Source of the DNA: Balanoglossus misakiensis
Taxonomy: Eukaryota > Animalia > Hemichordata
Assembly: GCA_040954595.2 (NCBI GenBank)
Contig: CM082577.2
Span: forward strand, 11,503,654 to 11,567,653
DNA: 64,000 bases
Direction: 5' to 3'
The notes under the pieces are model-generated. The model ran no database searches. It was not told the DNA's origin and saw only the letters and a program-made list of their open reading frames with translations. This document shows, one piece after another, positions 1 through 64,000 of this stretch. The position numbers and the translations under genes are program-made. Numbering within the stretch: position 1 is the stretch's first letter; the number at the start of each line of letters is the position of its first letter.

Positions 1-141
1 AGAGTTCAACCACTTGATCCCCTAAACATATGAGAATAATACTAGTAGTTAATTGCCTGTTTTTTTAGTTTAAATCAATCCAAACTTCACAGCTATAATG
101 ACTTCGCATTTTTAACAAACTTCTGTCTTTCCATCTTTCAG

Positions 142-738
142 CTAAGGGAAACACTCTTGAATTACTTTCAACTCAAACGGATGTTGCTGTTAAAATCGAC
201 GTCCCTGATTTGACAGCTGTGACTGCGTGTCTCTGGGTCAAAGCTGATTCGTCAAAAGAAAAGGCAACATTGGTTTCTTACTGTGTCAGCCGATCTAGCT
301 GCAACGAGTTCCTCTTGTATGGTACAACCTCTCTGAACCTTTACGTCAAAGAGAAAAGCGCCAAGACAGGATTGGGGGTAGATGATGGTGCCTGGCATCA
401 TATGTGCGTGACGTGGTCCTCAAGTGGTGGAAACTGGGCAAGTTACCATAATGGTGAATTGTTAAGCAGCGGTCATGGTTTAGCGTCTGGTGAGACTATA
501 AGAACTGGTGGGACATTGGTGTTAGGTCAAGAACAGGATGACCGGAGAGGTGGATATGACAAATCACAAGCATTTATTGGCAGCATCACTCAATTCAACA
601 TGTGGTCCAGAGTTTTAACAGATGGGCAAGTTGCCATGGTGGCACAAGACTGCTCAATTGGAGGAGATGTCTTTACTTGGAATACTGCTTCTCTCTACAT
701 GTCAGCTAATGCAGAGCTGGGAAAGAGCAATGTTTGCT
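142..738 (+). CDS. Pentraxin (PTX) domain exon A1 of a multi-pentraxin gene (5' part lies outside the window)
   Basis: 597-bp phase 1-1 exon between ccatctttcag and gtaagt. Has the pentraxin signature HHMCVTWSS (HxCxS/TWxS) and LVLGQEQDDRRGGYDKSQAFIG. The TTG start in the ORF track is internal to the exon. Confidence 0.92.
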
Positions 739-896
739 GTAAGTTATGTTTTTAATTAGAGTTCAACCACTTGATCCCCTAAACATATGAGAATAATACT
801 AGTAGTTAATTGCCTGTTTTTAGTTTAAATCAATCGAAACTTCACAGCTATAATGACTTCGCATTTTTAACAAACTTCTGTCTTTCCATCTTTCAG

Positions 897-1493
897 CTAA
901 GGGAAACACTCTTGAATTACTTTCAACTCAAACGGATGTTGCTGTTAAAATCGACGTCCCTGATTTGACAGCTGTGACTGCGTGTCTCTGGGTCAAAGCT
1001 GATTCGTCAAAAGAAAAGGCAACATTGGTTTCTTACTGTGTCAGCCGATCTAGCTGCAACGAGTTCCTCTTGTATGGTACAACCTCTCTGAACCTTTACG
1101 TCAAAGAGAAAAGCGCCAAGACAGGATTGGGGGTAGATGATGGTGCCTGGCATCATATGTGCGTGACGTGGTCCTCAAGTGGTGGAAACTGGGCAAGTTA
1201 CCATAATGGTGAATTGTTAAGCAGTGGTCATGGTTTAGCGTCTGGTGAGACTATAAGAACTGGTGGGACATTGGTGTTAGGTCAAGAACAGGATGACCGG
1301 AGAGGTGGATATGACAAATCACAAGCATTTATTGGCATCATCACTCAATTCAACATGTGGTCCAGAGTTTTAACAGATGGGCAAGTTGCCATGGTGGCAC
1401 AAGACTGCTCAATTGGAGGAGATGTCTTTACTTGGAATACTGCTTCTCTCTACATGTCAGCTAATGCAGAGCTGGGAAAGAGCAATGTTTGCT
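897..1493 (+). CDS. Pentraxin domain exon A2
   Basis: 597-bp phase 1-1 exon 755 bp after A1 with the same splice sites. Near-identical to A1 (GSITQ to GIITQ). Confidence 0.92.
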
Positions 1494-1653
1494 GTAAGTT
1501 ATGTTTTTAATTAGAGTTCAACCACTTGATCCCCTAAACATATGAGAATAATACTAGTAGTTAATTGCCTGTTTTTTTAGTTTAAATCAATCCAAACTTC
1601 ACAGCTATAATGACTTCGCATTTTTAACAAACTTCTGTCTTTCCATCTTTCAG

Positions 1654-2250
1654 CAAAGGGAAACACTCTTGAATTACTTTCAACTCAAACGGATGTTGCT
1701 GTTCAAATCGACGTCCCTGATTTGACAGCTGTGACTGCGTGTCTCTGGGTCAAAGCTGATTCGTCAAAAGAAAAGGCAACATTGGTTTCTTACTGTGTCA
1801 GCCGATCTAGCTGTAACGAGTTCCTCTTGTATGGTACAACCTCTCTGAACCTTTACGTCAAAGAGAAAAGCGCCAGGACAGGATTGGGGGTAGATGATGG
1901 TGCCTGGCATCATATGTGCGTGACATGGTCCTCAAGTGGTGGAAACTGGGCAAGTTACCATAATGGTGAATTGTTAAGCAGCGGTCATGGTTTAGCGTCT
2001 GGTGAGACTATAAGAACTGGTGGGACATTGGTGTTAGGTCAAGAACAGGATGACCGGAGAGGTGGATATGACAAATCACAAGCATTTATTGGCAGCATCA
2101 CTCAATTCAACATGTGGTCCAGAGTTTTAACAGATGGGCAAGTTGCCATGGTAGCCCAAGACTGCTCAATTGGAGGAGATGTCTTTACTTGGAATACTGC
2201 TTCTCTCTACATGTCAGCTAATGCAGAGCTGGGAAAGAACGATGTTTGCT
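1654..2250 (+). CDS. Pentraxin domain exon A3 (last PTX exon of gene A)
   Basis: 597-bp phase 1-1 exon 757 bp after A2, followed by a different, terminal-type intron. Confidence 0.92.
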
Positions 2251-2417
2251 GTAAGTTATGTCTTAAAATATGTGAACCCAACAAAGTGGAATAATACTAT
2301 ATACAATATATTAGTATTTGGTGCCATCAAGAGAGGCATTGTTCATATCGATTGCACGTTATAACCTAATAACTATTAAACTAGACACCATCCATCCATT
2401 CACCCACCCTCCTCCAC

Positions 2418-2430
2418 ATACACACACACA

Positions 2431-2462
<32 letters not shown>

Positions 2463-2517
2463 CACATACATACATACATACATACATACATACATACATA
2501 CATACATACACACACAC
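2418..2517. repeat. Compound (CA)n/(CACG)n/(TACA)n microsatellite
   Basis: Directly visible. Confidence 0.95.
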
Positions 2518-2555
2518 AATTCGTAGTTCTAATAGCACTTTTTCTTGCCTTACAG

Positions 2556-2770
2556 AACTCAGAGTATTGGGGACGTGCAAGAATACTTGAAATGCATGGA
2601 TATTCTTCTCCATTTTCAGTCATCACTGCCTGGAATTATTTATTTAAGGATTATTGATAGAAAATGCATGCTTTCTATCCGTATATAGAATAAAAAACAC
2701 TGATTATTTATTCAATGATAATTGATAGAAAATGCATGCTTTCTATCCGTATATTGAATAAAGAACACGA
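2556..2770 (+). other. Putative terminal exon / 3' UTR of pentraxin gene A
   Basis: Acceptor tttcttgccttacag ends at 2555 and is conserved in the paralog at 61400. AATAAA occurs twice downstream within a short tandem duplication. Splicing from A3 gives T+AA = stop. End coordinate approximate. Confidence 0.55.
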
Positions 2771-3629
2771 ATCATTAATCAAGTTACATTTTCTTGCTGT
2801 GTATTTTTTCGAAGCCCACACTGATATGCGATTTCACAATCTTACAAATTAGGGACAGTTAACACAGTCTGCGCTGTCTGATAATGAGAACGTGATAATC
2901 AGCCGAACAATGTGCATACACAATCTTTCATAAGAGTGTATAAAAGCAGTGAAAATTTAAAAAAAAAACGTTAATAGGGGAAATATGAGGATGTACAATT
3001 ACCAGCGCAGTGGGTAGAGTACAATTTCACAGCAGGTCGCATTAACTCAACGCCGAAGTACTTTGCCGGAAATCCTGATTTCGATTCGGAGTACTTCGCC
3101 GGAGGTTTGATCAATGCACAGTAAACAGTATTTCACTGCATGGCAAAAGCACCAGCCAGAGTGTATAAAGCCGGTCTTAAAGTTAATCATCTGCAACACT
3201 GCGTGTCAAATGGCAAGCGCGGACCCTAGTAATTGTTACTGTGACACAAAATCAAATCAATGAATTGGCAATTTTATCCCGCTCCACTGTATCTGCTAAG
3301 AATACTTGTTTGCAAATTTGTCTATTTTGCTGGGCGCTTTGGATAATGTTGTATCGCTGACAGCGGAGCTAATAAATCATTTGACTGAGTGAAAAATTCA
3401 ACTATCATCTCAAAAACATCGTAATTCTTGTGAAATTCAATATGACACATTTATAATTCAATCGTGAATACAAATCTGACTTAAAATAATGCATTTTCAT
3501 GATTTTGTAGCAATATTCAGTGGGTTGATTTTACATTCAAAATGATGTAGCTTGTGCAAACTATGTCTTTGCCTTCGACCCATTCGCTACAGTACGAATT
3601 CTTTCTGTCCAATTCTTTGGGCGTCCGTT

Positions 3630-6600
3630 TCACTGCCTAGCCTTCACATTCAGTTTGATTCCATTTGGAGGTGATGAAAATGCACTTGTTCCAAGTTTCA
3701 CGGGGATCTGGGAAAATGGCAAATGTTGAAAATGAGGAAATAAGTACCGGTAATACGCAAGTGAAGCTGTATAAGGTAGTCATTACTAGAGTTTAATACA
3801 ATTATTTATGCAACATGAAAAATTGAGATGATCTTGACATAATTCGAGACCACGCCATCATTAACATTAGTGTAACGGGTTGTTTTCAACTGTGACTTTG
3901 TATCTGTCGTCTGCTTTCTGTTATTTATTACACAACGCGCCATTGGATAGCATTTCGTGCGCATTAATTAAAGAACGTTTATCATCCAATCAGTGAGATC
4001 GATTAATCTCACTCTATCGATCCCACACTCCTATTGGCCAGGAGTGTGAGAATGCATTAAATCATACCTCTGTCTCCGCGCATGGCTCGAATGTGAAATT
4101 CTGGAAGATACGGACCAGTCCAATTTTAGCTTCCAGGAGAGCAAATCTCATTCCAATGCAATTGCGAGGACCAGCTCCAAATGGTAACCATGCATAAGGA
4201 TGACGTTTCTCTTTTTCTTCCTTGGTGAATCTAAATAAACGTTTCTTGTTAAACAGATAACATCAGTGGGGCATATGTTACGAGTATTTTAAAGGTGTAT
4301 TCCATATAATACATCTTGTACCATTTTTGTATTATTTCGTTTAAAACGGTTTTAATGCATAATTTATGTTTGGGTTGTTCGGTACAACCCATTTCCCGGT
4401 TAAAAATCTATTTTCTGTTACGCCAAAGAGTAGTTTTGAAGGAATTAACGAAAATATATAACCTTTTACCAATTCAGATTGTTAAATACGGTGAATTTCA
4501 ACCAGTAATCATGCAACGTTTTGGGGGAAAATGAGGATACATATTACCTTTCTGGGATGAATCTTTCTGGTTCTGGGTAGATGTCCGGATTGTGGTGGAT
4601 TGCGTAGATTGAAAAAATAATATTCATGCCTTTAGGAATGTATATACCAGCAATAGTGACATCTTCGTTACATACTCTGTCAAACCTGAAGAGTGTCGGA
4701 TGAAATTTAATGCGAGTCCATGTCAGGTACTACAGTAATCCGGACGGCAAACTACACGGCTAATATTGCATTAAACGGTGACTTATCACCCAACCAGATC
4801 TAACGGTCATGTTTTTGCATAGTTACTTAAAAAGGTGTCTTTAATATTCTTCGCGGAGTTCTCAATATAACGACCAGACTGACTGGGTAATTTGCTGGAG
4901 TTTGTGATGTGTATGGCCAATCGGTTGTGTTGGAAGGTTGTGGTCTTGGTGTAAAGTGCATGAACAGTATGAAAAATACAGTGGAGTAGAGTAGAGTAGA
5001 GTAGAGTAGAGTACAGTGCACTTCAATTCAGTACGATACAGTACAGTACAAAACATTACACCAATCTTCAGTACACTACACTACACTATACCGCACCACA
5101 TAGTACCATCTTGTTTTCTTAAGTGCAGTTTGTCATAATTCCCGTACATACCATTTTTCAATCACATTAGCACACGTCTTTCTATCTCACCTTATCGCAG
5201 GTGGATACATTCTGAGAGTTTCACAAACGATCATATCCAAATATGGCATCTTAGATATAGCCTCAAAGTTGGGTTCGTCATAGTTGGCCATGACGTCATC
5301 GATTTCAGTGCACAACTTATCCTGCACTTCTGGTCTGGTTGCCATTGTATAAGCAACAAAGCCCATCAAAGTGCTTGTCGTTTCATACCCAGCCAGATAA
5401 AAGATCAACGCCTGCAAAGATATTACGATGTTCAGACTACCAGCAACAAACGGCAAACTGGCAACACCGTATTTCTTTCATGCCAGCAACGCGTTATCTC
5501 TAAAATTGTAACAACGTCTCAATTTAGTAGACAAAGAGGCGCCCCCATCCCAATTGCGCAGTTGAAGTACGTGCGTGTTGAGAGAGACGTGTCGACTCGA
5601 ACACGGACGACGAGAGTTGTTTAGCGTGTCGAACGCTGCTCTACAAAGCTCGTAGTTACCTTCTGACCGGGACATTTGTGCTTGAACGGACTGGGTTCCT
5701 CCCACTTCAGGTCGGTAGATTCCTGTGAAGCAGAGACGTGAATTTTGCCGTTCATAGTGCCGCGGGTTGCAGTGATCCCGTCTGTTGAACTTTTTTTAGA
5801 GATTGAGATGAGAATTAGCAGTGTAGGATAGAGACGACGTACCAAACTGCCGTGTTGTATTCTGAATTTGTGTTGTTGAAATAAATACAACGGAAGAGTT
5901 TGAACCGCATCGCTGTATGGACTGATAGTTTTGTGGAAAATTCGGGCGTGCGAGGCCGCCGCTAACCTTGCAACGATCACCCCGCCGCTTTCTCGACCTA
6001 CGCATGAACTTGTTGTTTGTGGCAGCAAAATACTAACGTTGACGCGTCATCGCGCCCAGCGGTGGACTTCACAAGAATTTCAGATCTGGCTTTTTATTTG
6101 TTTGGCGTTCATGATTAATATATATCCATGTTCTTGTTCCGCTATTTCCATTCCGAAAACCCCAAAGTTTTAAACATGTACACTTTGACTAGAAAAGGCC
6201 TCAGACACCTTCATATGCTGTCCGGCAGCCGGGGTGGGATATCCGACTGCGGTGCAGCTCAAAGTGGCGTGGGGCTGGTCATGTTGGGAACAGTGCAGCC
6301 GGCCGGTGGATCGACGTCCCACACTTTCATACCCACCGGCGTGCGGCAATCGGCAAGAACCCATCGGGAGGAACCCAGTCCGTTCAAGCGCAAATGTCCC
6401 GGTCAGAAGGTAACTACGAGAGCTTCGTAGAGCAGCATTCGACACGCTACACAACACTCGTCGTCCGTGTTCGAGTCGAGTCTCCTACCCCTTTCTGTTC
6501 ACGTCTCTCTCTCAACACGCACTACTTCAACAGCACAATTGGGATGGGGGGCGCCTCTTTGTCTACTAAATTGTGACGTTGTTACAATTTTAGAGATAAC

Positions 6601-7145
6601 GTGTCGGCGGAATCAAAGAAATACGGTGTTGCTAATGTGGCGTTTGTCGCTGGTATTTCGAATTCCGTGGTAATTTGTTCAAAGGGTCGGATTCTGCTGT
6701 CACGTCTGTCATATCATAACATTTAGATTCTTCCGCACACTTCAATGCATTGCTACCAAATCTAGGTCTTATATATTTACCGTGTTAACCAACATGGAAC
6801 GTTCATGTGTAACGCATTAATTATTTTTATCCCAAAAGCTTACCTGTCCTAATATTTCTTCATTTGTGAATCCTTTGTGGAAATCATGTGTGTCTAATTT
6901 ACCATCTTTGACAAGTTTAACTCCATTTTCGTCCTCTTCTGCTTCGTTTTCTTTGATGTATTGTTCATAGACATCATGTGCATCTAACATCAATTGCAGA
7001 AAGTCTACTCTCTGGAAAATATAGTTTGTGATTTGCAAACTCCGTTATTCCTTCTGCTTAAAATTTGGCAACCAGCAAATATGATTAACTTAATGCATAT
7101 GATTAACTTAATGCATGCATGTGTGTATGTATGTATGTATGTATG

Positions 7146-7179
<34 letters not shown>

Positions 7180-10100
7180 TGTATGTATGTATGTATGTAT
7201 GTATGTATGTATGTATGTATGTATGTATGTATGTATGTATGTATGTATGTATGTATGTATGTATGTATGTATGTATGTACGTATGTATGTATACATGCAT
7301 GCATGCATGTATGTATGTATGTGCTGGGAAGTTTGTCTCTTTTATATGATTTGAAGAGAAACCTTTTTACAGTAACGTCAAAGAACATATCCAATGCACA
7401 GTGATACAATCTTCCTTACCTTATTTGAGGGATCCTGGTTTTTCCGAATTTTGATTGTGTTTTCAGTTAGATCAACGAAGTACTGAATGACCTTCTTTGG
7501 AAAAAATGAGATATCCAGCCAGTTCAGAAGTGGTACCAAGAACGGAAATAAAACTAGTGAGATAGATAGATGGAGTATTCTCATCAATACGATTGCTTTA
7601 AAACCTCGGTTTCTTCAAATGTATCGCGTTCAAAAGATTTGCAACAATGTTATTTCACAAAAGCAGTTTTATATAGTTCAGATGTTTAACTAGCCCTATA
7701 GCATTATATGTTTCTTATTGGTGATACTCAGTAATTTGACCCCCCCCCCCAATAAGGAGTAAAAATATTATAAGGTAGAAATAATTACAATAGTACTTAC
7801 AAACAGTCAACAGCACAGGGTTGAAAAAACTAAAGTCAAAAGCCCGCTTGGCGTTCTTGGTGAAGGGATGGTCCGGATATTCTTGGGTATTGATGTCGAC
7901 ACCAAATCCAGCACTAGCGATGCTGTCCGACACATAACCACCGAATACGCTGAGTTGAAAAATAAAGATATTTGAAAGGAACAGTAAGCTGTCAGTGTTT
8001 CGTTTAATTGATCTTATTATCTTAATAGTTTTATTAAACTTGGTAAAACTTAACTGCCTGACTTGGTAGCCCCTTGGCAAGCTCATCTTTTTAGCAATAT
8101 TATTTGTAATACGGTAAAAAACGTGCTGAGATTTGTATTGACTCAGTTGATTAGTTCAGTCAATACAGTCGCAAAATGTAGACGTAACATTTAAAGTGGA
8201 ACGACACCCTCAATTTTGGGCTTCAAAGTACAAACAGTCATTCTGATGCTTACTCTTTGCAAAGTATAGGCGTACTTTCTTCTGTGTGCTTACGCAAAAT
8301 TCTCAGCATTGCATCCGCAGTTCTGTTGACAATGGGCGTCATCTGTGAAAAATAATGTTGAATGAGCCGTGAATAAATGTATGTATGTATGTATGTATGT
8401 ATGTATGTATGTATGTATGTATGTATGTATGTATGTATGTATGTATGTATGTATGTATGTATGTATGTATGTATGTATGTATGTATGTATGTATGTATGT
8501 ATGTATGTATGTATGTATGTATGTATGTATGTATGTATGTATGTATGTATGTATGTATGTATGTATGTGTGTGTGTGTGTGTACTATGTATGTATTTATG
8601 TATGTATGTATGTATGTATGTATGTATGTATGTATGTATGTATGTATGTATGTATGTATGTATTTATGTATGTATGTATGTATGTATGTATGTATGTATG
8701 TATGTATGTATGTATGTATGTATGTATGTATGTATGTATGTATGTATGTATGTATGTATGTATGTATGTATGACTAAACAAAGTCTTACCAATCTCATTT
8801 TGGCGCCACTAAATGCAGGTGTCAATGTATTCCTCTTTCTCTTCCAGTTTTCGTCAGCAAGAACACTGATACTGGAGTCGAATGGTTTATTGTTAACGGG
8901 TAAGCGCTACAAGGTAAACATAGAGTCTAGATGATTAAGATTGACCCAAATCAAGAACTATGGTCCATCTAAGACTAAAACGTTCTGTTACCCTTGTACC
9001 CATAGATATAGACCATGAGCCAGTAGGGGTTTACCTCCCCCCCCCCCCCCCCCCCCCGGGGGGAATTTTCGAGACAATGTTTTTCTGAAAGCCTATCATA
9101 TACTGAGTAAAATTCACTTTGTTTGCCATCTGGGCACCGGGGCGTTTTCGAGTTATTGGCTTCTAAATTATATTGGGTAACGTATGTAGGAAAGCCTAAA
9201 AGTGCATATAAATTGACGTAGGGGGTAAATTAGTCTTGTAAAATGCTGTCTCTCTGAACGTATACCTCGAACAGCAGGGATGTATTTGGTATCAAAAGAA
9301 AGCTTAATAAACAAGCTTTCCATTAATTACAAAATAAAAGTGATATGACAAATCATGACATCATAGTGACGTCATAAGTCAAAATACCCTTACGAAAATG
9401 GTGTTCTGTTCACCTATAAATGTGAGGTTTTGCAAAACATGTCTCTGTGCAATTGTACTGATGAAAACTGATGAAAAACTGTGATGTGTTTGGTATCAAC
9501 AGAAAGCTGATTGAGTAAAGTATCTAATTATTGCAAAAAATTGATATAATAATCAATTACGTCATCATTACGTCATACTTCCAAGTACCCTTACCAATTA
9601 GTGACTATGATGACAAGTTATTACCCTAGGAGATAGGTGCCTTTAAATAAAAAAATTGGTAAGGAAGGTTTGTGAAGTCCATTCTATGTAAAAAATGGTG
9701 CTGATTCCAAAAAAGTCAGTCTTATTGACACCACCCAAGACAAAATTGCCATTTTGGCACTTTTTAACCCAAAAAAGGTCATTTTTAGAAAACACTAAAA
9801 ACACACTGTTTTCGTCACATTGGAAGATCTGATGACATATGATATGCCTATTCTATGTAAAATTTGGTTGATATTACGAAAAAAGCAGTCTGACTGACCC
9901 CACCCAAGAAAAAAATTGCCATTTTGGCACTTTTTAACCCAAAAAAGGTCATTTTTAGAAAACACTAAAGACACACTGTTTTCGTCACATTCGAAGATCT
10001 GATGACATATGATATGCCTGTTCTATGTAAAATTTGGTTGATATTACGAAAAAAGCAGTCTGACTGACCCCAAACGAGACAGAATTGCCTTTTTGACCAT

Positions 10101-13100
10101 TTTTTGCCCAAAAACATCATTTTTAGACAAAACTTAAAACACACTCTTCTCTTCATATTGATTGATTTGATGATATATGGAAAGTCAATTCTATGTGTAA
10201 AATGGTGACTATAAAACATAAAGCAGTCTTTTTGACCCCAATCAATACAAAAATGCCATTTTTGGCCACATTTTTGAGGTCAAAAAGGTCATTTTTACAA
10301 AAAAAAAAACTATAACAAACTGTTTTCTTCATATTCAGAGATCTGATTATGTATGAAAAGTCCATTCTATGTAAAAAAAAAAATCTGATTGACCCCATTC
10401 TAGTCAAAATTGCGTTTTTGGCAATTTATTGCCTAAAAAGACCTACTTAAGACAAATTTATCATTTTAAACATTTTCTAGAGAAAAAAATGTTTGCATTT
10501 GGAGATAGCCCAAATTGAACTCATAATGATGATGAAACAGCGTCGAGAGTAAAAGAAGTTATACGAATTGAACCAAAGTCGCATCGATGAATCTAAACAC
10601 GTCGCCCAGGACCAAGCATTAAACATGATACAGGCGACAAAAAGACAGGCACTGCACATGGCAAAGTCCCAAATATTCACTTAGAGCATCTCCAAATTGA
10701 AACGTCAAGGAATTTAAGAGTTTTTAGTATATTTATTAGGTTTAAACCCACATTTTCCCTGTTGTGTGCTAGTTCAGGGACCAGTTTTAGCTCTATTGAG
10801 TATTTAGCATCGTGGGATTGCACCCCTGTCCAATCAAAATGACGGAGGTATCATGATATAATATAATTTCTGATTTTGTATTCCGAACGAAGAGGATAAA
10901 TGTCAACAATCTATCCGGAGCTGGTATAGATGTACATAAAAAATTTATACCATGTATAACCGACTTATAGTATACAGTGTGAATACATGGATCGTCTCGT
11001 TTTATTGTTGAGTTCCATTTTAGGCTAAATGTGCCAAATTGTGGCAACTCTGCCTTTCAATATCATCAATTCAACTGATATCATATGGTATGACATTTTA
11101 AATATGCAAATATAACATCAAAACTCAAAAGGCAAAAAACACCAATTATTTTGCTTTCTGAAAAAGACAATTGTTGACTAGAAGATGGCTTAGTGGCAAT
11201 TTTGTATTGAGTGGGGTCTTAATAAGACTGTTGGGTTGGTATCAGCATATTTTTTGCAAAAAATGGACTTTCCATTCATAATCAAACATTTAAATACGAA
11301 GAAAACAGCTTGTTTTCATTTTTTCTTGAAATGACCTTTTTGACCAAAAAATGGCCAAAATGACAATTTTGTAGGGCTGAAAATAATTTTTTTTGGAATC
11401 GGCTCCCTTTCAACAAAAATGGACCTTCTCCGTACATCATAAGATCTCTGAAAATAAAGAAAGAAGTTTCAAACAGTTACCTTTTAAAGTAAAGTGGCCA
11501 AAATGGCATTTTTTCCCTCTGTGGAGTCAGTAAGAGTGCTTTTTTGGAAAAATCGCTACTTTTAAGATAGAATGGACTTTTATTTATTATTAGTTGCAAA
11601 CATTTTTTCTCTCTAGAAAATGTTTAAAATGATAAATTTGTCTTAAGTAGGTCTTTTTAGGCAATAAATTGCCAAAAACGCAATTTTGACTAGAATGGGG
11701 TCAATCAGATTTTTTTTTTACATAGAATGGACTTTTCATACATAATCAGATGTCCGAATATGAAGAAAACAGTTTGTTTTTAGTTTTTTTTGTAAAAATG
11801 ACCTTTTTGACCTCAAAAATGTGGCCAAAAATGGCATTTTTGTATTGATTGGGGTCAAAAAGACTGCTTTATGTTTTATAGTCACCATTTTACACATAGA
11901 ATTGACTTTCCATATGTCATCAAATCAATCAATATGAAGAGTAGAGTGTGTTTTAAGTTTTGTCTAAAAATGACGTTTTGGGGCAAAAATCGTAATATCA
12001 ACCAAATTTTACATAGAACAGGCATATCATATGTCATCAGATCTTCGAATGTGACGAAAACAGTGTGTTTTTAGTGTTTTCTAAAAATGACCTTTTTTGG
12101 GTTAAAAAGTGCCAAAATGGCAATTTTTTCTTGGGTGGGGTCAGTCAGACTGCTTTTTTCGTAATATCAACCAAATTTTACATAGAATAGGCATATCATA
12201 TGTCATCAGATCTTCGAATGTGACGAAAACAGTGTGTTTTTAGTGTTTTCTAAAAATGACCTTTTTTGGGTTAAAAAGTGCCAAAATGGCAATTTTGTCT
12301 TGGGTGGTGTCAATAAGACTGACTTTTTTGGAATCAGCACCATTTTTTACATAGAATTGACTTCACAAACCTTCCTTACCAATTTTTTTATTTAAAGGCA
12401 CCTATCTCCTAGGGTAATAACTTGTCATCATAGTCACTAATTGGTAAGGGTACTTGAAAGTATGACGTAATGATGACGTAATTGATTATTATATCAATTT
12501 TTTGCAATAATTAGATACTTTACTCAATCAGCTTTCTGTTGATACCAAACACATCACAGTTTTCATCAGTTTTCCTCAGTACAATTGCACAGAGACATGT
12601 TTTGCAAAACCTCACATTTATAGGTGAACAGAACACCATTTTCGTAAGGGTATTTTGACTTATGACGTCACTATGATGTCATGATTTGTCATATCACTTT
12701 TATTTTGTAATTAATGGAAAGCTTGTTTATTAAGCTTTCTTTTGATACCAAATACATCCCTGTTGTTCGAGGTATACGTTCAGAGAGACAGCATTTTACA
12801 AGACTAATTTACCCCCCTACGTCAATTTATATGCACTTTTAGGCTTTCCTACATACGTTACCCAATATAATTTAGAAGCCAATAACTCGAAAACGCCCCG
12901 GTGCCCAGATGGCAAACAAAGTGAATTTTACTCAGTATATGATAGGCTTTCAGAAAAACATTGTCTCGAAAATTCCCCCCGGGGGGGGGAGGTAAACCCC
13001 TACTGGCTCATGGTCTAATACTGCAGTTTTTAAATCCCTATACACAAGTTGATGAGAATTTTCACGTAGAAATACCTGCTTTTTGTGTTATTTTCAAGAC

Positions 13101-15026
13101 AATGTACTCTTAAAAATCGATAAATATAAAATGAAACGAAATGCACCGTGGGAAAGACCAACATGGCGTCACTAACTATAAATATGATTAGCCAAAGTTA
13201 CAGAACACTACATTGTGGTGTCACAATCATAATGTAAACTTTGCAAAACTTGATTAGAACCTAGAGAATTATGGGCACTGTAAGAACATAATAATGTATA
13301 GTTGCAAACTTACCCTCCTGTTGTAAAATGACGTGAAGTGTTTGACGCAGATTTGTTTACAAATCTCTGGGTCTCCAAATACCAAAACCGGTTCACGACC
13401 TTCATATGTACTTTGAAAACGGACAAACATATCACCATTACTAGAAAAGTTTGGTGTTGCAATATAGCATGAAATCTGATAAAAATACATGATTTGGTGA
13501 ATTTTGTTGTGAATATACAATTAATACATATACGCGATATAGGCCTGATCAAAATAACTGATTTTAATTCAGCTAAATTTGCAGTAGGCCTACGTATACA
13601 AATCTTAAAGTGTAACCCAAGTTTTGGGTTTATTTTTGGCGATTTGTTACAATTATCGCTTAGCAATTTTCACTTACCCGAAAACCTTGCCGTATTTTTT
13701 TAACCACTCGACATCTTTCTTGTAGAAACCCTTATGCACAGAAATGAATTTTGAATTAATCATACATCCAAGTAGTCAGGAAAACGAATGTATCTTATTT
13801 TTAGTTTTGTTATCGGTGTACATCGGTATATGTTATTTTGTATATACATATCTTAGTGTCACTGCTACGGTCTTTCTCTGTCCCGATCTCTTCTACCGCC
13901 CCGCCTCTCCCCCATACACTTACTTGGTTCAGCTGAAACAAATTTCCAAAGAAAGGTCGCGGTGCCGGGCCAGGAATTCCCATGTTTTTGAATATTGAGA
14001 ATGTCCATGTTCCATACCTTTGGGTTGAAAAACATAAGAACATCTTACATCGCAGGTGTTGGGTTGGTTCCCAAATGTCAAAGTAAAGAGAGGATCTTGT
14101 GTTTAGAAGTCGTTCATACAAACTGAGTTGTTCTTATTTCATAAAATCAGCACCCGATAGAAATCCGTGTGATAATACCAATAAAGAGTTCAATGACGTT
14201 ATCTCTGCCATTCAGGCAGGACAAGATCGTACTAGTTCACTTTAAGTTTACACAATCGAATGCCGCTAAGGGTTACCAGTGGTATGTTTCCGAACTACTG
14301 ATAATCATTTGGTTTAAGCTTTGTTGACTGAGAGGGAGTCTCTACTAATAAACCGGTACGCAATGGAATGTAACATACTGACCTAAACCAACGCTTCCAA
14401 AGTTCGTTGCACTTTACAAATTCAAAAGAGGAATAGCCAACTTTTATGGAATACAGGAACTATTTATGTGACAACTGGAATAACCCAAACAAATTTCAGA
14501 TGTGAATATAACCGCCAATTCTATCAAAAACTGCAAACTGTCAGTGCCTGCCTGCTTAACCGCCCCTTCACGAATCACGCACTGTCACGAGAACCCAATC
14601 ACCCGACGTGTGACCTCTGTATTGATATTTTTCACCATTATTTGATATAGCTTCAGGCTCGAGTTTTGATGTCGCCATATTGCGTTAGGGGACTCGCTGA
14701 TGACCTCCTGTGTAGGATTTTATTCGCCAACATATCACACAAGTCCAGTGAACTATGGACATTGCTGTAGAGACAGACTGCGTATTTGCCTTTGCTCTTC
14801 TGTTCGCGTTCTGTACTGCCACCATCTGTTTTTGGAGCGCGCCGCAGTTGATGTTTGTATTTGCATAAACAAAGCGGCCTCAGAACTCTCTGCGCAGGAG
14901 CTTTTCTGCGCCATATTTCAAAGGAATACATAAGTTATTAAATAACAGTACTTACAAATAAAGTAAACCCACCACTGCTGTAAGCAAAATTATCGGTATG
15001 GATACTTCGAAACCAAACAGTTCCAT
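3630..15026 (-). CDS. Cytochrome P450, CYP3 clan (CYP3A-like / thromboxane-synthase-like), 13 coding exons, 523 aa
   Basis: GT-AG exons on the minus strand: 15026-14956, 14017-13924, 13730-13678, 13410-13314, 8906-8790, 8342-8254, 7949-7801, 7553-7420, 7011-6844, 5411-5191, 4685-4548, 4230-4068, 3707-3630. Total 1572 nt, all phases compatible. Motifs: N-terminal anchor MELFGFEVSIPIILLTAVVGLLYL, GIPGPAP hinge, WKRKRNTLTPAFS, I-helix AGYETTS, K-helix ETLR, PERF, heme loop PFGAGPRNCIGMRFA. Confidence 0.95.
5440..6653. mobile_element. Non-autonomous DNA transposon (MITE) with about 260-290 bp TIRs in CYP intron 9
   Basis: 5440-~5703 is the imperfect reverse complement of ~6367-6653. Flanked by TA on both sides (5438-5439, 6654-6655). 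Second copy at 26660-27635. Confidence 0.85.
7121..7321. repeat. (ATGT)n microsatellite in CYP intron 8
   Basis: Directly visible; source of the spurious MYVC/TYIH ORFs. Confidence 0.97.
8377..8772. repeat. (ATGT)n microsatellite filling most of CYP intron 5
   Basis: Directly visible, about 400 bp. Confidence 0.97.
9011..13015. mobile_element. Foldback-type element, 4.0 kb, with about 1.45-kb inverted arms, in CYP intron 4
   Basis: Termini GACCATGAGCCAGTAGGGG...CCCCTACTGGCTCATGGTC flanked by TA (9009-9010, 13016-13017). Arms 9011-10497 and 11595-13015 are nearly identical reverse complements containing about 180-bp tandem subrepeats. No transposase ORF seen. Confidence 0.92.
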
Positions 15027-15890
15027 ACTAAGTTTGCTGATCCTGCCGAATTCAAATTACCACAGCTTCACTCTGATAGACGTCAGATACGCGGTATTTT
15101 ATCAGCGAGTCCCGGGTTGTAGAACCTCAGTTTTGACCCGACTGCACAACAAATGTATGCAACATTGGATGCGCGCGCAACATAATGAGATCATTCTGGT
15201 TTAACATTAAACTAGAGTCCACCTGCAAAATAATATATCGTGCGAATTTAATAAATTTTATGTTAAATATTAAACGTTTTACCTGATGGTCACATTAAAT
15301 GCTAGTTTATTCTCAGAAATTAATGAATTAGTGATACACAAGCTGAGAGAATTATTTTATTTGACAAATACTGATGTGTATAACTAATACGTTCCGTCAA
15401 TTTTTGTTGCGGTATTCCTTAACACAACCGTTGTCAGAAAAAGTTTATCTTTGATATATTAATATATAAGCCACGTCCAGTATAACCAAATCATGTCAGC
15501 ATGAAAAAATCTCTGATTGTGAAATTCAATATCTAATTGTTAAGTTCAATTATGACACACATTTAAAAATGACGCTCAATAATTATCATAGCCAACAGAG
15601 TTGCAATTATTGCAGCGCGCTGTAAACACTTCTTCAAATGTTGCTAATGTTGACGGAATGAATATTGCTACATTTCTATTGCATTTACCAACGTAAGTAA
15701 AAAAAATTGGGGGTCCCGCGAATTTTTGGAAAGATACATTAAGCGATAAAATGACGTACACGTGTTTAGTACATGTAGACCTACATACTTCAGGTTCAAC
15801 AACGCATTTATGATGTCTAAGAATGGATTGGTCTCTGAAAGTATTTAGTAAATGCCCTTTTTAAATGAAAAGATTTCATGAAAACTCAAA

Positions 15891-15902
15891 ATGATGATGA
15901 TG

Positions 15903-15983
<81 letters not shown>
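15891..15983. repeat. (ATG)n microsatellite
   Basis: Directly visible. Confidence 0.97.
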
Positions 15984-15985
<2 letters not shown>

Positions 15986-16158
15986 ATAGAGTAAGGCCAG
16001 ATCAATTGGCCTTTTTAAATATAATGCACTGTATTTTGTTTTGTTGCGTAACACACGGCTACTTATGTACAGCTAAAATAATTGTACCAATTACAATTTA
16101 AAAATCTGCAATGTACAGCAAGCAAAACGGATGATAAAATTTCTAATTCAAAAACATA

Positions 16159-17635
16159 TAATAATAATAATTTATTTTTTATACAGCGATTTCCATCAGT
16201 AAAAACATCAAACCGCTTTACAATAAAAAAACAAAACAAAAACAACTCATAAAATACAATATTAAAACCGTGAAGATACACTGATAAAATGGCCTACTCG
16301 GCATTAAAACTTTATAAAAATGTTATTAGAAATAACAAAACAGTGACTAAGTCATGTACTTCTTAAAAAGGTAAGTTTTGAGAGATGTCTTAAACGCAGC
16401 AACGGTTGGTGACAATCTAATTTCTTTTGGTAAGACATTCCAAAGAGTTGGCGCTGCATTAGAAAATGAACGGTAACCAAAGTGTTTCTGCTCCCAGTTC
16501 ACTGGCTCCAAAGTTGGTGTGAACGCTGAGCGTGTCAACCGTTTAGGTTCATGAACTGTGATCAGATCAGATAGATAGGCAGGAGCTTGGTTGTGCAATA
16601 TTTTATAGACAAAAAGAAGAATTTTGAAATTGATTCTAGCATGGATAGGCAGCCAGTGTAGCTCCCGTTTCACTGGTGTGATATGCTCATGCCTTTTTGT
16701 GCGTGTGACGAGACGTGCAGCGGAATTTTGAAGTAACTGAAGTTTATGAAGGTGCTTATCTTCGATACCAAACAGCAAACTGTTGCAGTAATCTATGCGT
16801 GATGTAACGAAAGCGTGCACAAGTCTTTCAGTGTTTGAGCGATCTAAAACATTTCTAATACGTCCAATTCTATGGAGAGCAAATGACGCAGACTGACATA
16901 ATTTGACAATGTAAGTACTCATATCTGCAAAGCGGTTTAAATAAGCACCAAGATCGCGGACGGATCTAGACGTGGTAACATTAGTATTCCCTACTCTGAG
17001 AAATGGCAGGTCAACAGATTTCTTAAATTTTGAACGAAAATGGATCACTTCTGTCTTGGCATCATTTAAAACCAAACGATTTTCAATCATCCATTGACGA
17101 ATATCATCAATACAATGTTCAACCATAAATGACGAGTCCAAATGGCACGTTCACATATCAAATACAACTGAGTATCGTCAGCAAATAACATAAGATCCAA
17201 AGCATGTCTAATGATTATATCCTCTAATGGTGCTGCATACAGTGTAAAAAGTATTGGGCCCAGTCCACTTCCCTGAGGGACGCCACAATCAAGATTACTT
17301 GGCTCTGATAATACACCATCAATACACACAATCTGTGTTCTATCACATAAGTACGACTCAAACCAAGCAAGTGCCTTGCCCTTAATACCAAACCTATGTT
17401 CTAAACGATACAGCAATACCTTGTGATTAATAGTGTCAAAAGCAGCTGTCAAATCAAGCAGCGTAAGAATAACTTCTTTATGACTATCAAGAGCACGTAA
17501 AATGTCGTTTTGAACTCTCAGTAAGGCACTTTCCGTGCTATGATGATGTCTATAAGCAGACTGATATTTAGAATACAATGAAAACTGACTAAAATACTCA
17601 TCAAGTTGAATTAAAACAACTCTTTCCAGAAATTT
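16159..17635 (-). mobile_element. 5'-truncated L2/CR1-group LINE (ORF2 reverse transcriptase and C-terminus, frameshifted)
   Basis: ORFs 17674-17087 and 17141-16347 carry QSAYR, LLDLTAAFDTI, GVPQGSGLGP, FADDTQLY, SRIDYCNSLL and LHWLP..RINFK. Frameshift near 17145. Short (TTA)n 3' tail at about 16159-16171. Confidence 0.93.
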
Positions 17636-18420
17636 AGGATGACTCGTGTTCGTACACTTCAGTGGATTTATCATTTTTAATGTTAGCAGGACAATTTTGG
17701 GGAAAATTTGAGCGTCAGAGGTGTTTTTTTTGGGGGGGGGGGTGCAACCGTTCGGTTTTCAAATTTTATCGGAGGTAAGATTTAAACCCCGTAACTGAGC
17801 TGACGACAGAAAGTTGATTGGAAAATTACACACAAGGCCTTGTAGCGGTTATGCACCTAGCAGCACCCGCTACAATCATTGCAGCTAGTGTTACAGGTGA
17901 TGGTCATAGAAGTCTACAAATCTTTCAAATGTTTACTGAGTAGTTTGCCCTTTTCAGCTGTCTTTATTGGCACTAGCTCCTTTCGGGTGGCATCAACCTG
18001 CAGTACAAATTGTTGTTTTCAAATACTTGTACGTTTTTTGAGAAACGACCTACTTACCTTTCTTTGACTTCGTGTATATTGTACACGACTATGCACAAGC
18101 GTACATCATTTGCATTTGAATATAGCGACTATTTTAGATATACTTGAGCAAAGACGGTAAACAGCGACAAAGAAATCCTTTTTCCGGGTTCAAAGTATCA
18201 TGCGATTCTATTGTGGTTTATGTACATTTTGAGCTCACACTTGTTTACATTAATTCATGTAGGAATGGGGTCAGTTAAGGTCGCACGACTTCTCCACCTT
18301 TCCCAAGTCTTTGAATATAGTTCATTTCCTGTTGGTGTCGAAGGTGTACTTGCAGTCTGTACATTTAGTTCTCGCATTTCCTATACATACATCACACCTG
18401 TGTAGAAATCCTAAGCTGTC

Positions 18421-18769
18421 ATGGCGAGTAGACCAACACTCCTACTGGTGTTGTGTACCATTATCTACCAACAGCACTTCGAGTCTGTTGTAGGGCAGTC
18501 AACTGTCAGGGGAGAATATCAGTGCCTGAACCGACGCCATGATTGCTACAAGGATGACTCGTGTTCGTACACTTTCACTTTACCTCGGACGGATGGACAG
18601 GAGTGTCCAGCACTTCGAGATGCTATCCTAGATGTACAAGCACTGAAGAGAAAGATTGAGGAGTTAACACTTGGCAGTGACGAGCAGCGGGGTTTGATTG
18701 AAAGGCAACAACGGCTAATGGAGGAACTAAACGAAACGTTGGCAGAGTTGAAGAGTAACCTCACTTCAG
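18421..18769 (+). CDS. Orphan exon 1 (signal peptide, angiopoietin-like motif, coiled coil) of the EPTP family; either a truncated copy or the 5' exon of a chimera
   Basis: 349-bp ATG-to-donor exon nearly identical to 40781-41129 and 48724-49072. Homology to the duplicated units runs about 17887-18942 and stops at a MITE. No EPTP exon follows. Confidence 0.75.
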
Positions 18770-18942
18770 GTATAGCTGAGCTGTAATTTATTAAAACATA
18801 CTTTAAACGATAACTTTCACTATCTTAAGATACTAAACAGCTATGCTGTATGTCTACATATGCCCAAACCAAGGAATGCAGTTTATTCATGGCAGATTAT
18901 TATACTATTTATGTGCATTGGCCATTTCGGGATGACGCGTAA

Positions 18943-20020
18943 GGGACCGTTCAGTTTTTACGGCCGGGGGGGCGGCAAAATCCAGGGGGGGGGGGTCACT
19001 TAAATTTTGAAGTCCACAAAGGGGGGGTGGTCGTCTGGTTTTTTTAAACGTTTAGGAGGGGGGTCACATACTTTTGCCACCAAACTTTTGCTTTTGAGTC
19101 CACAAAATTGCAGTTTCGCACCCTTTATTTTACAAAATTTTCTAATGTGGGAGGGGGAGAATAATTGTTAAATCCATTTAGCATAATTGATAGTTTCGCG
19201 CTGCATCTTCTATATACTAGAAGTTTTATAAATGATGTCATGACAAGATGACGCCAAATCTTCTAACTTTGAGTGGAGTGGCAAAAAGAAAAATTGGTCC
19301 TCCCAAACATTGAGATAATTTGCTTTTGAGTTCATTTTTGCGCTACATATTTTACACAATTTTCTAATGTGGGAGGGGGTGTCCCCCTCCCACATTAGTA
19401 AAATATGTAGCGCAAAAATGAACTCAAAAGCAAATTATCACACCCACCCCCTCCATTCTTCGCCACATTGCATTTATTCACTGGTTTGTCTAGTGTACCA
19501 GGGAAGACTTCTTGCTACCCCACCCCCGATGCTTACTTTGACTGGAGTGGCAAAATTAAAATTAGTCCTCCCTAACATTGAGTTAATTTGCTTTTGAGTT
19601 CATTAAATTGCAACTTTGAGCACCGTATTTTACAAAATGTTCTTATGTGCGAGGGGGACACCCCCTCCCACGCCCACCCCCGCCACTTTTCTTGTTTTAC
19701 CGATTCTAGCAACTATTGTATTGACTTGTCATTTTAATTTGTTCATAGATTTCTTTATTGCAACGATATACTATTATATACTTCAATAATACTTTAAGAA
19801 ATATGTAATTGAGGTGTGAGGAGCCTCATTCCCTTTATTGCATACAGTGTACATAGGATCAGGACGGCGTATGTTTTGGGTGTGGGGGGGGGGGGTCATC
19901 ATATTTTTTGGTCTGTCAAAGGGGGGGGGGGTCATCATTGTTTGGTCCTGGCTGAAGGGGGGGGGGGTCGGCCTGATTTTGAGAACCGATGACACAAACT
20001 TGCCGCCCCCCCCCCCCTGG
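18943..20020. mobile_element. PIF/Harbinger-like MITE with poly-G/C tracts and internal subrepeats
   Basis: Starts GGGACCGTTCAGTTTTTACGGCCGGGG after TAA; the same start follows TTA at 30871. Partial right TIR ttgccgcccccc near 20000. Right end approximate. Confidence 0.7.
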
Positions 20021-20764
20021 CAGCTTTCATTACGATGGGCACATCCGCATTCTAAATAAACTTGTCTACGTTCTCTTTCAAAATATCATGTTAACAATTA
20101 TTTCGCATTGAGAATTTCGAAGAAGTAAAAATGATACATTCAACATGGCAAAACCGCCAGCTTTGAAAACGTTATTTCAGCTTCTAATAACCGAATTTTA
20201 CAACACCCCTCTCCACTAGCGTCCTATGCGATCGTTGTTATTCACGCGACCGAAAGACGGTGCCTTGTTGATTATTTATGACATTTTTTCAGAATTCATG
20301 TTTTAGGGACATTGTTTGTTGATTAAAAATTTCCGAAGTTCACTATATATATCTTGTATTGTCGTTATATTCCCTCTGGCATGTCTCGCCTCAGTTTGCA
20401 GTGAGTGGAAGGCGATGCGATGTTCCGCAGAACAGTACATGACCCCGGCCAAAGACTCGTAAACAAGTAAACAACACTGTCCAATCAAAATTGGGGGTGT
20501 GGTAGACATTAGCCAATGAAAATTTCATGATGTCATCATATCGTAGCCTGTTCACGAAATTACCAAACAACCAAGATCATTCCGCAGTCGCATTTCTTTC
20601 GTTTTTTATTAAGTGGTTCCGATGATTTCTCCTAAAACGGGATTAACATATGTAATAAAAACAGAACCCCATGGCTCGATCGTGCAAGCACGGCGTCCCG
20701 GTAGTATTTGCACTCGTGCTGGCGGTGTATTCTTGCTGCCCCCCGCACTCTGTCATAGAATACA

Positions 20765-22197
20765 ATGGGCAAGTTCTGGAGTACATGGCGTCTGTCTGGT
20801 TATTCACCCACAACTTTGTTATACTCTATTTCTCTGGTCATCACATCAGAAATGTTTGAATGTTCCGTTCATTTCTAGAGAAAATACATGAAATATAGAT
20901 TCTAAAGTCACTCAGTTATACCCTTTACACTATACCTATTCCTATCCCTAACCACTGCAGCCCTAAGTTGTGGATGGAAATACAGTAAATATCTAGGCAA
21001 CAAACCTTATTCCAAAAAGTACAACTATTTACACATTTGGAATGCAAATCTACTGATAATCAGAACAATAGTTTTGTCCTCATTTATCAATACTGAAATC
21101 ATTTCTGTATGTTTTTCATTAGCTGATGATGGAATATTATCTGAAGACAGTGGTGATACATTTGCTGGTCAATCCATTACCGTACCACCATGGGGGATAG
21201 CAGTCATCATAATGATTGCTCTCATCATCATTGCACTATTCCTTTTCTTACTATTGGCATGTCGTAGAAGTGAAATGTAAGTTATTTGTGTCTTCTTATC
21301 AAAGTTTATTGGCTTCATACTTTTATTTAAATGCTCTCTTTGCAGACAATTGTGGCTCTGCAGTAGAGTAATAGTGGTGGAACGCCATTGCAATGAGTCT
21401 GTGCAATATCAAACCTAAATAATGTCTAAGTAAAACCAATAGATAGTATAAATATATTTTGTTTCTTGTCAACAGGGCTAATTATGATGATGAGAGGGCT
21501 GGAGCAGATCGCAGGAAAGGCAAACCAAATCTTCAATTAGATGAAGAAATTCCTGTTATTCCAGGTGATGACATGGATAGGACACCAGCCAGAGAAAATG
21601 AATATGGCTTCAACCCACCAAGTACATGTAGCAGCAGGTATGGAAAGTCATTTTAACAGTCGTCTGGCATGTGAACACATGTTAATGCAGAGCATGGTGC
21701 TGATTTTGTTAGTTTGTGTTTCCTACTGCCTGCAGTGTCCACATAAACATAAATTAAATTCTATTTCTAATCAAAGTTGAGAACTGCACATCAAGAACTT
21801 TATGTAGACCTCATATCCATTTAGTGGGTTTTTCGATGTCTCAAGATCTTTATGCCAACTCTAATTGAATCAAAATGCACTTTGATGACATGATGATTCA
21901 GTGGACTTGGCCATTAGATCATTGCTTCATTTACATAATTAGTGAATTAATGTTTGTAGGCACTATTTAAATAATAACACACGATAGCGAGGGCAATATT
22001 ATGATATTTAGCCTGCACGAGGGTTGGTGCTCTCTGACTATAATATTGATGATGCCCGAGCCGCAGACGAGGGTATTTGACTGTGCATTTGAGATTAATT
22101 ATATGATGTGTTAAATGTCAGTTATCCAAAAGTCTTATGTTTTGTTTGGCATTACAGATCAACAGTTGCAGAAGTCAACAGTTACGAGAATTCATAG
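20765..22197 (+). CDS. Small single-pass membrane protein with Tyr-motif cytoplasmic tail (119 aa if started at 20765)
   Basis: Phase-compatible exons 21123-21276 (TM WGIAVIIMIALIIIALFLFLLLAC then RR), 21476-21637 and 22158-22197 (STVAEVNSYENS-stop). The first exon is tentative: acaATGG followed by a GC donor gcaagt at 20769. Confidence 0.7.
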
Positions 22198-24568
22198 CCA
22201 ACAAGCACCGACGACTTCACCTTGCAGAAGACCCATCTCTGAAAAAATAGTTCTCACTAAGTCAACAATTTTGTGGAATAACGACTTAAAATATCTTTTA
22301 ACAGCATTCTGGGTTTCTTTTTCACTGAAAACTAAACATAAAATGTATTTTGATGATGCAAAAATTAAATTAACTTACCATTGGGGTAAAATGAAACAAT
22401 TCCAAATCAAACGCATAAACCGTTTTTGTTCTCAGAGGTGTGCCTGCCAGAAATTGTCAATATTAACAAATTCATTGTTTGAACAGATTTCACTTTATTG
22501 AAGTGCACCCACAAGCATTCTACTCGAGATATTCCTTGTAAAACATTTATGACATTTCCTAAATACAATGTTTAGTTATTTCCATAATTTTTATTTTCTA
22601 TTTGGTTTTAATTCTGAACAAATTAATGGAGAAGTCTGCACTCTCTTTTCTCTGTATATGATGTTTGTGTCGAGTGTCACTTTCTGCACAAGTCAAGACA
22701 TCAATGACATTCCAAGATGGAGTCTACCAGTAACTATGTTGAGTGTCAAAAATAGCTGCTTTCATTTTCGTTTGGAATAGGAAGTTAATAGTTGATAGAA
22801 CAATGAATGTCAGTTAAAAAAAATAACTTCAACTTTATTATCACTGATATTGATCCCCATGCAGTAGGCATATTGAAGGTATGCAAGCTGATTTTATCAA
22901 ATGTAAAAATGGTTGCAACAGATGAAACGCCAAAGTTGAAAGCAGGCTCACATTTTTGACATTGAACAGTACATCCATTTTGAGTGTGACCATAGCCTTG
23001 TTGTAATGTCTTCTGTGGATGGTGTCCTTTTGGACACTTCATTTCATTTGATCTCCATCAGTTCCCTCTTAAGAGATCCAACCTAATACCATAAAAAACA
23101 ATGGATTTGGATTGAACCATAGTGGTGAAAGGGTTACTGTTCAAATGTCCACCATTTGCATTATGTGCATTTAATTGATACTATTTGCACTCTTTCCAAA
23201 ATGTACACATTTCAAAACTGCTATATAGCGAAGTTTTATTACAAAATATAGCATTTTCGAAACAGTGTTTCCTTTATGTACCCAACTTATCAAAAGCCCC
23301 ACCTTGAGAAACAAACCAATAGATCTAGAAAACTTTGCCCTGTGATTTTTTTTCAATACTTTAACAGTGCCTTGATGTTTTATACATGTACAAGTTTTTT
23401 CAACAGTTTCTCTCCTTGAAATTAACCACTTCAACTTGTGAATATTCCTTCATATCTTATATCAGTGCCAAGACATGCAAATTTGCATAATACTTTCATC
23501 AAGTAAAACGCTTGTACATGTAATATAAATGTAATCTGACAAATTACAATGTCTACTTTCAAATCTGTCTGTACAGCATCCCAACTTATCTCAGACCAAA
23601 TCTTCAGTTCTTTGCAGAAACACCGGTACAATCTCTGCTTTTTTAGCAATAATGTAAAATCAAGAACTCATAAAACACATTCATCTAAGTTTTGGTATTA
23701 CTTTATATCATGCTGAGTATCATATGGAAAATCATTATAAATGCATGTTTTCAATTTGTACTGGGGATACATTTTATATCTGCAAAATTGTGAAAACTGC
23801 TGGTTGCAGAATGTTTTTCGTTAAATGTAGGATTCGCATTGATAAATACAATAAGTGTATATAATATTTTTCTAGTTTTTGAAGCCAGACCCATACTGTA
23901 ATAATAATTTGTATGTTGATTTTCCATTCATGACTGGTATTTTGTTGCCAAGGTCATTTGACTAGAGAAGGCTCCCTATCCAGAGCATGTTATGCAGATA
24001 CCAAGTGCAAAATGACTTGCATGGTTGTTAAAAGTTAAATATATATATTCACTGTTTGTTTAAAGTTCTGTTGTAAGTGGTAGCGCATCTCTCGTTTATG
24101 ATTGATTATCCAAAGTAAGAGTGTTCCTCAAAAACCATTACTTTCAGTGAATCATTTACAAGTATGGTGTGTGCATTTATAAGAATAGGGAGTCTTTCTA
24201 CAAATTTGTGACATGCTGGGTGTTCATCTATTTTTCTCAAATCTGTATCATGCCTATTTTAATAAACACATGCTAATTGACATAAACAGGAGGGAAAATT
24301 TGTCATATTATCAATTTTCACTTGATTTGTAGTGTACTTATGCAACTTGTTTGAAATGATTTGTATATTTTCTGTAAGTCACATGTAAGGAAATTTGATG
24401 CCACTTTGGGTTTCTCATCTGCCGTATTGACCAAAGTGTATTGATGATATAGACTTCCTAATACTCTATATTGGTTGGAGCTGTATTTATACGACATATT
24501 CTATAAAAAAAATTAAACACTATTGCTCAGCGGTGTTCAGATAGACTCATTTCACTCTTAATAATTAA

Positions 24569-25083
24569 AAGCCCCATGAGCCTGCAACTCAAAAAGAAAT
24601 TTGAGCTTTAAATAATCTTGGATTTGCTTTTAGTTCTGTCTATTAAATGGTGTTGCCTGATAGTATATCGAGAAATTAAACATTCAGTTACGACAAAATG
24701 GCCAAAAAATAAAAAGAAATATCAGTACCGTTAAAAATTCCCAGAATTTAAAAAAAAGTGAAATATTGCAATGAAAAATAAAAATCTAATGTCTTGGTGA
24801 GGTACATTTACTTCCATGTGTTCTACTGGATGAGATCATGCTTTGTTTATAAAGTTTTAAAGTGAGAAACGCAATGTTTTCATTGTATTTTACTACGGTG
24901 ACGGCCATTTTTCTTTGCGGCAAAGCTTTATTATTTATCTAGTTAAAATTTGCATGCACTCATACTCAGGGTTTATAATACATGTACATGTATACTTTAG
25001 TGCATACATCTGTATGGGCTAATGTTAGTACAGTTTGAAAATAAATTTCATCATAATTTCCTAAAAGTTACAGCTCATAGGCT
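24569..25083. mobile_element. TTAA-flanked MITE, diverged relative of 43328-43820
   Basis: TTAA at 24565-24568 and 25084-25087. Imperfect TIR (agccccatgagcctgcaact / agttacagctcataggct). Interior is homologous to 43328-43820. Confidence 0.75.
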
Positions 25084-26659
25084 TTAACACTTGTACCCAA
25101 CTTCCCTCTTTAGAAGTCCAACTTTACCGTAGGAAACAATGGGGTTGGACTGAACCATGGTGGTGAAAGGGTAAAAAAAACACCATGACTGACACCACTA
25201 AGACTTTTCATTGATCAAGGTTTACTTCATTGGGGCTAATTAGCATATCCCCTCCCCCGGCAGAACAGTTGCGTTTCCACAGCTAATATTGGCCTAAATA
25301 AGTCACAATATTTAAACGTCAAAATGCATCTTCTTTCTGGGACTCAAAATGCATCTTCTTTCTTGGGCCCTCTATCATACTCGAAACAGATATTGACATG
25401 CAGATATGCAAAAACGCACTTTCAAGTGTTCTAAGTGGGGGAAAACTGAAATCATGACGAAGGTAGATGTCCGTCCAAACAAAAAATCCCGAGACTGGTA
25501 TTCTACTAGTCCTCTTGATCTGTCTCCAAACAGTGTTAATTTGAAATGTACATATTTATTTCGTGTTTAATCAGTTTATTATTTCAATCCCTTAAATGTT
25601 GAGCAAATGCATTTTACAATCATAGGTGCCAAGTAAATGGAAAATTGCTTACAAATAGTGTACGTAAACGCCAATTCTAGAACCCCCCCCCCTCTCGAAA
25701 ATGAGCAGTAAATATAAACTTACTCTCTTTTTGGCGACTGTTTCTAATTCTATGAAAACAAACAATGTCACATACTGACAGAAGGTACACGCTAAAAACA
25801 AGAAGCTATTTTCTGGGTTATTTTATTTACTTGATACATTTCCTCAAAATTGGTGCCGATTTACTAACTTGTGTGAAGTGAACTTGATAAGTCGTGAAAA
25901 TGCTCATTCATTATCGGACCAACGTTTCTATTTTAAAGTTAGGAAATGTTGTTATTTAACAGATTTATCCGGATTAGACAGTGGGAATTGCAGCAAGCCC
26001 CACCCCTCTAATATAGTAGACTCTACCTTAGAAGTTAGGCGATATTATCGATTTTATCTGATAAAACGGTATGTCCCCAACCCCCTCTCTATAATTTTAG
26101 ACCGAAACTCATCCAAGCTGGCAAGCACTGAAACATACGAAAGGTATTATGAGTAAAATCATAGCCCATAGTGTTGTATTCCTGAGGTGACAGTTCGATT
26201 ATGCCGAGCACGCGAATAAACGGTTTTCACCGAATGCATTATAATTTATTACTACCGATTTCAAAATACCTTGGAAATTCTTTGTGTTCGAGTGTTACAA
26301 TAAACGTCTCCCATGATAAGAAAAAAACGTCTAAGTTCATGAAACTGAATACCGCACTTTGTTTATTTTGCAACAAAGTTACCGTTTCAAACGTTCGTAA
26401 TCCCACTGTGAGATTGTCTGTAGTCTACTCTGAACCTTGTATGAGGATGTTTTGCACTGACAACCAAGGAAACTTCGCAATGATGAAGAGCAATATATCG
26501 AGTATTTAAAACGACAAACTCCTTCGATTTCATACGAAGAAATTCAACAAAAATTGGCGGAATTTTCGCAAGCGGACGTGTCTATACCCACCGTCTGTCG
26601 AACCGTCAGATATTGTTTGTCCGACCAAACGTGGACTTGGAAAAAAATGGCGTGTTGCA

Positions 26660-27635
26660 AACGACGAGAGTTGTTTAGCGTGTCGAATGCTGCTCTACGA
26701 AGCTCGTAGTTACCTTCTGACCGGGACATTTACGCTTGAACGGACTGCGTTCCCCCACTTCAGGTCGGTATATTCCTTTGAAGCAGAGACGTGAATTGCT
26801 TGTTCCGCGGGTTGCAGTGTATCCCGTTTGTTGAACTTTCTTTTAGAGAATCGACGTATTGCGAAGAGAGACGATTGAGATGAGAATTAGCGGTGTAGGA
26901 TATAGAGACGACGTACCAAACTGCCGTGTTGTATTCTGAATTTGTGTTGTTGAAATGAAATACAACGGAAGAGTTTGAACTGCATCGTTGTATGGACTGA
27001 TAGTTTTGTGGAAAATTCGGGCGTGCGAGGCCGCCGCTAACCTTGCAGCGATCACCCGGCCGCTTGAGAACGCATGAACTTGTTTGTGGCAGCAAAATAT
27101 ATGAACTCAGCGTGACAGGCTACATTGTTTGAAAAATAACGTTGGCGCTTCATCGCGCCCAGCGGATTTTTTTTTTCAGATCTGCCTTTTTCAACGTTTG
27201 TTTGGCGTTCATGATTCGTATAAATCCATGTTCTTGTTCCGCTATTTCCATTCCGAAAACCCCAAAGTTTTAAACGTGTACACTTTGACTAGAAAAGGCC
27301 TGAGACACCTTCATATGCTGTCCGGCAGCCGGGGTGGGATATCCGACTGCGGTGCACCTCAAAGTGGCGTGGAGCTGGTCATGTTGGGAGCGGTGCTGCC
27401 GGCCGGTGGATCGACGTCTTAGCCTACACTTTCATACCCGCCGGCGTGCGGCAATCGGCAAGAACCCATCGGAAGGAACCCAGTCCGTTCAAGCGCAAAT
27501 GTCCCGGTCAGAAGGTAACTACGAGCTTCGTAGAGCAGCATCGACACGCTAAATAACTCTCGTCGTCCGTGCTCTCAACACGCACTCACTACTTCAACTG
27601 CGCAATTGGGATGGGAGGCGCCTCTTTGTCTACTA
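26660..27635. mobile_element. Second, end-trimmed copy of the long-TIR MITE at 5440-6653
   Basis: Colinear high similarity to about 5605-6570 in the same orientation, with inverted arms retained. Confidence 0.85.
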
Positions 27636-28874
27636 CTGGTAAATTGTTGCAAAATTTACGATTGCGGTATGCAGTACAGTCGTTTCTTTTTGTTACAAAA
27701 GACGTTTATATTATCACCAGAGGACAAAGAATTTCCAAGGTATTTTGAAATCGGTAGTAATATTTAAAGCCCCAGTATTTCTCGTGTGCATCCATTTTTC
27801 ATCATCGAAAAAAGCCCGTTTTTCCAGTACATCCATCATGGAATACTATATAATGAAGATGTAAGAAAGGTTTGGGCAATTGTAGCTACATGCAAGCCGA
27901 AAATATCGCCCGTAACACTTGAAATGATGCGCGGGTTTGTTTACAACGGAAATGTTGTACATGTCGATCAGCAAACGTGCCACTTTGACATTTTGATGGT
28001 CAGACCATTTTCGGATTTGATCTGGTTCCATCGACTGATTTCTCCCATAAAGTTATCTTCCCAAAATTTCGCCGAATTAGTGCGCATTTCTTCGCTGAGT
28101 CGCTTGATTTAGGGCGACCAAACCTCTTCCGCATAGATTCACATTTGAGTGCGCATGCGCACTAGTCACGTGTGTCAACATTAGCCTGACTCACGTGACT
28201 TTCTGTCCGGACAGAAAGTCATTCTTCACTCGTTATATTGTAAATTGTATGAGTTTATCAGCAGAGCTGGGGATGATGACTGTTCGATTCAGTATCAATT
28301 ATCATCTACTTTTAGAAATTATAGATGCCGTTTCAAACAAAATTTTGCCCCTACGAGAAATACTGTGGCTTTAATGACATGCGTAACGACGAAACTAACA
28401 CGCCCAACAGTCCACCACGCCAACACTGTACAGATATTTCACGCCATGCGACAGTCCCGACTCATCTTGATGACATGCAATCGGGTGATGTTTCATCTTC
28501 CATCAATTGTTTTCTTCCTATCATCTATACAATCATGAAACTCGCTCAGATAGATTAAACAAACAAACATTGAGCTTTAATACTACATGTACATGTGTAA
28601 TAGCCTGGCAAGCTAGACTAGGCCTACATGGTAAACCCCATGACAACGATGACCGCTATCAGAATGTTTTATAGAGACCCCTTATCATTACATCGTGTTT
28701 TGTTGCTGTTCGCTTACAATTATAACTGGTTAGAGATATTTTACCGTAGACGTGAATGGCCAGCAGAGCAGAGCAGTGCATTGCGGTGTGTATGCAATAT
28801 TTGCATCACAACAGTGAAAGCGGTTGATATGCAAATCAGATAGTGCTTTGTAGTTTAGCTTGTAACAATAGACG

Positions 28875-28923
28875 TAGCCCGGAGACCAGGGCGTCGATCT
28901 AGTACGCCCTGGTCTCCGGGCTA
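28875..28923. mobile_element. 49-bp hairpin mini-transposon with target-site duplication
   Basis: Perfect inverted repeat tagcccggagaccagggcgt / acgccctggtctccgggcta with a 9-nt loop, flanked by the direct repeat caatagacg (28866-28874, 28924-28932). Confidence 0.8.
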
Positions 28924-29660
28924 CAATAGACGCGACCCGTACAAAGCAAACCTGATGCGTGGCCCGACAATCGACGCTTTAACCGTCGCGAAAATTTTCA
29001 GGATATACCATTCTTACTATAATGGATTTCTTGTGGTAGTGTAAATGTCTATTGAAAAGACATACTAGTATTCATCACGTGGAAATATCGCGAACAGGTA
29101 ACCTGAAGAGGCAGGCTGGCCGTTTGCTAACAACACTCTCCGTATTGGATACTGCCTGTTTGGTTACCGTTGAAAAGCGAAAGTGTTTTGTTTCAGGAAA
29201 ACCTGAATTGGTGAATATTTAAAGGCCGCTCTCCGCAGAAGCTGATATATTAAATTTATATCGCTTAGCAAGCTACAGATGAAGGTCCTGTTCGAATGTT
29301 ATATTTTACTGGTCGGGCTTACTGCTCACCTAACAGTGGATGCTGCGGGAGGTAAGTGAGAGTTGTATTGCACGGAAGCATTCTTACTCCATAATATCGA
29401 TGATGCCCGGTCAACATGGCGTATCCAGCACACGTACAAGTATATGTGTACATGTATGTCAAATTATTCCTCGGAGTACGGGCCTTGTGCAATTGATTTC
29501 AGGTCACATGGAGATAACGTTATATATCATGCGATTATAATAACAACATGTGTACTGTGCTTTAAATCTAATGTCTATCTTTAAATTAATTCACTCTAAA
29601 GATTACGAAATGTGAGATCGATTACGTCACAACTCAGCCACACGAATTGGTTGTTTACAA

Positions 29661-30253
29661 TAGAGAGGTTTAGTTACACGTAAATACGCGTACGTCTGAC
29701 GGCAGGCAGTGGCGTTCGCGTATGCGTAGCGACGCGTGAATTTTGCGGTTTAGTTGTCCATTTTGAATAACAAAACTATTTAAAAACAATAGAAAATTCA
29801 AATATTTATCACTTCAATACATTTTGTGAGAGATGAATATTCTCTAAGATCACCACCCTTGCAATAAGTTTCTTGACTGCAGTGGAAAGATAGTTTAGTG
29901 AAGTTTTTCGATGTCTTTGTCGAGGCGTCCACTGAAAACGTAGTTTGGGAATACATTTTTGTGTTTATGTTTTGAAAACACCAAATAGCGCCGGTTTTAG
30001 CACATATGGCAGAATTTTTTAGATAACATGGATGCTGGCTACATCACAATTGCACTTCAGAGATCAATCGCTCAAATTAAAGAGAGAATATCGAGAAATT
30101 CCGAAAAAATGTTACACGTAATCATGATTACGCGTAGAAGCGTCGCTTGCCGTTCCGAACGTCTGTTCTACGCGTACGCGACCTCTGCTTATCACGTGAC
30201 AATGACGCTACGCGTACTGATCGAACGTATTTACGTGTAACTAAACCTCTCTA
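29661..30253. mobile_element. MITE with 28-bp perfect TIRs
   Basis: tagagaggtttagttacacgtaaatacg ... cgtatttacgtgtaactaaacctctcta. Target duplication is TA or AT (ambiguous). Confidence 0.85.
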
Positions 30254-30870
30254 TTAACCGGGAAAAGACGGACTTATAGGGCAAGATACAGACTGAAATA
30301 ATATAATATAATATAATATGAAAGATGAAGGTTAGACCTATATTAAAATTGACCTATATATAATTTCTCGCGTCACGTCAAGTCTATATTGGCCTAGGCC
30401 TACTATAGAAATAGTATTACAGAAGAAGACACCCGAGTGTAACCCAAGCTTTAATATAGCATAACCTAAAACGAAGGAAACCGAAGCTTGTGTATGTATG
30501 AGAGAGAGAGAGAGAGAGAGAGAGAGGCTTTGAACTCTGAAACTCGCAAATGATATTTATGTACAGACAGATTAGATGATCAATTTATAAGACATTGACG
30601 ATCTACATCTCAGGGATTGCACTGGCATCGACGTTCTTTCATCTCAACTTCAAGTCGTCTTTGTATCATGCCATGGGGCGACATATGATGATAGAAGAAG
30701 CAATTGAAGAAATAAAGTCGCCTTTTCTATAATAAACCCAAACCTTTATTTTAATATACAAATATTAAGTGTAGTATAAATAAATATAACGTTTTATGTT
30801 TATTTACCAGGGTTTTTGTGGCCATTTAAAAAAAACATAATATTTAATAAGGTTGGTCAGTCAGTATTTA

Positions 30871-31543
30871 GGGACCGTTCAGTTTTTACGGCCGGGGGGG
30901 GGGGCGGCAAAATCCAGGGGGGGGGGTCACTTAAATGTTGAAGTCCACAAGGGGGGGGGGGGGTCATCTGTTTTTATTAAACGTTTAGGGGGGGTCACAT
31001 ACTTTTGCCACCAAACTTTTGCTTTTGAGTCCACAAAATTGCAGTTTCGCACCCTTTATTTTACAAAATTTTCTAATTCACACCCACCCCCTTCATTCTC
31101 AGCCACATTTCATTTTTTTGCTGGTTTGTCTAGTGTACCAGGGCAGAGTGCTTGCCACCCCAAGCCCACCGATGATAATATTTAACAAAGTGAATACATA
31201 AAGGAGAATAATTGTTTAAACCATTTTGCATAACTGATAGTTTCGCGCTGCATCTTCTATATACTAGAAGTTTTATAAATGATGTCATGACAAGATGACG
31301 CCAAATCTTCTAACTTTGAGTGGAGTGGCAAAAAGAAAAATTGGTCCTCCCAAACATTGAGATAATTAGCTTTTGAGTTCATTAAAATGCAACTTTGCGC
31401 TACATATTTTACAAAATTTTCTTACGTGGGAGGGGGACACCCCCTCCCACACCCACCCCCTCCATTCTTTGCCACATTGCATTTATTCACTGGTTTGTCT
31501 AGTGTACCAGGGAAGACTTCTTGCCACCCCACCCCCGATGCTT
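30871..31543. mobile_element. Truncated second copy of the 18943 Harbinger-like MITE
   Basis: Near-identical start and interior to 18943-19533. Interrupted at about 31543 by another repeat-like sequence. Confidence 0.8.
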
Positions 31544-32155
31544 AGGGCGACGTTTTTATTTTCTGTGTTTCTCATCTCCCGACCGACCGTAAATTTCAGC
31601 TCCGACATAAAAAAAAAAAACTGTTTTATTTGCGCCAACTCTGAGTCTGAGGCGATCATCCCAGCAACAGCGCCCCCAACGGCTAATTGTGAGATTTTGC
31701 AGATCGGTCTGCAAATGACGTCATATTCATCATGGCGGTCGTGTCGGACCAGCGTCTGTCATTCATCGCTGAAGCCATCGAGGCCGGAGGAAAGGAAAGA
31801 CATTGTAGAGAATGAAAGGACAGAGCATTAAAGTGAAAGACAAGAAATTATAGTGACTGAAAGGACAGAGAGCACAAAACACTGGACTGAAAGATAAGAA
31901 ATTGCAATGACTGAACAGCCAGAACATTGAACAGAAACAAATAGGCCTACACATTTGTTTGTAATGGATAAAACATGGAACTGAAACGTTATTTTTACTT
32001 CTGGGTTTATGAAGCTCTAAAAAGTTCAGGGTCAGCAGGTTATAATTAGGGTATGTCGGGTAATTGGAAAAGCACATATTTTTTATTTTGGCCTTATTTC
32101 ATCATTTCCAGGATAAAACATCATATTAAAATTTCAATTTGTATTTAACCTCCAG

Positions 32156-32545
32156 AAAAATGCACAGTTGGCTCATATTCCAACACTGGTCTTGAGCCAT
32201 GTGTACTTTGTCCCCGTCACCATTACCAGAATGAGAGTGGTTCCAGAGATTGCAACCCATGTCCAACAGGACTGCGTACAACACATGAAGGTACCAATAG
32301 TTTGGATAACTGTATAGGTAGGTACATTTGGCATAAAAATTGAAGGGTTTACATATATATCGATTACAAATTCTTTTCCTATTTCTTGAGTTTCTTCAAG
32401 AACATATTGACAAAATTTAATCATTATTGTAGATGTACCATTCTGTTTTATATTTATATCATTTATTTCAGCTATTGATATATGTGAGTACATGTCGCCT
32501 TGTTTGAATGGTGGTACCTGTACAAACACTCCCCAGTTTATCTGA
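32156..32545 (+). pseudogene. Orphan gene fragment: ephrin-receptor-like (GCC2/GCC3) Cys-rich exon plus truncated EGF exon
   Basis: 162-bp phase 1-1 exon 32156-32317 encodes KCTVGSYSNTGLEPCVLCPRHHYQNESGSRDCNPCPTGLRTTHEGTNSLDNCI. The next exon starts at 32472 with IDICEYMSPCLNGGTCTNTP and hits a stop after only 3 of 6 EGF cysteines. Confidence 0.8.
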
Positions 32546-33092
32546 AGTTTTCACGTCATATAAATAGAACTAGTTGGTATGTTGTGCATTCACGCAAATT
32601 TGAACCAGATATCTCAAAGTGTTAACACAAAACATCCAGAAAACTTGTTTTTGGAAGGTAATTTAAATTGCTTGTCACATGATAGTTGTGTAAACAGTGG
32701 TCACACTGAAGTAAAATGTTCTCCTATATCAAAGCTTTCAGAAAATATATACTTTTAGGAGATTCTGAGCTTGATAATTAACAGAGAAAAGTTCATTGCA
32801 AAAGTGAATTTCTTATCTTGTATCTTTAATACTCAAATTGAAATATTAATATGGTTAAATTTGAAATCTGAATAAAGCACAAATAATTGAACCCATTTAT
32901 ACTTTGAACAAATTGGCGTGAAGAAAATTGGAGTTGTATGGGTCTGTATTTATAATTATTCAATAATACATTTACAGACGTTCGTGACTATAGTGCACAG
33001 CTTAGTGTGTCATATTATGGTAGTGGGCAGATTACAGACCAGCAATCCTGTGGCAACTACTATGGTACAGAAATAACAACACAACTTGTTAA

Positions 33093-33505
33093 GGATGTAC
33101 GCGCAGAACATAAACCGGAAACAGTGCGCGCCCGGTCTTTTTCCCATAGGATTACATTGAAAATTGCTAGAAAACAAACTTCTACTATTGTCATTTTCAC
33201 AAAATTTTACACATAGCTCAGTCCAGCAAATATAAATTCATTGGTCAAATAAAATATAGGGGTCACCGCGCTCTATTTTGAGATAAATTGCGTCAAAAAT
33301 TTTGCCCATAGACAAACCATTGGTGAAAAATGCTGAGTCAGCAGTTTTCTTCTATTATCGACTAAATTCAAGGCTCTGTATTTCAAAAACAAGCGCGGTG
33401 ACCCCTATATTTTATTACGGATTTTCATTATACATACAAAGGAGAATCCAAAAATCCACAATTAAAAAAAATGACAATACTTTCAATTTTACTGAACGTA
33501 CATCC
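33093..33505. mobile_element. TTAA-flanked MITE (Kolobok-like termini)
   Basis: TTAA|ggatgtacg ... cgtacatcc|TTAA, with internal inverted repeat aaaatataggggtcaccgcgct / agcgcggtgacccctatatttt. Confidence 0.8.
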
Positions 33506-36500
33506 TTAATGGTTTAACTCAACTCCTGTCTCAAGATCCATCAGGAGCATGTGTTCCTCTTGCTGGTCTGGTTACAATTCATATCACATTATCTCGCCTC
33601 TCAAGTCTCATCTCACTATCAGATAATTCGGTGGGTACTCCAACTGTCTCTTTCAGTCTTTCAGAAAATCTTGTAGACTCTTTCTGGGGTCTACAATATT
33701 ACACTCAACAAATTGTTAAATTCATAGCATTTTATCTCACTTGCTCTTCGGATTGCAAATGCAAAGAAAAAAGCATATTGGGAGAATATTTTAATGCAAA
33801 TAAGACAACCATGCAATGTTTAATTTTAGCTTTATAGATTTATCTCATTTGCGTGAAAATATTCCTGCACTAAAGATACATCCATAAAGCTACAATGAAA
33901 CATCACATGGCTGTCACATCTGATTAGTGTCGCATAACGTGCCGGTGAGTTGCTCAAGATTGACAAAGTTGATTTTGTACTGTCACATGTATTCATAGTT
34001 CTAAGTACGGTCAGCGCAACAAGTTAGTTTCTACCGATACTACACACTGGCCACACAAGACAAAGTTTGTCAACCTTACCATTTGCCTTCATTTATTTTA
34101 CAATTTATTTCATTGCGTGGATTTTTAATGAAGTGACTCTTCAAAATTTTCAAATATATGTACATGTAGATTAGTTCAGTTAAAGCCTCCAGAGCTGCCA
34201 AATTTCACATATTTTTTTCAACAACAAAGTACTTTAATATATTCCCTATACTTTAAAATCCTCACCATTAAGCCATATTACTTGTATTTGCATCAGGTTT
34301 TCATCTCTTGGCGATGCATAACACGATAGCTGTGTACTGTTTGTATGGAGGATGATTAAATGGTGCGGCACCATTTTTAATACATAGTGTTTTCAAATCG
34401 CTACATACAGCCACAATCTGGCATCGATAAGGTGTTCATGTATACCTATCAGTAAGCTTATGTAGATGGACCAATTTAAGTTGGAAAATAAAGTCATTGA
34501 AATAATGCAAAAAGTGGCAGCTCTAGAGGCTAGTATAACTAGTATTTTATACTATAGCATATTGAGCATAACATCTTTTAAAACAAAAGCTTATGACTGT
34601 ATTTTCATCTTACCAACAGCTTTTAGTGGACGTGGGGCTGAACTTACTGATTGAGTGTATTTCCAGTTTTGGTTTTCATTGACAGTTCAGACAATTGTCC
34701 AGGACTTTCATCTTCTGCAAACCCGATTCAAGATTAAAGTTGCAATCAGCGTTGGCGGGGCTCAAGCGGCTCCCATGATAGCCAGCGAATGCAAAGTCTG
34801 TATAATCTGCTGTGGATACCAATACTAGTATATGGGAAAGTAGGTCGAAGGTCACCCGAGATCACCCAAATTTGGGCAAAACATGTTGACACCATACTGG
34901 TCCATGACCAACAAAAACCAAACCTCTAGCCCTATTGGCTAGCCTGGAATTAGATATGTGCATAATTAATGAGGTAACATGTAAGGCTCCGTTAGGTGTT
35001 CAATCCCTCCAAATGTTAAGTTTCTATCCTGTCTGGATGCCGAGATATGGGAAAGTAGGTCAAAGGTCTATGTCCAACAAAAACCAAACCTCCAACCCTT
35101 TTTGTTAGCCTGGAATTAGATATGCAGAAAAATAATGTATCAGAAATAGGTCAAAGGTCATTGCCAAAATTACCAAAATGCTACTTGCGCCTGTGGACGG
35201 GATCATCGTTTTTCTCTTTGTGGAAATATATTCGACACGATGTCGATGTATTTCGTGGAAGAAACAACAAATCTGGAAACTCACCAGGCGGTGTTGCAGG
35301 AGGACGGGGTGTTCAACGTACGTTGAACCTACGAAGTGCCGCTAGGGTTGAGACGTCACCCAACAACTGTGCCGGTACATGTTAGAAGCAGCCCAACTCG
35401 GCCCGTTGTCATGCGAGTCCAAAGAATTTACCCTAACTACAAGAATTCCGAGGACTAGACTCTTTTCCATCGTTTGATCGCCGGCAGTCTGGTATTGGTT
35501 GGCCCGACCAGAGGACGTCGCCTCGCAGTACCACCACCTGGCACGTGGACAGACGCGGACTGCTGCGACGTCGCTCTCACTCGCGGCCCAAAGTCAAGGC
35601 TTTTAGTAGGCGACCCAGTCTACGTTAAAGTGGTATATGCGCGTGAACATTCAGTGAAACAATTTATGCATGGTCTCTACCCTCTTATTCATTGTTGAGT
35701 CAACTTTTGCATACGTACAGTGTTGCATAATGTTTAGACAACTTTGGGCATGTAATATAATATTGTTCCAACGGTTCCTATTAATATACTTTTACCTGAA
35801 CAAATGTAACTGCAATAAGTTCTAAATTGAAATAGTATTGTTTGGCTACGTTTTGCTGCTCAAATTATTTGAAGGTGGTATGGCCCTCGTTGACATTTTC
35901 AAAAACGTGATAGCCTTCCGAATTTTCAAAGGCTTTGGTATATTAAAATGAGCTGTGTGTCATTTCGAAAACAGTGAACGCAACTACAGGTGTTTGACAT
36001 CGCGATAATTGCCGACGTCACACCATATCAGAAAAGCTCCGCGAAAGTGAAGCACTGTGATAGCACGGAGGGAGACAATTTATATATACGGAATGTCGTT
36101 TCCTTTTGAACGAATATGATGGTGTATGTTCTTGACAACCTCTGACAATCTCGTTTTTCATATTGATTTATTAAATAGTATCGATGCGATGGGTGATCGA
36201 GTCGAGTACTTTATTTTGTTCATATTCCTATGTGCAGCTACAATCAGAGGTTGATAATCATTGACTTTACCAATCGATCAGCTCATTTAAATGGACCATT
36301 CTAAGTTTGAAAAAAAATAATGAAAACAACGCGAACATGTCTATTTTCTGTTTGGCACAAGATGAGGTTATATTGCCCCAGTAAAACAGAGGTATTTTTT
36401 GCAGGGGGTATTAGAAAGGTCGTTAAATTCCATTTGCCAACATCAAAGTAATGCGGCTCGCTAATATAAGAACCTAGGTTACTGAAGCGATCAACTTGAA

Positions 36501-39430
36501 TAGGCAGACCTGTGGCAAACTTTTAACACCATTTTAAATCCCATGGTTCCGTGAAAGCAAGCATTCTTGTACGGCTTGCTATAACCTAAGGACATCGGGG
36601 AAAAGAATGCGTTCAAAATGGTACGGCTATCGGTGACAGATTTTCAGACAAAATGATAGTGCCCAAACTTTCGAAGTCTTTGCTGTTTAAAATGCATTGC
36701 GTGTGATTTCGGAAAGTCAGCACTGTTATCGCAAGGAAGGGTAGGAAACCGAATTTATTTTACTTCCGATATGAAGAACAGTAAAGTAGCGCCATTTGGG
36801 GATAAGGTAAGTGAGATCATGGACTTGAAAATTAGAATTGCAGTCGCACTCAATATGCTGATAATGAATGCATGACACAAATGTTTTTTTGTCAGTGTTT
36901 GCTTGCTATTTTGAAGTGCAATTTTATGTAGACCGTAATTTGGATGAGATTTATTCTCATATACCGGTACATTAAGTTCCACTATTTGTAACATTTGATA
37001 ACTTTTTCAGTAATTTTGATCAGTGTATGAAGCATGACTTCTTGTGTTCATAATCAGCATTGTTTTTGTTAAAATTTGTATTCAAGTCTGGAATTGAATG
37101 CATTTGTCAATAATAACAATTTTCTGTACCAAAAGTTACAGGTTTTTTTCTCTTTAATTGTAAGTCTTATATGTAGAACAGTGTAACACCAAAGCAGTTT
37201 TAAGATACTGAGAAAACTTTATTCATTGAAAAATAAACAATTATTTTGTTATTTTTACCTTAATCATTCAATACAAAATTGTGCTTGATGTTGAAAAACT
37301 TTCAATATTTTCTTTCTCTAAACCTACAAATTTGTACGCCAGATTAGCATGTTTCAAGAGGCATGAATTTAAAATACAATTGTTTTTTTATTTATTTAAA
37401 GTGAAAATACAGTTGTTTGTAAACTTGAATCTATATAGTCACCTATACGCTTTCCCAGAGGGTTTCCCTTATCCTCAAAAAAGGGGTTTTACCTCTGGGT
37501 TTTGGTGCGGGGTAACTTTTCAGTTCATCCAATAAAGTACATGAACCGCTACTCATGTAAAAATGACCTGTACTGTGTGTGTGTATGCATTTGGATGTGG
37601 TAGTTGGAATGCATGCTAGGTGGAATGGGTATGGAGACTAAACTAGAGTGGGTTAGGTGTGAGTGTGTGTAGAGAGCTGGTGGATTTTGTGCGTCCGTCA
37701 ACAATATACATGTAAAATTGAAAATTGTGTATCACAGTGATATTTGATGTGTAGATGTGATTTGGTGGCCGAATGTGAACTCGTTGACATGAAAGTGAAA
37801 TCAACACAGTAACCTCAAAATTGTGAAAATGCATTAAACCCTCTGGGAAGCTGAATTCGGAGGGAGTACAATGTATTGTTGGGGAGAGCAACAGTGGTGA
37901 AATAGCCAGACTGTTCTGTCAATACCCCCTAGTTACAGAGTCATTAACACCTGACCTTACCTAACAAATGGGAAAGGACGTGATTGCCATCGTAAATTCG
38001 ATATTGTTTTTCTTTTAATGATTCTCAATCTGCTCACGGGACATGCTGGCTTTCAAAGTCAAAGTCAGTGTCACTACGAGAGTAAGCGTTTGCTGAGTGA
38101 GATGGATAATTACCAGTTTGCGATTTCTCTGGGGATCAGGTCATGCGTCAACTGCGCTGTACAAGGTGTGGGCTGCAAATTGTTAAATAAATCAGATATA
38201 GCGACTAAAGTCGGTATCTTGGATGAAGCTGTAAACTGTCGAGGTAGAACACTTGACATGCTTGGCTGTTCTCCAGTCTTTTATGGCAACGTGGTATTTT
38301 GTTCACAAATACCTAAAATAGACTTGGGGTCTTCGGAATATACCGAGGTTTGATGCGTGTCTCATTCTTTTGTATTGATTCGAGGCAGCATGGTGGTAGA
38401 AACTGGTTTATCTACGATAAGCATTTTGTCGTCTTCATTATCTTAGTTTTTATCTGGCAATTCATAATCCTTGCCATGCTCACAGGTCAAAGTGACATTA
38501 CGATAAGATGGCTTGGGACATTATGCTGTATGACTGGTAATTTGCGTTGTGGATATGACGACCAGAAGGGCGGTTATTCATTTTCTTTTTCGAGGATATT
38601 CAGCTTTGATAACAGTTGACCATTCATGTCGGATTTTTGTTTTTTTTCAAATCAGACTATCCCCTTTATTTGTTGATTCAAGAGTTTTAATTGAGATTTC
38701 CTATTGGCTTCAAAAGCCACTGAGTTTCACTTTGTGTTTCATCTATAGTTTTCATCAGCGCTGAAACATTTGATTTCATGTTCTCCAAATCTGCAATCAT
38801 TTTAGAGGATGACTTTTTAAGAATTTCTATTTCTTTGCTCAGACTACTCACGTCAGATTCATGGCCCTGTTTCGTGGCAAGAATATCAGCCATTATAGAT
38901 GGCACATTGTCTTTCACAGACATGTCTGCGTGGTTCACAATGGTATGTTGAAGTTCAACATTTTCATTTTCGTCGTGTGCAGAATACAGGGGATTCATAG
39001 TTTGACTGTTGGTGAAGTGTCCTTGCTTCAACAACGGTGTAATAATTGAATAGTTCGTAGCAGTCTTCCAACAGCTTTTCGCCAACTGAAGCTTTCACGT
39101 TTCTACGATTGCAACTGCGCGCCAAAACTCTGTCTGACTTGTTAAAAATGTAAACACAGTATGATGAACATTTAAAACGCCACAGCAAAGCTAGCTAAAC
39201 CGTACATCTTTTTGTCTGAAGCGGGGGATCAACCCACCTCATCATGTTTATTTCATTCGCGGCGACATTATAGAGGCAATTCGGGATCTGGAAATTGTCA
39301 TGGCATACGTTTCTCCCTGCTCCCGGACAAGTCGAAGTACAAATTTCGAGTATAACCCTGATTTGATGCATTTCACAGAATCAAAGCCAAGTTTCTTCGT
39401 GTCTGTATTAGGAAAAAACTTTTTTAACTA

Positions 39431-40009
39431 TAGCTGCTGTTTGTTGCACTAGTTAGACCTTATCTGGAATATGGCAGCAGCATATGGAATCCCTATTTAA
39501 AGAAAGACATTGACTCAATTGAAAATGTTCAACGTCGTGCAACGAAGTTACTTCCCGGTTTAAATCAACTATCATATACTGAGCGTTTGGCGCGTTTGGA
39601 TTTACCATCACTGGCTTTTCGAAGACTACGTGGAGACCTTATTGAAATGTTTAAAATAATGACAGGAATTTACGATAAACGTGTTACTGATGGCCTATTT
39701 ACTCTCAGTCATATGCAGCATACAAGAGGACATTGCTATGAAGTGAATAAAGTACATTGCAAGACAAGTACCAGGAGTAACTTCTTCACAAATAGGATTA
39801 TTGATGTGTGGAATAATATGCCGGAAGCCTTCAAGAACCGTATTGACAATTTCCTCAGTAGTCAACCAATGAAATATGACTACTCCGTTGGATACATTCA
39901 TAGACCCGGACTGGCATAACAATCCAAGATGAATATTTAGTTGAGCTTAGAGGCACTGTGAAGAGCCTGCGCTCAATACCTACCTAACCTAACCTAACCT
40001 AACCTAACC
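39431..40009 (+). mobile_element. 5'-truncated CR1-clade LINE with (CCTAA)n tail, present in unit A only
   Basis: Frame 39434-39919 encodes LVRPYLEYGSSIWNPY..IENVQRRATK..RRLRGDLIEMFK..TRGH..FFTNRIIDVWN. TSD taacta at 39425-39430 and 40010-40015. Empty site at about 47951-47956. Confidence 0.93.
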
Positions 40010-40273
40010 TAACTAAAGGGGTGGATCAAAGTGATTTTATATGGGGGATATGCGCACAGTATTATGGGATACAGTAGTACAGTATGGTCGGTGTCAACAA
40101 GCACAGTGTCGTTATAGCGGGGGCTGCATCTGCGTGTATAATGACATAGAATACACAAAATACTGTATTGACTTACACACATTGTGGACAAGAAATATTT
40201 GAGAATGTCTTCATCTTTTAGGTTTTGAACTCCACAGTTCATGTAAAATTGACCGTGATACTTGTGTTACAGG

Positions 40274-40281
40274 TGACGTCA
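40274..40281. promoter_or_regulatory. Full CRE palindrome TGACGTCA about 500 bp upstream of the EPTP gene ATG
   Basis: Also present at 48217-48224; disrupted (tgatggtca) in the 18421 copy. Motif match only. Confidence 0.25.
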
Positions 40282-40780
40282 TAGTAGTCTACAAACCTTC
40301 CAAATGTTTACAGAGTAGTTTGCCCTTTTCAGCTGTCTTCGTTGGCATCAACCTCCAGCACAAACGGTTGTTTTCAAATACTTGTACTTTTTTTTTGAGA
40401 AACGACCTAATTACCTTTCTTTTACTTCATGTATATTGTACACGACTATGCACAAGCGTACATCATTTGCATTGGAATGTAGCGACTATTTATAGATATA
40501 CTGGAGCAAAGATGGTAAACAGCGACAAAGAAATCCTTTTTCCGGGTGCATGCGATTCTATTGTGGTGTATGTAAAAATCGACCTGTACATTTTGAGCTC
40601 ACACTTGTTTATACATGTAGGAATGGGGTCAGTGAATGTTCCACGACCTCCTCCACCTTTCCCAGGCCTTTGAAGTTTTTTTTGTTTCCTGTTGGTGTCG
40701 AAGGTGTACTTGCAGTCTGTACATTTAGTTCTCGCATTTCCTATACAAACATCACACCTGTGTAGAAATCCTGAGCTGCC

Positions 40781-42758
40781 ATGGCGAGTAGACCAACACT
40801 CCTACTGGTGTTGTGTACCATTATCTACCAACAGCGCTTCGTGTCTGTTGTAGGGCAGTCAACTGTCAGGGGAGAATATCGGTGCCTGAACCGACGCCAT
40901 GATTGCTACAAGGATAACTCGTGTTCGTACACTTTCACTTTACCTCGGACGGATGGACAGGAGTGTCCAGCACTTCGCGATGCTATCCTAGATGTACAAG
41001 CACTGAAGAGAAAGATTGAGGAGTTAACACTTGGCAGTGATGAGCAGCGGGGTTTGATTGAAAGGCAACAACGGCTAATGGAGGAACTAAACGAAACGTT
41101 GGCAGAGTTGAAGAGTGACCTCACTTCAGGTAGCTGAGCTGTAATTTACTTAAGCACACTTTATGATAAATTTCATTTTCTTAAGATACTAAACAGCTAA
41201 GCTGTATGTCTAGATGTTCCCAAACTAAGGAATGCAGTTTATTAATGGCAGATTATTATACTATTTATGTGCATTGGCCATTTCGGGATGACGCGTAAAT
41301 AGTGACGTGTTGCGTTCTTTAGCGGTGGTGCATTCAAGACTGCTGAACTCGTCTCCCCCAACATTCGACAATCGCCTCACCTGGACATCTTCAAGCAAAA
41401 TTTTAAGTCGTATTTCTTTTCCAACGTGTATTATTCGCATTGCTTAGATGAATTCTTAGCCTCCCAACAAACATCGCTAATAGATATTATATCATTCTAA
41501 TTGAACTTTTCCAAAATAATTTCTGTAGTATCTTTACGGTGGAAAATCTCAGCCTCTTATTATTTATATTGAATTAACTATACGTATTCAAATGTTAATG
41601 CCAATCAACGAATACAACATTTCTTTATTTTGTCCTGTCAAATGCATGACGTTAAGTTAACCAATCATACTCTTTTTGTTGTATACAGGGACATGTCTTG
41701 CAGTTAACAAAGACTTTTTGAAGTTTGAAAGCAGTCTAAATCTGACCGCGGTTACATCAGAAATCACAGAAACAAGTCTAATAGCTGGTTTGCATGCTTT
41801 TAACTCGGGCGGTAACACATATCTACAGGTCGCCACACCTGAGGAATTGTACGTTTACATGTTTTCGAGTGATCACGAGGCATTGGAAAAAATACAAACA
41901 GTAACAACAGAGGCATTGGTTAACCCTTGGATTGGCCCAGATTCCTTCCAAATGGATGAGCAACATTATGTTATTGACAGCGGAGACCAGACAAGAAGTA
42001 ATCATGTTTACTGGTGGAACGGAACACAGTTCTCTGAAGTTGACATTATCCAATTTCTCGGCTATACCACGTACACTCAAGCGAGCATGGCATGGTCGTT
42101 TGTACAAAGTCAGACATATGAATTGACCTTTCTGGCTAATGCGTTTTCTAGCACTTCAGATCTAGTAGAAAATAATAACATAGTTGTTTATATTTTGAAT
42201 GGCAGTCATTTCCAGTATTTTCAGGAAATCAATACAGGTCTGAATACGGAAGACCTTGAGTTTTTTCAACCCAACAACCAAGATATCTATCTTTGTCTCG
42301 GTGCCACGTTCAGCCCGGGAGATTATACATCGTTCGTTTACAAATATAATGCCTCGGTTTCCCAGTTTGTTCACCATCAAACTTTACCGGTGCAGGGTGC
42401 AACATCAGACATGTTAATTTTTGACATCCGGGATAATACATTCTTATTGCAAACAATGTACTGGTCTTTTTCTATTCTGTATACATGGAACACAACAACT
42501 TCTTCCTTTGAAGTCCATCAGGAAATTATAATAGAACATGGAAGACAGGCATGCTACGTCGAATACTGTAATCAACACTTCTTAGTGATTGTGACCTTGA
42601 ACGTCGGGTTCGTCGTTTATAAGTTGCGGGGCGACTATTTTCATGAGCACCAAGTCTTCCACACGTTCCAAGGTACGTGGGTGCACAAGTGTGACGTCTT
42701 CCGTGTAGATGGTGTTCAGTATTTGGCTGTCGATAAGATGACATACGTTCTGGTGTAA
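40781..42758 (+). CDS. Secreted angiopoietin-like-stalk / EPTP(EAR)-repeat beta-propeller protein, copy A, 472 aa, 2 coding exons
   Basis: Exons 40781-41129 and 41689-42758 (phase 1, GT-AG), total 1419 nt open. Hydrophobic N-terminus, CSYTFTLPRTDGQEC motif, heptad coiled coil. Repeats of the type S-x-[VI]-Y-x-[WY]-N...F-x-x-x-Q-x-[LI]...GA..D..F match the EPTP/EAR pattern of LGI/TSPEAR/ADGRV1 by eye. Confidence 0.85.
41310..41430 (+). mobile_element. Ancient L2-type LINE 3' fragment in the EPTP gene intron (also at ~49260-49375)
   Basis: Degenerate, frameshifted translation resembling RSFSVxAPRLWNSLP..IRQSPHLDIFKQNLKSYFF. Confidence 0.5.
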
Positions 42759-43327
42759 ATCTGTTTATGATTAGCCATCATAGTTAATTTCTTGGTTGTG
42801 ATATAGCGTGGAATCTGAAAACGAGAACAAATAGATACATGTATCGATGTGCAACAGTATAAACGTCAACCTGTTATAATATGTTGATCGTAGCAACTAT
42901 AATGAATTGTAGAAGGTCACTGCAAAGACCTTGCCCTACACAGATTATTTTTAATTGTATGTCATTTATGTTTTGTTTAATTTTGTTTTCAATATATTTA
43001 GTACCGTGTTTGTAATATAGGGCAATATATTAACTAAGTGTTTATGCTTTATGTAATTGTATGTTATGAAACAGGTGAATATATTACCTGAACAGAAATC
43101 TTTGATATTAGGCAACACTTTCAGCTCGACTTATATTTCATGAATCGATTTTAAAATCCTCTATAAAGTTTTGCAACAATACTGCAGTTTAGAAGATGGC
43201 TGCAAAGACCTTGCTTATGTTATACAGAATATTTTCAATTGTAAGTCTTCTATCTTTTATTTAATTTCATGATTTTGTTTTCAATATATTTAGTACCGTG
43301 TTTGTGTAATATAGGGCAATATATTAA

Positions 43328-43820
43328 AGGCACGTAAGCTGCAACTGGATAAAAAATCTCATATATGCTTTTAATTATATCTATTAAATGCTATTTCATG
43401 ATAATATATCAAGCTCAACACTTATTTATGACAAAATGGCCAAAAATTAAAGAAAAACGAAAATTCCTGAAATTTTTAAAAAAGTGCAATATTGCAATGA
43501 AAAATGAAAATCTGATGTCTCAGTGGTGTACATTTACTTCCATGAACTCAAGTGGATGAGATCATGTTTTATTTATGAAGTTTCACAACCGGAAATGCGA
43601 CATTTTCATTGTTTCTTTGTTTCTTTCATTTTCCCATGGCGGCCATAATCGCTTGCGGCAAAGCTTTATTATTTATCTGGTTAAAACTTGCATATGCACT
43701 CATATTTAGGGTTTATAATGCTTGTGTATAGTTCACTGCCTTCATCTGCATGGACTAATGGTAGTGCAGTGTGAAAAAAAAATTATGAAAATTATCCCAA
43801 AAGTTACAGCTTACGTGCCT
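43328..43820. mobile_element. TTAA-flanked MITE (Kolobok-like), unit A only
   Basis: TTAA|aggcacgtaagctg ... cagcttacgtgcct|TTAA. Empty site at 51634-51637. Confidence 0.9.
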
Positions 43821-43842
43821 TTAACTAAGTATTTATGCTTTA

Positions 43843-44271
43843 GGCCAGAGAGGAAAAAAATCTTGTTCATCGGATTTTTTGGACCAAGTTCCAGGAGCGG
43901 CGAGCGAATATTTTTATTTTTTATTTTTTATTTTTTTAGGCTGAAGGTAAACGCGGTTCTCTGGCATATTTGTACAGATGCCGACAAGGCGAGATAATTG
44001 TTTCCCTTTTTACCAGAAATATCTCAGTCAAAAACATTGATACAGTCATGTACTTGTAACTGAATTCAATACTATATTTCCCAACAACAACATAGGCCAT
44101 TACATTTACAGTAGGTGTTTGCACAACATATTCTGGCCACCAGTGGCAGTGACTAAGAATTTTGTAACACGGAAGTAGAATAGTTGCCGAGATCCAAAAA
44201 AAAAAAAAATTCCAAATCAGCCAAAGTAGAAGCGGCGATTCCGATGAACAATTTATTTTTTCTTCCTGGCC
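43843..44271. mobile_element. PIF/Harbinger-like MITE with TTA TSD, unit A only
   Basis: TTA|ggccag...gttcatcgg ... ccgatgaac...ctggcc|TTA. Empty site gctttatgtaa at about 51650-51660. Confidence 0.85.
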
Positions 44272-47200
44272 TTATGTAATTTTATGTTATGAAACAGGTG
44301 GATATATATTACCTGAAATCATGTTTAATCTTTGATATTAGGCAACACATTCAGCTCAGCTAATATTTCAGGAATCGATTTGAAAATCCTCTGAGGAACA
44401 ATAAGTAAAGAAAGTTTTGCAAATTACAAATTGTTGTTTGCATTTGTAAACTGTGTCGGTATGAACTAATCGATAACTAGATGTAATTGTTCTTGTTTGA
44501 CATCGCGATACTTGCCGATGTCACCCCATATCAGAAAAGCTCCTCAAAAGTGAAGCACTGTGATAGCACGGAAGGGGACAATATATATATACAACTGTAT
44601 ACGGATTGTTTCTTTTAAACGAATATGATGGTGTATGCACTTGACTATTTCGTTTCTCGCATTGATTTATTACATACAGATAGATAGACTGACTACCAGA
44701 ATAGCTTTCGACTCTTGAAATGGGTGATTGAGTACTTTCTTTTGTTCATATTTCTATGTACAGCTACAGTCAGAGGTTGATAATCATCGGGTTTACGAAT
44801 CGATTAGCTCATTTAAATGGACCATTCTAAGTTCGAAAAAAATAATGAAAACAACGCGAACATGTCTTTTTTCTGTTTGGCACAAGGTGAGGCTATATTG
44901 CCCCAGTAAAACACAGGAGGGGGGTATTAGAAAGGGTGTTAAATTCCATTTGCCAACTTCAAAGTAATGCGGCTTGCTTATATAAGAACCTAGGTTACTG
45001 AAGCGAGAAACTTGAATAGGCAGGCAAACTTTTAACACCATTTTAAACCCCATGGTTCCGTGAAAGCAAGCATTCTTGCATGGCTTGCAATAACCTAAGG
45101 ACAGCGGGGAAAAGAATGCGTTCAAAATGGTATGGCTATCGGTGACAGATTTTCAGACAATATGATAGTGCCCAAACTTTCAAAGTCCTTGCTGTTTAAC
45201 ATGTGTTGCGTGTGATTTCGGAAAGTCAGATAAGCTCCTCGAAAGTGAAGCACTGTTATCACAAGGAAGGGGAGGAAACCAAATTTATTTTACTTCCGAG
45301 ATGAAGAACAGTAAAGTAGCACCGTTTAGGGATAAGGTAAGTGAGATCATGGACTTGAAAATTAGAATTGCAGTCGCACTCAATATGCTGATAATGAATG
45401 CATGACACAAATGTTTTTTTGTCAGTGTTTGCTTGCTATTTTGAAGTGCAATTTTATGTAGACCGTAATTTGGATGAGATTTATTCTCATATACCGGTAC
45501 ATTAAGTTCCACTATTTGTAACATTTGATAACTTTTTCAGTAATTTTGATTAGTGCATGAAACATGACTTCTTGTGTACATAATCAGCATTGTTTTTGTT
45601 AAAATTTGTATTCAAGTTTGGAATTGAATGTATTTGTCAATAATAACAATTTTCTGTACGAAAAGTTACAGGTTTTTGCTCTTTAATTGTAAATCTTACA
45701 TGTAGAACAGTGTAACACCAAAGCTGTTTTTAGATACTGAGAAAACTTTATTCATTCAGAGATGAACCATTATTTTTTGTTATTTTTACCTTAATCTTTC
45801 AATACAAAATTTTGCTTGATGTTGTAAAAATTTCAATATTTTCTTTCTCTAAACCTACAAATTTGTACGCCAGATTAGCATGTTTCAAGAGGCATGAATA
45901 TAAAATACAATTGTTTTTTTATTTATTTAAAGTGAAAATACAGTTGTTTGTAAACTTGAATCTGTATAGTTACTTAGTTGATACGCTTTCCCAGAGGGTT
46001 TCCCTTATCCCGAAATAAGGGTTTTACCTCAGGGTTTTGATGCAGGGAAAATGTTCAGTTCACGCAATAAAGTATGTGATCCGCTTCTCACGTAAAAAAT
46101 GACCTGTATTGTGTGTATGTATTTGGATGTGGTAGTTGGAATGCATGCTTGGTGGAATGGGTATGGAGACTAGACTGGGTTAGGTGTGAGTGTGTGTAGA
46201 GAGCTGGTGGATTTTGTGCGTCCGTCAACAATATACATGTAAAATTGAAAATTGTGTATCACAGTGATATTTGATGTGTATGATGTGATTTGGTGGTTGG
46301 ATGTGAACTTGTTGACATGAAAGTGAAATCAACACAGAAACCTCAAAATTGTGGAAATACATTAACACCCTCTGGGAAGCTGAATTCAGAGGGAGTAAAA
46401 TGTGTTGTTTGGGAGAGCAACAGTGGCGAAATAGCCAGACTTGTCTGTCAATACCCCCTAGTTACAGAGTCATTAACACCTGACCTTACCTAACAAATGT
46501 AAAGGACGAGATTGCCATCGTAAATTCGATATTGTTTTTCTTTTAATGATTCTCAATCTGCTCACGGGACATGCTGGCTTTCAAAGTCAAAGTCAGTGTC
46601 ACTACGAGAGTAAGCGTTTGCTGAGTGAGATGGATAATTACCAGTTTGCGATTTCTCTGGGGATCAGGCCCTGCGTCAACTGCGCTGTACAAGGTGTGGG
46701 CTGCAAATTGTTAAATAAATCAGATATAGCGACTAAAGTCGGTATCTTGGATGAAGCTGTAAACTGTCGAGGTAGAACACTTGACATGCTTGGCTGTTCT
46801 CCAGTCTTTTATGGCAACGTGGTATTTTGTTCACAAATACCTAAAATAGACTTGGGGTCTTCGGAATATATCGAGGTTTGATGCGTGTCTCATTCTTTTG
46901 TATTGATTCGAGGCAGCATGGTGGTAGAAACTGGTTTATCTACGATAAGCATTTTGTCGTCTTCATTATCTTAGTTTTTATCTGGCAATTCATAATCCTT
47001 GCCATGCTCACAGGTCAAAGTGACATCACGATAAGATGGCTTGGGACATTATGCTGTATGACTGGTAATTTGTGTTGTGGATATGACGACCAGAAGGGCG
47101 GTTATTCATTTTCTTTTTCGAGGATATTCAGCTTTGATAACAGTTGACCATTCATGTCGGATCGTTGTTTTTTTCAAATCAGACTATCCCCTTTATTTGT

Positions 47201-48723
47201 TGATTCAAGAGTTTTAATTGAGATTTCCTATTGGCTTCAAAAGTCACTGAGTTTCACTTTGTGTTTCATCTATAGTTTCATCAGCGCTGAAACATTTGAT
47301 TTCATGTTCTCCAAATCTGCAATCATTTTAGAGGATGACTTTTTAAGAATTTCTATTTCTTTGCTCAGACTACTCACGTCAGATTCATGGCCCTGTTTCG
47401 TGGCAAGAATATCAGCCATTATAGATGGCACATTGTCTTTCACAGACATGTCTGCGTGGTTCACAATGGTATGTTGAAGTTCAACATTTTCATTTTCGTC
47501 GTGTGCAGAATACAGGGGATTCATAGTTTGACTGTTGGTGAAGTGTCCTTGCTTCAACAACGGTGTAATAATTGAATAGTTCGTAGCAGTCTTCCAACAG
47601 CTTTTCGCCAACTGAAGCTTTCACGTTTCTACGATTGCAACTGCGCGCCAAAACTCTGTCTGACTTGTTAAAAATGTAAACACAGTATGATGAACATTTA
47701 AAACGCCACAGCAAAGCTAGCTAAACCGTACATCTTTTTGTCTGAAGAGGGGGATCAACCCACCTCATCATGTTAATTTCATTCGCGGCGACATTATAGA
47801 GGCAATTCGGGATCTGGAAATTGTCATGGCATACGTTTCTCCCTGCTCCCGGACAAGTCGAAGTACAAATTTCGAGTATAACCCTGATTTGATGCATTTC
47901 ACAGAATCAAAGCCAAGTTTCTTCGTGTCTGTATTAGGAAAAAACTTTTTTAACTAAAGGGATGGATCAAAGTGATTTTATATGGGGGATATGCGCACAG
48001 TATTATGGGATACAGTAATACAGTATGGTCGGTGTCAACAAGCACAGTGTCGTTATAGCAGGGGGACTGCATCTGCGTGTATAATGACATAGAATACACA
48101 AAATACTGTAATGACTTACACACATTCTGGACAAGAAATATTTGAGAATGTCTTCATCTTTTAGGTTTTGAACTCCACAGTTCATGTAAAATTGACCGTG
48201 ATACTTGTGTTACAGGTGACGTCATAGTAGTCTACAAACCTTCCAAATGTTTACAGAGTAGTTTGCCCTTTTCAGCTGTCTCCGTTGGCATCAACCTCCA
48301 GCACAAACGGTTGTTTTCAAATACTTGTACTTTTTTTTTGAGAAACGACCTAATTACCTTTCTTTTACTTCATGTATATTGTACACGACTATGCACAAGC
48401 GTACATCATTTGCATTGGAATGTAGCGACTATTTATAGATATACTGGAGCAAAGATGGTAAACAGCGACAAAGAAATCCTTTTTCCGGGTGCATGCGATT
48501 CTATTGTGGTGTATGTAAAAATCGACCTGTACATTTTGAGCTCACACTTGTTTATACATGTAGGAATGGGGTCAGTGAATGTTCCACGACCTCCTCCACC
48601 TTTCCCAGGCCTTTGAACTTTTTTTTGTTTCCTGTTGGTGTCGAAGGTGTACTTGCAGTCTGTACATTTAGTTCTCGCATTTCCTATACATACATCACAC
48701 CTGTGTAGAAATCCTAAGCTGCC

Positions 48724-50738
48724 ATGGCTAGTATCCCAACACTCCTACTGGTGTTGTGTACCATTATCTACCAACAGCGCTTCGAGTCTGTTGTAGGGCA
48801 GTCAACTGTCAGGGGAGAATATCGGTGCCTAGACCGACGCCATGATTGCTACAAGGACGACTCGTGTTCGTACACTTTCACTTTACCTCGGACGGATGGA
48901 CAGGAGTGTCCAGCACTTCGCGATGCTATCCTAGATGTACAAGCACTGAAGAGAGAGAATGAGGAGTTAAAACTTGTCAGTGACGAGCAGCGGGGTTTGA
49001 TTGAAAGGCAACAACGACTAATGGAGGAACTGAACGAAACGTTGGCAGAGTTGAAGAGTGACCTCACTTCAGGTAGCTGAGCTGTAATTTATTAAAACAT
49101 ACTTTAAACGATTAAGATAAATTTCATTATCTTAAGATACTAAACAGCTAAGCTGTATGTCTAGATGTTCCCAAACTAAGGAATGCAGTTTATTCATGGC
49201 AGATTATTATACTATTCATGTGCATTGGCCATTTCGGGATGACACATAAATAGTGACGTGTTGCATTCTTTAACGGTGGTGCATTCAAGACTGCTGAACT
49301 CGTGTCCCCCAACATTCGTCACTCGCCTCACCATCTTCAAGCAAAATTTTAAGTCATATTTCTTTTCCAACTCGTATTATTTGCATTGTTTAGATGAATT
49401 CTTAGCCTCCCAACAAACATCGCTAATAGATATTATCACATTCTAATTGAATTTTTCCAAAATAATTTCTGTAGTATCTTTACGGTGGAAAATCACAGCC
49501 TCTTATTATTTATATTGAATTAACCATACGTATTCAAATGTTAATGCCAATCAACGAATACAACATTTCTTTATTTTGTCCTGTCAAATGCAATCACTGA
49601 AGTTAAGTTAACACAATCATACTCTTTTTTGTTTTATACAGGCACATGTCTTGCAGTTAACAAAGACTTTTTGAAGTTTGAAAGCCGTCTAAATCTGACT
49701 GTGGTTACATCAGAAATCACACAAACAAGTGTCATAAAAGGTTTGCATGCTTTCAACTCGGGCGGTAAGACATATCTACAGGTCGCCACACCTGAGGAAT
49801 TGTACATTTACATGTTCTCGAGTGATCACGAAGCATTGGAAAAAATACAAACAGTAAAAATAGAGATTGGTTGGGCAACAAATCCCCCTTGGACCGGCCC
49901 AGATTCCTTTCAAATGGATGAGCAACATTATGTTATCGACAGCGCACAGCAGCAGGCAAGAAGTAATCATGTTTACTGGTGGAACGGAACACATTTCACT
50001 GAAGTTGACATTATCCAATTTCTCGGCCTTACCTGGAAGACTGAAATAAGCATGGCATGGTCGTTTGTACAAAGTAAGACATATGGAGTGACCTTTCTGG
50101 CTAACGCCTTTTCTAGTCCTTCAGAATTAGCAGAAAATGATAACATAATTGTTTATATTTTGAATGGCAGTCATTTCCAGTATTTTCAGGAAATCAACAC
50201 AGGTATGAATACGGGAGACCTTGATTTTTTTCAACCCAACAACCAAGATATCTATCTTTGTCTCGGTGCCACGTTCAGCCCGGGAGATTATACATCGTTC
50301 GTTTACAAGTATAATGCCTCGATTTCCCAGTTTGTTCACCATCAAAGTTTACCTGTGCAGGGTGCAACAGAAGACATGTTAATTTTTGACATCCGTGATA
50401 AGATATTCTTATTGCAAACAATGTACGAGTCGACTACTTATACGAGTTTCTCTCTTCTGTATACATGGAACACAACAACTTCTTCCTTTGAAGTTCGTCA
50501 GAAAATAATTAATGAAATTGGAGGACAGGCGTGCTACGTCGAGTACTGTGATCAACACTTCTTAGTGATTGTGAGCTCATTCGTCGGTTTCACCGTGTAC
50601 AAGTTGCGGGGCGACTATTTTCATGAGCATCAAGTCTTTCACACGTTTCAAGTTACGTTAATGTACAAGTGTGACGTCTTCCGTGTAGATGGTGTTCAGT
50701 ATTTGGCTGTCAATGAGATGACATACGTTCTGGTGTAA
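48724..50738 (+). CDS. Secreted angiopoietin-like-stalk / EPTP(EAR)-repeat beta-propeller protein, copy B, 481 aa, 2 coding exons
   Basis: Exons 48724-49072 and 49642-50738 (phase 1), total 1446 nt open. Paralog of 40781-42758. Confidence 0.85.
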
Positions 50739-50909
50739 ATCTGTTTATGATAAGCCATCATCGTTAATTTCTCGGTCGTCTGCAATTAGATTACAATGTA
50801 TAAGATCGTGATATAGCGTGGAATCTAAAAACGAGAAAAAGTAGATACATTTGTCAATGTGCAACGGTGTAAACGTTAACTTGTTATGATATGTTGGTCG
50901 TAGCAACTA

Positions 50910-51800
50910 TAATGAATTTTCGAAGATCACTACAAAGACCTTGCCTATGTTATACAGATTATTTTTAATTGTAAGTTCCTTCTCGTTTATTTAATTTTGT
51001 TTTCAATGTATTTAGTAAGGTGCTTGGAATATTGGACAATGTATTTATGCTTTATGTAATTTTATGTTATGAAACAGGTGAATATATATTACCTGAAATC
51101 ATGTTTAATCTTTGATATTAGGCAACACTTTCAGCTCAGCTAATATTTCAGGAATCGATTTGAAAATCCTCTGAGGAACAATAAGTAAAGAAAGTTTTGC
51201 AACTATACTGAAGTTTAGAAGATCACTGCAAAGACCTTGCCTATGTCATACAGAAAATGTTCAATTGTAAGTCCTTTATGTTTTATTTAATTTTGTTTTC
51301 AATATATTTAGTACCGTGTTTGTAATATAGGGCAATATATTAACTAAGTGTTTATGCTTTATGTAATTGTATGTTATGAAACAGGTGAATATATTACCTG
51401 AACAGAAATCTTTGATATTAGGCAACACTTTCAGCTCGACTTATATTTCATGAATCGATTTTAAAATCCTCTATAAAGTTTTGCAACAATACTGCAGTTT
51501 AGAAGATGACTGCAAAGACCTTGCTTATGTTATACAGAATATTTTCAATTGTAAGTCGTCTATCTTTTATTTAATTTCATGATTTTGTTTTCAATATATT
51601 TAGTACCGTGTTTGTGTAATATAGGGCAATATATTAACTGGGTATTTATGCTTTATGTAATTTTATGTTATGAAACAGGTGAATATATTACCTGAAATCA
51701 TGTTTAATCTTTGATATTAGGCAACACATTCAGCTCAGCTAATATTTCAGGAATCGATTTTAAAATCCTCTGAGTAACAAAAAGTAAATAAAGTTTTGCA
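50910..51800 (+). repeat. About 290-bp tandem repeat, 3 copies, downstream of EPTP gene B (2 copies in unit A from ~42900)
   Basis: Close variants of gaagatcactgcaaagaccttgc recur at ~50922, ~51218 and ~51502, and at ~42911 and ~43192 in unit A. Confidence 0.85.
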
Positions 51801-52212
51801 AATTCTAAATTGAACTTGTTGTTCGCATTTGTAAACTGCGTCGGTATGAACTACTCGATAACTAGATGTAATTCTTCTTGTTTGACATTGCGATAATTGC
51901 TGACGTCACCCCATATCAGAAAAGCTCCTCGAAAGTGAAGCACTGTGATAGCACGGAAGGAGACAATATATATATATATATTAAATGTACACGGATTGTT
52001 TCTTTTGAACGAATATGATGGTGTATGCACTTGACTATCTCGTTTCTCGCATTGATGTATTACATACAGATAGATAGAATGACTGACTACCAGAATAGTT
52101 ATCGACTCTTGAAATAGGTGATTGAGTGCTTTATTTTGTTCATATTTCTATGTAAAGCTACAATCAGAGGTTGATAATATGTTTGGCTTTACCAATCGTT
52201 TAGCTCATTTAA

Positions 52213-52524
52213 AGCGGGTAGCTCGTCTCACACGCATGCGCGTAACTTCCGAGCAAATTTTCCGTTCGATGCATTCAAATAGTGGACTGCCTTCGCTTCC
52301 TTCCATATATTAAATTATTTCATGCGCACCGTATAAGTAGATTCTGGTTTTGTCCCTCCTTTTCACCCAAGCTAGTGTCTTTTCCCGATCTCCGACACAG
52401 ATTATAATCGCCGCCATCTTCTCTGTTGTTAGGACAGAGCACTGCCTTATGGGATTGACTGTTCACTAAACGTCTGTAGCCAGCGGCTACAGTTGGAACT
52501 TGCGTGTGAGACGAGCTACCCGCT
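52213..52524. mobile_element. 312-bp TTAA-flanked MITE with 24-bp perfect TIRs
   Basis: TTAA|agcgggtagctcgtctcacacgca ... tgcgtgtgagacgagctacccgct|TTAA. Empty sites at 36287-36290 and 44813-44816. Confidence 0.92.
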
Positions 52525-53649
52525 TTAAATGGACCATTCTGAGTTTGAAAAAAAAATAATGAAAACAACTCAAACATGTCTATTTTCTGTTTGGCACAAG
52601 ATGAGGTTATATTGCCCTAGTTAAACAGAGATATTTTTTGCAGGGGGTATTAGAAAGGGTGTTAAATTCCATTTGCCAACATCAAAGTAATGCGACTCGC
52701 TTATATAAGAACCTAGGTTACTGTAGCGATCAACTTGAATAGGCAGGCCTGTGGCAAACTTTTAACACCCCCTTTTAACCCCATGGTACTGTGAAAGCAG
52801 CATTCGTCACGGCTTTCTATAACCTAAGGACGGCGGGGAAAAGAATGCGTTCAAAATGGTATGGCTATCGGTGACAGATTTTCAGACAAAATGATAGTGC
52901 CCAAACTTTCAAAGTCTTTGCTGTTTAAAATGTGTTGCGTGTGATTTCGGAAAGTCAGATAAGCTCCTCGAAAGTGAAGCACTGGTATCGCAAGGAAGCG
53001 GAGGAAACCGAATTTATTTTCCTTCCGATATGAAAAACAGTAAAGTAGCACCGTTTAGGGATAAGGTAAGTTGGACCATGGGTTTGAAAATTAGAATTGC
53101 AGTCGCACTCAATATGCTGATAATGAATGCGTGACATGAATGTTTGATATCAGATTTTTCGCCATGGTAAACATACAGCAGTCATCGGCTTTAAGACTAC
53201 GTCGATCTGATGGTAAAATCCAAACTTGAGAAAATATTAGTAATGAATGTGCTGTATCCGTGAGGAAATGTTAATAGTTCAGTCAAAATAGTTGCCGAAT
53301 GAATTTAACAGGTAACATCCACCAAATTCAGCTAGGTGTGGCAAAATAGTCCTCGACGAGAAATTTCAAACATATCTTAATGAGATGAAGTCGCTCTTTT
53401 TGAACTTTTTTTCCATAAATTTTGTTTCATTAGAAAAGTCGTTTCTCTCTTTTGTTGCAAGCCGGTCTTACTAAATCAAATCTCATAAAAGAGCGACTTG
53501 AATGAGTCTTTCTGGTTGTTTCAGTAGGTTTTAAGGTACCAGCGGTGAGTCCGGTTTAGGTTTTCTCAGGCTTGTTTTGTGTTTTGTAATGGTGGATTGG
53601 GGGAGAGGGAGGGGGAGGGAGATAGATAGAGAGAGAGAGATTGAGATTT

Positions 53650-53890
53650 AAAAGAACCTAGCGCTTGCTGCGTCAAATAAGATTTTTTTCACTTTGGCTT
53701 TAGGTTATAGCAAGTCGACAAGGAATTCTTGTTTTCATGGTGTCACGATGTTTAAAAGGTGTTAAAATTTGCCACCGGGCTTCTTACTCAAGCTGCTCGC
53801 TTCTGGACCCTCCGATGGTCTTATATTAGCGAGCCGCGTTATCTCGAAGTTTGCAATTGAAATTTTAATACACTTTCTAATACACCCCCC
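53650..53890 (-). repeat. Inverted, diverged copy of the repeat found at the start of each duplication unit
   Basis: Reverse complement of ggggtattagaaag...taatgcggctcgctaatataag...gtggcaaacttttaacacc...ataacctaag (36405-36600). Confidence 0.65.
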
Positions 53891-54397
53891 CCCCCACCCG
53901 TAAGTCTCTTTTAAGTGTTTAAACCGTTTCTAGTATGCTGTATTCTATTTCCAACGACCTGCAGATACGCCGGTGAAAATTTGCGATCACTTCTTACTAC
54001 ACCCTCTGAATTTCTCTGGCAGTCATTAATAATACAAAGAACTACCTTCAATGAACCATACAAAACTCCCGAAAACAACATTTTCCCTCTCAAATACTAA
54101 ACAATAGGCTTGCCATGTGGGCTTTGACAGAGGCTATTGGGACATGTTAAGCAGATAGCGACTGGGCTTATTTGGTCATCTTATAACATTGTATACGAGT
54201 GCCCTTTCAATCGAAGCATTTTATTTAATCTGATGATTATTAGAAACGCTTAATACTGAATACTTCGTCGAAAATGAGTAGCCCCTAGACAGAATTGACG
54301 AAAACTGGGGTTAACATTGCAACTCGTCTGTGTTGCAATAAAAGTACGAACACATATGCCAATACTCACCAATGTGGTTAACGATTAAGATGCCAAC

Positions 54398-54584
<187 letters not shown>

Positions 54585-54611
54585 TACAGTAAGATTGATT
54601 CAATTCTTTAG

Positions 54612-54705
54612 ACAGATGCAGAGAAAAATAAAGCAAGAAGAGTTTCCATCGGGATATTTATTGCAACGACAGGATTATTCCTCGTGGGAGCTGGTCTGTT
54701 TATCG
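54612..54705 (+). CDS. Type II signal-anchor exon of pentraxin gene B
   Basis: Acceptor at 54611 (or 54615), donor g|gtatg at 54706. Encodes [30 protein letters not shown]: basic residues followed by a hydrophobic helix. Missed by the ORF track. The upstream start exon was not resolved. Confidence 0.65.
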
Positions 54706-55337
54706 GTATGCTTATTTTTATTCTTAAAGTGGTAGATGAACGTTCATGAAAGTGGAGGTTAACCGCAGGTGTTGTCAATAAAATAATTTTGGGTTAGAAA
54801 GAAACAGTTACGACATGCATGCATAACAATACATTACAGGATGATCCACAATAGATAAAAGTCAAGAAAGAGTATTGCTCCAATTAAATCTTCACTGTCA
54901 GCAAAATCAATGAATTAATTATGTGGGGGAGAATAATTTGAAGCCCACGTGCAAGTGCGAGTGCAAAGATTTTGTAGTCGATATTCAAAAGACTGATTGG
55001 TCCTCAGTTGTTTATCAGCTGGCGGTTGTACATGTCTTTTTTGTGTAATAGACGAATGCTTGCACGACACTGAGAGGTAGATAGTTTTTACCAGCTTGCA
55101 AACCTTCCACTAGAGAATCATACACAAAGGGGGCCAACATACTTCCAACATCTTTTGTAAACTCAACAGGCAGTCCATCATGTTTTTTTTTGCATTTTAA
55201 ATGTTAAACGGCTTTGGTGCTATGCAAATATTCCAGTGTCCTTTCGCTGCAGTATCAGTGTCAGTGCTCTCCTGTACAGAATCTGGTGCAGACAGACAGG
55301 ATAACCTAATCATTCTACGTGCGTTGTTATTTTCAAG

Positions 55338-55460
55338 GCGGTTTGGCCAAGGCTGTGAATTTTATGTCTGACAACACACAAGAACAGACATCAACGGAGA
55401 ATGCTACTACTGTTACTGTTGATACAACACTGGCAAGGACATTGCAGCCAACAGTTCGAG
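55338..55460 (+). CDS. Thr-rich stalk exon of pentraxin gene B
   Basis: 123-bp phase 1-1 exon encoding GLAKAVNFMSDNTQEQTSTENATTVTVDTTLARTLQPTVR. Confidence 0.75.
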
Positions 55461-55874
55461 GTAAACTCCAACAAAAGACAGAACGATTCGGTGCTGATGA
55501 CTTTTTCTCTTTACGCTTTGTCCATGTGTGCCACATTTCCAACTTTATGAGTAACCCTGAAAATATGAGTATTGTTTTCCATCAAAGGGGAAGTTACACA
55601 TAGTGTCGTTTCCAATATTCACTCTCAGTGTGTGTGTGTGTGGGGGGGGGGGGGTGTTTTCGTCATGTACTGTTGAGGCGTTTGACAAGAAAACAAAATC
55701 AAGAAAAGGATGACACCAAGACAATTGGTACTCGAATTTCAACCACGACGTATCCAGCGATTTTGCAAAGTAGGGTATAATTAATAGAAGACGCCTTTCG
55801 TGCTCCAAATCGTGTTGTCTGTACTTCTACTTAAAATTATTGCTTTAAAATCTGTAATCATGTTATCTTATTAG

Positions 55875-56303
55875 AATTGGTTCGAGTGCGAGCTTCAAAC
55901 ATCGACCCGTTGCGAATCAATGGGAGTTTTGACGTTGTCATGGGCGAAACCAACAAGTTTCTTCTGTCGCTGCTACTGGCTACAGCAAGCAGCAACACAG
56001 GATTCATATCGGGTCAAGCGAAGGATCTGTTCAAAGTTGAGCTGTTCGTCTCCGCTTCGAGCAAAGCTAACAACGCCAATGGTGACAGGTACGAAGCGAA
56101 TATTACGTCCGGTGAAATAACCCTCCAATCGAGCACAGTTGTCGCGATCGCAGCCGCCGAAAATATTGACCTCTCATCCGGGACCTGTGCTAACTTCTCT
56201 TACATCTGCGCCGAGGTGTCGCCGGCAGAACATTCTGGCTGGATTTGGGACGGGTCGGTTAGTCTCCTTGGCCCCGCGTGTCAGCCTTTTCGTTCTTGTG
56301 GAA
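55875..56303 (+). CDS. About 143-aa extracellular beta-rich, 4-Cys domain exon of pentraxin gene B (tentatively ARIS-like)
   Basis: 429-bp phase 1-1 exon (ttattag ... a|gtaagt), GC-rich coding-like composition. LFKVELFVS...GDRY...DLSSGTCANFSYICAEV...CQPFRSC. The family label is from memory and unverified. Confidence 0.75.
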
Positions 56304-56504
56304 GTAAGTATTAGTGCGTGTCTGTAGATTATCAGAAATATGCATCATTGGAAAAAATATACTTTGCAGCAGACAAAGCGTAGCTTCATTTTTATCTCAT
56401 TTCAAATCTGCTTTGAAATAACTTCTATTGGCTGACAGTATAACCAAAAACATTCAAAACAATGAAGATTTAACTAATGTTCCAGTAGGTACAATATACA
56501 CTAT

Positions 56505-57020
56505 GAGGTAGGTGCCTTTAATCAGAATTTTGGTAAGACAGGTTTGAGAAGTCCATTCTATGTAAAAAAAAAATACACTAATTCTAAAAAAGCAGTCTTA
56601 TTGGCCCAACTCAGGACAAAATTGCCGTTTTGTCAAAGTTTTTGCCCCAAAAGGGCCATTTTTAGAAAACATTAAAACAATTTTTTTTTATATTCCGGGA
56701 TCTGATGATGTTTGATAAAATTTGATGGAAATTCCAAGAGAGATGAGAGACTGATTGACCCCACAAAAGACAAAATTGCCTTTTTGACCGCTTTTGCTCA
56801 AAAAAGCCATTTTAGACCAGATTTAAAACAAAACTGTTTTCTTCATATTTGGTAAGCTGATGATATATGGAAAGTCAATTCTACGTTAAAGTGGTGACTC
56901 TTACAACTACAACAGTCTTTTTGACCCCGCTCGATACAAAAATGCCATTTTGGCAACTTTTTGCCAAAAGTGTCATTTTAAGAAAATATTAAAAACATAC
57001 TGTAATCTTCACTTTGGTAA
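56505..57020 (+). repeat. Diverged relative of the foldback subrepeat array (9630-10350)
   Basis: taggtgccttta...ttggtaag...gaagtccattctatgtaaaaaa and gatatatggaaagtcaattcta match the left arm of 9011-13015. Confidence 0.75.
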
Positions 57021-57309
57021 TCTAAAGATAAATAAAAAGAAACCTTGCCGAATAATTATTTGAAATCGGATATATGTATTTTTTAAATCTTGCGCACAGA
57101 GTTGTCCCATATACCTCGGCCTTAAAAGAATAATCCTCAAATGTTAATACAAGTTGTATATACAAATTGACTACGCGATTAAAAATTAATATTTTGCACT
57201 CCTTCAGGCCAATACTACTCTATACGATGGCAGATATATTTGTGTTGTCGATTCTGTGAACATTATTGTAACGAATATAAAAAATACCAGTAATAGTTAC
57301 AATGCCTTT

Positions 57310-58355
57310 TAGTGGGGCAGTTAACCAAAAAATCGTGCACTTTGGGTTAAAGGCATGAAACTTGGTAGACGTATGCATTGACCCATGGCGGCCATTTTCT
57401 GATATGGATCCAAAATGACAGCGCCCTCTAGTGGCCAGAAACAGACATTCATACTTTTTAATCGTGCACTCCGGGTTAAAAGCATGAAACTTGGTACAAT
57501 TATTCATTGACCCATAACGGACATTTTCCAATATGGATCCCAAAAGACAGCGCCCTCTAGTGGCCAGAAAGTGACATTCACACTTTTTCCCCCATTAATG
57601 GCACTGTTTGGTCAATTGTAAGACTCAGAAACAGGAATGTGGGTTGTAAAACATGCTTGCTACCATACATTGATGTGTATTGATGTGTATATTATCCTAA
57701 TCCTGATGTACATGTATCAGATCAATCTTGATGACAGAAACAAAGAGCAGTGCTGTCAGACTAGACCTAAAGCACCTACAGAAACATGTGCATGACTTTG
57801 TGCAACTGATTTCCTGAGGTTGACTCTTTTCTTGGGCTTGACTAAGAGTTGTCCACTTTGATTTCCACTGGGATTCTGTTGGTTTGATATAGCTTTGCTA
57901 GGTTTCTCATAGCACATGTACTTTAAGAGCAACATGTGAAGAAGGAATATTCTCAAGAACCTTGACTTTCTGGAGAAGAGGTGTTGTCTTACCCCTTTGC
58001 ATGACTTAGTGTATTCAACTGGTTCTGTTATTTCGAAGAACAAATCGTTCAATTAGTAACATACAAGATTGATCTGATACATGTACATCAGGATTAGGAT
58101 AATATTAAAAGGAATGTATGGCAGCAAGCATGTTTTACAACCCACATTTCTGTCTCTGAGTGTTAAACTTGCCCAAAAAGTGTCATTAATGGGGGAAAAG
58201 TGTAAATGTCTGTTTCTGGCCGCTAGAGGGCGCTGTCGTTTTGGATCCATATCAGAAAATGGCCGCCATGGGTCAATGCATAAGTGTACCAAGTTTCATG
58301 CTTTTAACCCTAAGTGCACAATTATGCCAAAATTTGGGGTTTAGCTCCTGCACTA
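57310..58355. mobile_element. Palindromic non-autonomous element with long imperfect inverted arms
   Basis: ~57336-57730 versus ~58060-58320 are inverted (gcatgaaacttggta / taccaagtttcatgc; cagcgccctctag / ctagagggcgctg). About 120-bp internal tandem duplication in the left arm. Confidence 0.8.
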
Positions 58356-58426
58356 TTTTTTAATTTAAATTTAAACCAATCGAACTTGCATTTTATGACA
58401 AACTTTTCTGTCTTTCCGTCTTTCAG

Positions 58427-59023
58427 CTAAGAGAAATACTCTTGAATTACTTTCAACTCAAACGGATGTTGCTGTTCAAATCGATGTCCCTGATTTGACA
58501 AATGTGACTGCATGTCTCTGGGTCAAAGCTGTTTCGCCAAAAGCAACGGCAACATTGGTTTCTTACTGTGTCAGCCTTTCCAACTGTAACGAGTTCGTCT
58601 TGTATGGTACAACCTCTCTCAAACTTTACGTCAAAGAGGAAGGCGCTCGGACAGGATTGGGGGTAGATGATGGCGCTTGGCATCATATGTGCGTGACATG
58701 GTCCTCAAGTGGTGGAAACTGGGCAAGTTACCATAATGGTGACTTGTATCTGACTGGAGATGGTTTAGCGTCTGGTGAGACTATAAGAACTAATGGGACA
58801 TTGGTGTTAGGTCAAGAACAGGATGACCGGAGGGGTGGATATAACGAGTCACAAGCATTTGTTGGCAGCATCACTCAATTCAACATGTGGTCCAGAGTCT
58901 TAACAGATGGGGAAGTTGCCATGGTAGCACAAGACTGCTCAATTGGAGGAGATGTCTTTACTTGGAATACTGCTTCTCTCTACATGTCAGCTAATGCAGA
59001 GCTGGGAAATAGCAATGTTTGCT
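58427..59023 (+). CDS. Pentraxin domain exon B1
   Basis: 597-bp phase 1-1 exon with HHMCVTWSS and LGQEQD motifs. Confidence 0.92.
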
Positions 59024-59132
59024 GTAAGTTATGTCTTAAGATATGATGAAAAAATGATGAACCCAACTATATAGAATATTACAGTATAGTATTTGGTGCC
59101 ATCAAGAGAGGCATTGTTCATATCGATTGCAC

Positions 59133-59202
59133 GTCTTTGCTTGGAATACTGCTTCTCTCTACATGTCAGCTAATGCAGAGCTGGGAAAGAGTGATGTTTG
59201 TG
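59133..59202 (+). pseudogene. 3' remnant of a deleted pentraxin exon
   Basis: Encodes VFAWNTASLYMSANAELGKSDVC followed by gtaag, with no acceptor. Confidence 0.85.
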
Positions 59203-59368
59203 GTAAGTTTCATTTAGAGTTCAACCATTTGATGCCCCAAACATAAAAGAATAACACGAAAATACTATAGTACTTAAAATGCCTGTTTAAAAATTAAACC
59301 AATCCAAATATCATAACTATAATGGATTTACATTTTATAACAAACTTGTCTGTCTTTCCACGTTTCAG

Positions 59369-59965
59369 CTAAGGGTAACACTCTTGAATTACTTTCAACT
59401 CAAACGGATGTTGCTGTTCAAATCAATGTCCCTGATTTGACAGCTGTGACTGCGTGTCTCTGGGCCAAAGCTGATTCGCCAAAAGAAAATGCAACATTGG
59501 TTTCTTACTGTGTCAGCCGATCTAGCTGCAACGAGTTTCTCTTGTATGGTACAACCTCTCTGAAACTTCACGTCAAACAGAAAAGCGCCAAGACAGGATT
59601 GGGGGTAGATGATGGCGCGTGGCATCATATGTGCGTGACATGGTCCTCAAGTGGTGGAAACTGGGCAAGTTACCATGATGGTGAATTGTTAAGCAGCGGT
59701 CAAGGTTTAGTGTCTGGTCAGAACATCAGAACAGGTGGGACATTGGTGTTAGGTCAAGACCAAGATGACCGGAGAGGTGGATATGACGAATCACAGGCAT
59801 TTGTTGGCAGCTTCACTCAATTCAATATGTGGTCCAGAGTTTTGACAGATGTGGAAGTTGCGATGGTGGCACAAGACTGCTCAATTGGAGGAGATATCTT
59901 TGCTTGGAATACTGCTTCTCTCTACATGTCAGCAAATGCGTATCTTGGAAAGAGCCGTGTTTGCT
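59369..59965 (+). CDS. Pentraxin domain exon B2
   Basis: 597-bp phase 1-1 exon with the GQDQD variant of the motif. Confidence 0.92.
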
Positions 59966-60137
59966 GTAAGTTATGTTTTTAATTAGAGTTGAACCTCTTG
60001 ATCCCCTAAACATATGAGAATAATACGAAAATACTAGTAGTTCAAAATTGCCTGTCTTAACTTTAAATCAATCCAAACCTCACAGCTATAATGACTTCGC
60101 ATTTTATAACAAACTTTTCTATCTTTCCATCTTTCAG

Positions 60138-60734
60138 CTAAGGGAAACACTCTTGAATTACTTTCAACTCAAACGGATGTTGCTGTTCAAATCAATGTCC
60201 CTGATTTGACAGCTGTGACTGCGTGTCTCTGGGTCAAAGCTGTTTCGCCAAAAGAAACGGCAGCATTGGTTTCTTACTGTGTCATCCAGTCCAGCTGTAA
60301 CGAGTTCCTCTTGTATGGTACAACCCATATGGACATTCATGTCAAAGAGAAGAGCGTTAAGACAGAATTGGGTGTAGATGATGGTGCCTGGCATCATATG
60401 TGTGTAACATGGTCCTCAAGTGGTGGAAAGTGGGCAAGTTACCATAATGGTGACTTCTATCAGAGTGGAGATGGTTTAGCGTCTAGTGAGACTATAGAAA
60501 CTGGTGGGACATTGGTGTTAGGTCAAGAACAGGATGACCGGAGGGGTGGATATGTTGAGTCACAAGCATTTGTTGGCAGTATCACTCAATTCAACATGTG
60601 GTCCAGAGTCTTAACAGATGGGCAAGTTGCGATGGTTGCACAAGACTGCTCAATTGGAGGAGATGTCTTTACTTGGAATACTGCTTCTCTCTACATATCA
60701 GCTAATGCGGATCTTGGAAAGAGCGATGTTTGTT
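60138..60734 (+). CDS. Pentraxin domain exon B3
   Basis: 597-bp phase 1-1 exon, open. Confidence 0.92.
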
Positions 60735-60768
60735 GTAAGTTTATGTTTTAATTAGAGTTCAACCACTT

Positions 60769-61017
60769 GACTAAACTGGCGAAAACGCAAGGGGGAAGAC
60801 GTGGTTATATGCAGGTACACAGGTGGTGGAATGCTGTTTGGGGTGGGCAGTTTTGCATAACAATGTGTAGTTGGCGATGTGAATGTGTTGTGTGGGGTGT
60901 GTTACGCAACAATTAAATCTAGAAACCCTGTTACATTCCACAAACATTACACCACCTGTGTACCTGCATATAACCAGTCTTCCTCCCCCCCCCCCTTGCA
61001 TATTCGCCAGTTTAGTC
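60769..61017. mobile_element. About 250-bp MITE
   Basis: TIR gactaaactggcga / tcgccagtttagtc and inner inverted repeat ggttatatgcaggtacacaggtggt / accacctgtgtacctgcatataacc. Confidence 0.8.
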
Positions 61018-61161
61018 TCCTGATGAGCGAGTCCAGTGACTCATGAAACAACGTTGAAGAGATTATACCGCCAAAGTTTTCTCCAACTACCCTTACTACA
61101 TATTCTACTCTACTTTTGTATTGAGCACTTTGTATACGACCAGTCAAATCGCATACTTTGG

Positions 61162-61313
61162 ACATACATACATACATACATACATACATACATACATACA
61201 TACATACATACATACATACATACATACATACATACATACATACATACATACATACATACATACATACATACATACATACATACATACATACATACATACA
61301 TACATACATACAT

Positions 61314-61360
<47 letters not shown>

Positions 61361-61363
61361 TAC
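61162..61363. repeat. (TACA)n/(CA)n microsatellite
   Basis: Directly visible; same position in the gene as 2418-2517. Confidence 0.97.
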
Positions 61364-61400
61364 AATTGTAGTTTTAACATCCCTTTTTCTTGCCTTACAG

Positions 61401-62263
61401 AACTCAGAGTATTGGGGACGTGCAAGAATAATGGATAATTATATGCGTTTCGAAGATTAGCATATAATTACTATCTATTCGTTACGTAAGTGAATTCCGT
61501 TGATTGGTATTCGTCACAGGTGTTCGTACGTATATATAGTGTGAGAAGTCCTTTGTCTGTCAGTCTCGGTTGTCACTCCACGATGGCTACAACAGCAATT
61601 TTTGTAATAATGTTTGATGTCCAATTTCCTCAAGTAAGCTTATTGGTTATTGAAATTTGCATGGACGTATTTAAGTTCCTAGTTCATGAGTAGATCCTTT
61701 TGTATGTAGCAGTGCTTTTTTCTTTCTTTATTTTCGTGATACTGAAGTTTGATGTCGAATGTAAATCTAATGTCCTCAAAGTAAGCGTATTAATTATTGA
61801 ATATTTCATGGATGCTGTACTTATAACTTATAATTCAATTGTAGATCATTTGTATATAACAATGCTTCTGTAAGGGGGGATCATGAAATAAAAGTGGTGG
61901 ATATGGTGGGGGGTACACAGTACTCGTGGGGTATAAGACAACCACCGCATGATACCGCATTTATTGTGTTTTGTCTTAATTTCTTAGTATGATCTAGTTT
62001 AGTATAGATCTGAAATGCATGGATATTCTCCTCCGTTTTCAGTAATTACTGCATGGAATTATTTATTCAAGGATGATAGAAAATGCATGCTTTCTATCCG
62101 TATATAGAATAGAGAACACTGATCATTAATCAAGTTACATTTTCTTGCTGATTGTTTTTCGAAGCCCACACTGATGTGCGATTTCACAATATTACAAATT
62201 GAGAACCGTAAACACTGTCTGCGCTGTCTGATAATGAGAACGTGATAATCAGCCGGACAATGT
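61401..62263 (+). other. Putative terminal exon / 3' region of pentraxin gene B
   Basis: Homologous to 2556-2913, with about 580 bp of extra sequence (61431-62010). Confidence 0.5.
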
Positions 62264-62750
62264 CACCATTCCTGTACAATTTTGTGCATTGTGATAATGT
62301 TTCTTATTTGTTTTGTTTCGTGGCCAGGTGCAACTATGTTGATTTCTTTATTTAACATATTAGCGTGACCAGGTGTTAGGTTGCGGTCGTATAAAAGCCA
62401 CCCAGTGCCACGTTGTCATTTTGATTCTGGTCTGGTAGCTGTGCCGTCGCCTTGGAGGAGTTTTGGGAGCTCACCGTACGGACTTTGAATGTCGACTGTG
62501 GTAGCTGAAGATTGACACTACCGAAGGGACTTGGTGAAGCCGTGATGGATGTTTTCGAGGAAGGCGCGTGGAATTTGGGAGCCGTCCTGAGGGAGCGCGT
62601 CTCCGTCTCACTGTGGAACTGCATTTGAGGTAATACGTGGCTGTCTTTAATTGTACCCAGAAAGGCCAGAATTGTTGTGCGTCGAGTGAAAGGCCAGTAT
62701 CGTCGTGCGTCGAGTCACTGAACTGTTTGTGAAACTTTGAACTTGTAAAA
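62261..62750 (+). mobile_element. Possible LTR fragment
   Basis: GC-richer block starting TGTCAC exactly where homology to the gene A 3' region ends. Internal TATAAAA near 62390. No second LTR or TSD seen. Confidence 0.35.
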
Positions 62751-63272
62751 GTAGATTCTGGTTTTGTCCCTCCTTTTCACCCAAGCTAGTGTCTTTTCCC
62801 GATCTCCGACACTGATAATGGTCGCCGCCATCTTCTCTGTTGTTAGGACAGAGCACTGCCTTATGGGATTGGCTGTTCACTAAACGTCTGTAACCAGCGG
62901 CTACAGTTGGAACATGCATGTGAGACGAGCTACCCGGTTTAAATGGACCATTCTGAGTTACAAAAAATAATGAAAACTCAAACATGTTTATTTTTTGTTT
63001 GGCACAAGATGAGGTTATATTGCCCCCATTAAAACAGATTTTTTACAGGGGGTATTAGAAAGGGCGTTAAATTCCATTTGCCAACTTCAAAGTAATGCGG
63101 CTCGCTTATATAAGAACCTAGGTTACTGAAGCGATCAACTTGAATAGGCAGGCCTGTGGCAAACTTTAAACACCCTTTTAAATCCCATGGTTCCGTGAAA
63201 GCAAGCATATTTGCATGGCTTGCAATAACCTAAGGACAGCGGGGAAAAGAATACGTTCAAAATGGTATGGCT
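62750..63272 (+). repeat. Right half of the 52213 MITE plus the unit-start repeat (copy of ~52337-52867)
   Basis: Same MITE-to-flank junction gagacgagctacccg.tttaaatggaccattctgagtt as at 52508-52545. Confidence 0.85.
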
Positions 63273-64000
63273 TTCTGCGCTGTCTGATAATGAAATCTTG
63301 ATCGTCAGACAAAATGTCGAAATTTCTATACAGCTTTGTGCATAAACAATCTTTCATATTGCCGTCGAATTGAATTTTCAATGCATCCACGTTCAGTACA
63401 CTATCAAACACAATGGTCGATGTGTTCAGATTAAATGCACATACAAAAATATTTTCTTACCAGCAGAGAGGATAAAGTTCTTGTCGTATAGTGGAGAATA
63501 AAAACGACGGAACTTCTGCGTTGTGAGAACATTGCAGTGACTCAACAACGGCAGTGTGTCATGTGACCGTGGCGGCAATTACAATGATTATCAAACAAAT
63601 GGCTGCAACTTGATGTCACATTTCTGGTGTTAATTTGAAACACAAAATGGCCTGGGAATTGTTGACTGGTTTTGTGCCATGTAGATTTTAATATTCGGTC
63701 ATGTGCGGGCGCTCCGGCAAGTCTTAGTCCCTTTAGTCTTAGGTCTTAGGCGGTGAGCCAGAGCGCCCGCACAGGACTGAATCTTTCAGTCTAATCCACT
63801 TGGTAATCATCACCCTAACATCAGGCAATGAAAGTTATATTTTGTTTTTATATTTTATATTTTGCAATAGTTTCGACAATCGTCTACCAAAGATATTTCG
63901 TATAATTTCTCCAACAATGCTAACAGAGGACGCCTTTTGCCTTTCACATCAACCAACAAGTACCGGTCTCTTGATATGAAGATATGACAAATAATCACAC

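What the first reader, a model, noticed from the sequence alone, without database searches (positions are those of the whole stretch)
40781..50738. Angiopoietin-type stalk joined to an EPTP/EAR propeller instead of a fibrinogen domain
Seen: two intact two-exon genes. Exon 1 encodes a signal peptide, CSYTFTLPRTDGQEC and a coiled coil; exon 2 encodes about 355-365 aa of repeats. Known: angiopoietins use an N-terminal C-[AS]-YTF-x-LP clustering motif and a coiled coil ahead of a fibrinogen domain, while EPTP/EAR seven-bladed propellers occur in LGI, TSPEAR and ADGRV1. Inference: exon shuffling at the phase-1 intron created a secreted, oligomeric propeller-headed protein, organised like ficolins or collectins. 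I do not recognise this architecture from any characterised family.
Basis: partly seen in the sequence, partly recalled or inferred. Interest (0 to 1): 0.85.

Follow-up and report, generated by a model that had tools for sequence, protein, structure and literature searches.

The report
Acorn-worm stalked propeller protein family
Two tandem genes with intact reading frames belong to an acorn-worm protein family, not found in our literature searches, that joins an angiopoietin-like cysteine motif and a predicted coiled-coil stalk to a predicted seven-bladed propeller of the epilepsy-protein LGI1 type; the likely binding face changes fastest between the copies, so the proteins likely act as secreted multi-headed recognition molecules.

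Summary
Both two-exon genes splice in frame through a phase-1 GT-AG intron (472 and 481 aa). Exon 2 passes Pfam's EPTP cut-off and folds as a seven-bladed propeller closest to LGI1 (pLDDT 92, Z 33.5). Exon 1 gives a likely signal peptide, four conserved cysteines and a coiled coil that the model self-associates (0.67; best control 0.03). Five full-length relatives have the same layout; all named relatives are acorn worms (Ptychodera, Saccoglossus, Glandiceps), and one orthologue pair spans a split of at least 370 Myr. The cysteine motif matches human ANGPTL2 by pattern only; no profile hit links it to angiopoietins. The closest layout is myocilin/olfactomedin (cysteines, coil, propeller), not ficolin or collectin. 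New here: substitutions between the copies pile up on the face where LGI1 binds ADAM22 (31 of 91 residues versus 5 of 43 opposite; p 0.006), though a codon count gives only dN/dS 1.04. A third, headless exon-1 copy lies upstream of a frame-compatible transmembrane exon. Expression, ligand and stoichiometry are untested. Verdict: real, lineage-restricted new variant of stalk-and-head secreted proteins; recognition role likely but unproven.

The parts
40781..41129 (+). Copy 1, exon 1: likely signal peptide (about 1-25), four-cysteine region (C35, C42, C48, C62), coiled coil (about 65-114); phase-1 donor
41130..41688 (+). Copy 1, phase-1 GT-AG intron, 559 nt
41689..42758 (+). Copy 1, exon 2: linker cysteine plus seven-bladed EPTP-type propeller, five N-glycosylation sequons, stop
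48724..49072 (+). Copy 2, exon 1 (93% identical in protein to copy 1)
49073..49641 (+). Copy 2, phase-1 GT-AG intron, 569 nt
49642..50738 (+). Copy 2, exon 2: EPTP-type propeller, 57 of 355 aligned residues differ from copy 1, plus 9 extra residues, all in top-face loops
18421..18769 (+). Third, headless copy of exon 1 (96% identical in protein to copy 1), open frame, phase-1 donor; copied with about 540 nt upstream and 170 nt of intron (17885-18942); no exon 2 follows
35991..51343 (.). Tandem duplication holding both genes (35991-43327 against 44494-51343, about 93% identical in its two main blocks)

Best explanation
These two genes have intact frames and encode likely secreted proteins of an acorn-worm family whose predicted coiled-coil stalk would bundle several predicted EPTP propeller heads, which likely bind variable foreign or cell-surface ligands by avidity through their fast-changing top face. 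Shown: gene anatomy, the family and its spread over three enteropneust families, the excess of amino-acid change on one face. Predicted: seven-bladed fold, coil self-association. Inferred: secretion; cross-linking of coils into larger bouquets by the N-terminal cysteines, as in angiopoietin-1 and olfactomedin-1; binding at the rim of the central channel, as LGI1 binds ADAM22; a recognition role (innate defence or mucus/surface recognition) as the cause of the divergence. Confidence in the anatomy and family is about 0.9; the figure given is for the recognition mechanism.
For: Open spliced frames. Propeller: pLDDT 91.8, 27 strands plus an N-terminal strand closing blade 7, the closure described for LGI1; the 7 best Foldseek rows are LGI1 (TM 0.76-0.78, E about 1e-14, next E 5e-8); VIA Z 33.5, rmsd 2.7, 316 aligned, next family Z 30.2. 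Coil: three copies of residues 26-116 score 0.67 against a best control of 0.03 (3 controls), runs agree in at least 93% of contacts, pLDDT at least 66, interface on a heptad pattern 64-114 (mark reached by 21 of 30 solved homo-pairs and 0 of 23 single chains; in eukaryotes 17 of 29, animals 7 of 16, 1 of 7 without an older solved relative, 0 of 30 single chains; calibrated on two copies). Family: C35, C42, C48, Y50, F52, P55, C62 invariant in 10 of 10 aligned stalks. Divergence between the copies: top loops 31 of 91 residues, bottom loops 5 of 43, strands 21 of 209 (p 0.006 and 2e-6); non-degenerate sites in top loops 38 of 173 against four-fold sites 8 of 112 (p 0.0005; 0.015-0.02 after dropping codons near indels). 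LGI1 Tyr433 and Met477, needed for ADAM22 binding, map to the same d-a loops (read).
Against: Nei-Gojobori counting gives top-face dN/dS 1.04, not above 1, because synonymous change is also high there; relaxed constraint or patchy gene conversion can give this. Divergence of non-coding flanks varies from 0 to 7% between windows, so the neutral baseline is uneven. Only two copies were compared and faces were assigned from strand order in a model. Non-top non-degenerate sites are not significantly below four-fold sites (23 of 485 vs 8 of 112, p 0.21). The cysteine region is poorly modelled (pLDDT 40-67) and nearly absent from the confident interface. A coiled-coil pass may come from likeness to solved coils. 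One paralogue pair is conserved across 370 Myr (44%), which suits a housekeeping or signalling role for at least that branch. No ligand or tissue data.
Confidence: 0.45

Rival explanations
1. Endogenous receptor-clustering ligand: a secreted oligomer that gathers a host receptor, as angiopoietin-1 does with Tie2, olfactomedin-1 is proposed to do, and LGI1 does with ADAM22; the copy differences reflect relaxed constraint after duplication.
For: Every characterised protein with this head or this stalk plan acts on host receptors. Ancient conserved orthologues P0027/P0108. dN/dS about 1 on the top face fits relaxation.
Against: Replacement change on the top face exceeds four-fold sites about 2.3-3 fold; the window's branch is long and tandemly multiplied, here and apparently in P. 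flava (three models on one contig length).
Confidence: 0.28
2. Structural or adhesive component of mucus, extracellular matrix or a gamete surface; the fast-changing face reflects gamete or species recognition, or a matrix partner.
For: Five conserved N-glycosylation sequons per head; disulfide-capable stalk; myocilin's coil is described as sticky and matrix-binding. Gamete-recognition proteins evolve fast on binding faces (general knowledge).
Against: Nothing here points to gonad, mucus or matrix; short stalk (about 50 residues) in these copies.
Confidence: 0.19
3. One copy is an assembly artefact (two haplotypes laid in tandem) or the genes are silent recent duplicates.
For: Stretches of the flanks differ by under 1%; no reads could be laid.
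Against: Exon 2 differs at 98 of 1063 bases with frame-keeping indels only; a third partial copy exists; homologous gene models exist in three genera. If the copies were alleles the family and the top-face pattern would stand, read as balanced polymorphism.
Confidence: 0.08

Closest known systems
Myocilin and olfactomedin-1 to -4
   Same: Secreted; two or more N-terminal cysteines, central coiled coil, C-terminal beta-propeller (PMC4463452, passages). Myocilin Cys47/Cys61 (10.1101/154112, passages) are 14 apart, as C48/C62 here. Noelin and myocilin-like rows appeared in an Atlas structure search of the stalk, on the coil only and under the tool's bar.
   Different: Their head is the five-bladed OLF domain; here it is a seven-bladed EPTP propeller. 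They are dimers of dimers; stoichiometry here is open. Likeness of the residues between the myocilin cysteines is recalled, not tested.
Angiopoietins and ANGPTL2
   Same: N-terminal two-cysteine clustering motif, coiled coil, then a cysteine before the head (PMC6284558, PMC8261516, passages). The ANGPTL2 sequence printed in PMC4112196 has C-x-Y-x-F-x-V-P-x8-C ahead of its coil; the family pattern is C-x-Y-x-F-x-[LVF]-P-x6-C.
   Different: Fibrinogen head instead of a propeller; two extra upstream cysteines here; no profile-level hit.
LGI1-4
   Same: Secreted, C-terminal seven-bladed EPTP propeller with the same closure; best structural match.
   Different: LGI has an LRR domain, no coil; 14-15% identity.
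TSPEAR and ADGRV1
   Same: EPTP/EAR repeats; NCBI names relative P0009 'TSP-type laminin G and EAR repeat-containing protein-like'.
   Different: No laminin G domain in P0009 or any member: that name is a similarity label. No GPCR or Calx-beta parts.
Ficolins and collectins
   Same: Stalk-and-head plan giving avidity (general knowledge); possible functional analogy.
   Different: No collagen repeats, no fibrinogen or C-type lectin head.

Membership tests
EPTP/EAR propeller (PF03736) | EPTP repeat above Pfam's gathering score | tested here: met
   22.2 and 26.1 bits against 21, one stretch each; relatives 34-94 bits
EPTP/EAR propeller (PF03736) | Seven four-stranded blades, N-terminal strand closing blade 7 | tested here: met
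   Model strands; LGI1 best. The model's alignment held EPTP proteins, which favours this fold.
LGI | LRR domain before the propeller | tested here: not met
   No Pfam family on exon 1 at E up to 1; long helix in the full-length relative's model
TSPEAR | N-terminal laminin G/TSP-N domain | tested here: not met
Angiopoietin/ANGPTL | C-terminal fibrinogen-like domain | tested here: not met
   Exon 2 is EPTP
Angiopoietin/ANGPTL | N-terminal cysteine clustering motif homologous to theirs | tested here: inconclusive
   Pattern matches printed ANGPTL2 and an unlabelled peptide recalled as angiopoietin-1; no profile hit among 1760 candidates
Angiopoietin/ANGPTL | Self-associating coiled coil | tested here: met
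   Prediction only: 0.67 against 0.03
Olfactomedin/myocilin | Five-bladed OLF domain (PF02191) | tested here: not met
   No OLF hit; seven blades
Olfactomedin/myocilin | N-terminal cysteines + coil + C-terminal propeller layout | tested here: met
Olfactomedin/myocilin | Disulfide-linked dimer of dimers | not tested
   Only three copies were folded
Ficolin/collectin | Collagen stalk and lectin head | tested here: not met
   No Gly-X-Y run in exon 1; no lectin or fibrinogen family

The most novel reading that the evidence does not exclude
The cysteine-motif-plus-coil stalk is one ancient, portable exon shared by angiopoietins, myocilin and this family, fitted with three unrelated heads; in acorn worms it carries an EPTP propeller that has become a diversifying non-self recognition head, a new class of multivalent immune recogniser, and the headless copy at 18421 shows the stalk exon moving into a frame-compatible intron of a neighbouring receptor gene.
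Probability: 0.25. Interest if true: 0.72.

Novelty: new variant of a known kind. Interest (0 to 1): 0.5.

Why it matters
Characterised animal EPTP propellers (LGI, TSPEAR, ADGRV1) are conserved neural and ear proteins (PMC3691968, passages). Here the same fold sits on an oligomerising stalk in a multigene family at least 370 Myr old, with its binding face diverging between tandem copies. If that face reads foreign surfaces, acorn worms have a recognition family missing from the catalogue of invertebrate immune proteins. The stalk motif also gives a testable link between the clustering region of angiopoietins and the N-terminus of myocilin, and two natural variants differing mostly on one face make a ready pair for ligand screens. 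Lineage-specific domain shuffles are common in invertebrate deuterostomes, which caps the surprise.

Tried and rejected
Expression: no RNA holder was listed, so no reads were laid; this is no evidence either way. No whole genome is held and the cluster look-up could not be made, so copy number, intron positions in relatives and the organisms of most of the 150 listed profile hits are unknown. Bacterial origin of the single-exon propeller: raised by Atlas feature hits to bacterial EPTP clusters (0.92, recognition 1609, weak) and by bacterial-looking top HMMER hits; not supported, since the family groups with P0029 (100/99) and next with six unnamed 344-374 aa proteins (98/98), away from the bacterial-looking rows, and a scan of prokaryote genomes confirmed 0 of 47 pattern matches. 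Not excluded either: branches are long, no named LGI, TSPEAR or ADGRV1 sequence was on hand, 86 of 155 sequences lacked a long enough profile match and were left out of the 69-row tree, and the 28-row tree was a hand-picked subset. Ten metagenome loci matching exon 1: rejected as chance; the 2 of 10 read are one kind of bacterial 384-aa ORF sharing a short word. Stalk searches in PDB sequences, Pfam and NCBIfam gave only generic coil matches; the cysteine region was not folded alone, so nothing is claimed about its fold. Exon 2 as a stand-alone gene: first Met falls inside blade 1. LGI1-like central calcium site: acidic residues on inner strands here are not kept in P0003/P0005, not pursued. 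Earlier-findings look-ups returned nothing. Paper searches without a useful hit; one TSPEAR paper was not held; PMC4609988 and PMC6890424 passages added little.
Full report
Observation. The window is animal DNA of about 38% GC with introns and repeats. Copy 1 splices as 40781-41129 + 41689-42758 (472 aa) and copy 2 as 48724-49072 + 49642-50738 (481 aa), both without internal stops, through phase-1 GT-AG introns. They lie in a tandem duplication, 35991-43327 against 44494-51343. A third exon 1 sits at 18421-18769 with no exon 2. Coding constraint shows in frame-keeping indels (3 of 3 in exon 2; 0 of 5 in the intron) and dN/dS 0.35 on strands; a stricter site count did not reach significance for non-top sites (p 0.21). 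The splice is predicted only.

Head. Exon 2 just passes Pfam EPTP. AlphaFold2 with a 53-row alignment gives pLDDT 91.8, pTM 0.91 and 28 strands that order into seven blades, the N-terminal strand closing the last, as in LGI1 (PMC5906670, passages). The seven best Foldseek rows are LGI1; among 48,161 chains VIA ranks LGI1 first (Z 33.5, rmsd 2.7, 316 aligned, 15% identity), WD40 proteins following at Z 30.2 and below. Two cysteines on neighbouring inner strands of blades 6 and 7 are kept in all six propellers and likely form a disulfide (inference).

Stalk. Exon 1 has a hydrophobic stretch at 7-15 (no signal-peptide predictor was available), cysteines 35, 42, 48, 62 and a heptad run to 114. Three copies of 26-116 score 0.67 against a best control of 0.03; runs agree in at least 93% of contacts, pLDDT at least 66; the interface is the heptad core. 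The mark was reached by 21 of 30 solved homo-pairs and 0 of 23 single chains (eukaryotes 17 of 29, animals 7 of 16, 1 of 7 with no older solved relative; 0 of 30 single chains), calibrated on two copies. It supports self-association; two and four copies were not run, so the trimer is not established. The full-length relative P0005 models as a low-confidence hairpin (38-50), one helix (62-125) and the propeller.

Family. Exon 2 found one protein among 518 candidates, P. flava P0003, with a transmembrane N-terminus. Exon 1 found 2 among 587, P. flava isoforms P0004 and P0005; P0005 matches both exons in order, and the isoforms share their first 124 residues and diverge just before the linker cysteine, as expected for the same intron (inference). 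A propeller profile gave 488 hits, 150 listed; a stalk profile built from P0002 and P0005 picked four more among 153 stored proteins (P0009, P0012, P0027, P0108; E 1e-12 to 1e-3). A wider stalk profile returned 7 proteins among 1760 candidates, four of them its own members, all named as acorn worms: P. flava, Glandiceps talaboti, Saccoglossus kowalevskii. That search is word-limited, so the restriction to enteropneusts is provisional; the window is likely an acorn worm too, by best hits only. In the 28-row tree the family with P0003 has 92/82 support and with P0029 100/99; P0027 (Saccoglossus) and P0108 (Ptychodera) pair at 100/100 (44% identity). The two lineages split at least 370 Myr ago (PMC4729200, passages), so the family had paralogues by then. 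Several unnamed proteins with a coil and EPTP but no cysteine motif (P0024, P0044, P0104) fall outside the clade, so coil-plus-EPTP likely arose more than once.

The angiopoietin question. The pattern C-x-Y-x-F-x-[LVIF]-P-x5-8-C occurs in 8 of 154 stored proteins, all family members (the other 146 were chosen by propeller likeness, a weak control). Human ANGPTL2 as printed in PMC4112196 carries it ahead of its coil; an unlabelled peptide in PMC2982831, which I recall as angiopoietin-1, does too. A rough estimate gives 0.3 chance matches in a human-sized proteome and about 1e-6 in a fixed 40-residue window (the gap range was set after seeing ANGPTL2, frequencies recalled). No profile hit backs this. 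In angiopoietin-1 two N-terminal cysteines cross-link dimers into higher oligomers and one more lies between coil and head (PMC6284558, PMC8261516, passages); exon 2 here also opens with a cysteine. The whole plan, N-terminal cysteines, coil, propeller, is the one stated for olfactomedin-1 to -4 and myocilin (PMC4463452, passages), and myocilin's Cys47/Cys61 have this family's spacing (10.1101/154112, passages; its supplementary alignment could not be seen and may bear on this). Noelin and myocilin rows in the Atlas search were leads on the coil alone.

Divergence. Exon 2 differs between copies at 98 of 1063 bases, the intron at 27 of 554, exon 1 at 15 of 349. With faces assigned from the model's strand order, top loops (d-a, b-c) differ at 31 of 91 residues and hold all 9 indel residues; bottom loops 5 of 43; strands 21 of 209. 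Non-degenerate top sites differ at 0.22 against 0.071 at four-fold sites (p 0.0005; 0.015-0.02 without indel-adjacent codons). Against this, codon counting gives dN/dS 1.04 on top and flank divergence is uneven. LGI1's ADAM22-binding Tyr433 and Met477 fall in d-a loops in the alignment. So the likely ligand face is the one that changes: diversifying selection is suggested, relaxation not excluded.

Mechanism. Best reading (0.45): secreted, coil-bundled, probably disulfide-clustered propellers that bind variable foreign or cell-surface ligands by avidity. Rivals: host receptor-clustering ligand (0.28), matrix, mucus or gamete protein (0.19), artefact or silent copy (0.08).

Novelty. It fails a defining feature of LGI, TSPEAR, angiopoietin, olfactomedin, ficolin and collectin families, while likely working like the stalk-and-head secreted proteins. 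No description was found: EPTP + hemichordate 0 papers, EAR repeat + Saccoglossus 0, one unrelated-looking lectin review seen as a listing only, one LGI review (passages), 0 hits in two supplement files of PMC4729200. The library lacks most subscription papers. The proteins exist as uncharacterised database models. Verdict: new variant of a known kind, interest 0.5.

Noticed in passing
window 17885-18942 and 21123-22200: The headless exon 1 ends in a phase-1 donor, and the next recognisable coding exon (21123-21276, transmembrane helix) opens in phase 1, followed by exons at 21476-21637 and from 22158. A splice would give a membrane-anchored stalk without a head; untested.
   Followed up: partly
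window 102-2294 and 58399-60751: Two arrays of three tandem pentraxin-domain exons on the + strand, 85-88% identical between arrays; two of the first array are nearly 99% identical in DNA.
   Followed up: partly
window 32149-32542, 55835-56314: An ephrin-receptor-like (GCC) exon and an EGF-like exon upstream, and pentraxin exons downstream, on the same strand: the two genes may be nested in an intron of an SVEP1-like modular gene (comparison recalled, continuity not shown).
   Followed up: partly
window 16347-17758 (-), 39434-39919 (+): Fragments that look like LINE reverse transcriptase (recalled likeness; no matching Pfam hit for the two tested); the second lies only in the first duplication unit.
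   Followed up: no
P0004, P0005, P0154: P. flava models with near-identical stalks and different, partly truncated propellers, two called isoforms of one gene: one stalk exon may be spliced to alternative heads.
   Followed up: no
P0006-P0153: EPTP propellers are common in bacterial-looking surface proteins, up to 27 repeats, with PEP-CTERM, C1q, PKD or pilin-type leaders, and in unnamed eukaryote-looking proteins with ShK, WSC, PAN or kinase domains.
   Followed up: no
window 9046-12992: A large inverted repeat, about 1 kb arms at 99% identity.
   Followed up: no

Follow-up and report, generated by a model that had tools for sequence, protein, structure and literature searches.

Two neighbouring genes within a 64,000-nucleotide stretch of Balanoglossus misakiensis DNA (the window) raise the question of why their divergence gathers in certain loops of a predicted propeller, and whether selection on a binding face has gathered it there. 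The genes lie in tandem units, delimited by self-BLAST and alignment, and a third head exon lies upstream:

35991..44493, + strand: tandem unit A, about 8.5 kb
44494..52213, + strand: tandem unit B, end approximate
40781..41129, + strand: gene A exon 1, encoding a predicted signal peptide, four-cysteine head and coiled coil (head and coil from a homologue model), with a phase-1 GT donor
41689..42758, + strand: gene A exon 2, encoding the entire seven-bladed EPTP/EAR propeller, with AG acceptor and stop
48724..49072, + strand: gene B exon 1
49642..50738, + strand: gene B exon 2, encoding an EPTP propeller nine residues longer than that of A; the faster-evolving copy
18421..18769, + strand: orphan head exon, third copy (C), with open frame and GT donor intact

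Both A and B are intact two-exon genes, with products of 472 and 481 amino acids that have the same predicted architecture: a signal peptide precedes a cysteine head and coiled coil, and a seven-bladed EPTP/EAR propeller follows. The count of A, B and orphan C applies to the window, in which no propeller exon belonging to head C was found; a membrane exon lies at 21123.

Judged by sequence, A and B are members of the EPTP/EAR propeller family: the PF03736 (EPTP) repeat scored above its curated cut-off of 21 bits in both exon-2 products (22.2 and 26.1 bits), and six repeats were visible with a purpose-built profile. The fold, and with it the set of loops that share one face, is predicted from a model of 28 strands (pLDDT 89.7) forming seven four-stranded blades, of which blade 7 is closed by the N-terminal strand. 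Foldseek with this model returned LGI1 at all of ranks 1-7 (TM 0.74-0.76), and a family profile search of solved structures found LGI1 at E 7e-16, while a single-sequence search of them gave no match. The homologue model of exon 1 is a hairpin plus a 61-residue helix, and the proteins are presumably secreted and oligomeric. Against atlas structures, the head lay nearest to an olfactomedin N-terminus (Noelin-1) and also hit a fibrinogen-family protein, both below the tool's threshold, with no Pfam match to Noelin-1 in the head region; a pair prediction for head plus coiled coil (two copies, 90 residues, run without an alignment) scored 0.03 against a mark of 0.32, which is evidence in neither direction.

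Three uncharacterized Ptychodera flava proteins, P0004, P0053 and P0003, fall in the same propeller subfamily (100/99 support; 40-44% identity). The head of P0004 and P0053 is the same as that of A and B, and in P0003 it is replaced by a predicted membrane anchor. Membership of the LGI family was rejected, as exon 1 gave no match to the N-terminal LRR domain. TSPEAR, which is marked by an N-terminal laminin-G/TSP-N domain, was rejected because Pfam matched no such domain in exon 1 or P0004; olfactomedin/myocilin because the propeller is a seven-bladed EPTP and not a five-bladed OLF domain; and angiopoietin/FREP because a fibrinogen-related domain is absent.

In exon 1 there are 15 base differences between A and B over 351 positions and 8 residue differences over 117, so that the near-identity described by the first-pass annotation holds only loosely there. 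Exon 2 differs at 107 of 1,070 aligned bases and by three indels (9, 3 and 15 nt; 27 nt in total), all in frame, all adding residues to B and all situated at top loops. Replacements in exon 2 (57 of 355 codons) cluster more tightly than expected at random (permutation p 0.006 and 0.008), and so do codons changed at least twice (p 1e-4 and 2.5e-4), and for synonymous-only changes clustering is weak or absent (p 0.04 and 0.40); the replacement clusters and in-frame indels reported earlier are borne out by these tests. All seven peptide pairs quoted in that report were recovered from the translations of 41691-42758 and 49644-50738, and all seven map, on the model, to the d-a and b-c loops of one predicted face (the top), where it had placed them. 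Three loops are referred to below:

41907..41939, + strand: top loop d1-a2 of A (49860-49901 in B), the most variable loop
42054..42080, + strand: top loop d2-a3 of A
50430..50444, + strand: top loop b5-c5 of B, where the 15-nt in-frame indel lies

Changed codons number 31 of 86 in top loops, 5 of 41 in bottom loops and 21 of 217 in strands, whose claimed conservation is therefore only relative. Top loops differed from bottom loops in each of six partitions (Fisher p 0.004-0.018); in windows that include one flanking residue, 11 of the 14 top loops have a change or more, as do 6 of the 13 bottom turns. Of 20 codons with multiple changes, 15 belong to top loops and none to bottom loops. Where changes could be polarised, B was derived at 20 of 27 sites (p 0.019). 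Top loops are also longer, have lower pLDDT and vary more than any other class when compared with distant homologues (1.7-2.5 times the core), so ordinary loop freedom accounts for part of the excess.

Estimates of dN/dS were 2.0 in the top loops (95% profile interval about 1.2-3.4, p 0.006), 0.38 in the bottom loops and 0.37 in the core. Over 18 settings the top-loop value ranged from 1.17 to 2.01, exceeding 1 in all 18 and significantly so in six. It was 1.8-1.9 with 1-4% double-nucleotide mutations (p 0.014-0.029), 1.6-1.7 without codons near indels (p 0.06-0.09), 1.2-1.4 with two strand residues added per loop end and 1.45 with a free doublet rate (p 0.20); flanking DNA had no excess of doublets (8 seen and 6.2 expected, 2 and 1.3, 0 and 1.9). 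Since significance was reached in only 6 of 18 settings and was lost with a free doublet rate, the diversifying selection proposed for the top-face loops is likely rather than demonstrated. Homologues for site models were too few and too distant, word-index searches returning only 1, 2 and 2 proteins.

Nonsynonymous divergence in the top loops was 21.6%, against 4.9% in the intron and 7% far upstream; compared with all exon-2 synonymous divergence it gave p 0.058. Four-fold sites alone (8 of 112) were indistinguishable from the intron (p 0.35) whereas all synonymous sites differed from it (p 3e-5), which leaves the height of the synonymous peak uncertain. The changes are not scattered over the structure, and the loops have point estimates above 1 and divergence above that of non-coding DNA, so neither of the outcomes that the first-pass annotation had named as fatal to its reading was seen.

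The near-identity claimed upstream holds for about 37922-40780 only:

37922..40780 (46451-48723 in B), no strand: block about 1% divergent, common to A and B, a probable gene-conversion tract that stops at the start codon
39434..40009, + strand: insertion of 576 bp private to unit A, with a short-repeat tail

In 38001-40780, 19 of 2,193 bases differ, against 139 of 1,966 (7%) in 35991-38000, and the ancestry of the flank is mosaic (p 8e-8). The near-identical DNA is likely a gene-conversion tract and not a sign of recent duplication, and because such conversion likely confounds the comparison, upstream DNA was rejected as a neutral yardstick. The private insertion, which we take to resemble a retroelement 3' fragment, had no Pfam match. 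A homogenised non-coding flank adjoining a diverged coding exon is also found in the red/green opsin genes, for which a divergence peak under gene conversion has been described (PMC3924837, section 3.2); unlike that case, the divergence of A and B extends over 11 loops of one face, and more than two copies are involved.

One sequencing sample held three further versions each of top loops d1-a2 and d2-a3, those of d1-a2 with in-frame insertions of 9, 9 and 12 nt; all indels seen, three between A and B and three in reads, keep the frame. Among the non-B read versions of that sample, 12 of 30 top codons were changed against 12 of 76 others (p 0.011; rows annotated by hand), and over a wider read stretch 18 of 45 top and 3 of 16 bottom codons (p 0.22). 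In the most divergent extra copy, the visible codons changed were 10 of 45 top, 3 of 12 bottom and 8 of 67 strand (hand count). Unambiguous variants were nonsynonymous in 29 of 32 cases, among the rows listed (40 of 52). Multiple related copies with exchange are present: A, B, orphan C, three more versions of two loops, and mosaic ancestry.

Window and sample together contain at least five versions of two loops. The four versions of each in the sample are more than a single diploid locus could supply if the sample is one animal. It is on that proviso, and from the private insertions of the units and the 7% difference of their far flanks, that an assembly artefact (A and B as two haplotypes or a chimeric join, not tandem paralogues) appears highly improbable, even though a B-specific contig was absent among the matches listed (16 of 31 pieces, 41816-42130) and the 1% block stood at about one-copy depth in the runs, depth being no copy number. 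The loop pattern would be real even were A and B alleles.

A more serious alternative, which we nevertheless hold to be rather unlikely, is that, after duplication, long top loops drift near neutrally while core and tight bottom turns are constrained, and that conversion of the flank makes the exon peak. Twelve of the 18 settings were compatible with a top-loop dN/dS of 1, as was the fit with a free doublet rate; whole-exon dN/dS of exon 2 was 0.6-0.7; and the variability of top loops across long distances, the extra copy with core residues changed as well and the mosaic flank all fit this alternative. Less easily reconciled with it are point estimates above 1 in every setting, multi-change codons confined away from bottom loops without a flank doublet excess, indels that are in frame without exception, and the preponderance of nonsynonymous variants among the read rows listed. 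Were it to hold, the locus would amount to a commonplace tandem duplication whose loops are under relaxed constraint beside a conversion tract.

LGI1, the nearest solved relative, is a human epilepsy protein. It binds ADAM22 through its propeller at named contact residues (PMC5906670), and all nine of these fall, by hand mapping, in b-c or d-a loops or where strand a begins. By this alignment the variable face of A and B is likely the one that LGI1 uses for ADAM22, and by analogy it may be their ligand-binding face; four of five N-glycan sequons of the propeller lie at bottom turns and none in top loops. Like LGI1-4 (PDB 5y2z, 9kzc), A and B are of secreted type with a C-terminal seven-bladed EPTP propeller closed by an N-terminal strand, but identity to these proteins is 13-14%, a cysteine head and long helix stand in place of the LRR, and they are tandem copies with a variable, not a fixed, face. 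Olfactomedin-1 and myocilin likewise join a coiled coil and a propeller to an N-terminal cysteine region, and their glycan sites too lie off the top face; their propeller, however, is a five-bladed OLF domain, and in olfactomedin-1 no surface is better conserved across orthologues than the top face (PMC4463452).

A family of endogenous ligands, LGI- or olfactomedin-like, would bind host receptors or matrix through its propellers, and its duplicates would diverge once to new host partners. LGI1 is itself a host-receptor ligand via the same face, the head-coil-propeller layout parallels that of olfactomedin-1, and the faster rate of B fits neofunctionalisation; set against the conserved olfactomedin-1 face (PMC4463452), at least five versions of two loops here make this reading unlikely.

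That the genes encode a gamete-recognition or allorecognition protein, driven by sexual or self/non-self selection, is quite unlikely. Multi-copy birth-and-death with conversion is commoner in immune families than among bindin- or lysin-like genes, which counts against a protein otherwise suited to such a role by its predicted secretion, its one variable face and its likely broadcast-spawning marine bearer. Positive selection is often reported for such proteins, and the predicted membrane anchor of P0003 would fit such a role.

FREPs, ficolins and collectins combine an oligomerising stalk with a terminal recognition domain, tandem copies, conversion and a variable binding surface. A and B resemble them, by analogy, in each of these respects, and differ in that an EPTP propeller takes the place of the fibrinogen, lectin or Ig domain used for recognition; their immune role is putative. 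The explanation we favour, at roughly even chances, is that A and B are tandem secreted EPTP-propeller copies, bundled by head and coil, whose top loops have been diversified by selection against a changing foreign partner. The cysteine head and coiled coil would bundle several seven-bladed propellers; selection would diversify the top-face loops because these likely bind that partner, putatively a microbe or parasite surface. Gene conversion would homogenise the promoter-side DNA and leave the coding exons distinct, and the fastest change in copy B would be expected if a new specificity is protected.

More tentatively, and doubtful as yet, acorn worms may have made the LGI-type propeller a variable module for innate recognition, with a constant oligomerising head and interchangeable, tandemly duplicated single-exon propellers, which duplication would supply here and alternative splicing of the last exon in P. 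flava, the ligand face being diversified by positive selection and gene conversion into a germline repertoire. To our knowledge, work on the EPTP/LGI-type fold has so far dealt mainly with neural and ectodermal ligands of vertebrates. Our literature search turned up no description of a hypervariable EPTP family in invertebrates, although such an expansion may be listed in supplements to hemichordate genome papers. If true, the EPTP propeller would become one of the few scaffolds diversified by animals for recognition, in a phylum with a little-described immune repertoire, and the LGI receptor-binding face would serve as a variable surface. As the propeller is one exon and its variable loops are mapped, the claim is directly testable. 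The P. flava proteins P0004 and P0053, annotated as isoforms X1 and X2, have 123 N-terminal residues in common and then different propellers (64 of 190 residues identical), and in other relatives EPTP is joined to C-type lectin (P0008) or C1q (P0005) domains. Signs of birth-and-death were seen in the orphan head C and in the truncated P0053.

The two tandem units, A and B, each carry an intact two-exon gene, and one orphan copy of the first exon (C) is also present:

35991–44493: tandem unit A, from self-comparison
44494 to about 52213: tandem unit B, from self-comparison
40781–41129 and 41689–42758: gene A, two exons, 472 aa, intact
48724–49072 and 49642–50738: gene B, two exons, 481 aa, intact
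18421–18769: orphan exon 1 copy C, open frame and donor intact

The single intron of each gene is phase-1 and GT-AG. Exon 1 (the head) encodes a short hydrophobic N-terminus, which we infer from hydropathy to be a signal peptide, followed by four cysteines (conserved without exception across all 8 aligned rows) and a heptad region; the structure model of P0004, a homologue from Ptychodera flava, has a hairpin (low confidence) and a 61-residue helix here. The whole propeller is coded by exon 2, both products of which pass the EPTP cut-off of Pfam. A and B are EPTP-domain proteins, and their closest named relatives are P. flava proteins (40–44% identity), which makes an acorn worm the likely source; membership of the LGI family (as defined in PMC3691968), TSPEAR, olfactomedin or FREP was rejected.

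B was modelled with AlphaFold2 from a 45-row alignment, giving 28 strands at a mean pLDDT of 89.7. Foldseek with this model returned LGI1 chains at all of ranks 1–7 (TM 0.74–0.76; identity 13–14%), and LGI1 is matched by the family profile (E 7e-16). Three classes were set from the strand list, blind to variable sites: top loops (d-a and b-c), bottom turns (a-b and c-d) and core, all resting on secondary structure and propeller topology of the predicted model. Between A and B, exon 2 differs at 107 of 1,070 bases plus three in-frame indels, with replacements in 57 of 355 codons. The clustered replacements and in-frame indels reported in the first-pass annotation were confirmed (clustering P 0.006–0.008), and all seven peptide pairs that it had placed in inter-blade or b-c loops fall in top loops of the predicted model. 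Replaced codons number 31/86 (top), 5/41 (bottom), 21/217 (strand) and 0/11 (N-terminal); the excess of top over bottom is significant in six of six partitions (P 0.004–0.018), and at least one change is seen in 11 of the 14 top loops, compared with 6 of the 13 bottom turns. The three indels lie at top loops, one of them partly at a strand end, which is unremarkable when judged among loops alone (P 0.31). Of the 57 differing sites, 27 could be polarised, and at 20 of these B has the derived residue (P 0.019); branch lengths are 0.17 (B) versus 0.04 (A). Neofunctionalisation as a host ligand, which this asymmetry would fit, is considered quite unlikely.

Over the whole of exon 2, dN/dS is 0.6–0.7. 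A three-class fit (dS 0.144) yielded 2.0 for top loops (profile interval about 1.2–3.4; P 0.006 versus 1), 0.38 for bottom and 0.37 for core. Across 18 settings (three codon-frequency models by three loop widths, each with codons near indels kept or removed), heterogeneity among classes was significant throughout (P of 5e-5 or less); the proposal that dN/dS exceeds 1 at these loops held for every top estimate (1.17–2.01), but reached significance in only six. With 1–4% double-nucleotide mutations the top value is 1.8–1.9 (P 0.014–0.029), and it falls to 1.45 (P 0.20) when the doublet rate is left free; no doublet excess was found in flanking DNA. As had also been proposed, top-loop nonsynonymous divergence (42.7/197 sites) is far above that of neighbouring non-coding DNA, both the intron (27/552) and far upstream DNA (139/1,966); against exon-2 synonymous divergence, P is 0.058. 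Versus distant homologues, too, variability is highest in top loops, at 1.7–2.5 times core (4.4 times between A and B), in a comparison that is saturated and so a weak control. Diversifying selection on the top loops is likely, as estimated from two sequences. The alternative is relaxation, with which the free-doublet fit is compatible and to which the estimates above 1 run counter; relaxed loops plus conversion is judged unlikely.

Nine named LGI1 residues contact ADAM22, according to PMC5906670. With LGI1 numbering anchored by hand on Cys260 and Cys286 in the profile alignment, hand mapping put each of the nine either in a d-a or b-c loop or where strand a begins; the face gripping ADAM22 in LGI1 would be of the same loop class as varies in A and B. 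Of five N-glycan sequons in the propeller, retained by both genes, four lie at bottom c-d turns and the fifth adjoins the first top loop. Olfactomedin-1 is built on the same general plan, its top face likewise free of glycans but conserved (PMC4463452), whereas that of A and B changes fast. A face both glycan-free and fast-changing would suggest a partner that itself changes. To the following reading we give about an even chance: A and B would be secreted, probably oligomeric propellers, the top face of which would recognise a changing foreign surface. Their diversity would have arisen from duplication and conversion, together with point changes and in-frame indels in the loops. Gamete recognition or allorecognition, named in the first-pass annotation beside immunity, is improbable; defence would be preferred over gametes because of the multi-copy birth-and-death pattern and of parallels in other families. 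In a search through listings of mainly open-access papers, no account of an EPTP family with a variable face was found; each ingredient is known, and the combination appears undescribed.

A/B-type DNA was carried by read data from two runs of one sample. Over 41816–42130 in run X1, the d1-a2 loop (strand d of blade 1 to strand a of blade 2) occurs in at least four versions, one identical to A and three carrying insertions that keep the frame (9, 9 and 12 bases); the d2-a3 loop likewise has at least four. No B match was seen among the 16 of 31 pieces listed; with B counted, there are at least five loop versions. At least two loci are implied if the sample is one animal, and the versions may be alleles or paralogues. 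Sorted by hand, the 40 variant rows listed of 52 comprise 29 nonsynonymous changes and 3 synonymous ones, the other 8 being ambiguous because they adjoin indels. In these 40, 12/30 top codons are changed versus 12/76 others (P 0.011) and 1/14 bottom (P 0.035); adding the 12 rows for 41769–41815 gives 18/45 versus 16/86 (P 0.011) and 3/16 (P 0.22), respectively. The most divergent copy has 45 substitutions in 384 bases, with strands and bottom turns changed too. That A and B are an assembly artefact is very improbable.

The near-identity described for upstream DNA holds for 38001–40780 (19/2,193 bases differ) and not farther upstream (139/1,966; P 9e-28). With C as third sequence to sort site patterns, upstream sites were 36 C-unique versus 3 A- or B-unique, and exon 1 sites 4 versus 15, of which 12 are B-unique; this ancestry contrast (P 8e-8) switches at the start codon. 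The block likely reflects a conversion tract sparing coding DNA, similar to divergence peaks described in PMC3924837, and given such a pattern would understate the duplication age. The runs cover the block at roughly one-copy depth, depth being no copy number, and its near-identity is possibly an assembly error. Within the homogenised block, both units contain a minus-strand coiled-coil ORF fragment (38687–39094 and 47270–47620), with generic coiled-coil matches only in Pfam, which we take to resemble a piece of retroelement ORF1.

The P. flava and other relatives are known as gene models, which do not imply transcripts. P0004 (named isoform X1) and P0053 (isoform X2) have 123 N-terminal residues in common and split at the point equivalent to the A/B intron, into propellers only 64/190 identical (that of P0053 truncated). 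In P0003, also from P. flava, a predicted membrane anchor precedes a similar propeller. Three more distant unnamed relatives (P0006, P0012 and P0024) share this arrangement of head, coil and propeller, and in some such relatives EPTP is joined to C-type lectin or C1q domains. The unnamed P0005 (3,096 aa) carries a C1q domain at its C-terminus and at least 25 EPTP repeats; its highest-scoring stretch against gene A is outscored only by the two P. flava proteins.

No propeller exon belonging to C was found in the window. C has 7 private differences in exon 1 versus 15 for B and is nearer to A than B is; it could splice to propeller exon A or B, 23–31 kb downstream. A membrane segment (single-pass) and a cytoplasmic tail are encoded by exons at 21123–21640, whose phase-1 acceptor fits both C and pentraxin exons; spliced to these membrane exons, C could give a head that is anchored in the membrane and lacks a propeller. 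Six tandem pentraxin-domain exons, three at 144–2261 and three at 58429–60745, are spaced about 750–950 bp with phase-1 splice sites, the first three being 0.3–1.7% and the last three 10–13% apart. A 159-codon open frame at 55835–56314, with a cysteine-containing stretch at its end and a GT donor, is likely an exon of a secreted protein; Pfam gave no convincing match. A broken non-LTR retroelement with a reverse-transcriptase match lies at 16347–17758 (minus strand), and an inverted repeat of about 1.5 kb, 94% identical and made of 170-bp satellite, at 9009–13017.
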